Shown: in pieces, positions 1 through 64,000 of the stretch | Numbering within the stretch: the first letter of the stretch is position 1 | Layout: each line of letters begins with the position of its first letter | Source of the DNA: a virus | Length of the DNA stretch: 64,000 bases | IMG/VR virus record: IMGVR_UViG_3300028840_002190 | Strand: one strand, 5' to 3' | The notes under the pieces: generated by a model | Told to the model about the DNA's origin: nothing | Seen by the model: the letters and a program-made list of their open reading frames with translations, nothing else | The model's database searches: none | Made by a program: the position numbers and the translations under genes

Positions 1-1
1 T

Positions 2-442
2 ACCAAGTTCTTCGCCTCAGACGTCTTCTTCCGAGGAGTTGTGGACTTGGCACTTTTCCCCAAAGATAAAGGACACGTAATCGTCCTCGATCACAAAACG
101 GGGAAACGGCGGAATCTGAAGTACTACGAGCGACAGTTCGATTGTTACCTCTTACTCGTGAAGGCTACCCTGGGACGCATCAACCAAGGACGCGTCGGAA
201 TCCATTGGGCGAAGGAAGACCTGATCGAGCTTTCGAAGCAACCCAGAAACCTGACGGAGATTCAGCCATATCAGGAGCAACTGATTGAGTGGTTGAACGC
301 TTCCGTACAGGCCGCATCCGAAAACCTCGAAACTGCCAAACCAGGACCCCTGTGCCCGTGGTGTGAGCACCAGTCCACATGTCCTGAGTTCGGCCAAGGG
401 AGCGACGCCGACAATGCCTGCGGAAAGGAAAGCGAAGGGTAA
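2..442 (+). CDS. PD-(D/E)xK (Cas4/RecB-like) nuclease, 5'-truncated by window edge
   Basis: Frame is open from base 2. Motifs RGVVDL...DHKTG and Y..Q...Y, plus C-terminal CPWCEHQSTC (Fe-S/Zn cysteines). Confidence 0.8.
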   Translation, partial: TKFFASDVFFRGVVDLALFPKDKGHVIVLDHKTGKRRNLKYYERQFDCYLLLVKATLGRINQGRVGIHWAKEDLIELSKQPRNLTEIQPYQEQLIEWLNASVQAASENLETAKPGPLCPWCEHQSTCPEFGQGSDADNACGKESEG

Positions 443-3400
443 GAAACGGGGCATTACCCGCAAACAGATCTGGAAGATCTGGGAAACGGTGTCGCCTCGG
501 GACTGGTACGAGTTCTTTAACCACTTCAAGCGCGGGTCCAACGTAGAGTTTGCGGGGGACACGACGCTGAAGGCCCTGTGCCCCCACCCTAAGCATCCGG
601 ACACTTCGCCGTCGTTCTTCGTCTTCACGGCCAAGGGCTACGCTAAGTGTTTTGGTTGCGACTTCTACACCTCCAACCCGATAGAGCTCATCGCGATGTT
701 GATGGGCGGCACAGATGCCGACGCCGTCCAGTTCTTGAATGAGCGCTTCAACCTGAACTTTTTACCTCGTAAAGCCATTGAAGAGCTGCGAGCACAAAAG
801 ACCAACCAGAACACCAAGCAAGCGATCATGCACGTATGTAATCAAGTGCTGATTGACGCGCTAGCTGACACCTCTGGAAAAACGCACAAGTTCGCACAAC
901 CGGCTCTCGACTGGCTCATCAACACTAGAAAAGTTCCTGCGGATATGCTGCATGCTCTTCCAGTGGGGATCATGCCACCCTTGATAGAGCTCGGTAATTT
1001 GGTGGAGGACTACTGCAAGAAACTCAAAACCGCGTGGGACAACGATCCTAAGAGGGGACCTACGCCTCCTGAAGATGTCACTGACAACTCCATCAATTAC
1101 ATGTCCGAATCCTTCAGCGTTCCTTTTACCGTAGGCGGGGTCGTGTGGCCCCTCCACGCAACCCCTACGGAAATTGCACGCCTCAAGATACGCGGACCAA
1201 ACAACAACACTCCTAAAGACATCACGATGCCGATGGATGAGTACGAAGATCTCCTCGGCATGTTCGGACTTGGGTGGGGGCCTTACCAGGCACTCCTTGA
1301 CCCCAAGACGATGAGTGACTGGGCGTATCTCACAGAAGGTGAGATGGACGTCATGTCGTACATGGCCCAAGCTTTGAAGACCGGAAACATCAACTTTCCG
1401 CTCTTCTCGATTGGCGGGAAGGGCGGGTCCGCTCACATCGAACCCATCTTCAAAGCAGCGGGATTCTCCGGCGCTTACATGATCGGAGACTCGCCGAACA
1501 AAGGTTCGTCGGGGGGTGATGTCGTTGTCTACCACTGGATGTCCCACATCAGGGATACACGTGTCAAAGTCTTCACCGGTTGGGACGAACTCATTCCCTG
1601 TGGGGACCTCGACGAAGCTGTACTGACGCATGGCCTCAAGAAAGTTGAGGACACGCTTTGGAAAGACCCGAGCAAATTCTTTGTTCCTGCGTGGCAATGG
1701 TGCGCAGAGAGCGCTATGAGCGCCATCGACAACTTGAGCGATAAAGACTACCGCGTGATGGTGGAAATTGCTTCCCAGATTGGGAGCTGTCTTCGAAACC
1801 GTCACGACATTGAGCAGTACGCTAACGAGATCTCTTCCGCGTATGACGAGATCACGGTTCCCATCCTGAAACGTGAAATAGCCTCCAGCGAGGACACAGA
1901 AACGGGGTTCATCCTACGGTGCACTGACGCTTTGAAAGACCACTTCGCCACCCTCGCCACCAAGTTGGAGAGCGGTAATCGGTGGTTGTTACTCTACGCT
2001 AAACGAGCACGTGAATACCGAAAAATCAAACTGGACAGTGAACAGTCTATCGCTCAGGAACTCGCACCGACAACGGGTAATCTCCTCCAGTTTATACGCA
2101 ACGAAGTAGGCTTTCCGGCTTTCATGGACGACCCCGAAGAGCTTGACGGTCAAGGACGTAAACGAGCTGATCAGAATGTCCGCTACTACCTGAAAGAAGC
2201 GTGTTTGGACATGGCACAAGGCGTACCCGATCTCACCGCGACGAAAACATTGCGTCAAGGATACCACACTGTCAAGGGCTCCGACGGTACGCGTGAGTTC
2301 ATTGTCTGCGGCAAAGACGTTCTACATATCGAGAGATCCTCCAACGGAGCACCTATCTACAAGCATCTCGACGGACCAGCACACGAGGGTATCCTATTCG
2401 ACCTGGGCCTCATCAACCCTCAAGAGGACACGGAACCCTGGTACCCCGGAGGGCTTACTACAAAGGTCCTCGAGGATGCCCAGAACATCAACGTAGATGC
2501 CCTATTCAAGGAGCTACAACACTTCTTCGATATCGGATTCCAGTTCGCAACTCACGACATCATGAAAACACTCTTGGCAGCGCAGACACTGATCTTCCCT
2601 GTCATGAACGCTTTCGACCGCCAGATGCTCATGTTCATCACTGGGGAGACGCACTCCGGTAAGTCTACACTCCTCTCAACCTTCGGGGGACCTTTCGTAC
2701 CCAACTTGAAGCTCGTGCTGTGCTCTCAAGGCATGGACAACTATACTGCCGCAGGCGTCATGGCAGCCACCAACTGCGACTCCCGGCTCATGTGTCTCGA
2801 CGAGTTCGAGTTCGAAGGTGCAAAGGCAGAAGCGTCCCGGGTTATCATGGAAATGCTCCGCGGTCTGGTAACTGACCAAGCCAAACGCGTCACCGGCGTA
2901 AAAGACGGAAAGGGTTACAAGGTTACGTATCACCGTCTGCCAATGATCTTGAGCGGCATTACTGGCGCTGAACTGCCCCAGGACCTGAACCGCCTTCTGA
3001 TCGTTGAAATGAAGAAGATTCGTTCTCGCAACAGTCCAGAAAATATCCTCCTTAAAGAATTCGGACAGGAACGGATCCACGAGATGGCTCGCCAAATTGC
3101 TGTAGCGCTCTACCCGCGCGTTCCTGAAATCCTGACACACTACCAGGAAATCAAGTCCCAGTTTGTTGAGCTCAACGCCCTGCTTCCTTTCCCTGTAGAG
3201 TGGCGTTACGCGTCCGCGCTCTTCGGAACGCTGTCTCTTTTGAAATACTTGGGGCACGACTGGCAGTCGTTCTTTCGTGAGTTCGTCTCTCAGAATGCTA
3301 CTACGATTCAGCGTGCGTCAACCATCAACGAGTCTACCAACCTCCTTAACACCATGTTTCGCTATGGTGCGCTTTACAACTACGAGACGAAGCGCAACAC

Positions 3401-3815
3401 TTCCGTCAATACACTTTTGGGGCAGAGCATTACACGTAACGAGATCAACTCTTACGCCTGTGGCGTTTACTACGACGAAGCCACTAAGAACATCATGCTC
3501 CTCCTCAGCCAAGCGATGCCTGTTCTCATCCCTCCACAGAATCCCATGCGAAACGCTAGCGAAGTTCGAATTCGAGACACTCTCGAACGTCATCCGCTGG
3601 CCCTCTCACCTGCAGAGATAAAGAAATCAGGCATGATCCAACGTTCCGCCCCCTTCTTGGGTGTCAATATCGCAGTGGAAGACGTCGTCGCCTTCCGCGC
3701 ACAACCCTGGTTGAACGAGCCCGGTATAGCGGACGATTCAGCACCGAAACCACCGAAGAAAGACGACGATACGCTAGAAAATCCGCAACTGGAAGAGTAT
3801 GACGACTGGGGGTAA
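414..3815 (+). CDS. DNA primase-helicase fusion (Zn finger + TOPRIM + P-loop NTPase)
   Basis: LCPHPKHPDTSPSF...KCFGC Zn-binding domain; TOPRIM LTEGEMDV and GDLDE; Walker A GETHSGKST, Walker B LMCLDEFE. ATG at 414 is preferred over the track start at 363. Confidence 0.85.
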   Translation: MPAERKAKGKKRGITRKQIWKIWETVSPRDWYEFFNHFKRGSNVEFAGDTTLKALCPHPKHPDTSPSFFVFTAKGYAKCFGCDFYTSNPIELIAMLMGGTDADAVQFLNERFNLNFLPRKAIEELRAQKTNQNTKQAIMHVCNQVLIDALADTSGKTHKFAQPALDWLINTRKVPADMLHALPVGIMPPLIELGNLVEDYCKKLKTAWDNDPKRGPTPPEDVTDNSINYMSESFSVPFTVGGVVWPLHATPTEIARLKIRGPNNNTPKDITMPMDEYEDLLGMFGLGWGPYQALLDPKTMSDWAYLTEGEMDVMSYMAQALKTGNINFPLFSIGGKGGSAHIEPIFKAAGFSGAYMIGDSPNKGSSGGDVVVYHWMSHIRDTRVKVFTGWDELIPCGDLDEAVLTHGLKKVEDTLWKDPSKFFVPAWQWCAESAMSAIDNLSDKDYRVMVEIASQIGSCLRNRHDIEQYANEISSAYDEITVPILKREIASSEDTETGFILRCTDALKDHFATLATKLESGNRWLLLYAKRAREYRKIKLDSEQSIAQELAPTTGNLLQFIRNEVGFPAFMDDPEELDGQGRKRADQNVRYYLKEACLDMAQGVPDLTATKTLRQGYHTVKGSDGTREFIVCGKDVLHIERSSNGAPIYKHLDGPAHEGILFDLGLINPQEDTEPWYPGGLTTKVLEDAQNINVDALFKELQHFFDIGFQFATHDIMKTLLAAQTLIFPVMNAFDRQMLMFITGETHSGKSTLLSTFGGPFVPNLKLVLCSQGMDNYTAAGVMAATNCDSRLMCLDEFEFEGAKAEASRVIMEMLRGLVTDQAKRVTGVKDGKGYKVTYHRLPMILSGITGAELPQDLNRLLIVEMKKIRSRNSPENILLKEFGQERIHEMARQIAVALYPRVPEILTHYQEIKSQFVELNALLPFPVEWRYASALFGTLSLLKYLGHDWQSFFREFVSQNATTIQRASTINESTNLLNTMFRYGALYNYETKRNTSVNTLLGQSITRNEINSYACGVYYDEATKNIMLLLSQAMPVLIPPQNPMRNASEVRIRDTLERHPLALSPAEIKKSGMIQRSAPFLGVNIAVEDVVAFRAQPWLNEPGIADDSAPKPPKKDDDTLENPQLEEYDDWG

Positions 3816-3818
3816 CCC

Positions 3819-6785
3819 ATGCTCGATTGTAATCTCTGCGGACAGACCGCTTGGAAAGGCGAATCCTGTCCCGACTGTCCGATTTACCAACAAGAACACT
3901 ACATGGAAGGAGTCGGCACACAACAAAATGTCGACTTCTTCTGTGTAGCCGAGTCTCCTCACGTACCCGGCGTATCGAGTTCCCTCACAAAACACACTCC
4001 TTGGGGATTCGACGTAGAAGCTATCGTGAAACGGTCTGTTACAGACACGGTAGCCACTAAGAATCGTTACCGGCAATTGCGAGGACGCTTTTCGTACGCT
4101 GTCCGCTGCGCTGTCGACAAGCCTAACAAGAAGATACGAGAAGCCTGCTCGAAACTTTTCAAACCTGAGTTGTTAAAAGCTGCGAATCCTAAACGCCCCA
4201 TCATGATCTTTGCGCTAGGACCCGCGGTCCTCCAGTCCCTAGGGATTAAGGTCTCGGGGTACAAAAAACTCCAGGGCAGGCTCGTCGAAGCGACGCTCAG
4301 TGGACGCCGTGTCATCATCATGCCGTCATTATCTAAGCGACAACTTGCGGCAAATCCGGAGCACCACGAAATCCTGATGCGCCAACTGTACCAGTTCTTG
4401 GATGCAGTACTGGAAGTACGCGCGGGAAGATCCGTACAGATCATCACCCCTACGGACATGCTCATCCAAGACTACCGCTTCCCCAAATCCGTTCGTGCGG
4501 TCCAGAAACTCGTCGAAGAAGTAGTCGCCTACGCTCCTGAGGGGAGAAACCCCGATACGCACGTCATCTCAGTAGACACAGAAACTAACACCCTGTTTCC
4601 GCACCGCGAAAAGCTCAAGATTCTAACCTTCGTGTTCTCTTGGGGCCCTGGCTTAGCCGCTTCAATCCCTATCGAACACGACGAGAGTCCTCTGACATTG
4701 GCGGAAGTGGCCCCATATATCCAGCAGCTTCTCACGTGCCCTAAGCCTAAAGTTTTTCACAACGCCAAGTTCGACCTCAAAGTTTTACGACGTAAAGGGT
4801 GGGACGTAGAGAAGCTGGCTTGGGACACAATGCTAGCAGAACACCTTCTTGCTGAGGCCAAAAAGGGGTACTACGACCTGAAGTCCTTGACGCAGAGCTT
4901 CCTCCCTAAATACGGCGGATACGAAGACGAGATGCAAGCAGTTTACCGGAAGAGAGTCCTCGAGTACAAAGCGTCACTCGAACGAGACCCTAACGCCCCA
5001 AAATTGAAGGGTGCTGCTAAGAAGCTCGATGAAGACTACGGGTACGCCTTCGTCCCTCTTAAGAAGTTGAGCGTGTACGGGGCGATTGACGCTGACGTTA
5101 CTCGGCAACTTGCTCTCGTCCAGCGTAAGAGGATGCTCGCTGAACAGAAAGACCTGAACGCGCGTCGTCGAAAAATCAGTACGAACACGTACTTTGCAGC
5201 GCTAGCAGCTCCTGGCACGCCGGAGAAAGAGCCTCTCAAAGCGCTCATGTTTCAGCAACTCATCCCTGTCACGCGTACGTTAGCTCGGATGGAAGAGGTC
5301 GGGATGCGTGTCGACCGCCCATACGTCCTGGACCTCGACGAGAAGATGCGTAGGTCGGCACGTAACCTCTACGCAGAGTTGAAACTCATGCTCCCTAACG
5401 GAGTAGTCAACGAAGACTTCAACCCTAAAAGCGTGGCACAGTTACGACGGATCCTCTTCACAGCGGGTTACCTACACCCCAAAACAGGGCGGATGGTATG
5501 TCATACCGGAGAAATCCCTGATGAAGATATCCCGCGTACAGGCACGGGATTAATCTCTACGAACGCCAAGTTCTTGCGCGTGCTCAAAAACCAGTATGAC
5601 TGTCAGTTCTCAGACACCCTCTTGAAGTACCGCGCGATCACCAAAGCCCGAGACACTTTCGTACGTAACATCCTCGTACTGAGTGAAGAAGACGGGAGGA
5701 TGCACACCACCTTTAACATCCACGGAACAGCTACCGGAAGGCTAAGTTCCGTGGATGAGAACATGCAAAACATCCCCAAGAAGATCGGGGACCACAACCT
5801 CAAACAGTCGTTCATTCCAACTGACCCGGATACGCAAGTCATGATGAACGCTGATGCCAAGGCCGCAGAGGTGCGCCTCTACGCCGCATATAGTCGAGAT
5901 GAAAACCTGATTAGCGCTCTCAACGAAGGTCTGGACCCTCACAGCTTCTTCTCCTCTAGAGTCCTCAACCCCGCTACGATCCTGGAAGGTGTTCGGGCTT
6001 CCGAGAAATCTTCGGTCTTGGCGCTAGTCGGGATCGACGACGTACACGACTGGAGCTACGAAGATTTCCAAAAGCGTGGATACTATACGGGGACTGAGGA
6101 GGACCCAGGCCCTGACGTCGCTTACGGTCAACAGCTCGGTAAACTCCGGGGAAACATCAAACGGGTGGTCTTCGGCATCCTCTACGGAGCCGCACCTAAA
6201 AAGATCGCCAGTATTGTAGGGATCCCAGAAGCTCAAGCTGCTGCCATCATCGAATCCTTGTTCCGAATGTTCCCTACTATTCCAGAGTACATCTCGAAGA
6301 CTAAAGAGAAGATCCAGTACCTCGGGTGCGTAGAGACCTTCTTTGGAAGACGGCGCCGTTTCAACCTGCGCGGTATGACCTTCAAAATGCGCAACAAGGC
6401 TGAGCGGCAGGCTGTTAACATGCTGATCCAGAGTACGAGCTCAGAGATCATCATGAGGGTAATCACCGCGGTTGACGAACCCATACGTCACGACTTCGGA
6501 GGCAACTTGCTCATCACAGTTCACGACTCTCTTGTTGCGGAGATTCCCAAAAAGTACGTCCCTCAAATGAAAGACTTCATCACCGAATACGGAGTCAAGC
6601 GCGTCCGAGAGCTCTATCCGTGGCTGCCTGTCCCTTTCCTATGGGACGTGGAAGTAGGTCCCTCTTACGGACAACTTACTGACATAGATAAGTACCTGAA
6701 AGGGAACGTCCTCCCTGCTGACATTAGTGGCGACGATTACCTCGACCACGAAATCAAAAGCGACTTCGAAAACCTCGACTCCTAG
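3819..6785 (+). CDS. polA: Family A DNA polymerase with 3'-5' exonuclease and N-terminal uracil-DNA-glycosylase-like domain
   Basis: Exo I/II/III VISVDTET, FHNAKFDL, YGAIDADV; TATGRLSS; motif A NADAKAAEVRL, motif B KRVVFGILYG, motif C TVHDSLV. The N-terminal ~200 aa are Cys-rich and UDG family 4-like. Confidence 0.93.
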   Translation: MLDCNLCGQTAWKGESCPDCPIYQQEHYMEGVGTQQNVDFFCVAESPHVPGVSSSLTKHTPWGFDVEAIVKRSVTDTVATKNRYRQLRGRFSYAVRCAVDKPNKKIREACSKLFKPELLKAANPKRPIMIFALGPAVLQSLGIKVSGYKKLQGRLVEATLSGRRVIIMPSLSKRQLAANPEHHEILMRQLYQFLDAVLEVRAGRSVQIITPTDMLIQDYRFPKSVRAVQKLVEEVVAYAPEGRNPDTHVISVDTETNTLFPHREKLKILTFVFSWGPGLAASIPIEHDESPLTLAEVAPYIQQLLTCPKPKVFHNAKFDLKVLRRKGWDVEKLAWDTMLAEHLLAEAKKGYYDLKSLTQSFLPKYGGYEDEMQAVYRKRVLEYKASLERDPNAPKLKGAAKKLDEDYGYAFVPLKKLSVYGAIDADVTRQLALVQRKRMLAEQKDLNARRRKISTNTYFAALAAPGTPEKEPLKALMFQQLIPVTRTLARMEEVGMRVDRPYVLDLDEKMRRSARNLYAELKLMLPNGVVNEDFNPKSVAQLRRILFTAGYLHPKTGRMVCHTGEIPDEDIPRTGTGLISTNAKFLRVLKNQYDCQFSDTLLKYRAITKARDTFVRNILVLSEEDGRMHTTFNIHGTATGRLSSVDENMQNIPKKIGDHNLKQSFIPTDPDTQVMMNADAKAAEVRLYAAYSRDENLISALNEGLDPHSFFSSRVLNPATILEGVRASEKSSVLALVGIDDVHDWSYEDFQKRGYYTGTEEDPGPDVAYGQQLGKLRGNIKRVVFGILYGAAPKKIASIVGIPEAQAAAIIESLFRMFPTIPEYISKTKEKIQYLGCVETFFGRRRRFNLRGMTFKMRNKAERQAVNMLIQSTSSEIIMRVITAVDEPIRHDFGGNLLITVHDSLVAEIPKKYVPQMKDFITEYGVKRVRELYPWLPVPFLWDVEVGPSYGQLTDIDKYLKGNVLPADISGDDYLDHEIKSDFENLDS

Positions 6786-6799
6786 AGGTAAAAGAGTTT

Positions 6800-7395
6800 G
6801 GTACTGGCGTTTTTCCATACGCAGAAAAACAGAGGGAGTTACTCCCTCGCACGCTGCACGAGCTCGCGGTACGACCAGGGGTGTCACCGCCACAGCCCGA
6901 GCCGACCCACTGTGTGACCTGCGATCACACACGTGGCTCAAGCCGGGCTACGACGTGACTCCCACCTGACAGCAGTACCCCACGTTCGAGTGTCAGATGC
7001 CGCGCCAAGATTTCGGGACCGACTGGACGAACGACGAAATCTTAGCTGCCCATCTGACACTTTTCTCACTAGGAGGAAAGCAGTACCCCCTGTGAGTTCT
7101 TCGGAGATCCGAGGCCCTCTCCGCGGGAGATCTACGCGATGATCGGACGCTGCGTAGTCTCACCTCTGCGAGGGCCCGGATCTCCGATGAACATCCTAGC
7201 AGTACCTGTGTACCTGAGTTGGCCTCCTCATCCCGCTATCCGCTAAGATGAGGACCCCAACTCAAAGCCTAGCAGTACCATTTTTAGTGCCGGAAAACCG
7301 GGTATACCCCAGCCGGTGAGCTACACGCCGGACGCCTTCGTGTGTGGAACTGAGTGCTCTCGGTTCTGAGCAAGAACGACAGCATAGCGGCACTA
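6800..7395 (+). ncRNA. Candidate retron-like ncRNA, locus 1: msr-like head plus array of long hairpins separated by AGCAGTACC repeats
   Basis: 600-nt gap without a credible ORF. GGTACTG (6800-6806) is complementary to CAGTACC in each repeat. Stem-loops at 6809-6830 and 6832-6848; long hairpins at 6883-6959, 6989-7061, 7097-7190 and 7215-7264, and a weaker one at 7285-7395. Confidence 0.65.
6971..7279 (+). repeat. Four exact direct repeats AGCAGTACC (6971, 7079, 7198, 7271) plus a degenerate copy CGCGGTACG at 6865
   Basis: Read directly from the sequence. Spacings are 108, 119 and 73 nt (106 from the degenerate copy). Each copy is followed by an 8-9 nt (5 nt for the last) unpaired segment and then a hairpin. 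Confidence 0.9.
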
Positions 7396-8991
7396 CTCCT
7401 GCCAGAATTTGAAATCCTTGTTGATGACCTTCCACGCTAGCCACGCAAAGAGGCCAGCGTGGAGGCAGTCATCAGGCTTCTGGGGAGAATGGCGCCAAAC
7501 CTTCCGGTCATTCTGCGTGATGTCTTCGTACTCGTTCAAGATGTCGTTAATCGCGACCCGCATCTCCACCAACGGAGCCCACTCTACTTTCTTTTGCTTC
7601 AAGAGCATGAAGTAGTTGTCGATGAGAGTTGTGCGGTCACCCATGTAGCGGTCAATCTGGTTGAACTTCAAGGCTTTGGCCTGCATACCATACTGTACCT
7701 GGATCACTTTGTGGTGTCCGAGGTGTGTGCGCATGAGGTCATTAGCTAATGCCCCTTCACCTGCATCACCGCAGAACATAGAGACGTGGTACTGCTTGCA
7801 AGTGTATGCGATCTCTTCTACGGCGCTTACAGGGTTAGTTCCCGGGTATACCTTATAAAACAAGCACACGAGCTTCTGATCTCTAGGTCGCCAACCCCAG
7901 ATCCAAAGAACAGTCCTGGATACCCCAGAAGTCCCTCCCCCCGACCAATCAGCGCCCGCAACGATTTGTGTGATGTCCTTTAAGTGGTCTCGCGGGGGAT
8001 ACTGCTCCAGCTTTCTACCTGTGCACAACGCCTCAAGCTCTTCTTGAGAAAGTAAGCGGCTACCAATCTCGTCCGAAACACCCAAGACCTCATTCCGAAA
8101 AGTCGAAAGAGGGGCTTCTTCGTATTTCTGTAAGATTCGCGACCAGCGCTGCTCCGCAACTTGAATTTCGGATGTGGAACGTCCCGCCATTCTCATTGCA
8201 TGTGGGTTGTTACGCGGCATCATCGGCTGACTAATATGAAAACCCTGGAGTGTTTTACTCGGAGCCATATCCACCCATTGGCCATTGAAGGGGTTAAGCA
8301 ATTTTTTACATTTAGGACAGCCGGGGCCCTCTTTTTGGAGTATCTTCTCACTGTCAATGTACACGTAGTTATTACAGCCCTCGCACTTCATCACCCACTC
8401 AGTCTGGGTGCTGAGCTCCCAGAGGTACTGAATGGTATTCTCCATCGTCTTCGGAGTCCCGGCATACGTCTCATACGCGTAGTCAGACTCCGCCATCGTC
8501 TCGTTACCGACAGTGATGACAGGGTCATACAGAATATCCTGGACCTCGTCATACATGTTCCGGTCAGTGGAAGGCCCACGAAGACGTTCAGCATCATCAC
8601 ATCCGTAGGTGAAGAGCATCTCGCTGCCATTCGTGAACTGTTTGTGGAAGACGCGGTCTGCCAAGTCCGTTCGCAGAAACTTATCGTTGATAATTGGGGA
8701 ATAGCGCATCGTTTTACCGATACGCGTATTGGAAAACCGCGTCGTTTGCTCCTTGGAGGGGCTCACGAACATGGTAGAGAAGTGTGGTATAAGACTGCAC
8801 TCGATGATGGAGAAATTCGCTAGCGTAGTAGACTTCGCAACCTGGCGACTAGTCTTAAACAACGTACGCCGATAGCGCCCGTCATAGAACGCACGGTGCA
8901 TCGGCCAATCCGTCAAACGAAAAGGTTTCCCGTCGAGCATAATCCATGCTTCGGCGGTAACGGACAGTAGGGCTGAGCGGGAGTTGCTCAT
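7393..8991 (-). CDS. terL: Terminase large subunit
   Basis: Walker A TSRQVAKSTT, Walker B MYDEVQD, coupling motif YAGTPKT, Zn motif CEGC...CPKC, nuclease GADWSGG and PDDCLHA. Confidence 0.9.
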   Translation of the reverse strand: MSNSRSALLSVTAEAWIMLDGKPFRLTDWPMHRAFYDGRYRRTLFKTSRQVAKSTTLANFSIIECSLIPHFSTMFVSPSKEQTTRFSNTRIGKTMRYSPIINDKFLRTDLADRVFHKQFTNGSEMLFTYGCDDAERLRGPSTDRNMYDEVQDILYDPVITVGNETMAESDYAYETYAGTPKTMENTIQYLWELSTQTEWVMKCEGCNNYVYIDSEKILQKEGPGCPKCKKLLNPFNGQWVDMAPSKTLQGFHISQPMMPRNNPHAMRMAGRSTSEIQVAEQRWSRILQKYEEAPLSTFRNEVLGVSDEIGSRLLSQEELEALCTGRKLEQYPPRDHLKDITQIVAGADWSGGGTSGVSRTVLWIWGWRPRDQKLVCLFYKVYPGTNPVSAVEEIAYTCKQYHVSMFCGDAGEGALANDLMRTHLGHHKVIQVQYGMQAKALKFNQIDRYMGDRTTLIDNYFMLLKQKKVEWAPLVEMRVAINDILNEYEDITQNDRKVWRHSPQKPDDCLHAGLFAWLAWKVINKDFKFWQE

Positions 8992-9011
8992 AACAAAGAG
9001 AGGTTAACAGC

Positions 9012-10262
9012 ATGGCACGAGGCAGGCAAGAAGAGAACCCGAACAAGCAGCTGCACTACGCCGAGAAGTACGACATCCCACGAGCTACCATCGCAGAGAT
9101 CCGGCAGCAGATCCTGCTCACCTGGCAGACCAAACAGCACCGCGGAGCTATCTGCGTGGTCGGTGAGGCAGGCATCGGCAAGTCCCAGATCGTCGCCCAG
9201 ATCGCGAGGGATGAAGGCGCGAGCATCTACGACATCAGGACCGCCCACTACGGTCTCGTGGGTACCGGCATCCCGAGCACTAAAGACTCCCCCGAGGGGT
9301 ACTTCGACCTGCTCGTCCCGTCGGTGTTCCCAAAGAAGGGTGAGAAGTCCATCATGCTGTTCGAGGAGATCAACCAGGGTCTTCAGCACAGCATCGCCAT
9401 GTTCTTCTCCCTCGTCGAGGACCGGAGGATGTTCAACTACTTCCTTCCGGATGAGGCCATCGTGGTCGCGCTGATGAACCCCGCAACGGCGCAATACGCC
9501 GTCACACAGCTCGAAAACAACGCAGCTCTCCGTCGGCGCCTGAAGTGGTTCTACGCACTGGAGTCGTTCAAGGACTGGGTCGAACACGCGTCCACCGACA
9601 GCTTCCACGAGAGCGACCGTTCCTGCTTCGACGATCACAAGGGGCGTCCATGCCATCCGGGAGTACTCGACTTCGTGAAGCAGTACCCCAAGAATCTGTA
9701 CGACAAGAAGGCGCAGGGAGAAGGCAAGCAGTACATGTGCCCCGCGACGGTCCAGACCGTCTCGCTGGACGCGTACATGCTCGAGAAGATGGACCTCCCC
9801 GTCGACAACGAGTTCGCCCTGTGCCGTTACGCATCCTCCGTGGGCACGCACATGGCGACGCAACTCGTCGAGCACCTCAAGGACAACCGCACCGCGGTTC
9901 GCGCCGACGACGTGGTCTCCGACTACAAGAAGCTCGCTCGCAAGCCGGTGCGCCTCCTCCTGCAGAAGTCGGAGCAGGAGAAGATCACCGAACTGAACAT
10001 CAACGTCCTGACGTACATGTTCAGCCTGCAGCCCGACGCAAAGGTAGCGGCGAAGAACTTCGTCATGTATCTCGAAGATCTGCCCAACGAGATGCGTGTC
10101 AGCCTGCTCTCGCAGCTGAAGAAGTTCGCAGACGAGAACAACGCCAACGACTACCTCTTCTCCCTGATGCGTCACGTCCAAACACACAAAAGCTGGATCA
10201 AGATCCACGCTAGCCTGGACGACGCGCAGACGGAGGTCGAGCGGGCCCTGCGCGGGAGCTGA
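9012..10262 (+). CDS. MoxR-like AAA+ ATPase
   Basis: GEAGIGKS, MLFEEINQG, ALMNP, NAALRRRL (arginine finger). Confidence 0.85.
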   Translation: MARGRQEENPNKQLHYAEKYDIPRATIAEIRQQILLTWQTKQHRGAICVVGEAGIGKSQIVAQIARDEGASIYDIRTAHYGLVGTGIPSTKDSPEGYFDLLVPSVFPKKGEKSIMLFEEINQGLQHSIAMFFSLVEDRRMFNYFLPDEAIVVALMNPATAQYAVTQLENNAALRRRLKWFYALESFKDWVEHASTDSFHESDRSCFDDHKGRPCHPGVLDFVKQYPKNLYDKKAQGEGKQYMCPATVQTVSLDAYMLEKMDLPVDNEFALCRYASSVGTHMATQLVEHLKDNRTAVRADDVVSDYKKLARKPVRLLLQKSEQEKITELNINVLTYMFSLQPDAKVAAKNFVMYLEDLPNEMRVSLLSQLKKFADENNANDYLFSLMRHVQTHKSWIKIHASLDDAQTEVERALRGS

Positions 10263-10266
10263 GGCC

Positions 10267-10644
10267 GTGTCGCCGTATCTGTCCCTGGCGTGTGAGTTGC
10301 GCCAATCCAGAACCGAAGAAGAGTGGCGGAAGGACTCAGAGGAGATCCGGCAGAAGTGTCTCATCGCCGTTAAAGAAGTAATGACGGCACAGCCTGAGCC
10401 GGAAGAGATCATCTACGACTTGATCTGCCTCCTCCTCGTGCTTCCCGTCGCTGACCGCCTCCACATCCAACGCGCCTTCCGGCCTCTTGCTCAGAAGCTG
10501 GATTGCGTGGCCTACCTTTCGAACGTGTCTCGGGCTCTGCAGGAGACCGACGCCTGGGTGGATCTGAACATCCTGTCAGACAAGGGGCGTCGAAGCCTGC
10601 CTGACATGGGGCTGGAGATCAACCCGGAATTCAAACTCCCTTGA
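10267..10644 (+). CDS. Hypothetical protein
   Basis: 125-aa helical-looking ORF starting 4 nt after the ATPase stop. Confidence 0.6.
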   Translation: MSPYLSLACELRQSRTEEEWRKDSEEIRQKCLIAVKEVMTAQPEPEEIIYDLICLLLVLPVADRLHIQRAFRPLAQKLDCVAYLSNVSRALQETDAWVDLNILSDKGRRSLPDMGLEINPEFKLP

Positions 10645-11377
10645 GCTCTAGGAAGTCCTGTCCCATGGACTTAGCGGCGTCTTCCACAAAGACGTAGGTC
10701 CCTGCGAGCCGAGACAGGTTCACCCCAAGGGGGTTCTCCGCAAACTCAGTGTGCTGGAGAGCCCCCTTATCCAACCCCTCCCACGCCTTGCGGACTTCCT
10801 TCCGCAAATTTTTTGCTTCAGGAGGTTGCAAGTCTACGAGGTTATCCTCGGCAAAGGAGAGCTCCTCAGGAGTGGTGATGTAACCTGCGCGCTTCAAGCA
10901 AACAGCAACGTACTGCTGGACATCCTCATCGAACTCCGCGTCCCCCTTGCCCTCGGGATCCATCCTTCGGACAGCGTCTGCCTCGTAGACTGTCCACGCC
11001 ATTTCCGCAGGGTGACACTCCTGAATCGCATCGGGGTTACTAATATTCCCCACAAAAGCGTGGACAGTATTCTCGAACACAATGTGGTCCCAGAAGAATT
11101 GCGGGTTGACGATGAGGGCGATAACCGCCTGGAGCTTGTCACGGTTGACGAGGCTCAAGTCGAGACCGTCTTTCTCCATCGTTATCCAGAGAGTCTCCGG
11201 CTCCCAAGAAAGCATCTCCAAACCATAAACGTTGCGCGCCGCGGTGTAGAGAGATCCTGCGCTACGCTCATCCGTTGAACTCTTGAGAAATTCTAGAGAA
11301 CGCGCCCTAGAAGTCGCAGGAAGAGACTCCGGGATCGCAGCTACGCTACTTGCGAGTTTTTCTAAGAGTTCATTCAT
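10631..11377 (-). CDS. Hypothetical protein, possibly virion morphogenesis
   Basis: 248-aa ORF whose start overlaps the upstream gene's stop (ATGA-type coupling); normal protein composition. Confidence 0.7.
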   Translation of the reverse strand: MNELLEKLASSVAAIPESLPATSRARSLEFLKSSTDERSAGSLYTAARNVYGLEMLSWEPETLWITMEKDGLDLSLVNRDKLQAVIALIVNPQFFWDHIVFENTVHAFVGNISNPDAIQECHPAEMAWTVYEADAVRRMDPEGKGDAEFDEDVQQYVAVCLKRAGYITTPEELSFAEDNLVDLQPPEAKNLRKEVRKAWEGLDKGALQHTEFAENPLGVNLSRLAGTYVFVEDAAKSMGQDFLELKGV

Positions 11378-12381
11378 ACGTAGGAGGAGAGTTGCTTTTG
11401 CGCAATGGCCTTCACGTCATCAGGAAGCGTGGGAAGAAGCTGCATCAAAGCTTCCGGGTTAACAGTCTCCCCGTCACTGGAAATCTCGGAAGCCACGTTA
11501 TCCCCCAGCAGGTCCTTCCAAAACGTAAGGGGAAGCGCCGCTAACTTCTGCTTATTGAGCATCATCCCGGTACCAAGCTCCAGAGTGTCCTCCGCAAGCT
11601 TCTCCGAATTGAAGACAGTCTGAATCGGATCTGGAAGCTTACGACCGTAAAGACGTGTAAGCCCGGCTTCCTTGTCCAGCTCGTGAATCGCGCTGGCTAA
11701 TTTAGTCTGAATCTCTCTGTCATGAAACTCAGGAGCAACACCCTCGAGTTCCTGGGATATTTTGTCAAACGCATCCGAGAAAACGGTGCCCCGAGTCACT
11801 TCCCTTCGCGCACCCAGCCAGTCTTTTAGGCGCTGAGTACTGGTAAGCGTAAAACCGGCCAGTTTCTCGGTAGAAGGATGTAATGTGACTCCAAATTCCT
11901 TTGCGAGTTTGCAAAGCTGGAACATCCCAGAAGCCCGATCCTCTACAGTAAGAGTCGGGTAAATCTCACGGATACGAGTTTCCGCCAACTTGACATCTTC
12001 CGCGGTCTTCACCAGGAAGCGCTGTTGTTCAGGAAATACGTAGCGCTCTTCCGCAGACGCAGTCTTCTCGGCGGACGCTACGTAGATGTCGTCGTCAAGC
12101 TCGTAGACTTCCGCCGCTTTCTCCAGCATCTCATCAACTTCGCGAGGAACCGCGGACGCAAGCTTTCGATAGCCCAAGGAAAGCGCCGCGTGCTCTCGCG
12201 TGTGTAACGGAAATCGACGCTGTCCCGGCCACGCAAACGAACTATCGGGGAGATCCGAAAACTCGTCTTCGTCGATGTTGGCAGTCTTGGCCACTTCTTG
12301 CAATGCAGGAAAGCGATCAAGAACCACTCGAAGATGGGCATAACCCGGGTCGCACGTTTGGTCGTAAAGTGTCGTTGTCAT
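11374..12381 (-). CDS. Putative head-associated protein with DUF6582-like motif
   Basis: True start is MTTTLYD at 12381; the track's 940-aa ORF is a shadow of the VWA gene. Motif DLPDSSFAWPGQRRFPLHTREHAALS; KTA/KLA motifs recur. Confidence 0.6.
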   Translation of the reverse strand: MTTTLYDQTCDPGYAHLRVVLDRFPALQEVAKTANIDEDEFSDLPDSSFAWPGQRRFPLHTREHAALSLGYRKLASAVPREVDEMLEKAAEVYELDDDIYVASAEKTASAEERYVFPEQQRFLVKTAEDVKLAETRIREIYPTLTVEDRASGMFQLCKLAKEFGVTLHPSTEKLAGFTLTSTQRLKDWLGARREVTRGTVFSDAFDKISQELEGVAPEFHDREIQTKLASAIHELDKEAGLTRLYGRKLPDPIQTVFNSEKLAEDTLELGTGMMLNKQKLAALPLTFWKDLLGDNVASEISSDGETVNPEALMQLLPTLPDDVKAIAQKQLSSYV

Positions 12382-12441
12382 ATTGTCCCTCAAACCGCGT
12401 GGTAGTGAAACACACCTCATTATACGGCAGGAGGAAATGGA

Positions 12442-14070
12442 ATGCAAAACAACCAACAATCGCCAGCGGAAGCCCTCTCTCAGGTCCTCCAATGGGCTTG
12501 CTCCCCTCGCGGAGGCAACAACTTCTGGGGCCGCATCTTGAACGGTTGCGGTCGACGGGCTATTCCAGGTCTGGGAACCGCTGCGATCTCCCTCACTCGA
12601 GAGGGAAAATTCATGTTCCTCTGGGACCCGGAGTTCTTCGTGAAGATTCCGATGCCCCTCCGGATCATGGTCGTCATCCACGAAGCGGCCCACATCGTCC
12701 TGTCGCATGTCGAGCGGAGCCTGCACATGAAGCAGATCTGCAGCGCCAACGACTACCAGTGGAACCAACTGTCCCCGCTCATCAACTTTGCACAAGACAT
12801 GGCCGCCAACGACATTGCCCTCCGCGCTCTCGTCGATCTCGGCAACTTCAGAGAATACAAGAAAGAGCTCCTGTTCCCTGAGAACCCCCCTTGGAACTTC
12901 CCCCAGGGCAAGTCGTTCGAAGAGTACCTGAAGATGCTCATCGACAAGTGCAAAGAAGACGGCTTCGACCCCAACAAGCAAGAGACCGACGGGGAAGGGA
13001 ACGCTATTGTCGAAGTCTACGGAGTCCCTCTGCCGATGCCTAGCAGCAACGACGACGGAGACGGAGACGGAGACGATCAGCAACAGGGTCAGGGTCAGGG
13101 TCAGGGTCAGGGTCAGGGTCAGGGTCAGGGACAACCGCAGAAAGGCCAGTCCGGAAGTGGGGGCGGAGGTACTCAGCAGCAGCCGGACAAGGACGGAAAG
13201 TTCCCTGTCAACGAGGCTCCTCAGTGGCTCAAGGACCGCCGGAAGAACATGATGCCCCAGCACATCGACTGGCAGCAGATGGCCGACAGCATGACCGACG
13301 CCGAAATCGAGCGCATTCAAGAGCGTGCACGTCGGGAGTCGAAGAAGATCGTCAAGAAGGCCGCGCAACAGACCGTGAAGGGTCGTGGGACGATTCCGGG
13401 ACAGTTGCAATCCGTCATCGATGAACTGCTCAACGAGCCGTCGATCCCTTGGCACGAAGTCTTCAAGAACCTTCTCCGTTCCTCCATCTCCTCCAAGCTC
13501 AACGAATCGACTGCGTGGCCGCACATGGGGCTGCTTGCCGGGTGTGAAGGGCAAGGCATCGAACCGTTCCCCGGCGTACAGAAGGACTTCGAGTTCTTCG
13601 TCACAGTCGCCATCGACACATCCGGGTCGGTCTCCGACGATGATTTCATCAAGTTCATGTCTGAGATCCAGGGATTGATGAAGATGAACAAGACCGTCAC
13701 GACGCGGGTCATGCTCTACGACGCAGCCATCCAGCGGGAGTTCCTCATCGAACCGGACGACGAAGTTACGTATCACTGCACCCGTCACGGATACGGGGGC
13801 ACCAACTTCAGGCCGCCCTTCAAGCGGATGCTCGGACTCGACACGGAGAACGACTGGGAAAACGACGCCGAGAAGCTCGAACAGACGCTCCCCAAGACGG
13901 ACCTCTTCATCCACTTCACAGACGGCTATGCTCCCATCAGTAGCGACGGGGGTGGCGGTCCGATGCCTGAGCTTACTCCGCCGTGCCCGTTCGTGTGGGT
14001 GCTCACCGAAGACGGTCGGGAAGACCCCGACATGGGCGGCATTGTGCTGCAGATCGACTCCGACGATTAG
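12442..14070 (+). CDS. HExxH metallopeptidase-like + VWA (DUF2201-type) protein, MoxR partner
   Basis: HEAAH; MIDAS motif DTSGS, GGTNF, FTDGY; Q/G-rich linker; RBS AGGAGG upstream. Confidence 0.85.
   Translation: MQNNQQSPAEALSQVLQWACSPRGGNNFWGRILNGCGRRAIPGLGTAAISLTREGKFMFLWDPEFFVKIPMPLRIMVVIHEAAHIVLSHVERSLHMKQICSANDYQWNQLSPLINFAQDMAANDIALRALVDLGNFREYKKELLFPENPPWNFPQGKSFEEYLKMLIDKCKEDGFDPNKQETDGEGNAIVEVYGVPLPMPSSNDDGDGDGDDQQQGQGQGQGQGQGQGQGQPQKGQSGSGGGGTQQQPDKDGKFPVNEAPQWLKDRRKNMMPQHIDWQQMADSMTDAEIERIQERARRESKKIVKKAAQQTVKGRGTIPGQLQSVIDELLNEPSIPWHEVFKNLLRSSISSKLNESTAWPHMGLLAGCEGQGIEPFPGVQKDFEFFVTVAIDTSGSVSDDDFIKFMSEIQGLMKMNKTVTTRVMLYDAAIQREFLIEPDDEVTYHCTRHGYGGTNFRPPFKRMLGLDTENDWENDAEKLEQTLPKTDLFIHFTDGYAPISSDGGGGPMPELTPPCPFVWVLTEDGREDPDMGGIVLQIDSDD
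13084..13131 (+). repeat. Hexamer microsatellite (CAGGGT)7 CAGGGA encoding (QG)8
   Basis: Read directly from the sequence. Confidence 0.95.
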
Positions 14071-14085
14071 AAAAGGATTGTTCCG

Positions 14086-14733
14086 ATGACCGAGATTTAC
14101 TGTGTGAAACTCAAGCAGCTGCGGTTGGAGGGGAGAGTATCCGAATCTTTCGACTACTTCCCCTTCGACCGCTTCTATCTTGTTCCGGCGGATCACAAGC
14201 CCCTAGCTTTGCGGCTGTTCCGCTACAGCTTGATCATGAAAGTCGATGACGTCGTCAAACGGAGTCTCGGCCTTATCCAGTTCACCCGCCGTCGCACGAT
14301 TGGGATCAAACGTAACAACTCTGAGCTAGCATACTCACGAGTTCCGGGCACCGGCATTCCCGAAATCAGTGCGATAAACGAAGGCGAGTGGCTCCTAGTA
14401 GTCCCCACCTACCTCGCCCGGGATAAAGAAATCGACCCGGAAAGCAACAAGCGCGTTACCAAAAAAGTGCGCCTAGCCTACACGCTATCGCAAGCGGTTT
14501 CCAGCATTCACAACCTCAGTGTCCCGATGCCCACAGTAACCCTGCACACCCCCATAGAGAATATCCCGGTACTCTGTGCCATCTGTAAAAACGTGGCGAG
14601 TTACCACGCCAACAAGTGCGCACCTGGGCAGCGCGCTTGTCGTAACGGGATATCGCTCAATCGCCTACCTGTAGACGACGAATTCCGAGAGACCATCGAA
14701 ACTTCTGTGAAAGGGGCAGGTGAGATCGAATGA
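14086..14733 (+). CDS. Hypothetical protein with C-terminal Cys/His cluster, coupled to RT
   Basis: 215 aa; CAICKNVASYHANKCAPGQRAC; stop overlaps the RT start (ATGA). Confidence 0.75.
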   Translation: MTEIYCVKLKQLRLEGRVSESFDYFPFDRFYLVPADHKPLALRLFRYSLIMKVDDVVKRSLGLIQFTRRRTIGIKRNNSELAYSRVPGTGIPEISAINEGEWLLVVPTYLARDKEIDPESNKRVTKKVRLAYTLSQAVSSIHNLSVPMPTVTLHTPIENIPVLCAICKNVASYHANKCAPGQRACRNGISLNRLPVDDEFRETIETSVKGAGEIE

Positions 14734-15899
14734 CTTACGGTTTCCACGAAAGCGTGTTCGAAACGATCACCATCCCTAACACTGAATTCCCGCTCTACGA
14801 TGACTGTACTCTCGCATTCTTCCTGGGGTTCCGGAATAAGACCCTGTGGCACCTCCTCCACAACAAGGAAAACAACTATCGAGTATTTCACATCCCCAAG
14901 AGCAACGGGCGTAAACGCGTGATCCACGCCCCGTCTCCGATAATGCAATCCGTTCTCCACTCCGTTCACGCGCGAATTCTCCTCCCGATGGAGTCCAAAC
15001 TCGGAGACCACGTTACTGCGTACCGTCCCAACAGGTCCATCATGGATGCGGTTGCGCGGCACATCCCCGAGTGCCCGACCTGTGACAGTGTACCTAAGGG
15101 AGAAGTGGCGAAGAAGCACGACTGTCCACGCAAGGGGGCATACATTAAGATGGACCTCAAGGACTTCTTCCCTAATACACGGCGCGCATGGATCCGCCAC
15201 CTCTTCCAGGACGCAGGGTACTCACATCACGTCAGCGGTCTGCTTGCCAACCTGATGACCGTCCCCTTCGTGAACCCTCGCGGAGTACCCGGCGATAACT
15301 ACAAGGGAACCCCCCGGCAGAAGTTCCTTGCGGGAGTGCCTCAAGGAGCCCCCACCTCAGGTGCCATCTGCAACCTCGTCGCCAACACACGCATTGACAC
15401 GCCCCTCCTGGCCTACTTCGAAAAGAAAAACGCTGAGGGAGGACTCCAAGCTCCATGGGACTGGAGGTATAGTCGATACGCTGACGACCTCACCATCACA
15501 TGCGGCAAGGATCTCCCACTCGGCGAGAAGAAACAGGTCGTGCGAGACGTTACTGAGATCGTCGAACGCGCTAGGTACAGGGTCAACCGTTCCAAGACCA
15601 AAATAACTAGCGCGTTTTACCGGCGCAAAATGCTCGGGGTCGTCATGAATCAAAAGCTAAATATCGCTTACGACGAATACCTCCGCATACGCGCCATCGT
15701 ACACAACTGCATGGTTAACGGCGTCGACACGCAGTACGCTCGAGCGGGCAAAGAATCCCCTGAGAAGCTCATCCAGTTTTTACGAGGTAAAGTCAGCTTC
15801 ATCTCAAGCGTACATCCAGGCAAAGGCGAGAAACTGAAATCCGAGCTGGACGTTGCGATCCAGAACTGGAAAGAGAAGAATGACCCTCCACAGCACTGA
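14730..15899 (+). CDS. Retron-type reverse transcriptase (RT domain + thumb only)
   Basis: YRVFHIPKSNGRKRVIHAP, AYRPNRSI, DAVARH (NAxxH-like), KMDLKDFFP, PQGAPTSGAICN, YSRYADDLT, KMLGVVMN (VTG-box position), IRAIVHN; 389 aa with no maturase or endonuclease domain. Confidence 0.92.
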   Translation: MTYGFHESVFETITIPNTEFPLYDDCTLAFFLGFRNKTLWHLLHNKENNYRVFHIPKSNGRKRVIHAPSPIMQSVLHSVHARILLPMESKLGDHVTAYRPNRSIMDAVARHIPECPTCDSVPKGEVAKKHDCPRKGAYIKMDLKDFFPNTRRAWIRHLFQDAGYSHHVSGLLANLMTVPFVNPRGVPGDNYKGTPRQKFLAGVPQGAPTSGAICNLVANTRIDTPLLAYFEKKNAEGGLQAPWDWRYSRYADDLTITCGKDLPLGEKKQVVRDVTEIVERARYRVNRSKTKITSAFYRRKMLGVVMNQKLNIAYDEYLRIRAIVHNCMVNGVDTQYARAGKESPEKLIQFLRGKVSFISSVHPGKGEKLKSELDVAIQNWKEKNDPPQH

Positions 15900-17265
15900 T
15901 GACATTGACTACGTATTCACAGCCGCGTGTCTCGTGGCGGGTACCGATCTCCGGTATCTGTCACGAGGCGCGCAGTGCTGTCTTCTTTTTGGCAAACGCC
16001 GTTCGCATCTCGACCTCGGCAACCTCGAGTACCATAAAGAGATCGCGAATGCAGACTTGACTAGGCATTTTTTGGGTGACTCTTTTGCCATCATCCCTAT
16101 CCACTACGAACACCAGAAACCACGATGGGGGGATACGAAAGAGCCACTGATAGGACTCATTGCAACGAACGAACCCGACGCCACTTGCCGCGGAGCTATC
16201 GGACAAGCAAAAACACTTCCGGTAACTGTCGTTCAAAAAGGGCACGTAACACACCGTGAGGGCTTAGAAGTGTTTAATGCTTGTGAACTCCCAGAAAAAT
16301 ACGTCGTGGGGTGTGGCGGGTGTCGAACAGGGACAGAAACACACAACACATGTCCTGTCGTGAAACTCGAAAATTTGGAAGAAATCCCAGAATTCGAAAT
16401 CGACACGTACAGCGAAGATGTGACTTACTGGAAATCCCGCATCGGTAGGTTTGTAGCTGTAGGCCCATCGTACACCTCTGCGGACTATATCACTCCAGCA
16501 CACCGAACAATTGTTCAGCACAGTTTCAAGTACGTAAGCTCGACCATTTCGGACAGGAGAAACACGGCCCAAGAAATGGGGAGACGTGCACAATTTAGGA
16601 GGGAGATCTGCAGCCAATGTCTAATGAAGGAACCCTGCTGGTATGAAGGTGCGCCTAAACACTGTACCAAGTACTACCCGCAAACATTACGGGAGATATC
16701 ACTAGAGATCGTAAAAAATACCCCGTGCAAGTTTACAGGTCCGCAACTTAGAGTACTGCTAGCCAACAGCGGCCCAATGGACAAACGGTTCAACCGTTAT
16801 AAGGGGCACTTCACCTTAAAGTACCCTAGCAAATACTTGGGCGATTCCGAAGGCGTCAAATTTGTTATCAATCAAAAGACGGACCCAGGGCACACCCTAG
16901 CAGGGACTGATAACTACAAGACCGCGCTCTCATGGCTACACGACTATGGAGACGCTCCCTGGGTCCCTGAAAAAGCTAGACATATGGGTGCCCACGAAAA
17001 GGCGGTACTCTTCGAACTCCTACAGCGGAACCAAAGCCCTACGCGTAACAACGGGTGGCGCCAAACAACATACCCAGTGAACTTCGTAGCCAAACGAGGG
17101 AGCGGGCCCTACTACGTAGAATACTCCTGGGGCCCTAGTGGAAGGTACGTATTACCGTGGCCTTTAAGAGCAGAAAACTTGTTTGACGTGTACAAGAACT
17201 ACAAAAACTTGAGGTGCGTATCTGGGATTCGCCCACCCGACCTCTTAATCCGTCGACACTACTAG
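15880..17265 (+). CDS. Hypothetical Cys-rich basic protein overlapping the RT stop
   Basis: ATG at 15880 overlaps the RT end by 20 nt; ~461 aa; CGGC..C and CSQC..C..C clusters. Confidence 0.75.
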   Translation: MTLHSTDDIDYVFTAACLVAGTDLRYLSRGAQCCLLFGKRRSHLDLGNLEYHKEIANADLTRHFLGDSFAIIPIHYEHQKPRWGDTKEPLIGLIATNEPDATCRGAIGQAKTLPVTVVQKGHVTHREGLEVFNACELPEKYVVGCGGCRTGTETHNTCPVVKLENLEEIPEFEIDTYSEDVTYWKSRIGRFVAVGPSYTSADYITPAHRTIVQHSFKYVSSTISDRRNTAQEMGRRAQFRREICSQCLMKEPCWYEGAPKHCTKYYPQTLREISLEIVKNTPCKFTGPQLRVLLANSGPMDKRFNRYKGHFTLKYPSKYLGDSEGVKFVINQKTDPGHTLAGTDNYKTALSWLHDYGDAPWVPEKARHMGAHEKAVLFELLQRNQSPTRNNGWRQTTYPVNFVAKRGSGPYYVEYSWGPSGRYVLPWPLRAENLFDVYKNYKNLRCVSGIRPPDLLIRRHY

Positions 17266-18302
17266 ATAGAATCCGGATCAAAATCCGGACACACCGCCAC
17301 TACCGCAGCGAGAGCTGCGTCCTCCGCCTCCTGGGCGGCTGCCAATGTTGCAGCCGCCTCTTCTTTTGCTTGGGCGGCGGTATTCACATCCGCGAGAGCC
17401 GCAGACTGGTCACTAACAGCAGACGCATACTCCGAGGATGCCGTCGCACACACATTTGTGAGGATGTTATCGACATTAGCAACCTGAGGAGCACCTGTAG
17501 TATCCCACGCAGGTTTGATCGACGTGTACCAAGTGTACATCACGTTATACAAGAAAAACCAATCATCCGTCGGAGCAGGGGCAGTAGTGAGAACCCACGG
17601 GGTACCCGACCACTGCTCATATGCAGTCTTAAGATCGTCAAAAAGAGAGTTGTTACCCGCCTCGTACGATGAGATACCGCTTTTAAGAATCGTCCAAAAC
17701 CCGTGTGTAGGGTCGCGGAGTTTTTCACAGAAGTTCACGGACGCCAGGAACATATCAACTTGAGTCGTGGCGTCGTCATAATCTTCTTCAGCGTCCGAGA
17801 GTGTCGTAGTTTTTGTCGCCAAGTCCTCTTCAGCAACCACACGAGCAGCTTTAGCGTCAGAGTACGCCGTCTTGAGCTCCTGCGTATAGCTCTCATCAGC
17901 ATTCGGAAAAGTCAAAGTCTCAGCAGTCGGAGTGTAGAAACTGCTGTAGTAAGCTTGCCACGTCGTAACCAACGTGTTCACACGCCCGTCTATCTCTTGG
18001 CGTGCTTGCATCGCGATTTCGAGATCTGAATAGTCGTTACTCACAAACGCGGACAAATAAACGGTCGCGTCTTCCGACACCGCAGTGGCCCTATCCGTAT
18101 TCAGATTCGTCAGATCATACGGGGTAGCCACACGCAAAAAAGTATCGGCGGTTGGGTCTAGGTTGTCGTTGATAGTAGTCACGAACAGGAACTGATGAGG
18201 TAGATCTCCCTTATCGGTGACAACCGAAATTACCCGGTAAACCAGATCACCATCGGAATTGAGGAGCTGGTTACGCGTTTGCGATACGACTGTATCAGCC
18301 AT
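17262..18302 (-). CDS. Putative virion protein with coiled-coil C-terminus
   Basis: 346 aa, acidic, Ala/Thr-rich; N-terminal domain resembles the next two ORFs. Confidence 0.6.
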   Translation of the reverse strand: MADTVVSQTRNQLLNSDGDLVYRVISVVTDKGDLPHQFLFVTTINDNLDPTADTFLRVATPYDLTNLNTDRATAVSEDATVYLSAFVSNDYSDLEIAMQARQEIDGRVNTLVTTWQAYYSSFYTPTAETLTFPNADESYTQELKTAYSDAKAARVVAEEDLATKTTTLSDAEEDYDDATTQVDMFLASVNFCEKLRDPTHGFWTILKSGISSYEAGNNSLFDDLKTAYEQWSGTPWVLTTAPAPTDDWFFLYNVMYTWYTSIKPAWDTTGAPQVANVDNILTNVCATASSEYASAVSDQSAALADVNTAAQAKEEAAATLAAAQEAEDAALAAVVAVCPDFDPDSI

Positions 18303-18305
18303 GAG

Positions 18306-18674
18306 TTAACCTGTAATGGTGTGGGTTAGCACACCTTCGAAAACGTCGTTGGCTTCCTCGTACTCTCGGACAAGCCATTCGACCCGGCCATAGACGTGAG
18401 ACGTGAAGGCCAACGCATCATCGATGTTGTCATAATCCTGCGAGCATTGGGACGCCAAGTAATAGGGGACCCCTTCACTGATCGCTGCTGTACGGGACGA
18501 GGGATAGTTCTGCAAGTCCCAGACAGTTCCGACATGCGAAAACGTTTCGAGCTCAGTGTTGATCACGAAAACCTGAGATTGAATATCGTTCGAATAGGTG
18601 ACCGTGTTCGTCACGCGGTACACGGGACCTTCCTCGATAGTCTTCTCCTGCTTTAGGTCTACGCGGACTGTCAC
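18306..18674 (-). CDS. Putative virion protein (paralogue of neighbours)
   Basis: 122 aa; FSHVGTVWDL motif shared with flanking genes. Confidence 0.6.
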   Translation of the reverse strand: MTVRVDLKQEKTIEEGPVYRVTNTVTYSNDIQSQVFVINTELETFSHVGTVWDLQNYPSSRTAAISEGVPYYLASQCSQDYDNIDDALAFTSHVYGRVEWLVREYEEANDVFEGVLTHTITG

Positions 18675-19330
18675 GTGTATATCTCCGTGCTCGTCCCTGC
18701 AAACTCATCCAAATAGGTCTCTGTGCTGTCAACCAGAGACTGTGCTTGAGTCTGGAGAGAAACAAACTTGTTAATAGCCGACGAAAGGCTGTCGACTGAG
18801 GAATGGATAGTCCGGAGACGGTAGTACACCTGGTCGTCCCAAGTGCCGTCATACACGTCTAATGTGGCGGCTCCTGAACCATTGAAAACTCCGCGGGGTA
18901 CTAAACTTGAGTCGTAAAGTGTAAAGGACAGGCGTCCCCCGAATGCGGGAAACTCGTCCCCCGGAACAACCTTAACGACGTTATACGCCGCGTCAAAAGA
19001 TGAAACTTCGTGTTGCGTGCCCGGGACGTATCCGAGAAACGTCCAAAGGGAGGGGATCTCGTTAAGTACGATGAGGTCAGTGGCTACCGGAACCGTGGTA
19101 CCAAACGCCTCTTCATAAAAATGGTTGTAACCATCTACCACCGGAGCAGCAGGTACCCCAGTAAGATCGATGAGCGTCCCGACACGGGAGATGCTCTCGA
19201 GTTCCCCTTGGAAGCCACTGCGCGCAACAATGCACACAGGGTCGACGTCCACACCACTGAGAACGTCGACACCTAAGTAGAAAGCGTCCGCAAGGGTGTC
19301 ACGGGTGAACTCAATTGTTAACTGTGCCAT
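18671..19330 (-). CDS. Putative virion protein (paralogue of neighbours)
   Basis: 219 aa; ISRVGTLIDL motif; acidic composition. Confidence 0.6.
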   Translation of the reverse strand: MAQLTIEFTRDTLADAFYLGVDVLSGVDVDPVCIVARSGFQGELESISRVGTLIDLTGVPAAPVVDGYNHFYEEAFGTTVPVATDLIVLNEIPSLWTFLGYVPGTQHEVSSFDAAYNVVKVVPGDEFPAFGGRLSFTLYDSSLVPRGVFNGSGAATLDVYDGTWDDQVYYRLRTIHSSVDSLSSAINKFVSLQTQAQSLVDSTETYLDEFAGTSTEIYT

Positions 19331-19374
19331 AACGCGTTGACCTCACTGAGATTTTCTGTAAAAAATAGTAGGAC

Positions 19375-19959
19375 ATGGGGTGTATCCAGTCAAGCTACGT
19401 CGGTATCGATCCTTCTTTCACGTGCACAGGTGTAGGCGCTGTAAGCCCCACCAAAGTATCACACTTCCACTTCCGAGGACCTACATTAAAAGGTAAACGA
19501 GCAGGGGGAGTAGCCCGTCTTACCGCCCTGCAGCACGAGCTGCAGCAACATCTCGAGTACCTAGTCCGAAACCTGGGACCCATCAAACACGTCTGTATTG
19601 AAGGACCCGCGTATGCTGCAACCAACCGCGCAGACGACTTGGGACAGCTCCGGGGAGTATACTCGGTGTGCGCAGCGGGATTTTGTGACACCGTCACCGT
19701 CGTCCCCCCTACCTCTCTAAAGAAATTCGCCACAGGTAGTGGAGCGGCTACCAAAGAGAAAATGGTCAAAACCGCAACAGAGATCTGTGATGAGCGCCTC
19801 CTGCACGATGAAGCTGACGCCTTATGGTTAGCGGTACTCGCCCGGGGGTTAGAAGACGCCACCCTGGAGCTCAAGCGGTATCAGATCGAAGTAATCGATG
19901 GTATAAGGAACCCGAAGGTCAAGCGTAGGGTTTCCACGCGACAAGCCGACAACATCTAA
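19375..19959 (+). CDS. ruvC: RuvC-like Holliday junction resolvase
   Basis: GIDPS, IEGP, LKKFATGSGAATKEKM, DEADAL. Confidence 0.88.
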   Translation: MGCIQSSYVGIDPSFTCTGVGAVSPTKVSHFHFRGPTLKGKRAGGVARLTALQHELQQHLEYLVRNLGPIKHVCIEGPAYAATNRADDLGQLRGVYSVCAAGFCDTVTVVPPTSLKKFATGSGAATKEKMVKTATEICDERLLHDEADALWLAVLARGLEDATLELKRYQIEVIDGIRNPKVKRRVSTRQADNI

Positions 19960-19975
19960 AAGGGAGCAACGCAGA

Positions 19976-22615
19976 ATGCTGAAGTTCACGAGACAGCTGT
20001 CTGCTGAGGGGAAGAGCGCCGCTCAGCAAGTCGATTGGACCCGGACAGATATCATCGTCAAAAACAACAAAACCGGTGAGATTCTCTATGAATGCCTGGA
20101 CGCTGAATTCCCCTCCAGCTGGTCCTACGACGCATGCAAAATCGTAGCGAGCAAATACTTCCGGCAGTCCAGGACATCAGAGCACACCGAAACCAGCGTC
20201 CGACAAATGGTCGAACGGGTCGTCAGTGCACTGGTCGATAGCGGCATCGAACAAGGATATTTCGATGAAGAAAACGGCCAAATTTTTGGAGATGAACTGG
20301 CCCTCCTTCTTTACGGACAGTACGGTTCTTTCAACAGCCCCGTCTGGTTCAACTTGGGAGTGCCAGGCGTCGATAAGCCCCAGTGTTCGGCATGCTTCAT
20401 CAACTCGGTGGATGACAGCATGGAGTCGATCCTCGAACTGGCCAAGACTGAAGGGCTTATCTTCAAAGACGGTTCTGGCTCCGGCGTAAACCTTTCCCCT
20501 CTGCGAGGGTCGCAAGAACGCATCCACGGCGGTGGTCACGCTTCCGGTCCTGTATCCTTTATGGCAGGCTACGACGCCTTCGCCAACGTGATCTTAAGCG
20601 GGGGGCGCACACGTCGAGCTGCGCGCATGGTCATCCTGGATGTTGACCACCCTGACGTCTGGAAGTTCATCAACACCAAAGCAGACCAGGAAGACATCGT
20701 GCAAGTTCTCGCACTGGCAGGGATGAGCACGGATTTCACCGATCCCGAAAGTGCTTACGGAGTAGTCAAGCACCAGACAGGGAACAACTCGGTTCGCGTC
20801 TCCGACACGTTCATGGAGAAGGTGCGCAACATTCTTCACGGATACCAGAACGACGTTCCGTGGGAGACTACCAACAGAGTAGACGGCACGACAGCAGAGA
20901 CGATCTCCGTACGTAGCCTATTCCGCGCCATCGCTGAAGCAGCGCACAAGTGTGGGGACCCCGGGATCCAATTCGGAGACACTATCAACGCCTATAACAC
21001 CTGTGCTGGAGACGGAGAAATCGTCGCTAGTAACCCGTGCAGCGAATTTGTCTGGCTCAACAACTCTGCCTGCAACCTCGCGAGTCTCAATCTCTGTCAG
21101 TTCTCCAAGTCAAAAAACACCTTCGACACTAAACTCTTCAAGCACGCCATCCGGACGTTCATCACAGCGCAAGACATCATCGTCAGTCTCGCCAGCTACC
21201 CTACCAAAGAGATCACCAAGAACAGCCTGGCTTACCGAACACTCGGTCTAGGGTACGCTAACCTCGGGGGCTTGTTGATGTCGTGGGGATTGGGCTACGA
21301 CAGTGAGGACGGAAGGGATGTCGCAGCATCGCTGACAAGCTGTCTAACGGCCTACGCCTATCAGACCAGCGCTGAGATCGCAGGTAAGCTAGGCCCCTTC
21401 CCGCGTTACGAAGAAAACGCCAGCCACGTAGAGGACGTTCTTGTTAAGCACCAAGCAGTCACTAAGAAGCTGAAGAGGGACCTTGCTGGTTTACAGGGTA
21501 AAGCTGTGACCGCCTGGAGAGACACAATCAACACTGCTTTCAAGAAGTCCGGGAAAGGGGTCCGTAACGCGCAGGTAACTCTTCTGGCCCCGACGGGGAC
21601 GATTGCTTTCATGATGGACTGCGCCACCACAGGTGTCGAACCTGACATCGGACTCAAAAAGACCAAGACATTAGTAGGCGGGGACGTCATGGAGTACGTA
21701 AACCCCAATGTCGAAGCAGCGCTGCAATCCTTAGAGTACGACCCCGAAGACCAAGATGATCTCCTCGAGTACATGAGGGAACACGGACACTTCGAAGGTT
21801 CCGCTCTACGAGAAGAACACCTCGAAGTTTTCGACTGTTCCATCCCCGTAGGTACCCGGCGTCTCTCAGTAGACGCACACATCGAAATGTGCGCGGCGAT
21901 TCAGCCTTTCCTCTCGGGGGCAATCTCCAAGACGTTCAACATGCCTCGGGAAGCCACAGTAGATGAAGTCGAGAGGACATTCCTCAAAGCATGGGAGAAG
22001 GGGGTCAAGTGCATTACGATCTACCGGGAAGGAAGCAAGCTCAGTGAGCCTCTTCGAGTGCGAGAACTCCGTAAGGAAACATCAGATGACCTCGCCGTAC
22101 CTGAACGTAAGTGTCTACCTGACGAGCGTGACCAGAAGGGGCACAAGTTCCACATTGGCCCGCACAAAGGCTACATCACAGTAGGGTTTTATCCCAACGG
22201 GCGCATGGGGGAGATCTTCCTCCGCATGGCGGGGCACGGATCCACTGTCAATGGGCTCCTCGACAGCTTCGGTACCCTAGCGTCCTTAGCTCTCCAATAC
22301 GGTATTCCCCTCGAGGAGCTCGTCTCACGGTTCGAGGGGTCACGGTTCGCTCCTTCCGGATGGACCAAGAATCCTAACATTCCATCCGCCAACTCCATCA
22401 TCGGTTACGTCTTCAAGTGGATTCGCTGGCGCTTCCTGGAAGAGGGGAATCAAGCTTTCCCTGAAGAGCGGCCTTCCATGCTGCCCCCTCCCATGGACGA
22501 GGACTTCGATCTCGCATCGGAACCGTGCCCCCATTGTGGGTCACAGTTGCGTAAGGTGGGTGCGACCTGTTACGATTGCCCCAATTGCTCATACAACACA
22601 GGAGCTTGCTCATGA
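19976..22615 (+). CDS. nrdJ: Class II (adenosylcobalamin-dependent) ribonucleotide reductase with C-terminal TSCPD/Zn ribbon
   Basis: FNSPVWFN, PQCSACF, NPCSE, PTGTIAFM, GAISKTFN, CITIYR; terminal CPHC..C..CPNC. Confidence 0.93.
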   Translation: MLKFTRQLSAEGKSAAQQVDWTRTDIIVKNNKTGEILYECLDAEFPSSWSYDACKIVASKYFRQSRTSEHTETSVRQMVERVVSALVDSGIEQGYFDEENGQIFGDELALLLYGQYGSFNSPVWFNLGVPGVDKPQCSACFINSVDDSMESILELAKTEGLIFKDGSGSGVNLSPLRGSQERIHGGGHASGPVSFMAGYDAFANVILSGGRTRRAARMVILDVDHPDVWKFINTKADQEDIVQVLALAGMSTDFTDPESAYGVVKHQTGNNSVRVSDTFMEKVRNILHGYQNDVPWETTNRVDGTTAETISVRSLFRAIAEAAHKCGDPGIQFGDTINAYNTCAGDGEIVASNPCSEFVWLNNSACNLASLNLCQFSKSKNTFDTKLFKHAIRTFITAQDIIVSLASYPTKEITKNSLAYRTLGLGYANLGGLLMSWGLGYDSEDGRDVAASLTSCLTAYAYQTSAEIAGKLGPFPRYEENASHVEDVLVKHQAVTKKLKRDLAGLQGKAVTAWRDTINTAFKKSGKGVRNAQVTLLAPTGTIAFMMDCATTGVEPDIGLKKTKTLVGGDVMEYVNPNVEAALQSLEYDPEDQDDLLEYMREHGHFEGSALREEHLEVFDCSIPVGTRRLSVDAHIEMCAAIQPFLSGAISKTFNMPREATVDEVERTFLKAWEKGVKCITIYREGSKLSEPLRVRELRKETSDDLAVPERKCLPDERDQKGHKFHIGPHKGYITVGFYPNGRMGEIFLRMAGHGSTVNGLLDSFGTLASLALQYGIPLEELVSRFEGSRFAPSGWTKNPNIPSANSIIGYVFKWIRWRFLEEGNQAFPEERPSMLPPPMDEDFDLASEPCPHCGSQLRKVGATCYDCPNCSYNTGACS

Positions 22616-22821
22616 CAGACATCAAACAACTGAAGTGCATGTTCGAAGAGTGTTCCGGCACTCTCGGACCGGAATCCGTGGAGATCCGTCACCAGGGCGA
22701 GCTTGTCGGTTTCATCTGCGACAACTGTCAGCGTGGACCCAAAGGATTCAAGTTGACCCTCAAGAAGGAAGACGGGAAATTCACCCCGATCCAAGCTGTC
22801 CCCCTCTCCAACGTTCGTTGA
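22612..22821 (+). CDS. Small Zn-ribbon-like protein
   Basis: ATGA overlap with nrdJ; CMFEEC...CDNC. Confidence 0.6.
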   Translation: MTDIKQLKCMFEECSGTLGPESVEIRHQGELVGFICDNCQRGPKGFKLTLKKEDGKFTPIQAVPLSNVR

Positions 22822-22822
22822 C

Positions 22823-23326
22823 ATGCCTGTTATCGTCCCTGCCTTTGTGAACGGTCTCATCGCGGCGGAAACTCCGCCTAAAGAGAGCATAGCGCAACAG
22901 GCCAAGGGATTTGTCGACGCCTTCATTCCTTACATCAAGGGAGCGGTGTCTAACGGCATCCCCATCACTCAACCAACCTGCGACCTCCCTGTGACGCAAA
23001 GCGCGTTGCAGGGAGGTGTCGCATACGCCTTTTCTTTGGGTTCGGGACCTGCCGTGGCGAACGCCTTGGGCCAAGCTATCCTGGCGTTCTTCAATTCCGC
23101 ACCTGTAGTGCCTCCCGCCAGTGGGTTCTTCTCCAGTGCTCTGGGAGCCGCAATCTCCGGACCCCTCTGGACCTACATGTCAGGAATCAGCGCTCCCGTG
23201 GATCTTCAGAAGCCTGCCAAAACAGCTGTTGTAAGCGCGATTACTTCGTGGATGGCTGCAGGGCCCGGAGGGGGTCTGTTTGTTACATTTCCAGGGTCGC
23301 CGAATATCCAGGCACCGATCACCTAG
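22823..23326 (+). CDS. Hypothetical Ala/Gly/Pro-rich protein
   Basis: 167-aa ORF directly following the previous gene. Confidence 0.6.
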   Translation: MPVIVPAFVNGLIAAETPPKESIAQQAKGFVDAFIPYIKGAVSNGIPITQPTCDLPVTQSALQGGVAYAFSLGSGPAVANALGQAILAFFNSAPVVPPASGFFSSALGAAISGPLWTYMSGISAPVDLQKPAKTAVVSAITSWMAAGPGGGLFVTFPGSPNIQAPIT

Positions 23327-26049
23327 GACTGGAACGTAGGCATAATCGTGCCCATAACGTAAACCGTAGAGACACTTCCGGTAGACAGCTGAAGGTCTCC
23401 GGTAGAGGTGTTCACCTTGAGTGTCACACGGTCCGAAGCTCCACTAGCTACCTGGAGCGGGAACGGACTCGCTCCCTCATAGATTCTGGCAAATTCGTAC
23501 TGTGACGCTTCTCCGCTATTCCCAAAGTAGACGTGACGTGTACAAGCGTAAACTGCCTCAATCGCATCCTGTACGTCTCCAGCAGGGGAAACATTCAAGA
23601 AGTCAGAATCTGTACTAACCGTCAATGATGCGAACGCCCGTCGACCGCGCCAATCAAAACCGGACTGTAAGGTAATATCCCCAGAGCTAGCCGAAATAGA
23701 CTGGGTGAAGAAGTACGGAGTAGGCTGCATCTCGAACTGGGAACGAGTCCCAGAATAATTGGGGGATCCAAAGGGCGAGACGTGTACGTAGTCATCCCAA
23801 CCATTGAACGGGTTAGGCGTCCCCCAAGAATCAGGAGATCCGAAACCTTGAAGGTACTGTCTTATCCCGTAGTCGGTAAACGCGTACATCGAAGCGGGGA
23901 TACCGGAGATGTTCCGGACCCACCCGCTGACGCCTCCCACATGATGACAGTTGAACGCAATGAGGAGGCACGAACCGAGTCCGTCAAATCCTGCATCAGG
24001 AAGAGCCCTGTCCGCGTAGTACGCATAGACCCCCGACTGTCCAGACGTAGACGTAGTCTCAAACAGCCGCTTGAGGATTCCGGACTTGTCCTCCGAAGAG
24101 GCCCCCAACACATGTCCCCCCGTCGTACCGCTGACACCATCGTCATAAAGGACAAACGCGCCACCTAGGCCCATCCCCCACCTAGACGTCCCTGCGTGTT
24201 CGTGGAGCGTATACGTGGTACTCGTCTCTGAGTTAAACTGGAACGTTGCACCCGCAGCTAACCCGGTTCGGACAGAACTAAAGATCATATTCTGGCTCAT
24301 GAACCACATGAGCGCATTTCCTGTCCCTGAGTCATCCGCAGCTGCGATGAAGTCTCCTGTTGCGCCTGAAGGTGCCGCCCCCTGCACCATCAAGATGTCT
24401 CCACCCCGAACATACCAACTCGTGGTATTCCACATGATGTCGTTAAGAGGCGTGGAGGTAAAGTTGTAACGGTAGAAGAGCTTCCACGTAGTCAATGCAG
24501 GGTAGCGCTCATGCCAAGATCCAAGATTGACATGGCCGTAATCGTTCAGCGTGACGAAGTCATCAAATTCCCACGCCCCTGTTACGATCTCATCCGATCC
24601 GAGAGCTGCTCGGGCGTTAGTCCCAGCCTGTAACTGGATGAGCTGATCGAATACGCTACCAGGGGAAAGCGGTGTAAGCAATTGGCTAGCACCACTAACA
24701 GGTATGTTGGTCTTACTCCCTACAAGCTCAGATCCTCCAGTACCTGTGGACTGCGCCAGGTCGTGGACGACGGCATTGATAACATTTTGGATTGTAGCAG
24801 GAGAGCCGGAGCTTACAGGAACAGCTCCAAACCAGTCCTCGGTAAGGGTTACCAGAATGCTAGTGGACCCTGAGATGATACGGTCGACCGTGTACTGGTG
24901 CTCTCCGCCATAAATCCCACCAGGAATCGAACCTAGCCCTGTAGAAAGAACAGTGCCATCAATGAACACAAGGTCGTCCCCGATACGTTTACAGATCGGG
25001 ATACTCTGAGGAATCTTGGCAGGCTCCACAGAACTGTTGAAGAGCTGCTCAGGACGCGTCACTACTACGGGAGTGAGAGGCTCGTTAGTCAGCGTCGCCT
25101 GCCTGCGTCCTCCCACCTCCGTAGGGTCTCCGTGGTTGCCGAAAAACCCTGCTTCGTCTTTGATGTAGGGGTAGTAAATCCCCAAGGTGTCGCCGTCTTT
25201 TAGGTAGTTGATATTAGGATACGGCCCTACCGGAGCACCAGGATAAGTGCCTGCAAAAAACGACTGGAGAACGCTGTTGGGGATCTGGTGAATTTCACGC
25301 TGCTGTTCCCGCGTGAACAGATACTCACCCGCACTAGGAGCTACATCTGCGATGTCAATGACGGTTCCAGTATCACCACCGTCATTCGTGACGTTAACCA
25401 AATTCACAACATCAGGGTCTGCCAGTAGAGCGAGTTCCAACTGATTTAACGTAATCGAACCGTCATTCGAAACTTCAATGTTGATGACGTGTTTAGGGTC
25501 CCCTGTGACGCTGATATTCAATACGCCTGTAGACGAGGTATATGCCCAATTCACGCGGATGGTATCCCCACCCTCTGCGGCCTGATAACGCGAAGTAAGA
25601 TGTACCGTGTAGCTCCTAGGAGGAACAGTGTTCTCCGCATAGAAGGACTCTACGTGGTGTGCATCCTGCGCGACTGAGAGGATCGACTCCAGCGCAATGT
25701 GACTCGAAACTACGAAATACCCCCGGTAAGGGTCGAGGGGATCGATCCACGGATCAGCCGAACCTAGAGCCTGTGGAAGCCAATCCGTAAATGTACTCCA
25801 ACCGCCCCCGTAATAATCACTGACAATTCCGCCTCCCTGAATGATCCAGCGCATGTCCGTATCGGAACGGTACATCTGGTCTTCCAAGTCAGAGCGTACG
25901 AACTCCGTCCGATTCCGAATATTCTCACCAGGACGGTTCAGAACCGTATCGATAACGCGCTCGCCGTTGTCAATCGGGCTGATAGCATCCGGATCATTAC
26001 GCTCGCCAGTATCCGAAGCGTTACGGTAATTGAGTCTCTGCGTTCCCAT
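23323..26049 (-). CDS. Tail fibre / baseplate-associated virion protein
   Basis: 908 aa, G/S/T-rich with beta-type composition; last gene of the tail operon. Confidence 0.6.
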   Translation of the reverse strand: MGTQRLNYRNASDTGERNDPDAISPIDNGERVIDTVLNRPGENIRNRTEFVRSDLEDQMYRSDTDMRWIIQGGGIVSDYYGGGWSTFTDWLPQALGSADPWIDPLDPYRGYFVVSSHIALESILSVAQDAHHVESFYAENTVPPRSYTVHLTSRYQAAEGGDTIRVNWAYTSSTGVLNISVTGDPKHVINIEVSNDGSITLNQLELALLADPDVVNLVNVTNDGGDTGTVIDIADVAPSAGEYLFTREQQREIHQIPNSVLQSFFAGTYPGAPVGPYPNINYLKDGDTLGIYYPYIKDEAGFFGNHGDPTEVGGRRQATLTNEPLTPVVVTRPEQLFNSSVEPAKIPQSIPICKRIGDDLVFIDGTVLSTGLGSIPGGIYGGEHQYTVDRIISGSTSILVTLTEDWFGAVPVSSGSPATIQNVINAVVHDLAQSTGTGGSELVGSKTNIPVSGASQLLTPLSPGSVFDQLIQLQAGTNARAALGSDEIVTGAWEFDDFVTLNDYGHVNLGSWHERYPALTTWKLFYRYNFTSTPLNDIMWNTTSWYVRGGDILMVQGAAPSGATGDFIAAADDSGTGNALMWFMSQNMIFSSVRTGLAAGATFQFNSETSTTYTLHEHAGTSRWGMGLGGAFVLYDDGVSGTTGGHVLGASSEDKSGILKRLFETTSTSGQSGVYAYYADRALPDAGFDGLGSCLLIAFNCHHVGGVSGWVRNISGIPASMYAFTDYGIRQYLQGFGSPDSWGTPNPFNGWDDYVHVSPFGSPNYSGTRSQFEMQPTPYFFTQSISASSGDITLQSGFDWRGRRAFASLTVSTDSDFLNVSPAGDVQDAIEAVYACTRHVYFGNSGEASQYEFARIYEGASPFPLQVASGASDRVTLKVNTSTGDLQLSTGSVSTVYVMGTIMPTFQS

Positions 26050-26061
26050 GCGAAGCTCCTC

Positions 26062-26646
26062 CTAGGCCACCGTCATGCCAAGATACCAGTTGAACACCAC
26101 GGTCATGGTGCTGGTTTTGACGAACGGAGAGAACGTTTGGCGGGCGTACATCAATGTATTCGCCGACGTATAGAAATCTGACGCATTATCCCCACGAGTA
26201 AACAGCCCAACTTCCTGTAACGGAGACGGGTCATTCGCCTCTGCAGTAGAGAAAGTCATCGTGCAATGAATTTCAAACGTGGGGGCTGGGACGTACAAAA
26301 CCTGACCAGGAGGTACGAGCTGCTTTGTGAGGACATCAGCGCCGAGGGCAGTCTGGTTCACCGTAGGGGGTGTACCGTCAGTGCCCACCCCAAGGAACCC
26401 AATAGCGTTGTACTCTGGGTTCTGCTGTCCAGGACTGCCTGTCGGGTACTGTGTCAGCATCTCAAGCACAGCTTGCCGACCGGTGTTGACGATCTGATTC
26501 TGCTTCTTTACGTGGTAAACCCGCTTGCCACCCTTAGCCTCATCGAAAACGCTGACTTCGATCCGACCGTAGAGCTGCGCGCTGTCCTTGTAAACCGTCA
26601 AGGGCTTTAACAGCCTGTCGGCGAAATTCCTGAAAATATCACTCAT
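26062..26646 (-). CDS. Baseplate/tail-collar fibre attachment protein
   Basis: NQIVNTGR, GTDGTPP, EVGLF, YARQTFSPFVK pattern; position after the baseplate wedge genes. Confidence 0.6.
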   Translation of the reverse strand: MSDIFRNFADRLLKPLTVYKDSAQLYGRIEVSVFDEAKGGKRVYHVKKQNQIVNTGRQAVLEMLTQYPTGSPGQQNPEYNAIGFLGVGTDGTPPTVNQTALGADVLTKQLVPPGQVLYVPAPTFEIHCTMTFSTAEANDPSPLQEVGLFTRGDNASDFYTSANTLMYARQTFSPFVKTSTMTVVFNWYLGMTVA

Positions 26647-26688
26647 TAGAGCCCTCGCTGGTAGAGACTCGAGTACTTTACCACGGCA

Positions 26689-29600
26689 CTACGGATAAAT
26701 ATAGGACAAACCACCGTCATCAATTCCAACTTCGATAGCGCGATCAATTTCTTCAGAACCAACGGGGGGTCCAGGCAGTCCCTTACGGACATAGAGCGGC
26801 TCTAAACCCCCAACGAAAATAGGAGTGTACCCTACGCGCGTATCAGGGTCCGGAGGGGGAGACACATTGTCAATCGCCACCACCAGAGAAGAGAAATTGA
26901 TGGGTGGGCCAGGGTCCCACGCATACGTCACAACATCCGGAGTGAACGTCCAAGCTGTAGGTGACGTAGGGTCGTAGTCAAAAGTGTAGTGGGTTCCCTC
27001 TACAACCTTGGTACCCCCATCCACAGTTGCGTCTAAGCTCACACGGACGACGTACTCGTTAGGCGCAATTGGAAGGGGAGGAGAAGGCCCAGGGGGAGGT
27101 GGGGATACCACGCCGCTAGGCACGGAAACGTACTCGTTGTAAGCGTAGTAATCCCCGACACTCAAAGGACTACCGACTAACAAGGAATTGTCCGCAATCT
27201 CAACGTCATCGGATAACTCCTGAGTGAGAAACCACTCCAGGAGGTCCCATAACTCAGCGGAATCCGTAAAAAACTCTCCGGGTTGCACGTAAGGGTACGT
27301 ATATGAAGGCTTCGCCACCAACACTAGCTCATCGAGGTCTTGACGAAATTCTGCGTCCATCTCGAGATTTGAATCAATCTCGATGTTGAACATGTGCATC
27401 TTAAGGTAACGGTCAAAAAGGCAGAACGCAACATTGTGACGATAGTCCGATGTTGCCAGATTGACGTTGCCCTCATCGTCAGCACCGACATAGAGACCGG
27501 GGTCACCCACACAAGCATCGTCTCCGGGAAGCACGATGTTCTCGAAGAGGTTTGTTGACGCGAAACGTCGAATGGCGGGCTCGTCCTTCCAGAGGATCTC
27601 GGGGATGTACTTGTTGTGCCACCACGTAGGATCCTCAAGGTAATCAACAACCGTGAAGGCTAACGTGAGAGGTTCGAACGACTCAAACGTCAAAACTCCG
27701 TAGTTGTTCGGGTCCATGACGTCTTCACGGAGAGGGAGCAAGAAGGGGTAGTAGTACTCGCGCTTATCGGTGGTAACCGTCTGTCGGAACGACCGAGTGA
27801 CCCTCCAATTCAGAGGGGTCTCGTCCACAAAGCCGTAGACAGTTTCGAGCTCCACCGTGTTGGGGCCTACCACCTCGAGAATCTTGAAGGGGCCGTCATT
27901 GGCCTCGTTAACCGCATCTGAGATAACAACGTATCCTCCGACATCCAATTCGGAGAACGTGTAGGAAGGCGTATTAAAAGTCACCGACGCCGCAACTATC
28001 GTCCCGTCTATACCCTCACCGTCCACGCCATTGTCGTACGCCTGAAGGATCTCCCCATCCGTGCGTACTAGAGGGAGATCGGCGATAACATTGAGCGCGG
28101 CTTCTGTACGTTTGAAAATGGGACCGTAAACGTAAAAGTGGATGATGCCCCGCAAGAAAGCTTTGTACGCGTCCGATGATGCCTCAAACCGATTGAGGAG
28201 AGTCCCGTAGTTGTAGTACAGCGAAAAGTTGTCGACATCCACTTGTGGAACCCAGTAAGAGATCTCCTTCACACGCCCCTCTGCGTATTCAAAAGTCTCG
28301 CCGCTCGCCGAAAACAACACTTCCCGCAGATACTGGAAACTCGCGTGGTTGCTCGACCCATCATCCCACGGTTTAGTAGGGATGATAGCTCCTCGGTAGT
28401 AGTCGACGGTGAAATCCTCACCCTCAACAACAGTACCTCCGAAAGGTCGAGTAGCGTACACGGTGACACTGCCGGGAACGACATGCCGGATACCCAAGGG
28501 AGTGGAGGGGGGAGCCTGAGCTACCGCCCACCCACTATCGAAGTATGTCCACTCCCCGTCTGCCAGGCCGACAGATTGTGGATCCTCCGCCAACTTAGCC
28601 TCATTGTCCGGGGACCCTACCACTTCAGCTAGCGCGAACGAACGGTTATACGGAGCTCCCAGCGTTATACCCCACGGAGGAGTCGCCCCCACCATAGCCG
28701 GAACGAAGGGCGTGAAAGCGTTCAGTTCTACGTAAAGATCGCCGCCCACATTCTTCAAAATGTTCAACGGGTCTCCAGAAGCGTCCATCACAGCGGGTCC
28801 TGGGATTGGTCCAGACAACGGGAAACCTTGTACAGGATCGTCTGCACGTTCGCGTACTACGGAGTAGACCAGAGGAGGGTTCACTTCCAAGGGGTACGGG
28901 GTTTCCGCAGGACCTACGAAGAAAGCATTATCAATGTAGTCAATCTCGTAGTCCTGGAAACTGCCGTAGTACACTCCTTTGTGAAGCTCCCAATCCACAG
29001 GCCCGGAGGCCGAAGTCACCCCATAGAACATGGGCTCAAGGATAACCTGGAACGCTGAATTAACCGTCTTTACCACGTAAAACCCGTCATAGACGGGGGT
29101 AGATCCTTTGATCTTGATGATGTCTCCGACATTGGTATCCGAGAAAGTAGAGACCGTGGTGAAGAAAATCATGTCCGGAGCGACATACCCCAACTGCCCG
29201 TTAGCCGCACCCGAAGAATCGTAAAGCTGCGTACCCGTGTATGCCAAGAGACGCAGCGTATCCCCACGTTTTACTTCCGAATCAGAGTACCAAGGCAGTT
29301 CCCCGCGCTTTCGGTCTGTGAAGCGATTACCTACTTCGATAGTCGCGTACCGCCATGCAAGACCCTTCGAGGGAAACCAGTCCCCACTAGGTTCCTGATA
29401 AGCCCGAAAAGGGTCCTCAAAGAACCGAAGATAGCCGTCGTTATCTAAAACCTCAAAGTCGACATCCCGCTCGAGCTCGATAGTAGGGTCGAAAATGGTG
29501 TTCTGCAAAAACTCCGTGTTTACGGACGAGCCCGGCATGTCATAAACGAACCGGTCTTCTGAAACGGCAAGACCCTGTTGGAACTGGAGCTCATTCTCCT

Positions 29601-29820
29601 TTATAGCGAAAAGACGCCAGAACTCCTTGTCGAATAGGGGAGTATCTACAACGCCCGTATTGAGCACTGTCGCCATCAGATCGAGGTACGCCTCACCTAG
29701 CGCCATCTCTGACGCCTGGTAATATGCCTGCAGGTCCTCGATGTCTCGGAAAAAGCGCTGCCAGAAATCCGAAAGACCGTAGAGAAGAGTAGACGGGAAG
29801 TCCCCAATTGTGAGTGCCAT
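26689..29820 (-). CDS. Baseplate wedge protein (P2 gpI / T4 gp7-like position)
   Basis: 1043 aa directly downstream of baseplate J; LSDFW N-terminus, C-terminal AKPSYT motif. Confidence 0.6.
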   Translation of the reverse strand: MALTIGDFPSTLLYGLSDFWQRFFRDIEDLQAYYQASEMALGEAYLDLMATVLNTGVVDTPLFDKEFWRLFAIKENELQFQQGLAVSEDRFVYDMPGSSVNTEFLQNTIFDPTIELERDVDFEVLDNDGYLRFFEDPFRAYQEPSGDWFPSKGLAWRYATIEVGNRFTDRKRGELPWYSDSEVKRGDTLRLLAYTGTQLYDSSGAANGQLGYVAPDMIFFTTVSTFSDTNVGDIIKIKGSTPVYDGFYVVKTVNSAFQVILEPMFYGVTSASGPVDWELHKGVYYGSFQDYEIDYIDNAFFVGPAETPYPLEVNPPLVYSVVRERADDPVQGFPLSGPIPGPAVMDASGDPLNILKNVGGDLYVELNAFTPFVPAMVGATPPWGITLGAPYNRSFALAEVVGSPDNEAKLAEDPQSVGLADGEWTYFDSGWAVAQAPPSTPLGIRHVVPGSVTVYATRPFGGTVVEGEDFTVDYYRGAIIPTKPWDDGSSNHASFQYLREVLFSASGETFEYAEGRVKEISYWVPQVDVDNFSLYYNYGTLLNRFEASSDAYKAFLRGIIHFYVYGPIFKRTEAALNVIADLPLVRTDGEILQAYDNGVDGEGIDGTIVAASVTFNTPSYTFSELDVGGYVVISDAVNEANDGPFKILEVVGPNTVELETVYGFVDETPLNWRVTRSFRQTVTTDKREYYYPFLLPLREDVMDPNNYGVLTFESFEPLTLAFTVVDYLEDPTWWHNKYIPEILWKDEPAIRRFASTNLFENIVLPGDDACVGDPGLYVGADDEGNVNLATSDYRHNVAFCLFDRYLKMHMFNIEIDSNLEMDAEFRQDLDELVLVAKPSYTYPYVQPGEFFTDSAELWDLLEWFLTQELSDDVEIADNSLLVGSPLSVGDYYAYNEYVSVPSGVVSPPPPGPSPPLPIAPNEYVVRVSLDATVDGGTKVVEGTHYTFDYDPTSPTAWTFTPDVVTYAWDPGPPINFSSLVVAIDNVSPPPDPDTRVGYTPIFVGGLEPLYVRKGLPGPPVGSEEIDRAIEVGIDDGGLSYIYP

Positions 29821-29823
29821 GGC

Positions 29824-31944
29824 CTACCCCTGACGTACGAATGAGATGTACGACTCCGCACTCCGATACTTGATAGTCCGGTCCGACACACCGAGAAGGT
29901 CGTACCAAGCATTAAGGGCATCCGCGCCATCAATTTCGGTATACCCCTGATCCACTAGTGACTGGGGCACCACGATGTCCGAACTGTTCTCGACAGACAC
30001 TCCGTTAGTGTCTGTAATGAAAATCGAAACGATAGACGACGTAGCAAACCGTACGACCTGCCCGTCAGGAGCGTGAAAATCGTAGTAGATAGTGAACGGA
30101 CTGACGTTCCCGACAACGTCATACGCCTGTCGGAATTGGGTAGCCAGATCGTTCATGTCAAGGTCATCGTTCGGGTCAAAAGAGTTTATGTAGCCCGCTA
30201 GAAGTCGCGAAGCCGCCTCTTCATCCACCGTAGATCCTGACATTGTAGGCTTAATCTTATACGGGATGTTAGCCTCGATCCAAACAGGGTGTCGAGCTCG
30301 AGCTAAGTGGTTGGCCGCCAGTACTCGGTACTCCTCGTTCTCCGTGTACGCATGGATGTTCGGGAACCCCGACAAAGTTCGGTACACAACGCGCAAGTTG
30401 TACCCGTCAAAATACGAAGGGTCAGGCGCCGGGGGACCAAAGCCTACGTTGATCTCAGTCACCATCAACGAGGACTGTGATTTAGTAGGGTTCCGAACGC
30501 TCACTTGATACTGGTTGAGTATGGGCTCAGCCATAGGCCCTACGGGGGTAGCGTTGACGCGGTTGGGAAAAATGATCGTCTGGGAAGTCGGGTCGATAAT
30601 CTGACTCATAAACGCCGGAGGGTCCGTGATCTCCACCCATTCAATGTCCTGCACCGGACGCCCGCTCAAAACGATCTTACCAGGAGATTTGATGTGCCGT
30701 GACGTGCCTACAGGAACGTCCGTGTGCAGCGGATCAGTACTCGCCTGCGCATTTCGAGACGCAATCTTGTCATCAAAAGAAGGTCCGATAGCCCCCGCTG
30801 AATACAGCACCGTGTTCCCCGTCTCATCCGACGCTTCAGTAAAGGGCACCGCAGAACTCACTTCGAGTTCATGGTCCGACACACTCACGATAGTAAACGC
30901 CCTCGGGGAGCCCAGAATGCCATCCAAAATGTAAATGACGTCCCCGCTCTCCAGGTTGATCGTAGGGTCCGTAAAAGGAACCGCTGACCCTGGGGTGCCG
31001 TCTCCATAGGTAAGGAGAGGGTCACGGAAGATGTTGGCAACGCCATCGGGACGCGCAAAGTACCCTCCGACCGTACCCGAATCCTCCACCGTCTCTAGAG
31101 GAAGCTCCAGGTAAGTGTCGTAGTGCCCTCCGGTATGGAGGGTGATGTGGGAAGCAATCTCGGTACGCCGGTCACGTACCATCTCCGGTTCGCCCATTCC
31201 GATAGTCAGTGTCTCCAGGATTTCAGGAAACTGCTGTTGCAGCACTGTGTCGCACGACCGGTTGTTGATGAGATTGCGTACCGTAATAGTAGTCTGAGCG
31301 CGGTCTAACAGCTCCTCGGTAGACTCTACCCCCGCACCACCGCTAGACTGAGTGAGGTGCTCAGCATAAGTGAAGAATTGCATCCCCCCGGGGAAGTCCA
31401 CCCGAATGAAAGTACCGGGATCGATGTTGTACCCTACACCTGTACGGCCAGCCTTGAGAGGGACGTCTACCACGTAATCCACCAGTTCCCCACTAGTGTC
31501 ATACACGGGGTAGAGCATATCGTTGGTCACAACGTAGGGGTCGGCAGTGGCGTCGATATAAAACGCCAATGTAGACGTCCGCCAGAACTTAGTCGACAAA
31601 TCGAGAGTGTAAGTGCGACGCTCCAGAAAATGAAGCCGAGCCGTCAGTCGGGCTAGCTGCCCTCCCTTTCGGGAGATGAACCAGTTAGAGAGGAGCTCGT
31701 CTGCAGCTTGTGAGATATCATCTGCGTCTGTCAATTCCTGGATACGCAAAAGAGACTGCCGCATGCGGCTGAAGTCCACCTCGTACTTCATGTACGCGAA
31801 GATGTAAGTAAACGCATTCACCGCGAAATCACGCATCGCACTTCCGCGCTCGAAAGAAGCGTCAGGCACCTTCTCAGAGAGGTACTCCACCAGGAACGCT
31901 TCTGCCGCGTCCAAGTCATCCTGTGTGATGATGATCTCAGCCAT
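29824..31944 (-). CDS. Baseplate J-like wedge protein
   Basis: GVGYNIDPG, SSGGAGVESTEEL..RA motifs typical of Baseplate_J; follows a gp25-like gene. Confidence 0.8.
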   Translation of the reverse strand: MAEIIITQDDLDAAEAFLVEYLSEKVPDASFERGSAMRDFAVNAFTYIFAYMKYEVDFSRMRQSLLRIQELTDADDISQAADELLSNWFISRKGGQLARLTARLHFLERRTYTLDLSTKFWRTSTLAFYIDATADPYVVTNDMLYPVYDTSGELVDYVVDVPLKAGRTGVGYNIDPGTFIRVDFPGGMQFFTYAEHLTQSSGGAGVESTEELLDRAQTTITVRNLINNRSCDTVLQQQFPEILETLTIGMGEPEMVRDRRTEIASHITLHTGGHYDTYLELPLETVEDSGTVGGYFARPDGVANIFRDPLLTYGDGTPGSAVPFTDPTINLESGDVIYILDGILGSPRAFTIVSVSDHELEVSSAVPFTEASDETGNTVLYSAGAIGPSFDDKIASRNAQASTDPLHTDVPVGTSRHIKSPGKIVLSGRPVQDIEWVEITDPPAFMSQIIDPTSQTIIFPNRVNATPVGPMAEPILNQYQVSVRNPTKSQSSLMVTEINVGFGPPAPDPSYFDGYNLRVVYRTLSGFPNIHAYTENEEYRVLAANHLARARHPVWIEANIPYKIKPTMSGSTVDEEAASRLLAGYINSFDPNDDLDMNDLATQFRQAYDVVGNVSPFTIYYDFHAPDGQVVRFATSSIVSIFITDTNGVSVENSSDIVVPQSLVDQGYTEIDGADALNAWYDLLGVSDRTIKYRSAESYISFVRQG

Positions 31945-31951
31945 TTAACGC

Positions 31952-32398
31952 CTACCTATCTGCGAGCTCGATGAGCTTCACGGGCAGCACTTCACCTGCT
32001 GCATTAACGATACGAACCCACAACTCTACACCATCATCGTAGATCTGCGTCTGCTGCTTCAACAACGTCGCGTTCGCCAACCGTTCATTCTCAGGAAACA
32101 ACCCCTCTAAGTCCTGACGCCGAACTTGGTCATTAGCGTCCTCAATTGCTAGAAGGATAATATCCTCAATCCCGTGGTGATATACGTTGATGTTCGACCC
32201 AACAAGTCGACCAAAAGCCGTCCCCTCCTCTTTGTCCAGCGGATTGCTCCCCTTCGGGGTCATAAACGTCTTTACCCAACGATTAACGAGAGCTTGCGGA
32301 CCCGAGACCTTCAGGGACGCACGGAAACCAAAAGTAAAAACCCGCGCACTCCGCACTTCTCCGGAGGGGACGGGCTGGAAGTGAATGTCATAAGCCAT
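31952..32398 (-). CDS. gp25/GPW-like baseplate (sheath initiator) protein
   Basis: QALVNRWVKTFMTPKGSNPLDKEEGT pattern; 148 aa; canonical position. Confidence 0.75.
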   Translation of the reverse strand: MAYDIHFQPVPSGEVRSARVFTFGFRASLKVSGPQALVNRWVKTFMTPKGSNPLDKEEGTAFGRLVGSNINVYHHGIEDIILLAIEDANDQVRRQDLEGLFPENERLANATLLKQQTQIYDDGVELWVRIVNAAGEVLPVKLIELADR

Positions 32399-32409
32399 TC
32401 TATCTCCAC

Positions 32410-33813
32410 TTACCAGAGATCCGACGTCTGTGCCTGGACCCCTTGCGCAATCGCGATATTCCTCGCCACTCTGGATACCGGCGGGTTTTCAGACTGCTGT
32501 GTCATATTATAAGTGTTCGCCGCTTCTTGTAAAACTTTCTGAGACTCCTGTACGGCCCTGTCTCCTGCCTCTTGGCTAACTGCCGCCTTCTTGACTTCCG
32601 AAATCATATCGCTGCGAGCAATCGCTACCCCGGTGTCGTGAGACGGTTGCAACAATAGTTTCGTAAATCCTCGAGACACTTCGTCCGACAACGGCGCCCG
32701 GATCAGGTCTTGTCCTGCCCCACTTTTCTTGTACCGCTGCCGAGGCTTCCACACATTAGACTTAATATCGATATGCGTGTGCGACGCCACAAGCTTGAAG
32801 AAGGTATCCCACGTAGCCTGCTCTAAAAATGCGGGAGACACGTCAAAGTGCTTCGAGCCTTTGGCGAAGTCGTGCATCGAATAGCCGGGAGGAGTGTTCT
32901 TGTTTTGGCTACGCCGAGTGAAGTCGACCACCCTAGGGATGTCGTACGCCGCCTCCAGCTTAGCGCAGACAATACTGAGAGTCAGAAGCTGAAGAGGACT
33001 ATAAGCAAAATACTCCACGCTCCCAGCGGTTCCTGGCGGATTGCCTCCAGCGCGGAACTTCGCTTTAGTTTTGCTAGGGTGTTCTACAACATAAAAAGCC
33101 TCTTCAAGCTCGATACCGACTCCTGTCCTATTCAACCCATTAGACGTGTATAAGATGTCGTTGCAGTCCCCAATAACCACCAGGTTCCCCAAACGATCAA
33201 TGAAGAAGTGTGCCGAAGACTTCTTAGCGGAATTAAGGCACGCACTCAATCCCGCAGACATCTTTCTAGGGTGGTGCTGGTGCTCGTCTGAGCCCTTTGG
33301 GACGTAGACAGTCTTGTTCTCGTACTCAAAAACTTGCACACCTTTACGCTTGGACTTCGAATTCATCCAACCGCCCCAGTAACCCTCCTTGATGACTTTC
33401 CCTGCCTTGTTCTTCTTAGGAGGTACGAAGCCTGCCATCCAGCCGTGTCCAAAGGAGTGTAGAACGATGTGTTTAACCTTACGGGTACCGCTGACCGAAG
33501 AAAACGCTCCAGGCGGGGGGTAGGCGTACGCAATGGTCACCCAAGGGGGGAACCCATCAGGACTCAAAATCTTAGTAGGGCGCCGTCGTGTCTTCTTGAG
33601 CTGCTTGCCTCGAGCTATGTAGTTAAAATACGCATACGCGTTGGTGCCTAAGTCGTCACTCCAACGCTGCATAGACTTCAACCACTCCGACTGGGGTTGA
33701 GCATCATCGCCAGAACTCACGTTGTACCCAGGAACCAGATCCGCGGGGATGTGTTCCTTCAGCATATTGAAGGCGCTCTGCTGCTGGTCCGTTAACCCTG
33801 AAGAGGTCGGCAT
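32410..33813 (-). CDS. N-acetylmuramoyl-L-alanine amidase-like protein
   Basis: HIVLHS, SAHFFIDRLGNLV, NRTGVGIELE, HDFAKGSKHFD (Amidase_2 pattern) inside a longer protein. Confidence 0.7.
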   Translation of the reverse strand: MPTSSGLTDQQQSAFNMLKEHIPADLVPGYNVSSGDDAQPQSEWLKSMQRWSDDLGTNAYAYFNYIARGKQLKKTRRRPTKILSPDGFPPWVTIAYAYPPPGAFSSVSGTRKVKHIVLHSFGHGWMAGFVPPKKNKAGKVIKEGYWGGWMNSKSKRKGVQVFEYENKTVYVPKGSDEHQHHPRKMSAGLSACLNSAKKSSAHFFIDRLGNLVVIGDCNDILYTSNGLNRTGVGIELEEAFYVVEHPSKTKAKFRAGGNPPGTAGSVEYFAYSPLQLLTLSIVCAKLEAAYDIPRVVDFTRRSQNKNTPPGYSMHDFAKGSKHFDVSPAFLEQATWDTFFKLVASHTHIDIKSNVWKPRQRYKKSGAGQDLIRAPLSDEVSRGFTKLLLQPSHDTGVAIARSDMISEVKKAAVSQEAGDRAVQESQKVLQEAANTYNMTQQSENPPVSRVARNIAIAQGVQAQTSDLW

Positions 33814-34514
33814 CAGATCCCTCCAGTCTGGATGCGCTTGATCTGGTCAATGAATTTACGCTTACGGTAGCTCAATTGTCCCTGCGTTAATCGGTACTTC
33901 GACATCAGTTGTCGGTTAGAGAGTTCCTGTTTCCCCCCGTACCCCGTGATGTCCTCAAAAAGTCTCTTATCATCGGGAGAGAGCCCGTGGTAGTAGAAGT
34001 CAACAAGCCCGCTTGTAGAAGGGTCGTCATCGATAAACGCCCCCTCGGACTCTACGAGCTCTCTACGATTGAAGGACGTCTGGAAGTCTTTAACCTTTTT
34101 ACTGTTCCAGCCTAACTCATCAGAGATCTCTTCTACCGTCGGCTCTCGACCGTGCTCATCGTAGAGTTTGTTCTGCGCAACTTGGAACGTATTGAATAGG
34201 AGCTGTTTGTTTTCAGGAAGCCGCGCTACATTCTGGTACGGATACACAAACCGTGACAGCTTACGGAGTCGGTTGGTTACGTGCGTCCCTATGGCCGCTC
34301 CCCGATGCGGATCGTAGTTTTCGAGGGCGTCAATCGTGAGGACTCTAGCTTTAGACTCAAGAGCCACTCGGGGCACCGTAGCCCCCCACTTACCGACTTC
34401 CCGGTTAATGAGAGGAGTCAACTCCTTCAAAAGGAGCTCCAGAGTCACGGGACTCTTCGTCTTCTTCCACTCCCTCCAGAGCTCCAGATCACGCTGTTGT
34501 TGTGTCGTTTGCAT
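33813..34514 (-). CDS. Sigma-70 family RNA polymerase sigma factor (FliA/WhiG-like)
   Basis: Region 2 LTPLINREV...ALENYDPHRGAAIGTHVTNRLR; region 3 HGREPTVEEISDELGW. Confidence 0.8.
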   Translation of the reverse strand: MQTTQQQRDLELWREWKKTKSPVTLELLLKELTPLINREVGKWGATVPRVALESKARVLTIDALENYDPHRGAAIGTHVTNRLRKLSRFVYPYQNVARLPENKQLLFNTFQVAQNKLYDEHGREPTVEEISDELGWNSKKVKDFQTSFNRRELVESEGAFIDDDPSTSGLVDFYYHGLSPDDKRLFEDITGYGGKQELSNRQLMSKYRLTQGQLSYRKRKFIDQIKRIQTGGI

Positions 34515-34517
34515 GAC

Positions 34518-36995
34518 TTACCTCTGTGGGGCAACCTTGCCGTCCTCACTTCTTAATAGTTTACGGTATTCCGTGAGGATCGCGTCCCAGTCTTTGATGG
34601 TATCGGGAACTTCTGCGTTCCCAGCTACGCGCCACGAGTCCACGGGACCGTACTTGGCAGTGTCTCCGGCGATCACTTCGTCCGCCGAGTCCGTCGACAG
34701 CGAGATGTTCACCACGTCTTCAGGAGCAGAATAGTCACTACTTGCGGGAGTATTCGTATAAATGCGTCCCCAGAATACAGCCCCGCCAGTAGGAGAGGGA
34801 TTGTTCACGTCCGTAGAGAAAGAACGGTATTCCCCCCGCACGGTGCCATCCGCCAACAACGACTCAAGATCCCGATCATGGTACGTCTCTATGTATTCTC
34901 TCAGCGTACATACCGGACGAGAAATCGACCGCATGGCCTCGTCAAACCCCGTGAACGCAGCCGCCCATTCATCATTGGGCTCCCTCCTAGGAATTCCTGT
35001 TGAAGAGTAGTACGTAGCTTCTCTAGCTAGCTCCCCCCGCCACCAAGACTTGCGCTGCTTACCGGGGTACTCCGGCCCGTACAGTAGAATCTTATAAAAT
35101 TCCTCAGCCGACTCCTGCACCTGAAAAACGTCACGCACACCTGGGATCGGCTCTGGGGGGTACGAATCCAAAAATGTGCTAGACGCGTCGAGACCAGGAA
35201 CTGAATACTTCGCCTCTGCAACCTCCGTGAGCGTCCGGATGAACCCCAAATTAGCTTGAGTAGATACGTGGGGACTTCCCCGTTCTGCGGACATGGAGTG
35301 GGTGATGGACATCACATACGCCATAACGTCAAAACCGGAAGCCTCTTCGTCGTATACGACCGTGGGAAATCCCGGGAGGATGTACGGATTGAAAGGCATC
35401 GATACGCCGCCCTGCCGTTCAGCAAACCGTGCCCTATAGTACTCATACTCCGCGTACTTATCGAACAGGGCCCCTAAGCCGGTATTCACTTCAGGATCTT
35501 CCGGAGCGTCTTCTGAGGGCTGCGCCCCTGCCGCTCCTCCCTCGCCTTTAGAACTCTGTTCTAAAAGATACAGCCAAGGAGGTGCGCTCATACGTTTACT
35601 GACAGGGCCTTTGTAAAGTTCTTCCGGCTGCACCAAGAAATTCTTATTGTTCACATCCGGGGCAGTGATCGACTGTTGCATGCGGTTCTTCACGACTGGA
35701 GGGAACCCCGTAGTTAGGAGCTGAGGTGTCAGCCCTCCTAGCCGAGAATCCGGGTCCAACATGTGTGACAGGAATGTCTCTCCCAAATACACACGAGTAG
35801 GCTGTGTGATGTACGTCTCCTGGAACGTAAAATTCTGAACCATGGAGGGGAAAATAACATTGCAGATGGGAGGAATCCCAAAGTAACAACTCGGCTTAAC
35901 GAAGAACGACCGAATACTGTAGAACTCGTCGTCTGTCGTCCCTCCGCCAGCTTTGAGGTACCCTGTCTTTTTCTGTACGGCACCGGAAGGAGGGCATGGA
36001 ATCATAGCGATCTCCATGAGCATCTGCGAATAGACCATCTTGAGGAGGTCCCAGATACTCCCAGAGTTGCCAACGCTTGCACCGATGTGCTGCTGTAACG
36101 CTTCGATCACGTGATAATCCTGTACCGCCTTTACCAAGGGGAAACAGAGGTTCCCGATAGCCTCCGCGTCTTCTACATCTGTCGGTGAAGACTCACCTTC
36201 GTTTCTCCACGCTGTCTTCGGTACCGGATTCGTGTCCTCAAACATAGGCAACGCACACCACCGGGAATGGAACTTCGTTCGGAGAGCCCAGCGTGCAAAG
36301 AAATTCTTTCCAGGAACTGAAGTAGCGTCCCTAGGAAGATGGTCTGCCTGTGTAGAAATATCCGGACTCGTTTCAGAGCCCTCACTGACATCCACAGGAA
36401 GAAGGATTGAACGGAAAACATTTAGAACAAAGTCGATAGGACGCTTAATGAAATCGTCCGAAGACTCTTCGGTACCGCTTGCGCTAGTGTCGCCTACGAC
36501 TGCAGTCTCTCCACCTACCCGAAACAACCCCTCCAAAAATAACGATGCGGGATAGAACGGTTTAGCCTGTGTGACACCTTCAGCCGAACCCGTAGGTCCG
36601 AGACCTCCAACGATGTCATTCATCGATGACATGTAGAAGACATGAAGCTGTTTGAAAATCTGTATCGGACTGACACAGTCTAACTGCAACACACGCCCGT
36701 TAGGGCTGTTCTGGTAAGTCCACCCTACAACTTCGAATTCCCCCAAGAGTCGAAACTGAGGGACAGCGCCCTGCATGTGGTCATCCTTGTAAAAGATGAC
36801 TACGTGCAGGCGGTCTTCCGACCCTAACCGCTGGAGCATAGGGTGAGGTACCATCTTAAGGGACGCCGTGGGAATCTGCCAAACTCCGTACGTCACGTCC
36901 ACACCCATGACTGGGATCTCCAGACCGTTAATATAAACGATCCAGGCGGCTTCTCGTGGTTTGTTAACGGTGTACGAAGAAGGGTTGCTCATCAC
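34518..36995 (-). CDS. Baseplate hub protein (gp27/gpD-like)
   Basis: N-terminal VYINGLEIPV...LQLDC and C-terminal FNPYILPGFP...YVMSITHS patterns; position upstream of the wedge genes. Confidence 0.65.
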   Translation of the reverse strand: MMSNPSSYTVNKPREAAWIVYINGLEIPVMGVDVTYGVWQIPTASLKMVPHPMLQRLGSEDRLHVVIFYKDDHMQGAVPQFRLLGEFEVVGWTYQNSPNGRVLQLDCVSPIQIFKQLHVFYMSSMNDIVGGLGPTGSAEGVTQAKPFYPASLFLEGLFRVGGETAVVGDTSASGTEESSDDFIKRPIDFVLNVFRSILLPVDVSEGSETSPDISTQADHLPRDATSVPGKNFFARWALRTKFHSRWCALPMFEDTNPVPKTAWRNEGESSPTDVEDAEAIGNLCFPLVKAVQDYHVIEALQQHIGASVGNSGSIWDLLKMVYSQMLMEIAMIPCPPSGAVQKKTGYLKAGGGTTDDEFYSIRSFFVKPSCYFGIPPICNVIFPSMVQNFTFQETYITQPTRVYLGETFLSHMLDPDSRLGGLTPQLLTTGFPPVVKNRMQQSITAPDVNNKNFLVQPEELYKGPVSKRMSAPPWLYLLEQSSKGEGGAAGAQPSEDAPEDPEVNTGLGALFDKYAEYEYYRARFAERQGGVSMPFNPYILPGFPTVVYDEEASGFDVMAYVMSITHSMSAERGSPHVSTQANLGFIRTLTEVAEAKYSVPGLDASSTFLDSYPPEPIPGVRDVFQVQESAEEFYKILLYGPEYPGKQRKSWWRGELAREATYYSSTGIPRREPNDEWAAAFTGFDEAMRSISRPVCTLREYIETYHDRDLESLLADGTVRGEYRSFSTDVNNPSPTGGAVFWGRIYTNTPASSDYSAPEDVVNISLSTDSADEVIAGDTAKYGPVDSWRVAGNAEVPDTIKDWDAILTEYRKLLRSEDGKVAPQR

Positions 36996-37492
36996 GTCCC
37001 CGCGTCCAGCTCAAGAAATGCCGCGATCAAAATCACCGCGCAGCGCCCTGCTACACGTTGGATCGGGCTACTTGACTGTAACGCAGAACGCATCAAAGCG
37101 ATATGCTGTTCTTGAATTCCGTACTGTTTCAGCTGCTCGAGACCTGTAAGAAAAGAGCGGTCCAACCAAGAGACATCCCGGTCAATATCGATGGCTCGGC
37201 GTTTCTCGCAAATCAAGACCTGCAGGTACTTCTTCTGGGACAGCAAGCGAGCAAAGATTGCCCCCATATCTCCGTTCATGACGCGGAGCACCCCGTCACG
37301 TGTCCGTACGGCCCACAATGTGGTGTCCACCAATGCCTCTAAGAGCTTGACTCTCTCCCGCTCCAGGAAAGAGAGAGTAGCGAAAGGCTGAGACATGCGG
37401 ACCTCAACATCGATCATGGGACCACGATGGCACTTTTTACCTCGTAAATCTTCCGGGCGACCGCCTGTCGTGAATTCCCACTCGTAAGACAT
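36992..37492 (-). CDS. Hypothetical protein
   Basis: 166-aa ORF translationally coupled within the tail operon. Confidence 0.6.
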   Translation of the reverse strand: MSYEWEFTTGGRPEDLRGKKCHRGPMIDVEVRMSQPFATLSFLERERVKLLEALVDTTLWAVRTRDGVLRVMNGDMGAIFARLLSQKKYLQVLICEKRRAIDIDRDVSWLDRSFLTGLEQLKQYGIQEQHIALMRSALQSSSPIQRVAGRCAVILIAAFLELDAGT

Positions 37493-37495
37493 GGT

Positions 37496-37921
37496 TCAGC
37501 TCCAGATCACCGGGGCAGTTTTGGACGAAACATTCCCGAACTCGTCCACGCCCGTGTAGCGGATCTTCACCGTTTCCTCTGGAGGCCAAAGTCCCGCCTT
37601 ATCAATCCAGAACCGAATGACGTGGCTCTCAGGACGGCGAACTTTTGAGTTAGAACCGTCGTAAGGAGCTATGAAAGATGTGCCGTCAAACGCCAGGTTG
37701 TACGTCCCCCCGTTGTCCTCACTGATCTCCACGACGACATCATCGATATCTGTCCAACTAGAGAAAAGGTACGTATCAAAACGCAACCAAACATTCGTAG
37801 GAACATTAACCGAACCGTCAACGGGCTTGGACGTGTAGAACCGCGGCTCGATGTCGCTCTTGGGGTGTCCCATCTCGGACTGCCCAAACGGAGAGATCCC
37901 AAAGCCGCCATTGAATTTCAT
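37496..37921 (-). CDS. Ig-like (Big_5-type) virion protein
   Basis: PVDGSVNVPTNVWLRF motif; beta-rich 141 aa. Confidence 0.55.
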   Translation of the reverse strand: MKFNGGFGISPFGQSEMGHPKSDIEPRFYTSKPVDGSVNVPTNVWLRFDTYLFSSWTDIDDVVVEISEDNGGTYNLAFDGTSFIAPYDGSNSKVRRPESHVIRFWIDKAGLWPPEETVKIRYTGVDEFGNVSSKTAPVIWS

Positions 37922-37930
37922 AATATCACT

Positions 37931-39151
37931 CTACCACTTCTCGACACTCGAGTCTTGCGCACTAGCACTGAAATCCAGTTTAAAACGACCGCACTGTACA
38001 TACCTCATGTAAACGTCAGAATCTCCGGTATCAGTTTGAACAGTAGCGTTCAAAGAATAGAGGGGACCCATCTTGAAGACGTCTGGGCGCGTCCACCAGT
38101 CGACAGCAGCGCTGCTCGACCCGTAACTCGTATCGCTGGAGCCCACGCCGTCCATCGCAAACATGAGTGCAGACGTGAAAAGGAAATCGAAGAGGTCCTG
38201 CGCATCCGTATCACTGTTGGCAATAATTCCAGAAGCTGCCACATTGATCCCGAATGTCGCCCGATGACTCTGCGCCTTCACCCCTCGAGAAGCCCAGTCC
38301 GACTTGCTCTCGTATCCGTCGTTCCCGGAATACGCCGTCGTGTTGATCGGCCAGCTCTCCAGGAGATACCAGTCGTTCGCAGTGAGCTTCGACGCAACCT
38401 CGCTCGGGTTCCACGTGGTATTCGGGTAGCTCGGATCGTTCTCCGTCCCGATGATGTGGTCCATGTTCCAGGCGTTGACGAAACACAGGCTCGCCGACGA
38501 GAGCGCATGGACGTAGTCCACTTTCGTGTTGAACGCATCGCGCCCGTTGGTCGTCGTCGTGCCGTAATCGTACCCGGCCTCGTCCATGAAGATGCCATGC
38601 ACGCCGAGCGTCTCCCAGCCGTCTGCCTTATCCTCGAAGTTGGCGAGCGACTGGTTCACCGTCACGTATCCGAAGATCTTCGCGTTCGGGTTGAGCGCCT
38701 TGATCCGAGGAATGATCACCTGGGTGTTGGCGTAGTCTCCATGACCCGGGTCCTGGATGCCGTCGCCGAATACGAGCAGATCATACTTCGCCATCTCCTG
38801 CGCAACCTTCTCGTTGTTCCAGGCGTGCTCTGCGCTGTTGAAAGCGTTGAGCCACCCGTAGTAGATGAGCAGATCCTTGGGGCGCTCCCAAAGAGCCTGC
38901 TGGACTTCCTGCTCATGCCATCCCAGCTTTCCGTGGATCGTATTGAGGTTCGTCACCGAACCATTCGGACCAGCTAGAGGGGTGAACCCATCGACATGGA
39001 GCGGGTTGTCCGTGTCGTTGAAGATCTCACGCCGATGCACGAGCATCTGCATCATGGCGAACGTGCCCTTGAGGCCAGTGTCCGGGTCCGTGACGATAGT
39101 GTTCCCGTCGATGAACTGTAGTATGTCGTTGCTGATTCCGGGCTTGCTCAT
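37931..39151 (-). CDS. TIM-barrel glycoside hydrolase (GH114/GH135-like), putative virion depolymerase
   Basis: Start MSKPG at 39151; NAKIFGYV, GVHGIFMDEAGYD, CFVNAW, YLLESW. Confidence 0.6.
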   Translation of the reverse strand: MSKPGISNDILQFIDGNTIVTDPDTGLKGTFAMMQMLVHRREIFNDTDNPLHVDGFTPLAGPNGSVTNLNTIHGKLGWHEQEVQQALWERPKDLLIYYGWLNAFNSAEHAWNNEKVAQEMAKYDLLVFGDGIQDPGHGDYANTQVIIPRIKALNPNAKIFGYVTVNQSLANFEDKADGWETLGVHGIFMDEAGYDYGTTTTNGRDAFNTKVDYVHALSSASLCFVNAWNMDHIIGTENDPSYPNTTWNPSEVASKLTANDWYLLESWPINTTAYSGNDGYESKSDWASRGVKAQSHRATFGINVAASGIIANSDTDAQDLFDFLFTSALMFAMDGVGSSDTSYGSSSAAVDWWTRPDVFKMGPLYSLNATVQTDTGDSDVYMRYVQCGRFKLDFSASAQDSSVEKW

Positions 39152-39158
39152 GTCAATC

Positions 39159-40949
39159 TCACTCCTTGATCTTCTCGATGACGACACGGCTGAACACCTC
39201 ATCCTCACCGAAGTCGTCTCCTGCTCCGTAATCGCCAAGCCCAAGACCATCTAGGGACTTGGACGTAATGCACCTGTGCTGTAGCTCGAACGTGTCGCTG
39301 GATTCTGTAACCTCGACCACTCCCTCCAACATCGAGTGTGTTCCGCTGTACCCTGTGAATCCTCCGTAGTTCCCTGCGAACGCCACCATGCCCACGATGG
39401 CCGTAGATGCTGTCCCGCTCGTCTTGCGGAGTCGCGTCATGTGCTTCTCGACTCCGTAGGCTTCCGCCCACGCCCGCACCTTGTACTTCCCGGTCTTGAG
39501 CGTGATGACGTTCCCGACGCGAGAGATGTTCGAGTTGGTGACGATCTGCTTCTCGGTCGTGTTGAGCGTGCGCGTGACCCAACTCCCAGAAGTAAACGTA
39601 CCCCCGTCCGTCCCGGCGGTCTTCTGGTCAGCGTAGATAGCGAGCTGATCAGCGGGAGCCGATGCCGGGGTTTGCATCGTCAACCCGCCAGCACCATCCG
39701 ATGTGGGCACCGTTCCAGAATCCCCGCTCGTCGCCAAATTCTCGACGGTAATCTCATCCGCTCCACCATCCGAGTGTCGAGCCGCATGGTCTTCGTTGTG
39801 ATGCTGGTTCGCCGTGACGCCATTCAACTCGTCGTGGCTCGTGACCCCAGCGCCCTCCTCGGACATTTCAAACGGGTTGGTGATGAGCGCAAACGACGTT
39901 CCGTCTTCTTGGATAATGATGCGACCAATATAGACCGCGAAGTCTCTCAAATACGCCGGGGGTGTGGGGATTACCTCCTCCCCCGCCAAAGCCACGGAGT
40001 TCACGTTCGATGTGCCGTACTGCATGTGGAGGTGGCCGTCGAAATCCACGTACATGTAGCGCGTACCGTATTTATTATTGCCCAAATTCCCAAGGGCACT
40101 CCCGGTCCAGTACTGCTGATTGTCGATCTGCGACACACTACTCGAGTCCGGCGTAGTCGATGCGCTGCTGTTCCACACGTCGAAGTAGTCACTCCCGCTC
40201 GTGTCGAGAGCAGACAGCGATTGCCGGTTGTGGGCGCAGTAGAAGACGCCAGCCGACATCGTGACGTTCCGCGTTCCGCTCTCTCCGAGCAGAAGCCCGC
40301 TCGCACGCTGCGGCCCGAACACCTCGAAGTCCTTGAAGCAGTCTCGGGTGCGGTAATTAGCGAACCTCTGACCCACGTTGAAGATCCGAAGCTCGGTTCC
40401 GTACCTGTAGACGCGGCCAATCACCACCTGGGTATCCAGGTTCAGGTTCATCACGTTATCGGTGACAGCAACCTGTGGCGATCCGCCGTTGTAGTCCATG
40501 TAGACCCAGTTAACCGCGTTCGCGTAGGGGAGTGCGACTCCTGACTCCCCAGAATAATCGTAGACCTCAATATCCCCGGAGTAGCTATTCGACGATTTGA
40601 TAAACAGCTTTCCAGACGAAATATCGACAGTAGTCGAACTCGCAAACGAGATAATAAAATCTACGTAAGGGTCCCCCGAAAGGCTCACGCCGTCTTGATG
40701 GTTCCTCCACTCACTGGAAGTAGTATCTATAAAGTCCTGGCCAGAAACTTTACGAATAGCTCCGTCACTCGCCCGAGCCATCAGGTAAAAGTCACCATCT
40801 GCCGGAGAACTCTCCGGAGTCACTCCAGTGAGGTCAATAGCAATGGCCGAACCGGCCCCACCACTGAGGCCATCCCCTGCTACGTCACTATTGAGCTTCT
40901 CTTTGGTGACCGCAGAGTCAGCGATCCACTTGGTTTGAGTCTTAGACAA
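39159..40949 (-). CDS. Tail fibre-like protein
   Basis: TTG start with AGGAG RBS; N-terminus shared with the next gene; C-terminal GGTFTSGSWVTRTLNT fibre motif. Confidence 0.7.
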   Translation of the reverse strand: MSKTQTKWIADSAVTKEKLNSDVAGDGLSGGAGSAIAIDLTGVTPESSPADGDFYLMARASDGAIRKVSGQDFIDTTSSEWRNHQDGVSLSGDPYVDFIISFASSTTVDISSGKLFIKSSNSYSGDIEVYDYSGESGVALPYANAVNWVYMDYNGGSPQVAVTDNVMNLNLDTQVVIGRVYRYGTELRIFNVGQRFANYRTRDCFKDFEVFGPQRASGLLLGESGTRNVTMSAGVFYCAHNRQSLSALDTSGSDYFDVWNSSASTTPDSSSVSQIDNQQYWTGSALGNLGNNKYGTRYMYVDFDGHLHMQYGTSNVNSVALAGEEVIPTPPAYLRDFAVYIGRIIIQEDGTSFALITNPFEMSEEGAGVTSHDELNGVTANQHHNEDHAARHSDGGADEITVENLATSGDSGTVPTSDGAGGLTMQTPASAPADQLAIYADQKTAGTDGGTFTSGSWVTRTLNTTEKQIVTNSNISRVGNVITLKTGKYKVRAWAEAYGVEKHMTRLRKTSGTASTAIVGMVAFAGNYGGFTGYSGTHSMLEGVVEVTESSDTFELQHRCITSKSLDGLGLGDYGAGDDFGEDEVFSRVVIEKIKE

Positions 40950-41018
40950 TTTGAACTCCTCGGCTTTTTGCCTGGGCCGCTACCCCAGGGTATATCCCAC
41001 CAGGAGACTGTGCGAGAA

Positions 41019-42806
41019 CTAGTACGTGTAAATGACGATAACCGTATCGCCCGTATCGAAGTCCTCAGACAATCCGGTCGCAACCACGTTCTTGAAGTGG
41101 AATTGATTGCTATTCAGAATATCGAAATCAGGAGTGACTCCCGTCCCGTCCAGGGCCTGCTTATTGACCTGGATCTTACCATTATTCGGATACGCAGCCA
41201 CGTTACGCGCACTAGCCGGAGTGTTGGAGAGCGTGAAGTACCCCGCGGTGGTCTCTCCAGCAGTGATAGTGTGCATCTCCTGGTAACGCTGCTCCGTACT
41301 GATACTACCAATCAGATTGGTGTAGGTGATCTTCTCGACACGCCCGTCAGTCTGGTCATAAATGGCCAGGAGGTCCGTCCCTGCAGGAGTGGTCTCCTCA
41401 TTTGTCAGGCCGTTGATGTCGAGAGCCAGAGCTCCCCCAGCTTCCTGCTGGATGCCCTCACCCGCAGTATCCGAATTGAGCTTAGCCGCGGTGATACCAT
41501 CATCAACCACCTCGAGCTGTCCTGACAAATTCTCATCGATGGTGGAAGTGTCCACCTTGACCGCGACACCGTTGGACGAGACATTGATGACCTTCGCGAG
41601 ATTCGCGCCACCCGTGGCATCCGCCTGGACATCGAGGTCGGATCCGTTACCTCCAGTGAGGCCGTCACCTGCTACGTCCGATCCCAACTTGGCAGCAGTA
41701 ACCGACGTCGCGGCAAGCTTTGCAGTGCTGATCCCAAGGTCCTTCACCTGAACCTGCTCAGACACCCCATCCACTTCCACGGTAGAGTTATCGACCGCAA
41801 CCGCGATGTCGTTAGCGGTCCGGTTGATACCTCCGAGGTCTCCCGTAGTACCGTCACCAACACGGATCGTGTTGCCATCCTTGGTAAGGCCCACACCCGC
41901 ATCAATCTGGCCCGTACCAGTGAACTGCTCAAACGTCAGGGCATCCGTGTCAATCACGTCGTTGGGAGGATCCGTGATACACACCCAGCCCGTATCGCCG
42001 TAGTTCGTACCCGAGTTAACCCAGATACGTGCACCCGCAGCGTGCTCACCTGTCAGGAAATTGTCGGGACGAGACCACGCCCCTGTGGTGTCCACTTCCC
42101 AGACGCCGTTCTCAGACCCGGTGCTCTGATTGGTGAGGAGGATCTTGTCCCCCGTAGCCCATGTCGAAACCCCGTCCACCGTTCCTGGGTTGCCACTAAG
42201 GGTCAGGTTCGAAGTAGAGAGCGCTTTCGCAGTACCTCGAGGGAACATCCCCTGGAGTGCGGTATCCAAGAATGCCTTGGTAACTGCGTGAGAGTCATTG
42301 ACGGGGGTAGGGACACTAACTCCAGTCCCGCCAGAAAAGTCATGTGACCCCGTCCAGGTGTAGTCGTCAGTCTCATCGATGTGGGTTGCGTCAATACCGT
42401 CAGCCTTGACCGCCAACTGGCTTGAACCGTTCGCCTCAAGAGTAGCGTCATCGACTTTGACGGCAACACCATTAGCCGAAACGTTAATCGCGGTAGCAAG
42501 GTTTGCTCCGCCGGTAGTATCGGCCTGAACATCTAAGTCCGCGCCAGCACCGCCAGTCAAGCCGTCTCCCGCAACGTCCGAACCGAGTTTAGCGGCAGTC
42601 ACCGCCTGCGCTGCCAAGTGGGACGTGTCAACACCGAGAGCCTTAATCTGGAGGGTATCCGTAGCCACCTCCAGAGTAGCGCCGTCTGCATTGATCTCGA
42701 GTTCACCACCCGTAGCTTGCGTTAAACCAGGACCTGCTACGTCAGCGTTGAGCTTTTCCTTGGTGACCGCATCATCCTGAATCCACTTGGTCGCAATTTT
42801 CGACAT
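41019..42806 (-). CDS. Fibre protein with internal repeats
   Basis: Repeated VTAAKLGSDVAGDGL; AVTKAFLD, ILLTNQSTGSENGVW; G/D/T-rich. Confidence 0.75.
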   Translation of the reverse strand: MSKIATKWIQDDAVTKEKLNADVAGPGLTQATGGELEINADGATLEVATDTLQIKALGVDTSHLAAQAVTAAKLGSDVAGDGLTGGAGADLDVQADTTGGANLATAINVSANGVAVKVDDATLEANGSSQLAVKADGIDATHIDETDDYTWTGSHDFSGGTGVSVPTPVNDSHAVTKAFLDTALQGMFPRGTAKALSTSNLTLSGNPGTVDGVSTWATGDKILLTNQSTGSENGVWEVDTTGAWSRPDNFLTGEHAAGARIWVNSGTNYGDTGWVCITDPPNDVIDTDALTFEQFTGTGQIDAGVGLTKDGNTIRVGDGTTGDLGGINRTANDIAVAVDNSTVEVDGVSEQVQVKDLGISTAKLAATSVTAAKLGSDVAGDGLTGGNGSDLDVQADATGGANLAKVINVSSNGVAVKVDTSTIDENLSGQLEVVDDGITAAKLNSDTAGEGIQQEAGGALALDINGLTNEETTPAGTDLLAIYDQTDGRVEKITYTNLIGSISTEQRYQEMHTITAGETTAGYFTLSNTPASARNVAAYPNNGKIQVNKQALDGTGVTPDFDILNSNQFHFKNVVATGLSEDFDTGDTVIVIYTY

Positions 42807-42824
42807 GACCGTCTACTCCTCCGT

Positions 42825-43478
42825 CTAGGCCGACGCTGGGTATGTTGCTCGAACAACGTCTCCAGAAGTCAAATCAGAGTCGATTCCTGTTCCTGGATTC
42901 GACCCACCGCTGAACGATCCGCCCCCTGGAGCGGTGCTACCGTTACCTATACAAATGTAGTACCCTGGAGCCGATCCTCCAACCACTTCTCTCACAGTGT
43001 AATCCGAACCGTATCGTTGTACACTACCTGTGACGACATAGAGATTGACGTCTTCTTCAGCTCGAGGGTCCTCCGCAAGCGGTCCAATAACCTTGTTCAC
43101 AGTGTCCGTGTAACTGAGCTGGTCGACCTCATAGTCCCCCTCCCCGCCTGTCGGAACCGTCCAGTTTCCGTCACCGTCTAAGTACTCGTCCGGATTGCCA
43201 CTCAACGCAGGCATGAACCCAGGAGACGAAGTCGAAGCTTCGAAGTGCGTGTGGTACGTCGCAAACGGAAGAGTCAAGATGATGTTTCCGTCATCGTCCT
43301 TGAGGGTAATCGTCCCCGCGGTAATCTCAGCTTGAAGATCCCCAGACCGCTGAATCTCGTCTTCAGTGTACTCCGTAGTAAGGGGGTAGTCCGTAACCGG
43401 ATGCGTAAAGGTACGCGCACCAAGGTCGGCAATAGTCACCGTAGGTGCCGAGCCTGTAGTAGTCAAGTACACAGCCAT
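42825..43478 (-). CDS. Putative virion protein
   Basis: 217 aa, acidic and Gly-rich; within the tail operon. Confidence 0.6.
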   Translation of the reverse strand: MAVYLTTTGSAPTVTIADLGARTFTHPVTDYPLTTEYTEDEIQRSGDLQAEITAGTITLKDDDGNIILTLPFATYHTHFEASTSSPGFMPALSGNPDEYLDGDGNWTVPTGGEGDYEVDQLSYTDTVNKVIGPLAEDPRAEEDVNLYVVTGSVQRYGSDYTVREVVGGSAPGYYICIGNGSTAPGGGSFSGGSNPGTGIDSDLTSGDVVRATYPASA

Positions 43479-43490
43479 GGCGTCACCCTA

Positions 43491-44015
43491 TCATGAAGGC
43501 GGAAGCCCCCTACTTCGGTACACAGGCTTCAAAAACACTGTGACGTATGGGTAAGGGACACCCGTACCGTTGCAATACACCTGCAACTCATCCCCCGCAT
43601 CGATATCCACAGGGGCACTGAAAACTTCGTATTCTTTTCGAGAACTAGAAAACGTCAGGGACGCCAGAACCGTTGCCGTTCCATTTCGACGAACCTCGGC
43701 AACCCAAGACGCATTCGTCTCACACGCGGCACTCATTCCGATAATCTGAGCATCCAGGGGTACCACGAAGCCAGATAGGTTAGCGGGAACTCCTCCCGCA
43801 CCTTGCAAGTAGACATCCGTAACGGTCCCTGAATTTCTACCCATGCAAAACGCTACGATATCGTCCAGCCGTCCCGTCGGAGGAGTAGCCTTACCTCCGT
43901 GATGATACCGGAGGAGTGCGTGACTCGGGTTAGCCGCAAGGTGACTCTCGAGATCCGCCTCTTCAATCCACGCCTTACACGCAGCGCAGTAAACTGAACG
44001 TTCTAATCCTGCCAT
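43491..44015 (-). CDS. Putative virion protein (N-terminal C2H2-like motif, C-terminal beta domain)
   Basis: CAAC...H..H; C-terminal GDELQVYC jelly-roll-like segment. Confidence 0.55.
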   Translation of the reverse strand: MAGLERSVYCAACKAWIEEADLESHLAANPSHALLRYHHGGKATPPTGRLDDIVAFCMGRNSGTVTDVYLQGAGGVPANLSGFVVPLDAQIIGMSAACETNASWVAEVRRNGTATVLASLTFSSSRKEYEVFSAPVDIDAGDELQVYCNGTGVPYPYVTVFLKPVYRSRGLPPS

Positions 44016-44026
44016 AACGTAGACTC

Positions 44027-47000
44027 CTACTCCACGCGCTCAACCCATCCGAGCGTAGCGGTGTCTTCTACAAAAATGGGTGCAGGACCAGTAGCCGCAC
44101 TAGCCACCCACACCCCCAACTCGAGGATGTCTCCTGCGTTAAGGTACCCGTCAAACCCTATGAGAACACCCGTAGCAGGTGTAGGGGACCCGGCACTCCC
44201 CGAAGCCACGTCGATGTATGATGTAGACGCCACAACCGGAGCTAAATTGCGCCAACCTCCCATCCCGATAGTGTTGTTAAACAGCACCTGGGCGTTCCAA
44301 ACATTGACACTAAACGTAACTTTATAGCGCCCACTCCGTCGAATCAGAATCTGCGACGGGGGACCGCCTCCAGCGGGGTGTTGGAAATCACCATCGGAAA
44401 CTAAGGCTGGGAGACCACTAACCCACGGAACCATCCAAGCGGTACCAACAGAAACATGTCCCCCCGCAATCAGGTTATACCCCGGAGCCGGAGCACCACT
44501 ATTCGCCGCCACCTGAATACGGGACGGCGCCTCATCCACCATCACCTCGGGGTAAGAGGTGACGTTGTCTACCGTAAACGGTACCGGCCCGTTCTTCTCG
44601 GATTCTAGGATAGAGCGGTAACTCACAGCGTCAAACGAAGGGCCGTAGGGTTCGGACCCTGTGACGCCATCCCACCCAAAAGCGTAACCTAGAGGGTTAT
44701 CCCCTAGCCTGCAGTCTCTGAAAATGGGGCGCCCATCCGACTGCGGGTTGGCGCACCCAATATATCCATCGAGGATCGGAGCTAAAGTCGCGTCATACGT
44801 ACGACTAATGGTTTCGATACGGCAATCCTGGAACCCCGACAAATACGCGTTAGCCAGAATCGAGTATATGTAACTCTTCTTCGCGGAGATGTAGATTTCA
44901 TTGTATTCCCCCGGAATCAGAGGTTCTTTTTCAGAAGCTACGAACCCTCGCAACGGCGGATTGAACCCGCCTATGAAAGTGCGATCCAAGTCCAAGAACA
45001 TCCTACCCGTAGCATCTGAAGTAGCCGGGCCTGCGCCGCCACTAGGCAGATTGGATACGCCAGTAGTCGAGACACCATCCAAAATCAAACGGTGCCCTCC
45101 AGACCACGCACCTCCGGCCCCTCCCGGGTTGGTATTCTGAGCTGAAATTCCGCCTACCAGAAGAAGCGACGGGATGTTCAATCCCGAAGGAGGTACCAGC
45201 TCGTAAGACCGCGCACGCGTACCGATCACGCGCCCATCGATATGTAACTCAGGGAAGTAGTCAGTAGGGACAAGTCCGCAGGCAGGCCACCACGAAGGAT
45301 CCAGCAGCCACTGAATCGGCTGTTGAATAAGAGTGTCTCTCCCTGTAATCGTAACTTTCTGTCTCGGAGGCGGGATGATGGGGCCCGCACTCGCGTCTAC
45401 TCCCGGGGACATGATGAACTCGTACGGAGTAGTAAACTCCGCCGGGTTCACAGTCGTCGTGATGGTCGAGCACGCATGCTGCAACGTCTGATACGGGTTG
45501 TTGCGCGTACCGTTACCTGACACGTCACTACCATTTACAGGGTCGACATGGATACGCCCGAGGCCCGTAGGCCCTGCACCAAGGGACATCGAATCGATGC
45601 GCGCTAAAACATCACTCAAAATGGGGAGAGCGTTAGGGGGGCCCAAGTTGTTAACGAAGCCACTGGCGTCAACGTCAATCCCAGTGTCCATTTCCGAGAA
45701 GTTGTACCCTCGGTTGCTGGGGGAATCTCCCGACATGTTGGTGAACGTCCCGCCACCTGCTAACGCATTCCACGTATACGAGTCAAACCAGACTGCAGGC
45801 GCCAGGGGAGCCGCGGCGTCTGTACCGTCGTGTCCCGCTTTCAAAGTGCGCAGCGTAGACTTCTGGAATCCCGGACCCTCACCAGAAACGTAGCCAGATA
45901 GAGGGTTTCCGGCCCAGTCCACGGTGTTGTCGATATTGCCGAAGGAGGAATCCTGGATACTGCAGAGGTGGATAGACCCGTACAGACTACCAAGATCACA
46001 GTTGTCTGCGTAAATCGAGATGAGGTTGGGCAGGAAGTCCACCCCCGTAATTGCTTCACGTTCCCCGAAAATACCTTCAGAAGGCCCCGAACGAATAACC
46101 GCAGAATGGTCGAAAAAGCATGTTAGAGGCCCTGTAGCAGCCGCCGGAGTCGCCGTACCACTTGCGCGATTCCAAATCCCCCCATCCGACCAATAAGTCC
46201 CCTTAGCGTGCAAGAACTTATTGGCCACCATCGGATTTCCGCCGCCCGGATTCGAATTCTGAACCTGCAAAATGCCCCGGTGCCAGAGGAAGGCCCCTCC
46301 CTCTCCCGGGTAGTCCGCCACTCCAGGAGCGTACATCACCAGAGCCGCGTAATTAGCCGATGGCGCTCCAAACGCCGCCCACCAATCGGGATCAACATCC
46401 CAGTCAATATCGCCCTGGATCGCAGCACCCCCCGGAGCTTCGATCACGTAGAGAGCTCTTTTACCTGGTAAACCTACCTTCCCAGGGTAGACACCCGGGT
46501 TCAGAACAAAGTGCCACGGGAGATAGAAGTCTAGTGTGCTAGTAGGATCCGGAACCTGATTCGCAGCGTGTTGTAACGTCTTGTAAGGATTATTGAATTC
46601 TCCCGTACCAAGGACGTCATCTCCGTTGTGCTCATCCACATAGACGTAATTTTTAGGCGTTAGAACCGAAGAACTTCCGCCAATGTTCTGCTCGACCCAC
46701 CAGAGATATTCATGGATTTTCTCTTCCCAACCTCGAATCCCCGTGTTGGGAGGTTGGCTGTTATCCTGGTTGGTTTCCGAAAGAGCAGGAAACGCTTTTC
46801 CGCTGATCGGCCACTTAAGGTAGACCGCACGAACAGAGACGTCCTCGGTAGCTAGGCCTTCATCCACGGTAAGGCGCACAAGGTACCCGCCGTAATTCAT
46901 GCCGAAGTTAGCGGTGGGGTTGTGGATCGCCGGATCCGAAAACGCCACTGTCACCCCAGGGGGCTGCGACAAGAACTCCCATTTGTACGTTGTGTGGTTC

Positions 47001-47119
47001 GGCGGAGGGAACTGTGCCGTGAACTGAACCGCAGCACCTCCTGGAATGATGTCCTGACGGGACTGATCGGGTACTCCAGGAGGAAGCGTTGCTTGGTCAA
47101 TTGTGAAAATTGCTGGCAT
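44027..47119 (-). CDS. Large virion protein with PKD-like N-terminus and a duplicated ~370-aa domain
   Basis: YKWEFLSQPPG...YLVRLTV; two copies of V.VD..NG.D...G...NPY.TLQHA. Confidence 0.7.
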   Translation of the reverse strand: MPAIFTIDQATLPPGVPDQSRQDIIPGGAAVQFTAQFPPPNHTTYKWEFLSQPPGVTVAFSDPAIHNPTANFGMNYGGYLVRLTVDEGLATEDVSVRAVYLKWPISGKAFPALSETNQDNSQPPNTGIRGWEEKIHEYLWWVEQNIGGSSSVLTPKNYVYVDEHNGDDVLGTGEFNNPYKTLQHAANQVPDPTSTLDFYLPWHFVLNPGVYPGKVGLPGKRALYVIEAPGGAAIQGDIDWDVDPDWWAAFGAPSANYAALVMYAPGVADYPGEGGAFLWHRGILQVQNSNPGGGNPMVANKFLHAKGTYWSDGGIWNRASGTATPAAATGPLTCFFDHSAVIRSGPSEGIFGEREAITGVDFLPNLISIYADNCDLGSLYGSIHLCSIQDSSFGNIDNTVDWAGNPLSGYVSGEGPGFQKSTLRTLKAGHDGTDAAAPLAPAVWFDSYTWNALAGGGTFTNMSGDSPSNRGYNFSEMDTGIDVDASGFVNNLGPPNALPILSDVLARIDSMSLGAGPTGLGRIHVDPVNGSDVSGNGTRNNPYQTLQHACSTITTTVNPAEFTTPYEFIMSPGVDASAGPIIPPPRQKVTITGRDTLIQQPIQWLLDPSWWPACGLVPTDYFPELHIDGRVIGTRARSYELVPPSGLNIPSLLLVGGISAQNTNPGGAGGAWSGGHRLILDGVSTTGVSNLPSGGAGPATSDATGRMFLDLDRTFIGGFNPPLRGFVASEKEPLIPGEYNEIYISAKKSYIYSILANAYLSGFQDCRIETISRTYDATLAPILDGYIGCANPQSDGRPIFRDCRLGDNPLGYAFGWDGVTGSEPYGPSFDAVSYRSILESEKNGPVPFTVDNVTSYPEVMVDEAPSRIQVAANSGAPAPGYNLIAGGHVSVGTAWMVPWVSGLPALVSDGDFQHPAGGGPPSQILIRRSGRYKVTFSVNVWNAQVLFNNTIGMGGWRNLAPVVASTSYIDVASGSAGSPTPATGVLIGFDGYLNAGDILELGVWVASAATGPAPIFVEDTATLGWVERVE

Positions 47120-47134
47120 CTTTACGGCCCTTCA

Positions 47135-48181
47135 CTAAATCGCAGGTGTCTCCGTAGCGAACTCATCACCCGGGTCACTGAATGGAGGGTCTCCTTGGGC
47201 GTTCTGGGACTCTCCCTGATCCCAAGACGGAACTGTTTCCGTACCTGAAGGTGGACCCGGAGGTTGATTTGTCTGCTCAGGGTCCAAAGCGTCGGGCATG
47301 TACGTCGTACCGCCTCCGGTGGGATCATAGTTTTCAGTCTGGGAAACCACCGGCTCGTCCTCGCTCACCCCCTCCGGACCTCCAGCTGGAGAATCCACGT
47401 ACGTATTTGTAGCTGCAGCGTTATTCGCTCCACTATCATCCGTATGGTAACCTTCGGGAGCAAAATGCTTCTCATTCACCAGATCTGTCGGTAACCCTTC
47501 GGCCCCGTAAATGATGTTCACACTCTTGACCAGGAGTGAGAAGTCAAACTTGACCGACATCTCCCGACCTGCCTGCAGGGCATAGCGAAAATCCACCATC
47601 GCGCCCTGTACGATCAACGAATCGTACTTCAAGTATAGGACGAGTCCTCTACGCGCTAACTGCGTCCCTCTCGCCAAGTCCCGGAAGATGCGAAGCATGC
47701 GCATCGTCCAATCATCTTGGTAGGTGTTGTAAAGCGTCCCCGTGTAGGTAAACATCGGAGCTTGGGACCCAAAAAAGAAAGCGACATAGTTATCCGATAG
47801 AGTCTCGCAGACCTGCACCTTCTCGTTGAATTGGTGGTTCACCTGTTGGAGGATGAAATCCAAGTAGCCGACACCGCCCTTGCCCGCATCGTCTCCGGTC
47901 AGGTAGGTCGCAATCGTACGTGTATCCGGGTCGTCCAATTCAGCCAAAAACTTATCGTACGAGCCTGGGGGGATGCGGATAAACATCCGCGCCATCGTGT
48001 CAGTGTAGTCCCCTTTACGCGCTGTATGTCTCGACCACTTTTCAGTGAACGTAGGGAACGACGAAAACGTACCGATGGACATCGGATCACGTCCCTCACG
48101 ACGGTTAACCAAAACGGCATCCTGCCAGACAGGGAGTAGAACCGAACGATCAAGCGGGACGATGGCTGTGGGCTTTCCCAT
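47135..48181 (-). CDS. Putative tail-tube initiator / distal tail protein
   Basis: Second gene after the tape measure gene; YVAFFFGSQAPMFTYTGTLYN tube-fold-like pattern. Confidence 0.45.
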   Translation of the reverse strand: MGKPTAIVPLDRSVLLPVWQDAVLVNRREGRDPMSIGTFSSFPTFTEKWSRHTARKGDYTDTMARMFIRIPPGSYDKFLAELDDPDTRTIATYLTGDDAGKGGVGYLDFILQQVNHQFNEKVQVCETLSDNYVAFFFGSQAPMFTYTGTLYNTYQDDWTMRMLRIFRDLARGTQLARRGLVLYLKYDSLIVQGAMVDFRYALQAGREMSVKFDFSLLVKSVNIIYGAEGLPTDLVNEKHFAPEGYHTDDSGANNAAATNTYVDSPAGGPEGVSEDEPVVSQTENYDPTGGGTTYMPDALDPEQTNQPPGPPSGTETVPSWDQGESQNAQGDPPFSDPGDEFATETPAI

Positions 48182-48406
48182 CTACTGCCTCACGGGGAGC
48201 TGCTTATCAGCAACATAGTTACGGAACGGTACAACACCAGTCTCGTTAACAACCATGTAAGCTCTCTGTACCAGGTTAGGCACCGTGAGCTTTGCTTCGT
48301 GACCGTTCCGCAAATTCGCCACGATATTGTAGTTGGCCAAACGGAGCATATTCTCAGGCTTGGGCAACATGTACTGAATGCGGCGATTGATCACGGGGTT
48401 TGGCAT
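48182..48406 (-). CDS. Small hypothetical protein
   Basis: 74-aa ORF filling the gap exactly between the TMP and the next gene. Confidence 0.6.
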   Translation of the reverse strand: MPNPVINRRIQYMLPKPENMLRLANYNIVANLRNGHEAKLTVPNLVQRAYMVVNETGVVPFRNYVADKQLPVRQ

Positions 48407-48411
48407 GGCCT

Positions 48412-51400
48412 CTAGTCTCCTTCGGTCATCCTCTTGAACATATCACTCTCCATGGCTTTTTGCAGCCTCTCAGCACCATCAGCAAACTTCTCGACCGCGG
48501 GCCGGAAATCCTTGAAAGCCTGAGCCATCTCTCCCTGCACGCCCGCCAAGGCCTCGTCAGACTTCTCGAGATCCTCAGCCTCTTTACCTTCGGCCTTGAG
48601 GGTCTCCTCTTCCTTCTTCTTTCGCGCTTCACCTAGAGAAGCTAGACTGTCCATAACCTCGGACTCGAGCTGTGCTCTCTTCTCTGGATCGGTCTCCTTC
48701 TGGAACTGTGCCATCTTTCGAGCCAAGCCCTTGTGCCCAGAACGTGCAAGCTGTCGAAGGTCTCGCTTGGACATCCGCTTAGCAACTTCACCCCCCGTAA
48801 CTTCCCCAGTGGACAGGAGCTCTCCGAGACGGTCAGCACCCTCCCCGCCAATAGCTTCGCGGATGGTCTGGAGTCCCCCACCACCAACAACATCGGCATA
48901 CTGCTGCGACTTGATCGATTCCGCTGAGAGGGTCGTCAGCATACGCATGGACTTGCTAACGTCTCCTGTCTCTCCACCAGCGGCGATACCGCGGAGGCGT
49001 TCTTTGGCTTCATCAGAGACCCCCGACAGAGAGATCTCCGCCTCTTCAACCTTCTTGTTGAACTCTTTCCTAAGCTGCGCTTCCGACTTTCCTGAACCCT
49101 TATTGATGCGCATAAACTCTGCAAGCGCAGCTTTACGCGCAGCAGCGGCCCCCTTCGTGCCTTGACTGGCAGCAACCGTCTTGGCCAACATCGCCGAAGG
49201 CCCCTCAGAAAGCATTTCCCGAACACCGCCTTCACCCTCTACACCTCCCTTAGTGTCGATATCCGCGAGACCGATGTTAGCCGTAAAATCCAATTGGTTT
49301 TCGAGAGCAGTGAGGGTTGCTTTCTTACCCTCCATAATTTCTTCTTGGGCGTCACGCTCTGCAGTCTTAGTAAGAAGGCCCGCTTCAGTCTCAGCAGCAT
49401 CAAATTGAGCTTCATACTCAGGTCCCGCAATGTTCTTAGCTTTGCTAAACACTGCTCCCTGGAATTTCTCGTAGTCCCCCGATGCCTTCATCCGCTTAAT
49501 AGTAGCTTCCACTTCCGAAGCCGGGAGCCCTTCCTCCGCTAAACTAGTACGGATAACTTTATCCAGCTCATCAGGGTTAATCGTCCCGTCATCCAAAAAG
49601 ATGCTGGCAAGACCCCCCTGTTGTCTATTCTTGACGAGGTTCGCAACTTTCCCTGCAGCTCTACTCGCGGCAGCTCCTGAATCAACGCGATTCTTGCTCG
49701 CCTTATCAAGCGCCTCGTACGCCGACGTCCGTCCCGCTACAGTTGCGCCTTTACCAGAGGCGTATGTCGCTGCCCGAGAGAACGCCCGAGCTTTGTTGAC
49801 CTGCGCATTAACCAACAACCGTGCAGTGCGCTCCTCACCCAACATCAAAGACGCTCCAGAACCCATCGCGGATTCGAGACCAGCCCGAGGAACGTTTTCT
49901 AAACCTAAAACGTTGGTCAGAATCGCAGCTCCAGGCATCATAACAGACCCTGCAGCCAGCCCAGCCGATGCCGCTTCAGACGTGTCAAAAGCTCCTGAGT
50001 AGTCCAAAGCTCGAGACACTAAGCGATCACTCGGTCCCCCTGTCACCGTTCTACGTGGACCTTGTAACCCGGCAGCGGAGAGCACCCCACGGTCAACTCC
50101 CCGAGCCTGACGGCGCTCACGGGAGGACGCTACGAGACGCTCGTCCATCCGAGTGATCACACGACCCTCGGCCTCAGCGTCAACGTCCTCTAAGGCGTCC
50201 CCAATGGCTCCAAACGTGCGCCCCACATTCTCGAATCCAGCACCGTAAGCCCTCCCGATCATCCCGAAACCTTTAGACATCTTATCGAATCCAAGACCCC
50301 GGGAGAGGTCTCTACCGATACGCGTCATCGAACCTGGAACACGCTCCTCTGCCTGCTGGCGCTGTCGTCGAGCTAGGCGCTGCTGCTGTTCGTTTATGCG
50401 ATTCCGCTGTGCTTGCCAGAACTGGGGGTTCTGGGCTTCTACCTTCATCTGTTCAGCTACTTCGTTACCAAAGAGCATCCGAGAACCAGCGCCAAACGCC
50501 CCTGCTCCTTGAAGTCTCAACTGCCTGCCCGTCTGCAACGACATCTGAAAACGCATCGCAGTCAGCTGCTCGGGCGTCATGTTCTCCGCAGCTTCAGTCT
50601 GTAAGCGACGCTGCTGTAAGGGGAAGAGGGCCAAAGCCCCTACGCCGCCCTGCTGGACAGCGTTACCCATGTTCGACACAGCTTGGCGCACCATCCCCGC
50701 ACCGCCCCCCGCGCCCATACCGCCGAGTGCTCCCTGATTCAGCCCGAAACCTCCAGCCCCGTACTGTCCAGCCGCAGCTCCAAAAAGGGGCATCGACAAC
50801 ATGGCAGCCTGAGCTTGCATATTCCGCTGTGCCACACCCTGGACGCCTCCAAGAAGTGCGAGCTCACGCGGCTGGAACGTCCCCGTAGCTACAGCCTGGC
50901 GTGCAGCGGCAGCGGAATGCATACCGTAAGTCATTCCCGAACCACCTGACAATCCCGCCTGCTGGAACGTAGCAGCCCCTGCCATACCCATCTGCTTGAT
51001 ACCTGCAATAGAAGCGCCTGCAGCACGAGAGTAGCGGTTCATGGACTGTGCCGCTTCCTCCATGTCATCCAGTGACATGCCGAGCTGCTTCATCTGTCCC
51101 AGCTCGCGGAGCACGTTCACCATGTCCGGATCCTGAGTGAGTTGCATGTATTTACGAAGAGTGCGGCTCACATTCTTGATGTTCTTTCGGACTCCCTCGA
51201 TGTCCTGCGACTCGTCCAGGAGGCCTGAACGTCCGGACTCCTGAGTGATCTTCATTAGATCACTACGGTTGAACATGTCCCCAGTATCCCGCTTGAAAGA
51301 CCTGTCCTTCGACAAGTCCTGTATCTCTTCCGCTAAGCGGATAGAGGCGTCGCGGTTGAATCCACGACCAGTGGAGTGCGTGTCTTGACCTGACACCACC

Positions 51401-52140
51401 CAGTCCTGTGACATGCGCCTAAGCGCTGAGCCCATCTGACGACGCTCTATCATCGGCTGAAATGGACGCATGGCCAGATTGCCAAGACCTTGCGCAACAC
51501 CACTCGTTTGACCTAGAATTCCGCCAGCAATGGCACCCAGTGGGCCTCCGATAGCTCCTCCTAGCGCCGCTGCACCCCCGACCCCTATGCCTTGACCAAT
51601 AACTCGAGGTGCTTGTACCGCACGGGAAAAGAACTGGTCCTTCTCCATGTCTTGCATCCGCGCAGCACGGTCCTCCGGAAGCTGAAACATCGGAGAGGTA
51701 GGCATCGGAGTAAACGGGGTACGGATAGGAGGAGTCATCGGTTGGGGTGGAAGAGGCGCAAACATCGGACCTTGTGGTCGAGTACGGTAAACTCCTGTGG
51801 ACGGAGGAGTCATCATTACGGGGGACGGGAGCATTCCCGGAGCGTACCCCTGACCTCCGGACATGGCTTGAGCTATATACGGATTGAATGACTGTTGTGA
51901 CTGAATAGATTCGAACCGCTGCCGAAATTGCGCACCAAAAACGGAAGCTCCACCGCCTCCCCCACCTCCCCAATTACTCGGAGGCATCCCAGCAGACATC
52001 GCGGATACACGCTGCTGCGCTGACTGACTGACGAGCATTCGAGCTGCATCACCTGGAGAAGGGGGCTGCGCCATCGGCGTAACGCCCAGGTGAGCCTGCA
52101 TCGCGTTGTAACCGCTGTATGGGTCATTCGGATCCGGCAT
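48412..52140 (-). CDS. Tape measure protein
   Basis: 1242 aa, Ala/Gly/Gln/Met-rich and helical; follows a frameshifted chaperone pair. Confidence 0.85.
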   Translation of the reverse strand: MPDPNDPYSGYNAMQAHLGVTPMAQPPSPGDAARMLVSQSAQQRVSAMSAGMPPSNWGGGGGGGASVFGAQFRQRFESIQSQQSFNPYIAQAMSGGQGYAPGMLPSPVMMTPPSTGVYRTRPQGPMFAPLPPQPMTPPIRTPFTPMPTSPMFQLPEDRAARMQDMEKDQFFSRAVQAPRVIGQGIGVGGAAALGGAIGGPLGAIAGGILGQTSGVAQGLGNLAMRPFQPMIERRQMGSALRRMSQDWVVSGQDTHSTGRGFNRDASIRLAEEIQDLSKDRSFKRDTGDMFNRSDLMKITQESGRSGLLDESQDIEGVRKNIKNVSRTLRKYMQLTQDPDMVNVLRELGQMKQLGMSLDDMEEAAQSMNRYSRAAGASIAGIKQMGMAGAATFQQAGLSGGSGMTYGMHSAAAARQAVATGTFQPRELALLGGVQGVAQRNMQAQAAMLSMPLFGAAAGQYGAGGFGLNQGALGGMGAGGGAGMVRQAVSNMGNAVQQGGVGALALFPLQQRRLQTEAAENMTPEQLTAMRFQMSLQTGRQLRLQGAGAFGAGSRMLFGNEVAEQMKVEAQNPQFWQAQRNRINEQQQRLARRQRQQAEERVPGSMTRIGRDLSRGLGFDKMSKGFGMIGRAYGAGFENVGRTFGAIGDALEDVDAEAEGRVITRMDERLVASSRERRQARGVDRGVLSAAGLQGPRRTVTGGPSDRLVSRALDYSGAFDTSEAASAGLAAGSVMMPGAAILTNVLGLENVPRAGLESAMGSGASLMLGEERTARLLVNAQVNKARAFSRAATYASGKGATVAGRTSAYEALDKASKNRVDSGAAASRAAGKVANLVKNRQQGGLASIFLDDGTINPDELDKVIRTSLAEEGLPASEVEATIKRMKASGDYEKFQGAVFSKAKNIAGPEYEAQFDAAETEAGLLTKTAERDAQEEIMEGKKATLTALENQLDFTANIGLADIDTKGGVEGEGGVREMLSEGPSAMLAKTVAASQGTKGAAAARKAALAEFMRINKGSGKSEAQLRKEFNKKVEEAEISLSGVSDEAKERLRGIAAGGETGDVSKSMRMLTTLSAESIKSQQYADVVGGGGLQTIREAIGGEGADRLGELLSTGEVTGGEVAKRMSKRDLRQLARSGHKGLARKMAQFQKETDPEKRAQLESEVMDSLASLGEARKKKEEETLKAEGKEAEDLEKSDEALAGVQGEMAQAFKDFRPAVEKFADGAERLQKAMESDMFKRMTEGD

Positions 52141-52510
52141 TTAGTGCTTCCTCGAACTCGTCATCAGTGACCGTCATCTTCTCGAGTCTAGTCATTCGGC
52201 GAGTCATCTCTTGCGCCTCACGCATACGCCGCATCGCACGCCTCTGACGTGCCGTCTCGTACCCCAAATTATACCGGTCCTGGCTCACTTCCTCCCGGTA
52301 CTCTTCGATGATCTCGTCAACGACATCAACGTCCACTCCTCGACCTATCGTACACGCCTGAACAATCAACCTTGCAAACGCAATCTTCTCGTTTCGCTCT
52401 CGGACCATCAGGGCCGTCACTACGCGCTCCTGAAACGACCCGGGCGGCGGAAGCGGATGGCCCTTGTAGAAGGCCCACGCGCGGAGCTTACCCGCCGCCG
52501 TACTTAAAAA
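52124..52510 (-). CDS. Tail assembly chaperone, -1 frameshift extension (GT-like)
   Basis: The -1 frame is open from 52510 (TTT TTA AGT ACG...) into the 52124-52420 ORF; the GTG at 52420 has no evident RBS. Confidence 0.7.
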   Translation of the reverse strand, partial: FLSTAAGKLRAWAFYKGHPLPPPGSFQERVVTALMVRERNEKIAFARLIVQACTIGRGVDVDVVDEIIEEYREEVSQDRYNLGYETARQRRAMRRMREAQEMTRRMTRLEKMTVTDDEFEEALNAGSE

Positions 52511-53142
52511 TCCTCGGGGGCACCTTCCGCAAACACGGCCTGGAGTTTAACGTCCATGTTGTAAACCGCAGTACTCAACTTCCCCACCATAATAGAAGGG
52601 AGGGTCTGAAGAAAATTCAGACGCTTGTCGAACGCCTCCTCAATTTCTTCACGAGGGGCATCTGCCCGATCTTCGGGATGCTCAAACTTGTGCTCCCCAA
52701 ATTGGACCAGAGAAGCAGCAGCATTGTAGCGCAGCACAATCTCATCCATGCTCGTCGCATAGGTAGGGTTCTCTGCCTCCAAATACTGCTGTGTCCGCAA
52801 AGTGTCCCGGTAGTTACGTGAACGAATCACAATCGGCTTACCTCGGAGTTCTCGAGTCTCTGTGTAATGGCCGTGTGCCAAGACTTCGTCCATGATGGCT
52901 CGCGCCTTGTTGATGTCGAGCCCTACCTCTTTCAGACCTTCCAGGAACTCCTTTTCTACGTCCTCAGGCGTCTGCGGTTTAAACCCTACCTCTTCTTCCC
53001 CTGGCTCTTCCGAGCTAGAGGCCTCCGTCTCCGGTTCCTCCTCGGAGTCTTTACGTCGTAAAGCTACCCGAGGGGCATTCGTCGGCGGTCCGGAAAACTG
53101 ACCGATCATAGGGGCGGCGCGGTCACTCTTTTCGTCTGTCAT
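52504..53142 (-). CDS. Tail assembly chaperone (G-like)
   Basis: Acidic 212 aa with GGAG RBS; ends GAT TTT TAA; upstream of the TMP. Confidence 0.75.
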   Translation of the reverse strand: MTDEKSDRAAPMIGQFSGPPTNAPRVALRRKDSEEEPETEASSSEEPGEEEVGFKPQTPEDVEKEFLEGLKEVGLDINKARAIMDEVLAHGHYTETRELRGKPIVIRSRNYRDTLRTQQYLEAENPTYATSMDEIVLRYNAAASLVQFGEHKFEHPEDRADAPREEIEEAFDKRLNFLQTLPSIMVGKLSTAVYNMDVKLQAVFAEGAPEDF

Positions 53143-53168
53143 GGAGTCCTCCTATATACGTTGACGAT

Positions 53169-53197
53169 TTCGACTATACCGAAAAGCGTGGTATAAG
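53169..53197 (+). promoter_or_regulatory. Possible sigma70-type promoter (extended -10)
   Basis: TTCGAC-17 nt-TATAAG with TG at the extended position, in the divergent gap before udg. Confidence 0.4.
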
Positions 53198-53231
53198 GAA
53201 AGAAGTTCCCCCCTCCAAAGGAAGGCCGCCA

Positions 53232-53798
53232 ATGCGCTTTAGAGACAAAGTCCGTACGTGTGAGCTGTGCCCTGACCTCGCCTCTTCTCGACAGAATGTC
53301 GTTATCGGTGTCGGACCGGTTCCATGCCCCCTCGTCTTTTTGGGTGAAGCACCAGGGAAGAAGGAAGACGAGAAAGGGACCCCCTTTATCGGGGCTTCCG
53401 GAACGCACCTGCGTAACGTACTGAAACTGCTAGGACTAGACGCAAAACAGTACCACATCCTGAACATGCTGAAGTGCCGTCCTCCGGATAACAGGGACCC
53501 CCTACCCGAGGAGATGGAAAACTGCCGTCCCTACCTCCTCCACCAAATCAGATCCCTACGTCCCAAGGTCATTGTTCCTCTAGGACGGTACGCGCTGTCC
53601 TTCGCACTCGATACGAAACCATCAGGGATTACCGTGTCGCAACATGTGGGACGCGTCATCACTAGAAAAGACTTTCCAGACATACGATTCATCGGAACCT
53701 ACCACCCCGCATTTGTACTCCGGAAACGTCACACAGATGTTGAAAAAGCATTCCGTAGACATCTGAAGAAAGCTAAGAGGTACGCCTATGAAGTGTAA
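53232..53798 (+). CDS. udg: Uracil-DNA glycosylase, family 4
   Basis: CELC, GEAPG, KCRPPDNRDP, TYHPAF. Confidence 0.92.
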   Translation: MRFRDKVRTCELCPDLASSRQNVVIGVGPVPCPLVFLGEAPGKKEDEKGTPFIGASGTHLRNVLKLLGLDAKQYHILNMLKCRPPDNRDPLPEEMENCRPYLLHQIRSLRPKVIVPLGRYALSFALDTKPSGITVSQHVGRVITRKDFPDIRFIGTYHPAFVLRKRHTDVEKAFRRHLKKAKRYAYEV

Positions 53799-56040
53799 AG
53801 GCTGTGGGTACGTCATCGCTTACGACCCAGAACGAGAAGGTAAAGACGAAACCTGCGTCATTTGCGGGGAACGCTATCGGGATGATCCCGACGACATCCT
53901 TCTACACGGCAAGTACGGAATCGCTCGTGAAGTACGCCCGACACAGGCGGATATGGCGCGAGAAATTGACGATCTCATTTACCGTGATGCCCGTGGGACC
54001 CTCTACGCTGAAGGGGGTACGGGCATTGGCAAGTCATTCGCTTACCTGATCCCCGCCATCCTCGCCGGAAAACGTGTAGTCGTATCCACCGCAAAGAAAA
54101 GTTTGCAACACCAACTCGTGGAGAAAGACCTTCCACTCCTAGCCAGCAAAATGGGAAAGGACATCCAGTTCGGAGTGTACAAGGGAAAAGCGAACTACGG
54201 CTGCGTCAAGTGCGCGTCGAGCATCAAGACCAAAGTCGACCGGAACGAGTTCATCGACTGGGCAACCAAACTCATGATGCAACACGAAGCTGCCGATATC
54301 GCTAAATGGCCCGGGTCTCGACCGAAATGGTGGGACGATATTACCGTCGAAAACTGCCCTCAGAAAAGAGGGGGTTGTGAACACGCTGAGTACTGTAAGC
54401 CTCAACCTAAAGAGTGGGACATTATTGTCGTCAACCACACGCTTATGGCTATCGATCTCCTAATGGGGACCCAACCTGGGTTCCTTATCGGGGACTACCC
54501 CATCGTAGTCATCGACGAGGCTCACAAGGCTCCAGAGATGTTCCGCTCCGCCGTAACTGAATCCATCACGTTGTGGAGTACGAGTACCCTGCTGAAGCGT
54601 TTCGAGAATGATGACGAGCTGCACGCAGAACTCTCAATGTACGGGCGCATATCAGAAAAAGAAGCACGTAAAGCATTTACGCAAATTCGAGACATCTTCA
54701 AGGATATGCACGAGCGCGCCTTCCGGGGAGCCTCCTCTCCTAAAGAGACGATACGACTCCGTAGCCTCCTGCCCTTCAAAGATTCGGCTACGAAACTTCA
54801 AGAAGAAGTGGGGGAACTGAAAAAGAGACTCGGGGACACTTCCAAGGGCCTTTACGCAGACATTGAAAACCATAATACCAGCACCCCCATCGAGAAGGCT
54901 CAGGCGGTACTGGGGAGAATGGAAAAGCTCACGCGTAAGCTGCAAATGCTCCACGACATTGTCGGGAGTCTCCTAGATGAAATCGCAGTGGAAGAAGCCA
55001 GACAGAAACTCGATGAAGCCCCCAAAGAGGGGAACTGGATTATCATCGTGGACGACAAGGGAATCCACCGTAAACCCGTCCACATAGGAAATGTCTGTGG
55101 TAAGGCGCTGGCTAGCCGTCTAACACATCGGATCATCGTGTCGGCCACTCTGACCATCGGTGGAAACTTCGAATTCATGCGTAAAGAATTCGGAATCGAC
55201 GACGCCATCGTCAAACTAGCGTCCACCGATAAGGAGCACTCTGTCGAAGCCGTCTACGCAAGCCCGTTCGACCTGAAGGACCAAGCGTTACTCTACACTC
55301 CCGCAACAATCCCCGTCCCAGCACATCCCAACACCGAACGGCGCCACGATTGGATAACGGCTATCACGCAGGAGATTGAACGACTAGTCCTCGCCTCACA
55401 AGGAGACGCCTTCGTGCTGTTCTCTGCTAAAGCGGACCTGAATGAAGTGCTAGCGGGCATAGACGAGCAGAACCTCCTATCCCACGGAATCAAGATCCAC
55501 GCACACATCAACGACATAGACGCTCAAAAGTTAACTCAGGACTTCATGAAGACTCCCTCGAGTGTTCTCTTCGGATTGAAATCGTTCTGGGAAGGCGTAG
55601 ACATCCCAGGAGACAAGCTGCGCCTCGTAGTAATCCCGAAACTACCCTTCCCCAACCCTAAAGACCCCGTCATAGAAGCGTTGTCTGAGTTAGCAAAAGT
55701 TAAAGGAGAGAACTCCTTCATTACCGTCTCCGTCCCCCAGATGCTCTTCGACCTTAAGCAAGCGGTAGGGCGTCTCATCCGCACCAAAACAGATAAAGGC
55801 GTTGTAGCTATCCTTGATTCCAGAGTCTGGACCGGAACATCCAACCAACTCAAGCATGAAAGAACTCTCGCTGATATCCGGCGTATGCGCGCCTTCTTAC
55901 GGGACAACCCTGACCAACGAGCACGCTTCAAAGACGAAGGGTCTTACCGAGGATACGGTAAGCGTGCAGTAGACGCTACGGGCTTCCTTACGCGAACACC
56001 CTCCTTTACAAAGGCTGAAGCGTTTGTTAAGAAGTCTTAA
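53788..56040 (+). CDS. dinG: DinG/YoaA-family SF2 helicase with Fe-S cysteines and N-terminal Zn ribbon
   Basis: GGTGIGKS, DEAH, SATL, WEGVDIPG, QAVGRLIR. Confidence 0.9.
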   Translation: MKCKGCGYVIAYDPEREGKDETCVICGERYRDDPDDILLHGKYGIAREVRPTQADMAREIDDLIYRDARGTLYAEGGTGIGKSFAYLIPAILAGKRVVVSTAKKSLQHQLVEKDLPLLASKMGKDIQFGVYKGKANYGCVKCASSIKTKVDRNEFIDWATKLMMQHEAADIAKWPGSRPKWWDDITVENCPQKRGGCEHAEYCKPQPKEWDIIVVNHTLMAIDLLMGTQPGFLIGDYPIVVIDEAHKAPEMFRSAVTESITLWSTSTLLKRFENDDELHAELSMYGRISEKEARKAFTQIRDIFKDMHERAFRGASSPKETIRLRSLLPFKDSATKLQEEVGELKKRLGDTSKGLYADIENHNTSTPIEKAQAVLGRMEKLTRKLQMLHDIVGSLLDEIAVEEARQKLDEAPKEGNWIIIVDDKGIHRKPVHIGNVCGKALASRLTHRIIVSATLTIGGNFEFMRKEFGIDDAIVKLASTDKEHSVEAVYASPFDLKDQALLYTPATIPVPAHPNTERRHDWITAITQEIERLVLASQGDAFVLFSAKADLNEVLAGIDEQNLLSHGIKIHAHINDIDAQKLTQDFMKTPSSVLFGLKSFWEGVDIPGDKLRLVVIPKLPFPNPKDPVIEALSELAKVKGENSFITVSVPQMLFDLKQAVGRLIRTKTDKGVVAILDSRVWTGTSNQLKHERTLADIRRMRAFLRDNPDQRARFKDEGSYRGYGKRAVDATGFLTRTPSFTKAEAFVKKS

Positions 56041-56076
56041 AGGCCGCTTAACGACACCCTGAGTAAGGAGGACCCA

Positions 56077-56241
56077 ATGGCCCGAAAAGAAGGTAGCAAA
56101 GTAATCACGTGTCCGAACCCAGCAAAAGGCAAGAAGCGCTGCGGCGCTACCTTGGTGGTGACGCCCGGACAGTGGAAGGTCTGCACACACTGCGGCTACA
56201 AGTTTCGCGCGACCAAGAAGCTCATCGAAGAGCAAAAATAG
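56077..56241 (+). CDS. 54-aa Zn-ribbon protein (below the ORF-track cutoff)
   Basis: AAGGAGGA RBS; MARKEGSKVITCPNPAKGKKRCGATLVVTPGQWKVCTHCGYKF... Confidence 0.75.
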   Translation: MARKEGSKVITCPNPAKGKKRCGATLVVTPGQWKVCTHCGYKFRATKKLIEEQK

Positions 56242-56260
56242 CTACCACTACCCTCCTTGG

Positions 56261-56310
56261 CGGCTAGGTTGTTGATGACCGCCTCTCATCCAACCTAGCC
56301 GTTTCTTTTT
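56261..56310 (+). terminator. Probable intrinsic terminator
   Basis: CGGCTAGGTTG/CAACCTAGCCG 11-bp stem with inner GATGA/TCATC, followed by TTTCTTTTT. Confidence 0.7.
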
Positions 56311-56318
56311 GCTCCCGC

Positions 56319-56347
56319 TTGACGGTAAACCCGGTAACCGGCATAAC
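56319..56347 (+). promoter_or_regulatory. Possible sigma70-type promoter
   Basis: TTGACG-17 nt-CATAAC right after the terminator; ATG lies 6 nt downstream. Confidence 0.45.
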
Positions 56348-56353
56348 GAGTCT

Positions 56354-56713
56354 ATGAGACGCATCGTTATCGGAATCGGCACTACTAGGCCGGATAAGCA
56401 GCCATGCATCGCATGTGGCTGCGCTGCGTATACAGGGCAAGAGCCTTACCCTAAGACACTCAGTAACCTGCTAGAACACGTACTGTGTTGGACAGCCACG
56501 ACGCACGACGACGCTGAAACCGCGATAAAAGCGGTAACGTGGCGACTAGTTGAAAAACTGTACTTGGTAAAGACCCTCACTTCCCCCGAACTCGAACACG
56601 TCAGAATCCTCCTGAAGCCCCGCTACCGTGACGTTGAGTTTCCCTGTGACACGCTCATCGTAAGAAGTCATTGGTTGATTTCTGCCTCCAACATGTTGTT
56701 AAATGACCTTTAG
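56354..56713 (+). CDS. Hypothetical protein
   Basis: ATG at 56354; CIACGC motif. Confidence 0.6.
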   Translation: MRRIVIGIGTTRPDKQPCIACGCAAYTGQEPYPKTLSNLLEHVLCWTATTHDDAETAIKAVTWRLVEKLYLVKTLTSPELEHVRILLKPRYRDVEFPCDTLIVRSHWLISASNMLLNDL

Positions 56714-56727
56714 GGAGGAGAACCGCC

Positions 56728-56958
56728 ATGAACGATGTCGCGTCAGAGCATCTGCGCCCTCACTGTGAGACCTGGATTTGCGGAAAGTGCCGCAAAGAAA
56801 TACAGAAGGGCGACCGGGTAATGCAAGTGTTCATAGCCCTAGGAAAAGGGCGTAATCCTACGAACGTGATGGAGATGGGGATGGAGCTCGCTCCTGAATG
56901 GGAGCTAGTACACGTCAACTGCAACGATCCCACTCTCGTCAAAGGGCTTAAAACTTGA
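56728..56958 (+). CDS. Small Zn-binding hypothetical protein
   Basis: GGAGGA RBS; CGKC...HVNC. Confidence 0.65.
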   Translation: MNDVASEHLRPHCETWICGKCRKEIQKGDRVMQVFIALGKGRNPTNVMEMGMELAPEWELVHVNCNDPTLVKGLKT

Positions 56959-57398
56959 AACCCAAACCGACAGGCATCGTTGATCCTTTCAACGAACCTA
57001 AACCGAAGGCTGACCTCCCGTCACCGTACGACGACCCTTACGGTACTGCGGATGAGGAAAAGTTTCTCCGACGTCCTGCGACATTAGACCTTGATGGGGA
57101 CAGTTACGTCGTACGATTCGAAGGAGGTATAACTCCCGACAAGGCTACTGAGGCACTAGTACGACTACTTTACGACGTAAATTCCGAAGCACACATGCAC
57201 TTGGAAGTTCATGGCATCGTCGTAGGGCGCGAAGAAGAAGAGAGCTTGATACTGAAAACTCCGTACGGAACCGTCAGTGTTTACCGCGATGGGGACGACG
57301 AGAGCTTGGTCTTCCGACGTATCGGATTTGCCCTTTGGAGCCTCCCGAATAAGAGGGTCCTAGACAAGCATCAGGTCAAAATCATCAAGAGAGGGTAA
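56955..57398 (+). CDS. Hypothetical protein
   Basis: TTG start overlapping the previous stop; 147 aa. Confidence 0.6.
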   Translation: MKPKPTGIVDPFNEPKPKADLPSPYDDPYGTADEEKFLRRPATLDLDGDSYVVRFEGGITPDKATEALVRLLYDVNSEAHMHLEVHGIVVGREEEESLILKTPYGTVSVYRDGDDESLVFRRIGFALWSLPNKRVLDKHQVKIIKRG

Positions 57399-57400
57399 CC

Positions 57401-57655
57401 ATGCCAGCAAACAAAAAACCCTGTGGTACGTGTAAATTCATGTGGCCTCTGCAAAAGGGAATGCGAGGAGGGAAGACCTCCTCTCTTACTCGAGGTCACT
57501 GTTTAAAGCGTAGCGTCTTCCCGAAGAACCGTCCAGGCAACCACGTATACCCCCCGGGAGCCATCGTGAAAGATACGCCCAACAACACCATCCAACCTTA
57601 CATTGTACGGACGGATGAGGTTGTTGAACACTGCACCACTCACGAGGAGCGGTAA
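57401..57655 (+). CDS. Small Cys-containing hypothetical protein
   Basis: CGTCKF...HC...HC; GAGGG RBS. Confidence 0.65.
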   Translation: MPANKKPCGTCKFMWPLQKGMRGGKTSSLTRGHCLKRSVFPKNRPGNHVYPPGAIVKDTPNNTIQPYIVRTDEVVEHCTTHEER

Positions 57656-57656
57656 G

Positions 57657-58007
57657 ATGAATGATCGAACCATCACGATTCCTGACGGAGAAGGCAACAT
57701 GGTAGCAGTAGAAGCTACCGACGTACGACAAACAAACTCACAAGCAGCAGAGAAGGGTTTGAAGAATGCTCGCGCAGATGATTTCTTCATCCGCATCGGA
57801 CACTGTACAGAAGCCCTCCACAAATTCCTCAAGGCCTACATCGTAGACTACGGTTTGACGCAAGAAGAAGCCATCGCCGCCGTCTACCTGATGAACATTA
57901 ACAACCGAGAGTTCGCCCCTGACGGTACCGAAAACTGGGGAGAATACTACGACGGCGTCTGTAAGCACGTGTGGGACTGGTTCCAGAAGCACAAAGAAGA
58001 AGCTTAA
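57657..58007 (+). CDS. Hypothetical protein
   Basis: GAGGAG RBS; ATG at 57657. Confidence 0.65.
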   Translation: MNDRTITIPDGEGNMVAVEATDVRQTNSQAAEKGLKNARADDFFIRIGHCTEALHKFLKAYIVDYGLTQEEAIAAVYLMNINNREFAPDGTENWGEYYDGVCKHVWDWFQKHKEEA

Positions 58008-58115
58008 GCTGGTAAAAGCTCTAGTAGACACTCTTTCTCTTCCTCCCTACAATTAAGTAATCACTGAAAATCGGCTGTGGGGGTTGGTTACGAATGCCGA
58101 TCAAGGAGGTCTTGT

Positions 58116-59003
58116 ATGCGAGTCCCAATTTCTTTAATGGTCATCACGTGCCTGCTAGTGCTCTTTTTTGGAATCTTTGCAGCACAACCGAGTAACTCGG
58201 AACCGGCTATACTAGAGACCTACCCGCCGGTCTGTGACGCCACCGACGTTTACGCGGACGCGCTCCCGCAAACACTATTCAATGTGGAAGAGATCCCCGC
58301 CGAGAAACCAGAAGTCCTGTTTCCCAAAGATGACGACGTCAAACTCATCGGAAGGCTGACGCGCGGCGTAAAGAAAATCGCCAAGAAGAAGGGTGGCGGT
58401 AACTGGTGGTACTGTGGGCGCATAGTGCAACCTGAGAAGGAAGATGACTTAGCCTTGGAGTGGGCGTACCGTATCGCCTACCTGGCGTGGGAGTACACAG
58501 ACCGAGGGAGTGATAACGGTATCACCATCAACCCCTGGGGTATCTTCGGGGTTATCTCTAACGAGACAGGGTTCGATAAGTGCGCACTCGGTCCGTGGCC
58601 CAGGAAATGGGCGTACGCCAACGGTACCATGAAGCAACGTGGCCGTTGCCTGTCCCACACCTATGCTGACATCAAGAAGACCATGACACACCCTCGGGGC
58701 ATAGAGCGCTGGAAGACAGCCGGTATCGACGCAGCGCCCCTCCACCAGCTGTGGAGGTGTAATGAAAAAGGGATGTGTAAGCCGAAATTCAACAGTCGTG
58801 ACCCCCTCCCGCCCATCACGCTAGATGAAGTCTTCTCCCTCGGTAAAGGATTCGAGTACGGCGTGAGGAAGATGAAGAAGGACTCCATAGACTTCAAGAC
58901 TGACCGCCCATGGATGTACTGGCCAGGATACCGGTCCGAGAGATACGACAAGAAGGTCGTCCGCTGGGCTCGCATGGGAGGAGCCACAGAGGAAGAGATC
59001 TGA
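58116..59003 (+). CDS. Secreted/membrane-anchored lysozyme-like (SLT-type) protein
   Basis: AAGGAGGT RBS; N-terminal hydrophobic signal; GIFGVISNETGF with candidate catalytic Glu; WMYWPG..YDKKV C-terminus. Confidence 0.5.
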   Translation: MRVPISLMVITCLLVLFFGIFAAQPSNSEPAILETYPPVCDATDVYADALPQTLFNVEEIPAEKPEVLFPKDDDVKLIGRLTRGVKKIAKKKGGGNWWYCGRIVQPEKEDDLALEWAYRIAYLAWEYTDRGSDNGITINPWGIFGVISNETGFDKCALGPWPRKWAYANGTMKQRGRCLSHTYADIKKTMTHPRGIERWKTAGIDAAPLHQLWRCNEKGMCKPKFNSRDPLPPITLDEVFSLGKGFEYGVRKMKKDSIDFKTDRPWMYWPGYRSERYDKKVVRWARMGGATEEEI

Positions 59004-59153
59004 CACACTAGGCCGCATATATGCGAATTCTCCCTGTTACAGGGAGGGCCTTTCGCAGCCCCCTTCGGGGGCTCGAGGGACTGAGCTCGTAACGCGTTTC
59101 CACCGTTCTGATGATGAAGCGCGCTAAAGACCCGAGAGTGACAGCTAGTGCGT
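59003..59153 (+). ncRNA. Retron-like ncRNA unit A (locus 2)
   Basis: a1 ACACACTAG (59003-11) + G59012; stem-loop CTCCCTG-TTA-CAGGGAG; AG + a2 CTAGTGCGT (59145-53), 8 of 9 pairs. Confidence 0.6.
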
Positions 59154-59168
59154 ATTTACCGGAGGGGA

Positions 59169-59311
59169 CCCTAACCACTGGGCACTTTTTCACGACCAGC
59201 GTGAATCACGGAGATACTCTGTGGGCCTTCTCGCGAGCTCCGAGCAGCTCGCGTAGGTCAAGTACTGTCCGCCGGACCAGGTCCGGGCGGCCAGGAATCC
59301 AGCCAGCAGGG
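59169..59311 (+). ncRNA. Retron-like ncRNA unit B (locus 2)
   Basis: ...CCACTGG + G59182; TTCACG/CGTGAA stem; CACGGAG-ATA-CTCTGTG; two hairpins; AG + CCAGCAGGG (a1/a2 pairing is only 4+4 bp). Confidence 0.5.
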
Positions 59312-59323
59312 AGGACCCCTCTC

Positions 59324-59488
59324 CTCACTGGGATCAATCAATGCAAATGAGAGAAGTCTCAGCTACTGAGACAGGGTCTCTTCTCGCTTCGCGAGAGAAG
59401 ACCATGGAAGCTCAGCTCGAGCTCGCCACCGACGGGCCCGAGGCGGAGCTGCAGGTGAAGAGCGATCACAAACAAACTAGCCAGTGAG
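59324..59488 (+). ncRNA. Retron-like ncRNA unit C (locus 2)
   Basis: a1 CTCACTGG (59324-31) + G59332; GTCTCAG-CTA-CTGAGAC; 13-bp hairpin 59375-59403; AG + a2 CCAGTGAG (59481-88), 8 of 8 pairs. Confidence 0.65.
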
Positions 59489-59499
59489 AAATCTATCAA

Positions 59500-59665
59500 G
59501 TTGCTTGGATGCGTTTACTAGGCGCAATTCCGAGGTACTCGGAAACGACGCGGCGCCGAGAGAGACTCGGCAGCACGCGTCGCCGGTGGTGGCCGCGGCT
59601 ATCACTGAAACTTGTCCTGGAGCAGCTCAGCTCGAGCAGGCGAACGTGGCGACACAGCAAGCAAC
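59500..59665 (+). ncRNA. Retron-like ncRNA unit D (locus 2)
   Basis: a1 GTTGCTTG (59500-07) + G59508; TGCGT/GCGCA stem; TTCCGAG-GTA-CTCGGAA; hairpins 59546-82 and 59585-606; AG + a2 CAAGCAAC (59658-65), 8 of 8 pairs. Confidence 0.65.
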
Positions 59666-59731
59666 GCTTTTCCCTTCAAAGAAGGCTTAAACTCTGTTAA
59701 CGTGGCTTAAGCTTTTAGAGGAGTACAATCC

Positions 59732-60061
59732 ATGGACGACGCAGACATCAAGTTCGGAAATCGTGAGGCACTCGTAGGGTACGTAGAGACGGATTCCGGA
59801 GGCATCGTCATCGCAGACGGTGTGTGGGGGGACGAGTTCCCTACTGTCTCCCAAGACCGCGTACACCTGAATCTCAATCTCGAAAAAGGACGCATACCCG
59901 TGTTCGGATTCTCTAAAGGCGGCAAACGCTACCTCTTACTGTCCCTCGACGACACTGAGGCTATCCCAGCCATCGAGGGAATTGTAGACGTGACGGACCT
60001 TCCTAAAGAGGAAAAAGGCAATGCGGATGCGGATCGTAGGGATCACCGGGAAGCAGAATAG
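59732..60061 (+). CDS. Hypothetical protein
   Basis: GAGGAG RBS; 109 aa; GYVETDSGGIVIAD. Confidence 0.7.
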   Translation: MDDADIKFGNREALVGYVETDSGGIVIADGVWGDEFPTVSQDRVHLNLNLEKGRIPVFGFSKGGKRYLLLSLDDTEAIPAIEGIVDVTDLPKEEKGNADADRRDHREAE

Positions 60062-60620
60062 TGGTAAGGACACGCTGGCAAGCGCGTTCATCGAAAATGA
60101 CTTTTTGAAGATGGCGTTTGCCGACCCGCTGAAAGACGTCATTCACCGGATGTTCAACATCCCCAAGACGGTGTTGTGGGGTCCTAGCGAAAACCGGGAT
60201 ACGCACACACGGATGATCCTTCAGACTCTGGGGACAGATTACGCACGAGGTATCGACCCTGAAGTCTGGATCAAACGGACTACGGAGAGGATCCGAGAAG
60301 TAGCTACTCGACGACGAGATCCTCTCGAGCGATGCGTCGTCCCTTTAGGGGACAAAGAGCTACGCATAGTGGTTCCGGACGTCCGGTTCTCGAACGAAGC
60401 GGAAGCCCTCAGAAACTTCGCCCCTGACGCCGTACTGATTCGAGTCCACCGACCAGACTCCGAAGAAGGAAAAGCAGTGGAGACCTGCACGCACATTTCA
60501 GAAACGGAAATGGACACCATCCCTTCTGAGATGTACAAGTACGACTTGCAGAACGTAGGGACACTCGAAGAGTTTCAGACCGCTGCACGAGATGTAGTGC
60601 GTAAGGTACTCGCGTCATGA
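60021..60620 (+). CDS. Deoxynucleoside monophosphate kinase
   Basis: GITGKQNSGKDT, FADPLK, RMILQTLGTD, DVRFSNE, HISE. Confidence 0.9.
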   Translation: MRMRIVGITGKQNSGKDTLASAFIENDFLKMAFADPLKDVIHRMFNIPKTVLWGPSENRDTHTRMILQTLGTDYARGIDPEVWIKRTTERIREVATRRRDPLERCVVPLGDKELRIVVPDVRFSNEAEALRNFAPDAVLIRVHRPDSEEGKAVETCTHISETEMDTIPSEMYKYDLQNVGTLEEFQTAARDVVRKVLAS

Positions 60621-61162
60621 CAGATGAACGCTACGTAACGCTTGACGCCCTCCTCCCCCGTGACCCCGATCCCGGAGAAATCTTCGAGATGCCAGAGGGG
60701 CAGGTGGGGGGAGCCTCGACCATGAATTTCGTCTACGCCGGGGGGAACTGTGTCGGACATACGGCGCAGTTCGCTAGAGTCGCCAACGTAAGCGGCTGTT
60801 CTTTTTTGGGTCGGACAGTTACGTCCCACCCCTTAGTACGCGGCATGCAAGTCCGCGTCCTCAGCGAACAGTTCACTTTCAAGTCCTTGATGTTCGTGGA
60901 GTACTTCGGCTGGCTAGTCCACACATACAATCCAAAACCTCAAGTTTTACTTGACGCAAAATTTAAGGTTTTACACGCAATACCAATGAGGAAACCGGAT
61001 AGCACCCTATACACGTATGACCGCGTGTGTCTGGAAAAATACAAGGAGGAGACTGATGCAAGGACCGCCAATGGGAATGCCGCCGGGACTCACACCCCAG
61101 ATGCTTCAACAGATGCAGCGGCAGATGCAAGAGCAGCAACAACAACACCAGCAGCAAAGTGA
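60617..61162 (+). CDS. Hypothetical protein
   Basis: ATGA coupling to the kinase; low-complexity tail overlaps the next gene. Confidence 0.65.
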   Translation: MTDERYVTLDALLPRDPDPGEIFEMPEGQVGGASTMNFVYAGGNCVGHTAQFARVANVSGCSFLGRTVTSHPLVRGMQVRVLSEQFTFKSLMFVEYFGWLVHTYNPKPQVLLDAKFKVLHAIPMRKPDSTLYTYDRVCLEKYKEETDARTANGNAAGTHTPDASTDAAADARAATTTPAAK

Positions 61163-61913
61163 AGAGAAGAAAGTACAGAACCGTGCACAGGCCAAGGAAC
61201 AAGCAAACCCTCTCCCGAGCGGGCGTGACGGACTGAAGAGCCTACGCGCTTTAGCAGAGTGTCCGATCCCTGATGAAGCCGCCAACGTCAAGAACCTACT
61301 CGACAAGATGCTCAAGCTCGAACTCGACAACGTTGACGAGCAGATGCAAATCGTCGGAGAGGGTATCGCCTCCGTCATCATGGCGGATACGTACTGTGCA
61401 AAATACAAGACCAAGCGACCCGTGGTGCGCTTCGAAGACGACGAGGAGATCCAGGAGCACCACAAAAACTTCCACGAGCTCGGAGAGAAGCTTCAGGCCC
61501 TCCAAATGGAACTCACGGAAGTAGCGCAAGCGGTACAAGAGGCCAAGAAAGGTCGCTGGGAAACCTCCGTCAAGAAATTCGGTCTAGCACCTGAGAAGTT
61601 CACATACGAGCTGGACGAGGAAGAAGGTGTTATCTACCTGGTGGACCTGAAGTGTAACGAGTGCTCAGGGCGTACTCGGGTGCGGAAAGCTCGCCAAGAA
61701 GTAGCTGACCGTCTCGTTGAGTTCGAGCGGGATGCTAAGAAGGAGAAGAATGATGACAGAACAGGAGAGGGAGACGCTGCATCTACAGCACCGGAAGGAC
61801 ATGCTGAAGAGCGCGGAGAAGTCAGCGGTTCAAAGCAAGAAGTTCCTGGCGTGGCTGATCAGCCAGATACTCCTAGCGACGATGGCGATAACGGCGCTGC
61901 TGAAACAGACTAG
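61056..61913 (+). CDS. Hypothetical coiled-coil protein with Gln-rich N-terminus
   Basis: AAGGAGGA RBS before ATG 61056; MQGPPMGMPPG...QQQQHQQQ; heptad-rich middle. Confidence 0.7.
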   Translation: MQGPPMGMPPGLTPQMLQQMQRQMQEQQQQHQQQSEEKKVQNRAQAKEQANPLPSGRDGLKSLRALAECPIPDEAANVKNLLDKMLKLELDNVDEQMQIVGEGIASVIMADTYCAKYKTKRPVVRFEDDEEIQEHHKNFHELGEKLQALQMELTEVAQAVQEAKKGRWETSVKKFGLAPEKFTYELDEEEGVIYLVDLKCNECSGRTRVRKARQEVADRLVEFERDAKKEKNDDRTGEGDAASTAPEGHAEERGEVSGSKQEVPGVADQPDTPSDDGDNGAAETD

Positions 61914-62139
61914 CGCAGGACTAGGCTGGGACCTCGCGGCGTTCATGGTAGGTATCGTCTTTGGGATGGTCGTCTCAACGATGTACTACCTGGGCAAGCA
62001 GGCTGCAGCCGATATCGCCGTCCGCGGCTTCGCCATGGTGGGGAAGATAGCAGGGCTCGCGGGAACTGCGATTAGCAATCTCACGAACTCGGAGACAAAA
62101 AAAGACGGGGATGAAGAATCCCCGCCTTCTGAAGACTAA
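61750..62139 (+). CDS. Two-transmembrane protein, holin-like
   Basis: AAGGAG RBS; two hydrophobic helices and a charged C-terminus. Confidence 0.55.
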   Translation: MMTEQERETLHLQHRKDMLKSAEKSAVQSKKFLAWLISQILLATMAITALLKQTSAGLGWDLAAFMVGIVFGMVVSTMYYLGKQAAADIAVRGFAMVGKIAGLAGTAISNLTNSETKKDGDEESPPSED

Positions 62140-62753
62140 CCACGTCTCCGCACCACAAACGTCACCAGAACCTCCGACCACTTCTCGAACTCGAACCGCT
62201 CCAACTCAGACACTGAGCACCATTGCGTCTCTGCGATCTCCTCGTTATGAGAGATAGCGTCCGGGTCCCCGTGGTAAGTCGCCTGGCGTACCACTCCGAA
62301 GTGTACCCGATCCACGGGAGTGTCCTCGAGGTAGAGGAAGCCCAACGTCACAGGAGCGTCGTAGGGATCGTGAAACGTCAACTCCTCTTGGAGCTCCCGA
62401 TTCGTCGCCAAGTCTATCATCCGAAGACGTCCGAGACGGTCGTCCGAAGGATTGATGTGTCCCCCGAAACCCAGGGACCACTTCCCTGAGAGGCGAGAAT
62501 CTCCGCCCTTATCAGCTCTCCGGTACACCAGGACCCTGTCGTGTAGAGGGTCGTAAACGTAGGTGTATGGGATGATTTGTTTCCACTTCTCGTCCTCCTC
62601 CACCTCCGACCTGTCCTTGAACGCCACACACATATCGAGAGTCATCTGGAACTGTTGAAAGTCAATCTCCGTATCGGTGTAACCGGGGAGATTCTCAAAG
62701 TGCTCCACCGTAGCTGCAGGGAAAACAGCCACCCGCTCTTTTTTGGTTTCCAT
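62136..62753 (-). CDS. NUDIX-family phosphoesterase
   Basis: KQIIPY, GFGGHIN, RELQEEL; GGAGG RBS. Confidence 0.85.
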   Translation of the reverse strand: METKKERVAVFPAATVEHFENLPGYTDTEIDFQQFQMTLDMCVAFKDRSEVEEDEKWKQIIPYTYVYDPLHDRVLVYRRADKGGDSRLSGKWSLGFGGHINPSDDRLGRLRMIDLATNRELQEELTFHDPYDAPVTLGFLYLEDTPVDRVHFGVVRQATYHGDPDAISHNEEIAETQWCSVSELERFEFEKWSEVLVTFVVRRRG

Positions 62754-62762
62754 ACGTCCTCC

Positions 62763-63425
62763 TCAGGTGTGCATATCCACGTAGATGATGGCGCAATCCT
62801 TAGTGTCGGGTCCGTCGTTATCCCGAAGATCGAAACAACGATAGTCATAGTACGACGTGTCGTACTGTCTAGTAAAGGGCGCCACTTGGGACTCTAACAA
62901 CGCCGAGAACGCAGTCTGTCGCTGTTTAAAGGTATACCAGTCGTCATTCGACCCGATGGTCGAACGGTCTTCACGCCACTTCGTCAGTTCTACAAACATC
63001 TTTCCCGACATTTGCATGTACTGCCAAGCCAGCTGTGAAGGTATCTCTTTGAGGATGTAGGCCAGGAGCTCATCACGGGTCATCGCGTCCAACAGCTTCT
63101 CTTCTTTCGAAGTCTTCATCCCAGGAATAAACACCAGAGATGTGCCGCTCAACAGCACTGAGTTCTGAAAAATCCCGATAGAAAGTCGCATTGCGATTTC
63201 CCACGTTAGAGTCTTGAGCTCTCCTTCAGAAGGCCCCTTCGCAGTGTCGTAGAGGTGGGTCTCACCTTCATCGGTAACTCCGCAAAGAATTGTATACCAG
63301 TTGTTCTCGTCTCCTACCCTGTCCGCATGATCATGTACCTGGTCTTCCCAGAACTCCCACTTCTCTGATGCGGCGTCTACCGCGTCTTGTTTACTGACCA
63401 AAAACAGACATATCGAATGTGCCAC
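62763..63425 (-). CDS. Hypothetical protein
   Basis: 220 aa; GGAGG RBS before a GTG start. Confidence 0.65.
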   Translation of the reverse strand: MAHSICLFLVSKQDAVDAASEKWEFWEDQVHDHADRVGDENNWYTILCGVTDEGETHLYDTAKGPSEGELKTLTWEIAMRLSIGIFQNSVLLSGTSLVFIPGMKTSKEEKLLDAMTRDELLAYILKEIPSQLAWQYMQMSGKMFVELTKWREDRSTIGSNDDWYTFKQRQTAFSALLESQVAPFTRQYDTSYYDYRCFDLRDNDGPDTKDCAIIYVDMHT

Positions 63426-63519
63426 AACTACGTCCTCCGGTAGTTAGAGTTAGGGTACTCTTTCATGTACCATTCTAAGCTGTATAATTAGGTGTGGCCG
63501 CCAAGAGAGGCGGAATACA

Positions 63520-64000
63520 ATGACTGTGGCTAGTAGCAGATTCATACGACTGGCGTCCTACTTCGAGGCTAAACACGACGTAAGGATCCGGTCCAAAGAC
63601 ACTGATCGTGGGGCGTGGGAACTTCTCAACCTATTGTGGAGAGGTATCACTTTCGGGCACGGCAAAAACTTACTGAAAAACTACGTGATGACCGTGGGCC
63701 GTACGATCTACTTTCCGCTGGGGTGGACACAGGAATCCGCGGATGATGAAGACTACATCATACTCTGTCACGAACTCAAACACATCGAGCAGTACCGGAC
63801 CCTGGGATTTGGAAGTGAAAAACTAGGATTCGCCATCTTCGCTCTCCTATACCTCCTAGTCCCTCTCCCCCTCGGACTGGCATGGTTCCGCTACGCATTC
63901 GAAAGAGCTGCCTACCTCGAAAGCTACAAGGCCGCTAAGGACCTAGGACTCTCCCCCAAAATTGACTATTATGTAGGTATCCTGAGCGGTGTTACGTATT
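63520..64000 (+). CDS. HExxH zinc-metallopeptidase-like membrane protein, 3'-truncated
   Basis: Own translation: MTVASSRF...VMTVGRTIYFP...LCHELKHIEQY...hydrophobic segment...FERAAY; open to the window end; TATAAT at 63483. Confidence 0.7.
   Translation, partial: MTVASSRFIRLASYFEAKHDVRIRSKDTDRGAWELLNLLWRGITFGHGKNLLKNYVMTVGRTIYFPLGWTQESADDEDYIILCHELKHIEQYRTLGFGSEKLGFAIFALLYLLVPLPLGLAWFRYAFERAAYLESYKAAKDLGLSPKIDYYVGILSGVTY

What the first reader, a model, noticed from the sequence alone, without database searches (positions are those of the whole stretch)
59030..59544. Recurrent G-NUA-C triloop hairpin as a candidate RT recognition element
Seen: CTCCCT-GTTAC-AGGGAG (59030), CACGGA-GATAC-TCTGTG (59207), GTCTCA-GCTAC-TGAGAC (59356) and TTCCGA-GGTAC-TCGGAA (59528), spaced 177, 149 and 172 nt, plus GAGGGA-GTTAC-TCCCTC (6832). 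The stems differ completely (two are near strand-swaps of each other), while stem length, the G-C closing pair and the loop UA are fixed, and each starts 17-24 nt after the putative branching G. Inference: a shape-plus-loop motif bound by one protein, most simply the RT thumb.
Basis: partly seen in the sequence, partly recalled or inferred. Interest (0 to 1): 0.85.

Follow-up and report, generated by a model that had tools for sequence, protein, structure and literature searches.

The report
Conserved retron RNA docking hairpin
A small RNA hairpin (7-bp stem closed by G-C, three-base N-U-A loop) recurs in every retron-like RNA unit of this uncultured phage, in its relatives and in bacterial retrons with related reverse transcriptases, so it is most likely the handle that this enzyme family grips, though binding has not been shown.

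Summary
All five N6-G-N-U-A-C-N6' hairpins exist at the stated coordinates on the + strand, against 0.32 expected by shuffling. All lie in two gene-free gaps. A sixth, imperfect copy is at 7314.

In about 20 related phage contigs the hairpin recurs in the PolA–TerL gap:
- Stems covary fully (98% paired; 6 of 7 pairs show double changes).
- The closing G-C is invariant.
- The loop is N-U/A-A.

In 38 of 47 copies, a 6-9 nt arm followed by G lies 16-30 nt upstream (two outliers at 36 and 40 nt), and 'AG' plus the arm's exact complement lies downstream. This is the retron a2-G / G-a1 layout.

The window encodes a retron-type reverse transcriptase (RT, 14730-15899), syntenic in all 13 relatives that reach that far. 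The same hairpin sits in the msr position of canonical retron ncRNAs directly upstream of related bacterial RTs in five phyla. The RT is the only protein these loci share with the phage. Known retron RTs (Ec86, Ec73) dock on 8-9 bp, three-base-loop msr hairpins.

Best reading, at about 0.6: this is the RT-recognition hairpin of one retron RT subfamily, multiplied in a phage. Binding, the thumb contact and cDNA synthesis are untested.

Solitary copies lie in the RT operon leader (a bulged G-AAA-C variant at 12403-12420 here), suggesting feedback control. This scan's earlier notes had already flagged the retron-like arrays on this same genome.

The parts
59030..59046 (+). Hairpin H1, CTCCCT-GTTAC-AGGGAG. 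It is the second stem-loop (SL2) of unit 1.
   Evidence: Recovered in the minimum-free-energy (MFE) fold of the unit.
59207..59223 (+). Hairpin H2, CACGGA-GATAC-TCTGTG. It is SL2 of unit 2.
59356..59372 (+). Hairpin H3, GTCTCA-GCTAC-TGAGAC. It is SL2 of unit 3.
59528..59544 (+). Hairpin H4, TTCCGA-GGTAC-TCGGAA. It is SL2 of unit 4. A natural strain variant changes only the free loop base N (59535 G>A).
6832..6848 (+). Hairpin H5, GAGGGA-GTTAC-TCCCTC. It lies 24 nt after the G that follows the arm (T)GGTACTG (6799/6800-6806).
7314..7330 (+). Hairpin H6, CGGTGA-GCTAC-ACGCCG, with one A·A mismatch next to the closing pair. It sits inside unit 7285-7395, whose arms are TAGTGCCG-G and AG-CGGCACTA.
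   Evidence: In the MFE fold the outer six pairs of its stem form but the loop is drawn larger than three bases.
12403..12420 (+). Variant hairpin GGT(A)GTG-AAA-CACACC (bulged, G-AAA-C). It lies in the leader, 20 nt before the ATG of the p542-orf215-RT operon. It has no a2/a1 arms.
   Evidence: Perfect GNTAC copies occupy the same place in L161, L170, L177 and L180; L162 has a perfect G-AAA-C copy and L159/L189 a bulged one like the window's.
59006..59150 (+). Unit 1. Arm CACTAG-G (59006-59012) and AG-CTAGTG (59143-59150) enclose SL1, H1 and longer hairpins.
59176..59321 (+). Unit 2. The arm CACTGG-G (59176-59182) has no exact AG-partner of its own. It either shares AG-CCAGTG at 59479-59486 with unit 3, or is closed by GAGGGG (59162-59167) with CCCCTC (59316-59321).
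   Evidence: The closing stem is unresolved.
59324..59488 (+). Unit 3. Arm CTCACTGG-G and AG-CCAGTGAG enclose SL1, H3 and longer hairpins.
59500..59665 (+). Unit 4. Arm GTTGCTTG-G and AG-CAAGCAAC enclose SL1, H4 and longer hairpins.
6799..7280 (+). One priming head (arm, G, SL1, H5) followed by four AG-CAGTACC partner sites at 6971-6979, 7079-7087, 7198-7206 and 7271-7280.
   Evidence: The same one-to-many layout, with other arm sequences, occurs in L189, L169, L170 and L172.
14730..15899 (+). Retron-type reverse transcriptase (389 aa). It is the proposed partner of the hairpin.
   Evidence: Pfam RVT_1, 1.1e-18. PADLOC RT_XIII 2.6e-58, RT_other 1.1e-50. All PDB sequence hits are retron RTs. 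Present in all 13 relatives that reach far enough.
12442..14733 (+). Upstream genes of the RT operon. p542 (12442-14070) has DUF2201 metallopeptidase and VWA-like domains. orf215 (14086-14733) has four conserved Cys.
   Evidence: No homologues in the bacterial hairpin-bearing loci.

Best explanation
**What it is.** The hairpin is a 6-bp variable stem plus an invariant closing G-C pair, capped by a three-base N-U/A-A loop. It is the conserved second stem-loop of the msr part of a retron-type non-coding RNA.

**Layout of each unit.** Each unit reads: 5' arm (a2), G, small variable stem-loop, this hairpin, one or more long template hairpins, A-G, 3' arm (a1). The two arms pair. This places the G after a2 opposite the G before a1, as at the priming site of classical retrons (as I recall the Ec86 RNA; PMC6868368 confirms only the position of the priming G at the end of the 5' arm).

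**Proposed mechanism.**
1. The retron-type RT encoded at 14730-15899 acts in trans.
2. It docks on the hairpin by shape plus the loop bases.
3. Docking positions its active site at the a2/a1 junction 16-30 nt away.
4. It then copies the template hairpins.

Because the hairpin is a self-contained tag, one RT can serve at least six priming heads in this window.

**Shown.**
- The motif itself, its covariation, its fixed place in the units and its strand.
- Its restriction to these loci.
- Its co-occurrence with one RT subfamily in phages and bacteria.

**Inferred.**
- RT binding.
- The contact surface (C-terminal region Y/thumb, by analogy with Ec86 and Ec73).
- Priming from the G.
- cDNA synthesis.
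For: 1. **Enrichment and confinement.**
   - The window has 5 copies against 0.32 expected, all in gaps and none in coding DNA on the + strand.
   - In relatives, GNWAC hairpins run at 1.4 per kb on the sense strand of the gap against 0.06 per kb outside. For GNTAC alone the figures are about 1.2 against 0.03.
   - A combined hairpin-plus-arms test over the whole window, both strands, returns the five copies plus one likely false hit in coding DNA.
2. **Selection on shape and loop.** In 29 distinct copies, 98% of cells pair, 6 of 7 pairs show double changes, and the covariation score is 0.93 against 0.23 in shuffles. The closing G-C is 29/29. A natural strain variant with 21 substitutions per 1 kb touches the four hairpins once, at the free position N.
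3. **Retron layout.**
   - 38 of 47 hairpins have arm-G 16-30 nt upstream (36 and 40 nt in two) and an exact AG-complement downstream, with arm sequences that differ between units.
   - MFE folds recover the closing stem, SL1, the 7-bp triloop hairpin and long hairpins in five of the six window units; in the 7285-7395 unit the imperfect hairpin is not drawn with a triloop.
4. **The RT is retron-type** and syntenic in all 13 relatives that reach it.
5. **Independent recurrence in bacteria.**
   - The same hairpin lies 350-630 nt upstream of related bacterial RTs, on the same strand, in 10-11 of 66 loci.
   - Of 19 sense hits, 10 fall in a single 500-nt stretch (-750 to -250).
   - Seven of these loci were folded. 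In each the hairpin sits inside a compact ncRNA that folds as a2/a1 stem, SL1, this hairpin and an msd hairpin.
   - These loci group in the RT tree (3 label changes against 8.5 in shuffles, 0/500).
6. **Only shared protein.** p542, orf215 and orf470 have no homologues in those bacterial loci, so the RT is the only shared protein.
7. **Precedent (PMC6868368).**
   - RT-Ec86 needs an 8-bp stem with a 3-base loop of its msr.
   - RT-Ec73 needs a 9-bp stem with a 3-base loop.
   - A C-terminal fragment of Ec86 region Y (residues 255-320) bound its msr stem-loop at about 5e-8 M.
   - The priming G lies at the inner end of the 5' arm.
Against: - No binding, expression or cDNA data exist. No RNA run holds the stretch, which says nothing either way.
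- The ncRNA units lie 7.9 kb and about 43 kb from the RT gene, unlike classical retrons.
- The G context is YUG-G-A, not the usual (U)AGC.
- The RT lacks the retron VTG triplet (it has MLG), and NAxxH keeps only the H.
- Hairpin and RT travel together as a cassette in bacteria. Co-occurrence alone therefore cannot separate RT binding from another role of the ncRNA.
- Solitary hairpins without arms occur in the operon leader.
- Two RT-bearing relatives (L177, L180) show no units in the DNA held.
- The sister phages G003 and G005 (RT 39-40% identical by the whole-record search) show none either.
- Thumb positions shared by hairpin-bearing RT clades (K309, N311, N326) are confounded by phylogeny.
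Confidence: 0.6

Rival explanations
1. The hairpin is bound by a different protein. Candidates are the phage's conserved orf215 (four conserved Cys, translationally coupled to the RT), p542 or orf470, or a host RNase or RNA chaperone that processes or stabilises the tandem units.
For: - orf215 is syntenic with the RT in all relatives that reach it, and has a conserved Cys cluster.
- The four tandem units probably need processing from a longer transcript, because no promoter was found inside the gap.
- Leader copies upstream of p542 would also suit a regulator encoded in that operon.
Against: - orf215, p542 and orf470 have no homologues within 4 kb of the bacterial RTs whose ncRNAs carry the same hairpin.
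- Those bacteria span five phyla, which argues against a host-specific factor.
- The hairpin lies inside each a2/a1 unit, so cleavage at it would separate the arms.
Confidence: 0.14
2. The hairpin has an RNA-intrinsic role in the retron-like RNA and is not a protein address. It could be a fixed stop or boundary for reverse transcription just 5' of the template hairpins, a fold nucleus, or a nuclease block.
For: - The hairpin is 0-3 nt upstream of the first long hairpin in the window units.
- Retron RTs stop at defined sites thought to be set by RNA structure (PMC6868368).
Against: - A purely structural block would not need an invariant closing G-C and an invariant last loop A across phages and five bacterial phyla while the stem is free to vary.
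- Solitary leader copies have no template next to them.
Confidence: 0.14
3. The units are a structured phage ncRNA family unrelated to reverse transcription, and the resemblance to retrons is convergent. The hairpin serves that unknown function.
For: - The units are remote from the RT gene.
- The priming-G context is non-canonical.
- No cDNA evidence exists.
- No Rfam family matches.
Against: The same hairpin and layout occur in ncRNAs directly upstream of bacterial retron-type RTs, and the arm-G / AG-arm rule holds in 38 of 47 copies.
Confidence: 0.08
4. The hairpin is a DNA- or transcription-level signal: an N4-type hairpin promoter for a phage RNA polymerase, or an intrinsic terminator.
For: - A 7-bp stem with a 3-base loop resembles N4 early promoters (from memory).
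- On the minus strand the 6832 copy is followed by a T-rich run and scores as terminator-like.
- Leader copies lie 3-9 nt before a TATA(G/A) box.
Against: - The arms a2 and a1 must be on one RNA that includes the hairpin (covarying arms).
- None of the four copies in the 59-kb gap is followed by a U run on either strand. Only the 6832 copy scores, on the minus strand, one hit against 0.6 expected.
- No giant virion RNA polymerase ORF is in the window; the largest ORF is 1242 aa.
- The motif also occurs in bacterial retron ncRNAs.
Confidence: 0.04

Closest known systems
RT-recognition stem-loops of the msr in Retron-Eco1 (Ec86) and Retron-Eco3 (Ec73) (Inouye et al. 1999, 2004, as summarised in PMC6868368)
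   Same: - A short perfect stem capped by a three-base loop.
- Lies in the non-templated msr part, between the priming G and the template hairpin.
- In the known cases both shape and sequence are needed for RT binding. A C-terminal fragment of Ec86 region Y (residues 255-320) bound its msr stem-loop at about 5e-8 M, and swapping region Y between Ec86 and Ec73 swapped msr recognition.
   Different: - The stem is 7 bp rather than 8-9.
- The loop is N-U/A-A closed by G-C, not UUU.
- Binding is not tested here.
- The element is present in 6 or more copies per genome, on units far from the RT gene.
- It is shared across a whole RT subfamily rather than being private to one retron.
Classical bacterial retrons (msr-msd ncRNA plus RT; Mestre et al. 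2020, PMC7736814)
   Same: - Retron-type RT.
- Terminal inverted arms.
- G at the inner end of the 5' arm, opposite a G before the 3' arm (the opposing G is as I recall the Ec86 RNA).
- One to three short msr hairpins followed by long template hairpin(s).
   Different: - The ncRNA is not adjacent to the RT.
- Units are tandem, and one head can face several 3' arms.
- The G context is YUG-G-A rather than (U)AGC.
- The VTG and NAxxH motifs are not kept.
- The system sits among replication and packaging genes of a lytic-type phage and is syntenic across the lineage.
- No effector was recognised by PADLOC.
Retron-Nex1 (Ne160): duplicated msr-msd copies with no RT within a kilobase (PMC6868368)
   Same: Several msr-msd-like copies are separated from the RT gene, implying action in trans.
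   Different: It is a bacterial chromosome element interpreted as duplication and insertion. Here the arrays are conserved features of a phage lineage, with units of unrelated stem, arm and template sequences.
Undescribed bacterial retron ncRNAs found here (L195/L197; L198, L207, L211, L213, L216, L235, L249, L251)
   Same: - The same hairpin: 6-7 variable pairs, closing G-C, N-U-A loop.
- The same order: a2, G, SL1, hairpin, msd hairpin, G, a1 (folded for 7 of the 10 loci).
- Related RTs, 27-33% identical to the phage RT.
   Different: - A single compact ncRNA directly upstream of the RT.
- Long arms of 10-16 bp.
- Canonical AAGC priming context in the L213 group.
- Different neighbouring genes.

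Membership tests
Retron (msr-msd ncRNA + RT) | RT belongs to the retron/retron-like clade | tested here: met
   The 25 best of 54 PADLOC profile hits shown are all retron RT models (RT_XIII 2.6e-58, RT_III-A, RT_other, RT_outgroup). All 9 PDB sequence hits are retron RTs. The subtype is not resolved.
Retron (msr-msd ncRNA + RT) | Retron-specific RT motifs: NAxxH (region X) and VTG (start of region Y) | tested here: not met
   Aligned to Ec86, RKVTG corresponds to RKMLG, and NNATPH corresponds to DAVARH, where only the H is kept. AV..H and LG are conserved within the phage lineage.
Retron (msr-msd ncRNA + RT) | Complementary 5' and 3' arms (a2/a1) closing the ncRNA | tested here: met
   Exact arms of 6-9 nt occur in 38 of 47 units, with different sequences in different units. 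The arms close the MFE fold of every window unit tested.
Retron (msr-msd ncRNA + RT) | Priming G at the inner end of the 5' arm, usually within (U)AGC | tested here: inconclusive
   A G follows the 5' arm in all 38 units and faces the G of the AG before the 3' arm. The context is YUG-G-A, not AGC. Whether it primes cannot be tested here.
Retron (msr-msd ncRNA + RT) | ncRNA contiguous with the RT gene | tested here: not met
   The units lie at 6799-7395 and 59006-59665, and the RT at 14730-15899. The RT start overlaps the stop of orf215.
Retron (msr-msd ncRNA + RT) | Production of branched msDNA (2'-5' link) | not testable with these tools
   Only DNA metagenome contigs hold the stretch.
RT-recognition msr hairpin (Ec86/Ec73 type) | Short stem with a three-base loop, located in the msr between the priming G and the template | tested here: met
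   The stem has 7 bp including the closing G-C, and the loop has 3 nt. The hairpin lies 16-30 nt after the G (36 and 40 nt in two copies) and directly before the long hairpins. Reference geometry is from PMC6868368.
RT-recognition msr hairpin (Ec86/Ec73 type) | Specific binding by the cognate RT's C-terminal region Y (thumb) | not testable with these tools
   Only indirect support is available. The hairpin co-occurs with one RT subfamily, and the RT is the only shared protein.
N4-type hairpin promoter | Hairpin lies upstream of the transcript start and is used by a giant virion RNA polymerase | tested here: not met
   The hairpin is internal to the a2/a1 units. No ORF above 1242 aa is in the window. 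The same motif occurs in bacterial retron ncRNAs. The rest of the phage genome was not seen.
Intrinsic terminator | G+C-rich hairpin followed by a U run | tested here: not met
   There are no hits in 58900-59800. Only the minus-strand reading of the 6832 copy scores, one hit against 0.6 expected.

The most novel reading that the evidence does not exclude
The hairpin is a portable address tag. It lets a single trans-acting, phage-encoded retron RT find many dispersed priming heads: at least six in this window, some of which face several alternative templates. The same tag in the leader of the RT's own operon gives feedback control of RT synthesis. On this reading a phage lineage has turned the retron, known as a bacterial anti-phage device, into a conserved multi-product cDNA factory, with this hairpin as the common handle.
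Probability: 0.3. Interest if true: 0.85.

Novelty: new variant of a known kind. Interest (0 to 1): 0.68.

Why it matters
**For retron biology.** RT-msr recognition has so far been studied one retron at a time. If the RT docks on this 17-nt hairpin, the hairpin would be a sequence-defined recognition element shared by a whole retron RT subfamily, from bacteria of five phyla to a lineage of large uncultured phages.

**For this phage.** It would explain how one phage RT can act in trans on tandem and multi-template RNAs far from its gene. It would also mark those RNAs as retron-like products of a virus rather than of a defence island.

**For testing and use.** It gives a minimal, testable handle of 17 nt. 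It could matter for retron-based DNA-writing tools, because a short portable tag would allow many templates to be served by one RT.

**For regulation.** The leader copies raise a directly testable model of autoregulation.

Tried and rejected
- **tRNA and Rfam.** The window has no tRNA and no Rfam hit at gathering level. Only noise appears in the gap at E up to 5. The bacterial ncRNA loci have none.
- **Source genome.** No host or whole genome is held for the window. An exact 43-mer is absent from IMG/VR. There is no blastn hit in GenBank phages. A true genome-wide scan was therefore impossible.
- **Relatives through flanking genes.** The 308-aa flanking protein and the helicase gave no relatives in IMG/VR. 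Relatives through dNMP kinase were distant, and their hairpin hits were coding-internal chance matches in AT-rich phages.
- **N4-type promoter idea.** This was my first guess. I dropped it once the a2/a1 arms and the bacterial retron copies were seen.
- **Sister phages G003 and G005** (RT 39-40% identical; complete 187-189 kb records). They have no covariance-model hit and no hairpin with arms. A candidate at G005 76161 lies in coding DNA.
- **L177 and L180.** They carry the RT and a leader hairpin, but no units in the 17-21 kb held.
- **Leader hairpins.** They have no a2-G / AG-a1 arms.
- **RNA evidence.** No RNA holder was listed among public runs. Contigs of four DNA runs give no depth or end information.
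- **62057 hit.** The module test's extra hit at 62057 lies in a probable coding ORF next to a terminator, and I treat it as chance.
- **RT tree.** The careful tree did not finish. Only the quick IQ-TREE result was used.
Full report
**1. The observation**

The window is part of a large uncultured phage genome. It encodes:
- a primase;
- a family A DNA polymerase (PolA, 3819-6785);
- the large terminase (TerL, 7393-8991, minus strand);
- a ribonucleotide reductase;
- a helicase;
- a dNMP kinase;
- tail and head genes.

No whole genome is held for it.

A scan for a perfect 6-bp stem (G·U allowed) around G-N-T-A-C finds exactly these five on the + strand. It finds two unrelated G·U-rich ones on the minus strand. 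One hundred dinucleotide-preserving shuffles of the window give a mean of 0.32, with a maximum of 2.

All five lie in the two largest gene-free gaps, 6786-7392 and 59004-59731. Among the 162 other + strand hairpins of the same geometry outside these gaps, none has this loop.

A sixth copy with one A·A mismatch is at 7314-7330.

**2. The motif is conserved and covaries**

PolA led to two related IMG/VR contigs, L050 and L051. TerL led to 34 related metagenome contigs with 54-87% TerL identity.

In these relatives the PolA-TerL gap again carries the hairpin, always on the PolA-sense strand, with quite different stems.

I built a covariance model from 12 copies, covering the 5' box, spacer and hairpin. 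In 457 kb comprising the window and these relatives it found 32 copies at E up to 0.1, all in the gene-free gaps, and nothing else in the window at that threshold.

On the 29 distinct rows:
- 98% of cells pair.
- Six of seven pairs show changes on both sides.
- The covariation score is 0.93, against 0.23 in shuffles and at most 0.23 for slid partners.
- The closing G-C is invariant.

This alignment was fitted to the model. The plain regular-expression census agrees with it, however:
- Loops are GTTAC 13, GCTAC 7, GATAC 2, and one each of GAAAC, GTAAC and GCAAC.
- The density of GNWAC hairpins is 1.4 per kb on the sense strand of the gap, against 0.06 per kb elsewhere.

So the first loop base is free, the second is U (rarely A), and the third is always A.

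A natural strain variant seen in three other metagenome runs differs at 21 substitutions in 58800-59800. Twenty of these are in the gap. The only one inside any of the four hairpins is 59535 G>A, which is the free loop position.

**3. The hairpin sits at a fixed place in a retron-like unit**

For 38 of 47 hairpins in the window and relatives:
- A 6-9 nt arm followed by G lies 16-30 nt upstream. Two outliers lie at 36 and 40 nt.
- 'AG' plus the exact reverse complement of the arm lies downstream.

The arm sequences differ between units. Window examples are CACTAG, CTCACTGG, GTTGCTTG and GGTACTG. Examples from relatives are GACGTTG, GATGCCG and GTAGTCTTC. The closing stem therefore covaries too. 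Other dinucleotide contexts score far lower, except for one-base shifts of the same signal.

MFE folds of five of the six window units give the closing stem, a small variable stem-loop, the 7-bp triloop hairpin, and then one or more long G+C-rich hairpins. In the sixth unit (7285-7395) the imperfect hairpin is drawn with a larger loop.

In the 6.8-kb gap, one head (arm GGTACTG-G, SL1, hairpin) faces four AG-CAGTACC sites. The same one-to-many layout, with other arm sequences, recurs in L189, L169, L170 and L172.

Unit 2 of the 59-kb array has no exact AG-partner of its own and is unresolved.

The hairpin-plus-arms test over the whole window, both strands, returns the five copies plus one hit in a probable coding ORF.

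**4. The reverse transcriptase**

- ORF 14730-15899 matches Pfam RVT_1.
- In PADLOC, the 25 best of its 54 profile hits are all retron RT models, the best being RT_XIII at 2.6e-58.
- All PDB sequence hits are retron RTs: Ec86, Ec67, Ec83 and Kva2.
- It lacks the VTG triplet (it has MLG) and most of NAxxH.
- Its start overlaps the stop of orf215, so there is no room for an adjacent ncRNA.

The long 940-aa minus-strand ORF upstream is only partly real. The true upstream gene is p542 (12442-14070), with DUF2201 metallopeptidase and VWA-like domains.

The order p542, orf215, RT, orf470 is kept in relatives. All 13 contigs that reach far enough carry the RT at 40-70% identity.

**5. Independent test in bacteria**

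A scan of one genome per prokaryote species with the RT gave 66 loci at up to 33% identity. A blind hairpin scan of these found the same motif in 10-11 loci. It lies on the RT strand, 350-630 nt before the RT match:
- CATAGT-GCTAC/GATAC-GCTATG in L195 and L197.
- TCCGGG-GTTAC-CCCGGG and close variants in L198, L207, L211, L213, L216, L235, L249 and L251.
- A 5-bp copy in L208.

Of 19 sense-strand hits in 507 kb, 10 fall in the single stretch from -750 to -250.

I folded seven of these loci. Each hairpin lies inside a compact ncRNA that folds as a long a2/a1 stem, SL1, this hairpin and a long msd-type hairpin. The L213 group has the canonical AAGC priming context, and a G precedes a1.

By PADLOC, the L213 RT is RT_other/RT_outgroup (1e-153 / 1e-144), and the L195 RT is RT_XIII (1e-105).

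In a quick maximum-likelihood tree:
- The phage RTs form one clade (support 89).
- Their sister group is three other viral RTs (98).
- L195 and L197 come next, with weak support (69).
- Seven hairpin-bearing loci form their own clade (99) together with L220. L220 has a 7-bp stem with a UAC loop at the same place.
- The hairpin label needs 3 changes, against 8.5 in shuffles (0 of 500).
- The Thermoactinomycetaceae and Myxococcota clades have no such element at a fixed position.

p542, orf215 and orf470 have no homologues in the bacterial loci. The RT is therefore the only protein shared by the hairpin-bearing systems.

**6. Comparison with what is known**

The review PMC6868368 states the following:
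[quoted passage not shown] - A C-terminal fragment of Ec86 region Y (residues 255-320) bound its msr stem-loop at about 5e-8 M.
- Swapping region Y between Ec86 and Ec73 swapped msr recognition.
- The priming G lies at the inner end of the 5' arm.
- Ne160 has duplicated msr-msd copies without an RT within a kilobase.

PMC7736814 gives the general ncRNA plan: one to three short msr hairpins, then a long msd hairpin.

The present hairpin has the same geometry and position. The differences are:
- Its loop sequence.
- Its conservation across a whole RT subfamily.
- Its multiplicity.
- Its distance from the RT gene.

I found no paper describing this motif or a phage-lineage retron of this kind in two literature searches. 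That is not proof of absence.

**7. A second context**

In the roughly 75-nt divergent region before p542, the first gene of the RT operon, a solitary hairpin of the same type lies 3-9 nt before a conserved A(A/G)(T/G)TATA(G/A) box and the ribosome-binding site.
- Perfect GNTAC copies occur in L161, L170, L177 and L180.
- G-AAA-C variants occur in L162 (perfect stem) and, with a bulged stem, in L159/L189 and the window (12403-12420).
- No copy occurs in L164, L167, L172 or L175.

The stems differ between lineages. There are no a2/a1 arms. Five of the 20 sense-strand hits outside the gaps fall in this one short region.

My inference is that this is an operator through which the hairpin-binding protein controls its own operon. 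This fits a binder encoded there, but it is untested.

**8. Verdict**

The motif is real, selected and specific. It belongs to retron-type ncRNAs and travels with one retron RT subfamily.

That the RT is its partner is the most economical reading (about 0.6). It rests on co-occurrence, exclusion of other shared proteins, and analogy. It does not rest on binding data.

Rivals:
- Another binding protein or host factor: 0.14.
- An RNA-intrinsic role, such as a stop for reverse transcription: 0.14.
- An unrelated ncRNA family: 0.08.
- A promoter or terminator: 0.04. For this last rival, none of the copies in the 59-kb gap has a U run, and only the minus-strand reading of the 6832 copy looks terminator-like.

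Weak leads only: thumb-start residues K309, N311 and N326 are shared by hairpin-bearing RT clades and rarer in the others. Phylogeny confounds this.

Earlier notes of this scan on the same genome had already proposed a trans-acting multi-template phage retron. I tested their claims about the arms, the four partner sites and the RT type, and I agree with them. The bacterial counterpart, the covariation statistics and the leader copies are new here.

Noticed in passing
window 12403-12420; L161 6882, L170 6932, L177 6808, L180 6858, L162 3769 (locus coordinates): A solitary hairpin of the same type, without a2/a1 arms, lies 3-9 nt before a conserved AATTATAG-like box and the RBS of p542, the first gene of the RT operon. 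It is present in about half of the lineages, with different stems. It may be an autoregulatory operator.
   Followed up: partly
window 11374-14196 (minus) versus 12442-14070 (plus): The 940-aa minus-strand ORF is real only for about its last 335 aa (11374-12381). The opposite-strand ORF 12442-14070 (542 aa; DUF2201 metallopeptidase and VWA-like domains) is the conserved gene. It heads the operon p542, orf215, RT, orf470.
   Followed up: yes
L164, L165, L167, L169, L163, L183, L051 (PolA-TerL gaps); window 6788-6796: A conserved (T)GGTATAA box, resembling an extended -10, lies 7-8 nt before the 5' arm of the first unit in many relatives. This suggests the RNA starts at the arm. The window and L050 have the weaker GGTAAAAG.
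   Followed up: partly
window 58800-59800: A co-occurring strain in three other metagenome runs differs at 21 substitutions plus several small indels. Twenty of the substitutions are inside the gene-free gap and none are in the 204 coding bases before it. The array evolves much faster than its flanks.
   Followed up: partly
window 14730-15899 (RT residues 115-132) and 14086-14733 (orf215 residues ~163-184): The RT carries a lineage-conserved CxxC...HxC insertion between the finger motifs. orf215 has four conserved Cys near its C-terminus. Both look like zinc-binding modules that could touch nucleic acid.
   Followed up: no
L171, L178, L181, L182 (TerL-PolA junction): Some relatives have only 12-43 nt between TerL and PolA, so there is no RNA array there. 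L188 matches the window's proteins at the same identities as L182 and may be the same phage. It still carries the RT, so any units must lie elsewhere in that genome.
   Followed up: partly
L195 3478-3604, L197 2798-2922, L213 3369-3538, L207 3403-3569 and similar: Compact bacterial retron ncRNAs with this hairpin lie directly upstream of RTs in Planctomycetota, Verrucomicrobiota, Acidobacteriota, Pseudomonadota and Thermodesulfobacteriota. No Rfam family matches them.
   Followed up: partly
window 6832-6848, minus strand: Read on the minus strand, this hairpin is followed by TGTTTTTCTG and scores as terminator-like for the incoming TerL transcript. It is a single case and not above the shuffle expectation.
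   Followed up: no
whole window: The pentamer GNTAC is generally over-represented on both strands: 553 against 393 ± 20 in shuffles. This is unrelated to the hairpins and is probably a codon or dinucleotide effect.
   Followed up: no
window 62098-62132: A G+C-rich hairpin flanked by an A run and a T-rich stretch lies between the convergent ORFs 61717-62139 and 62136-62753. It looks like a bidirectional terminator.
   Followed up: no
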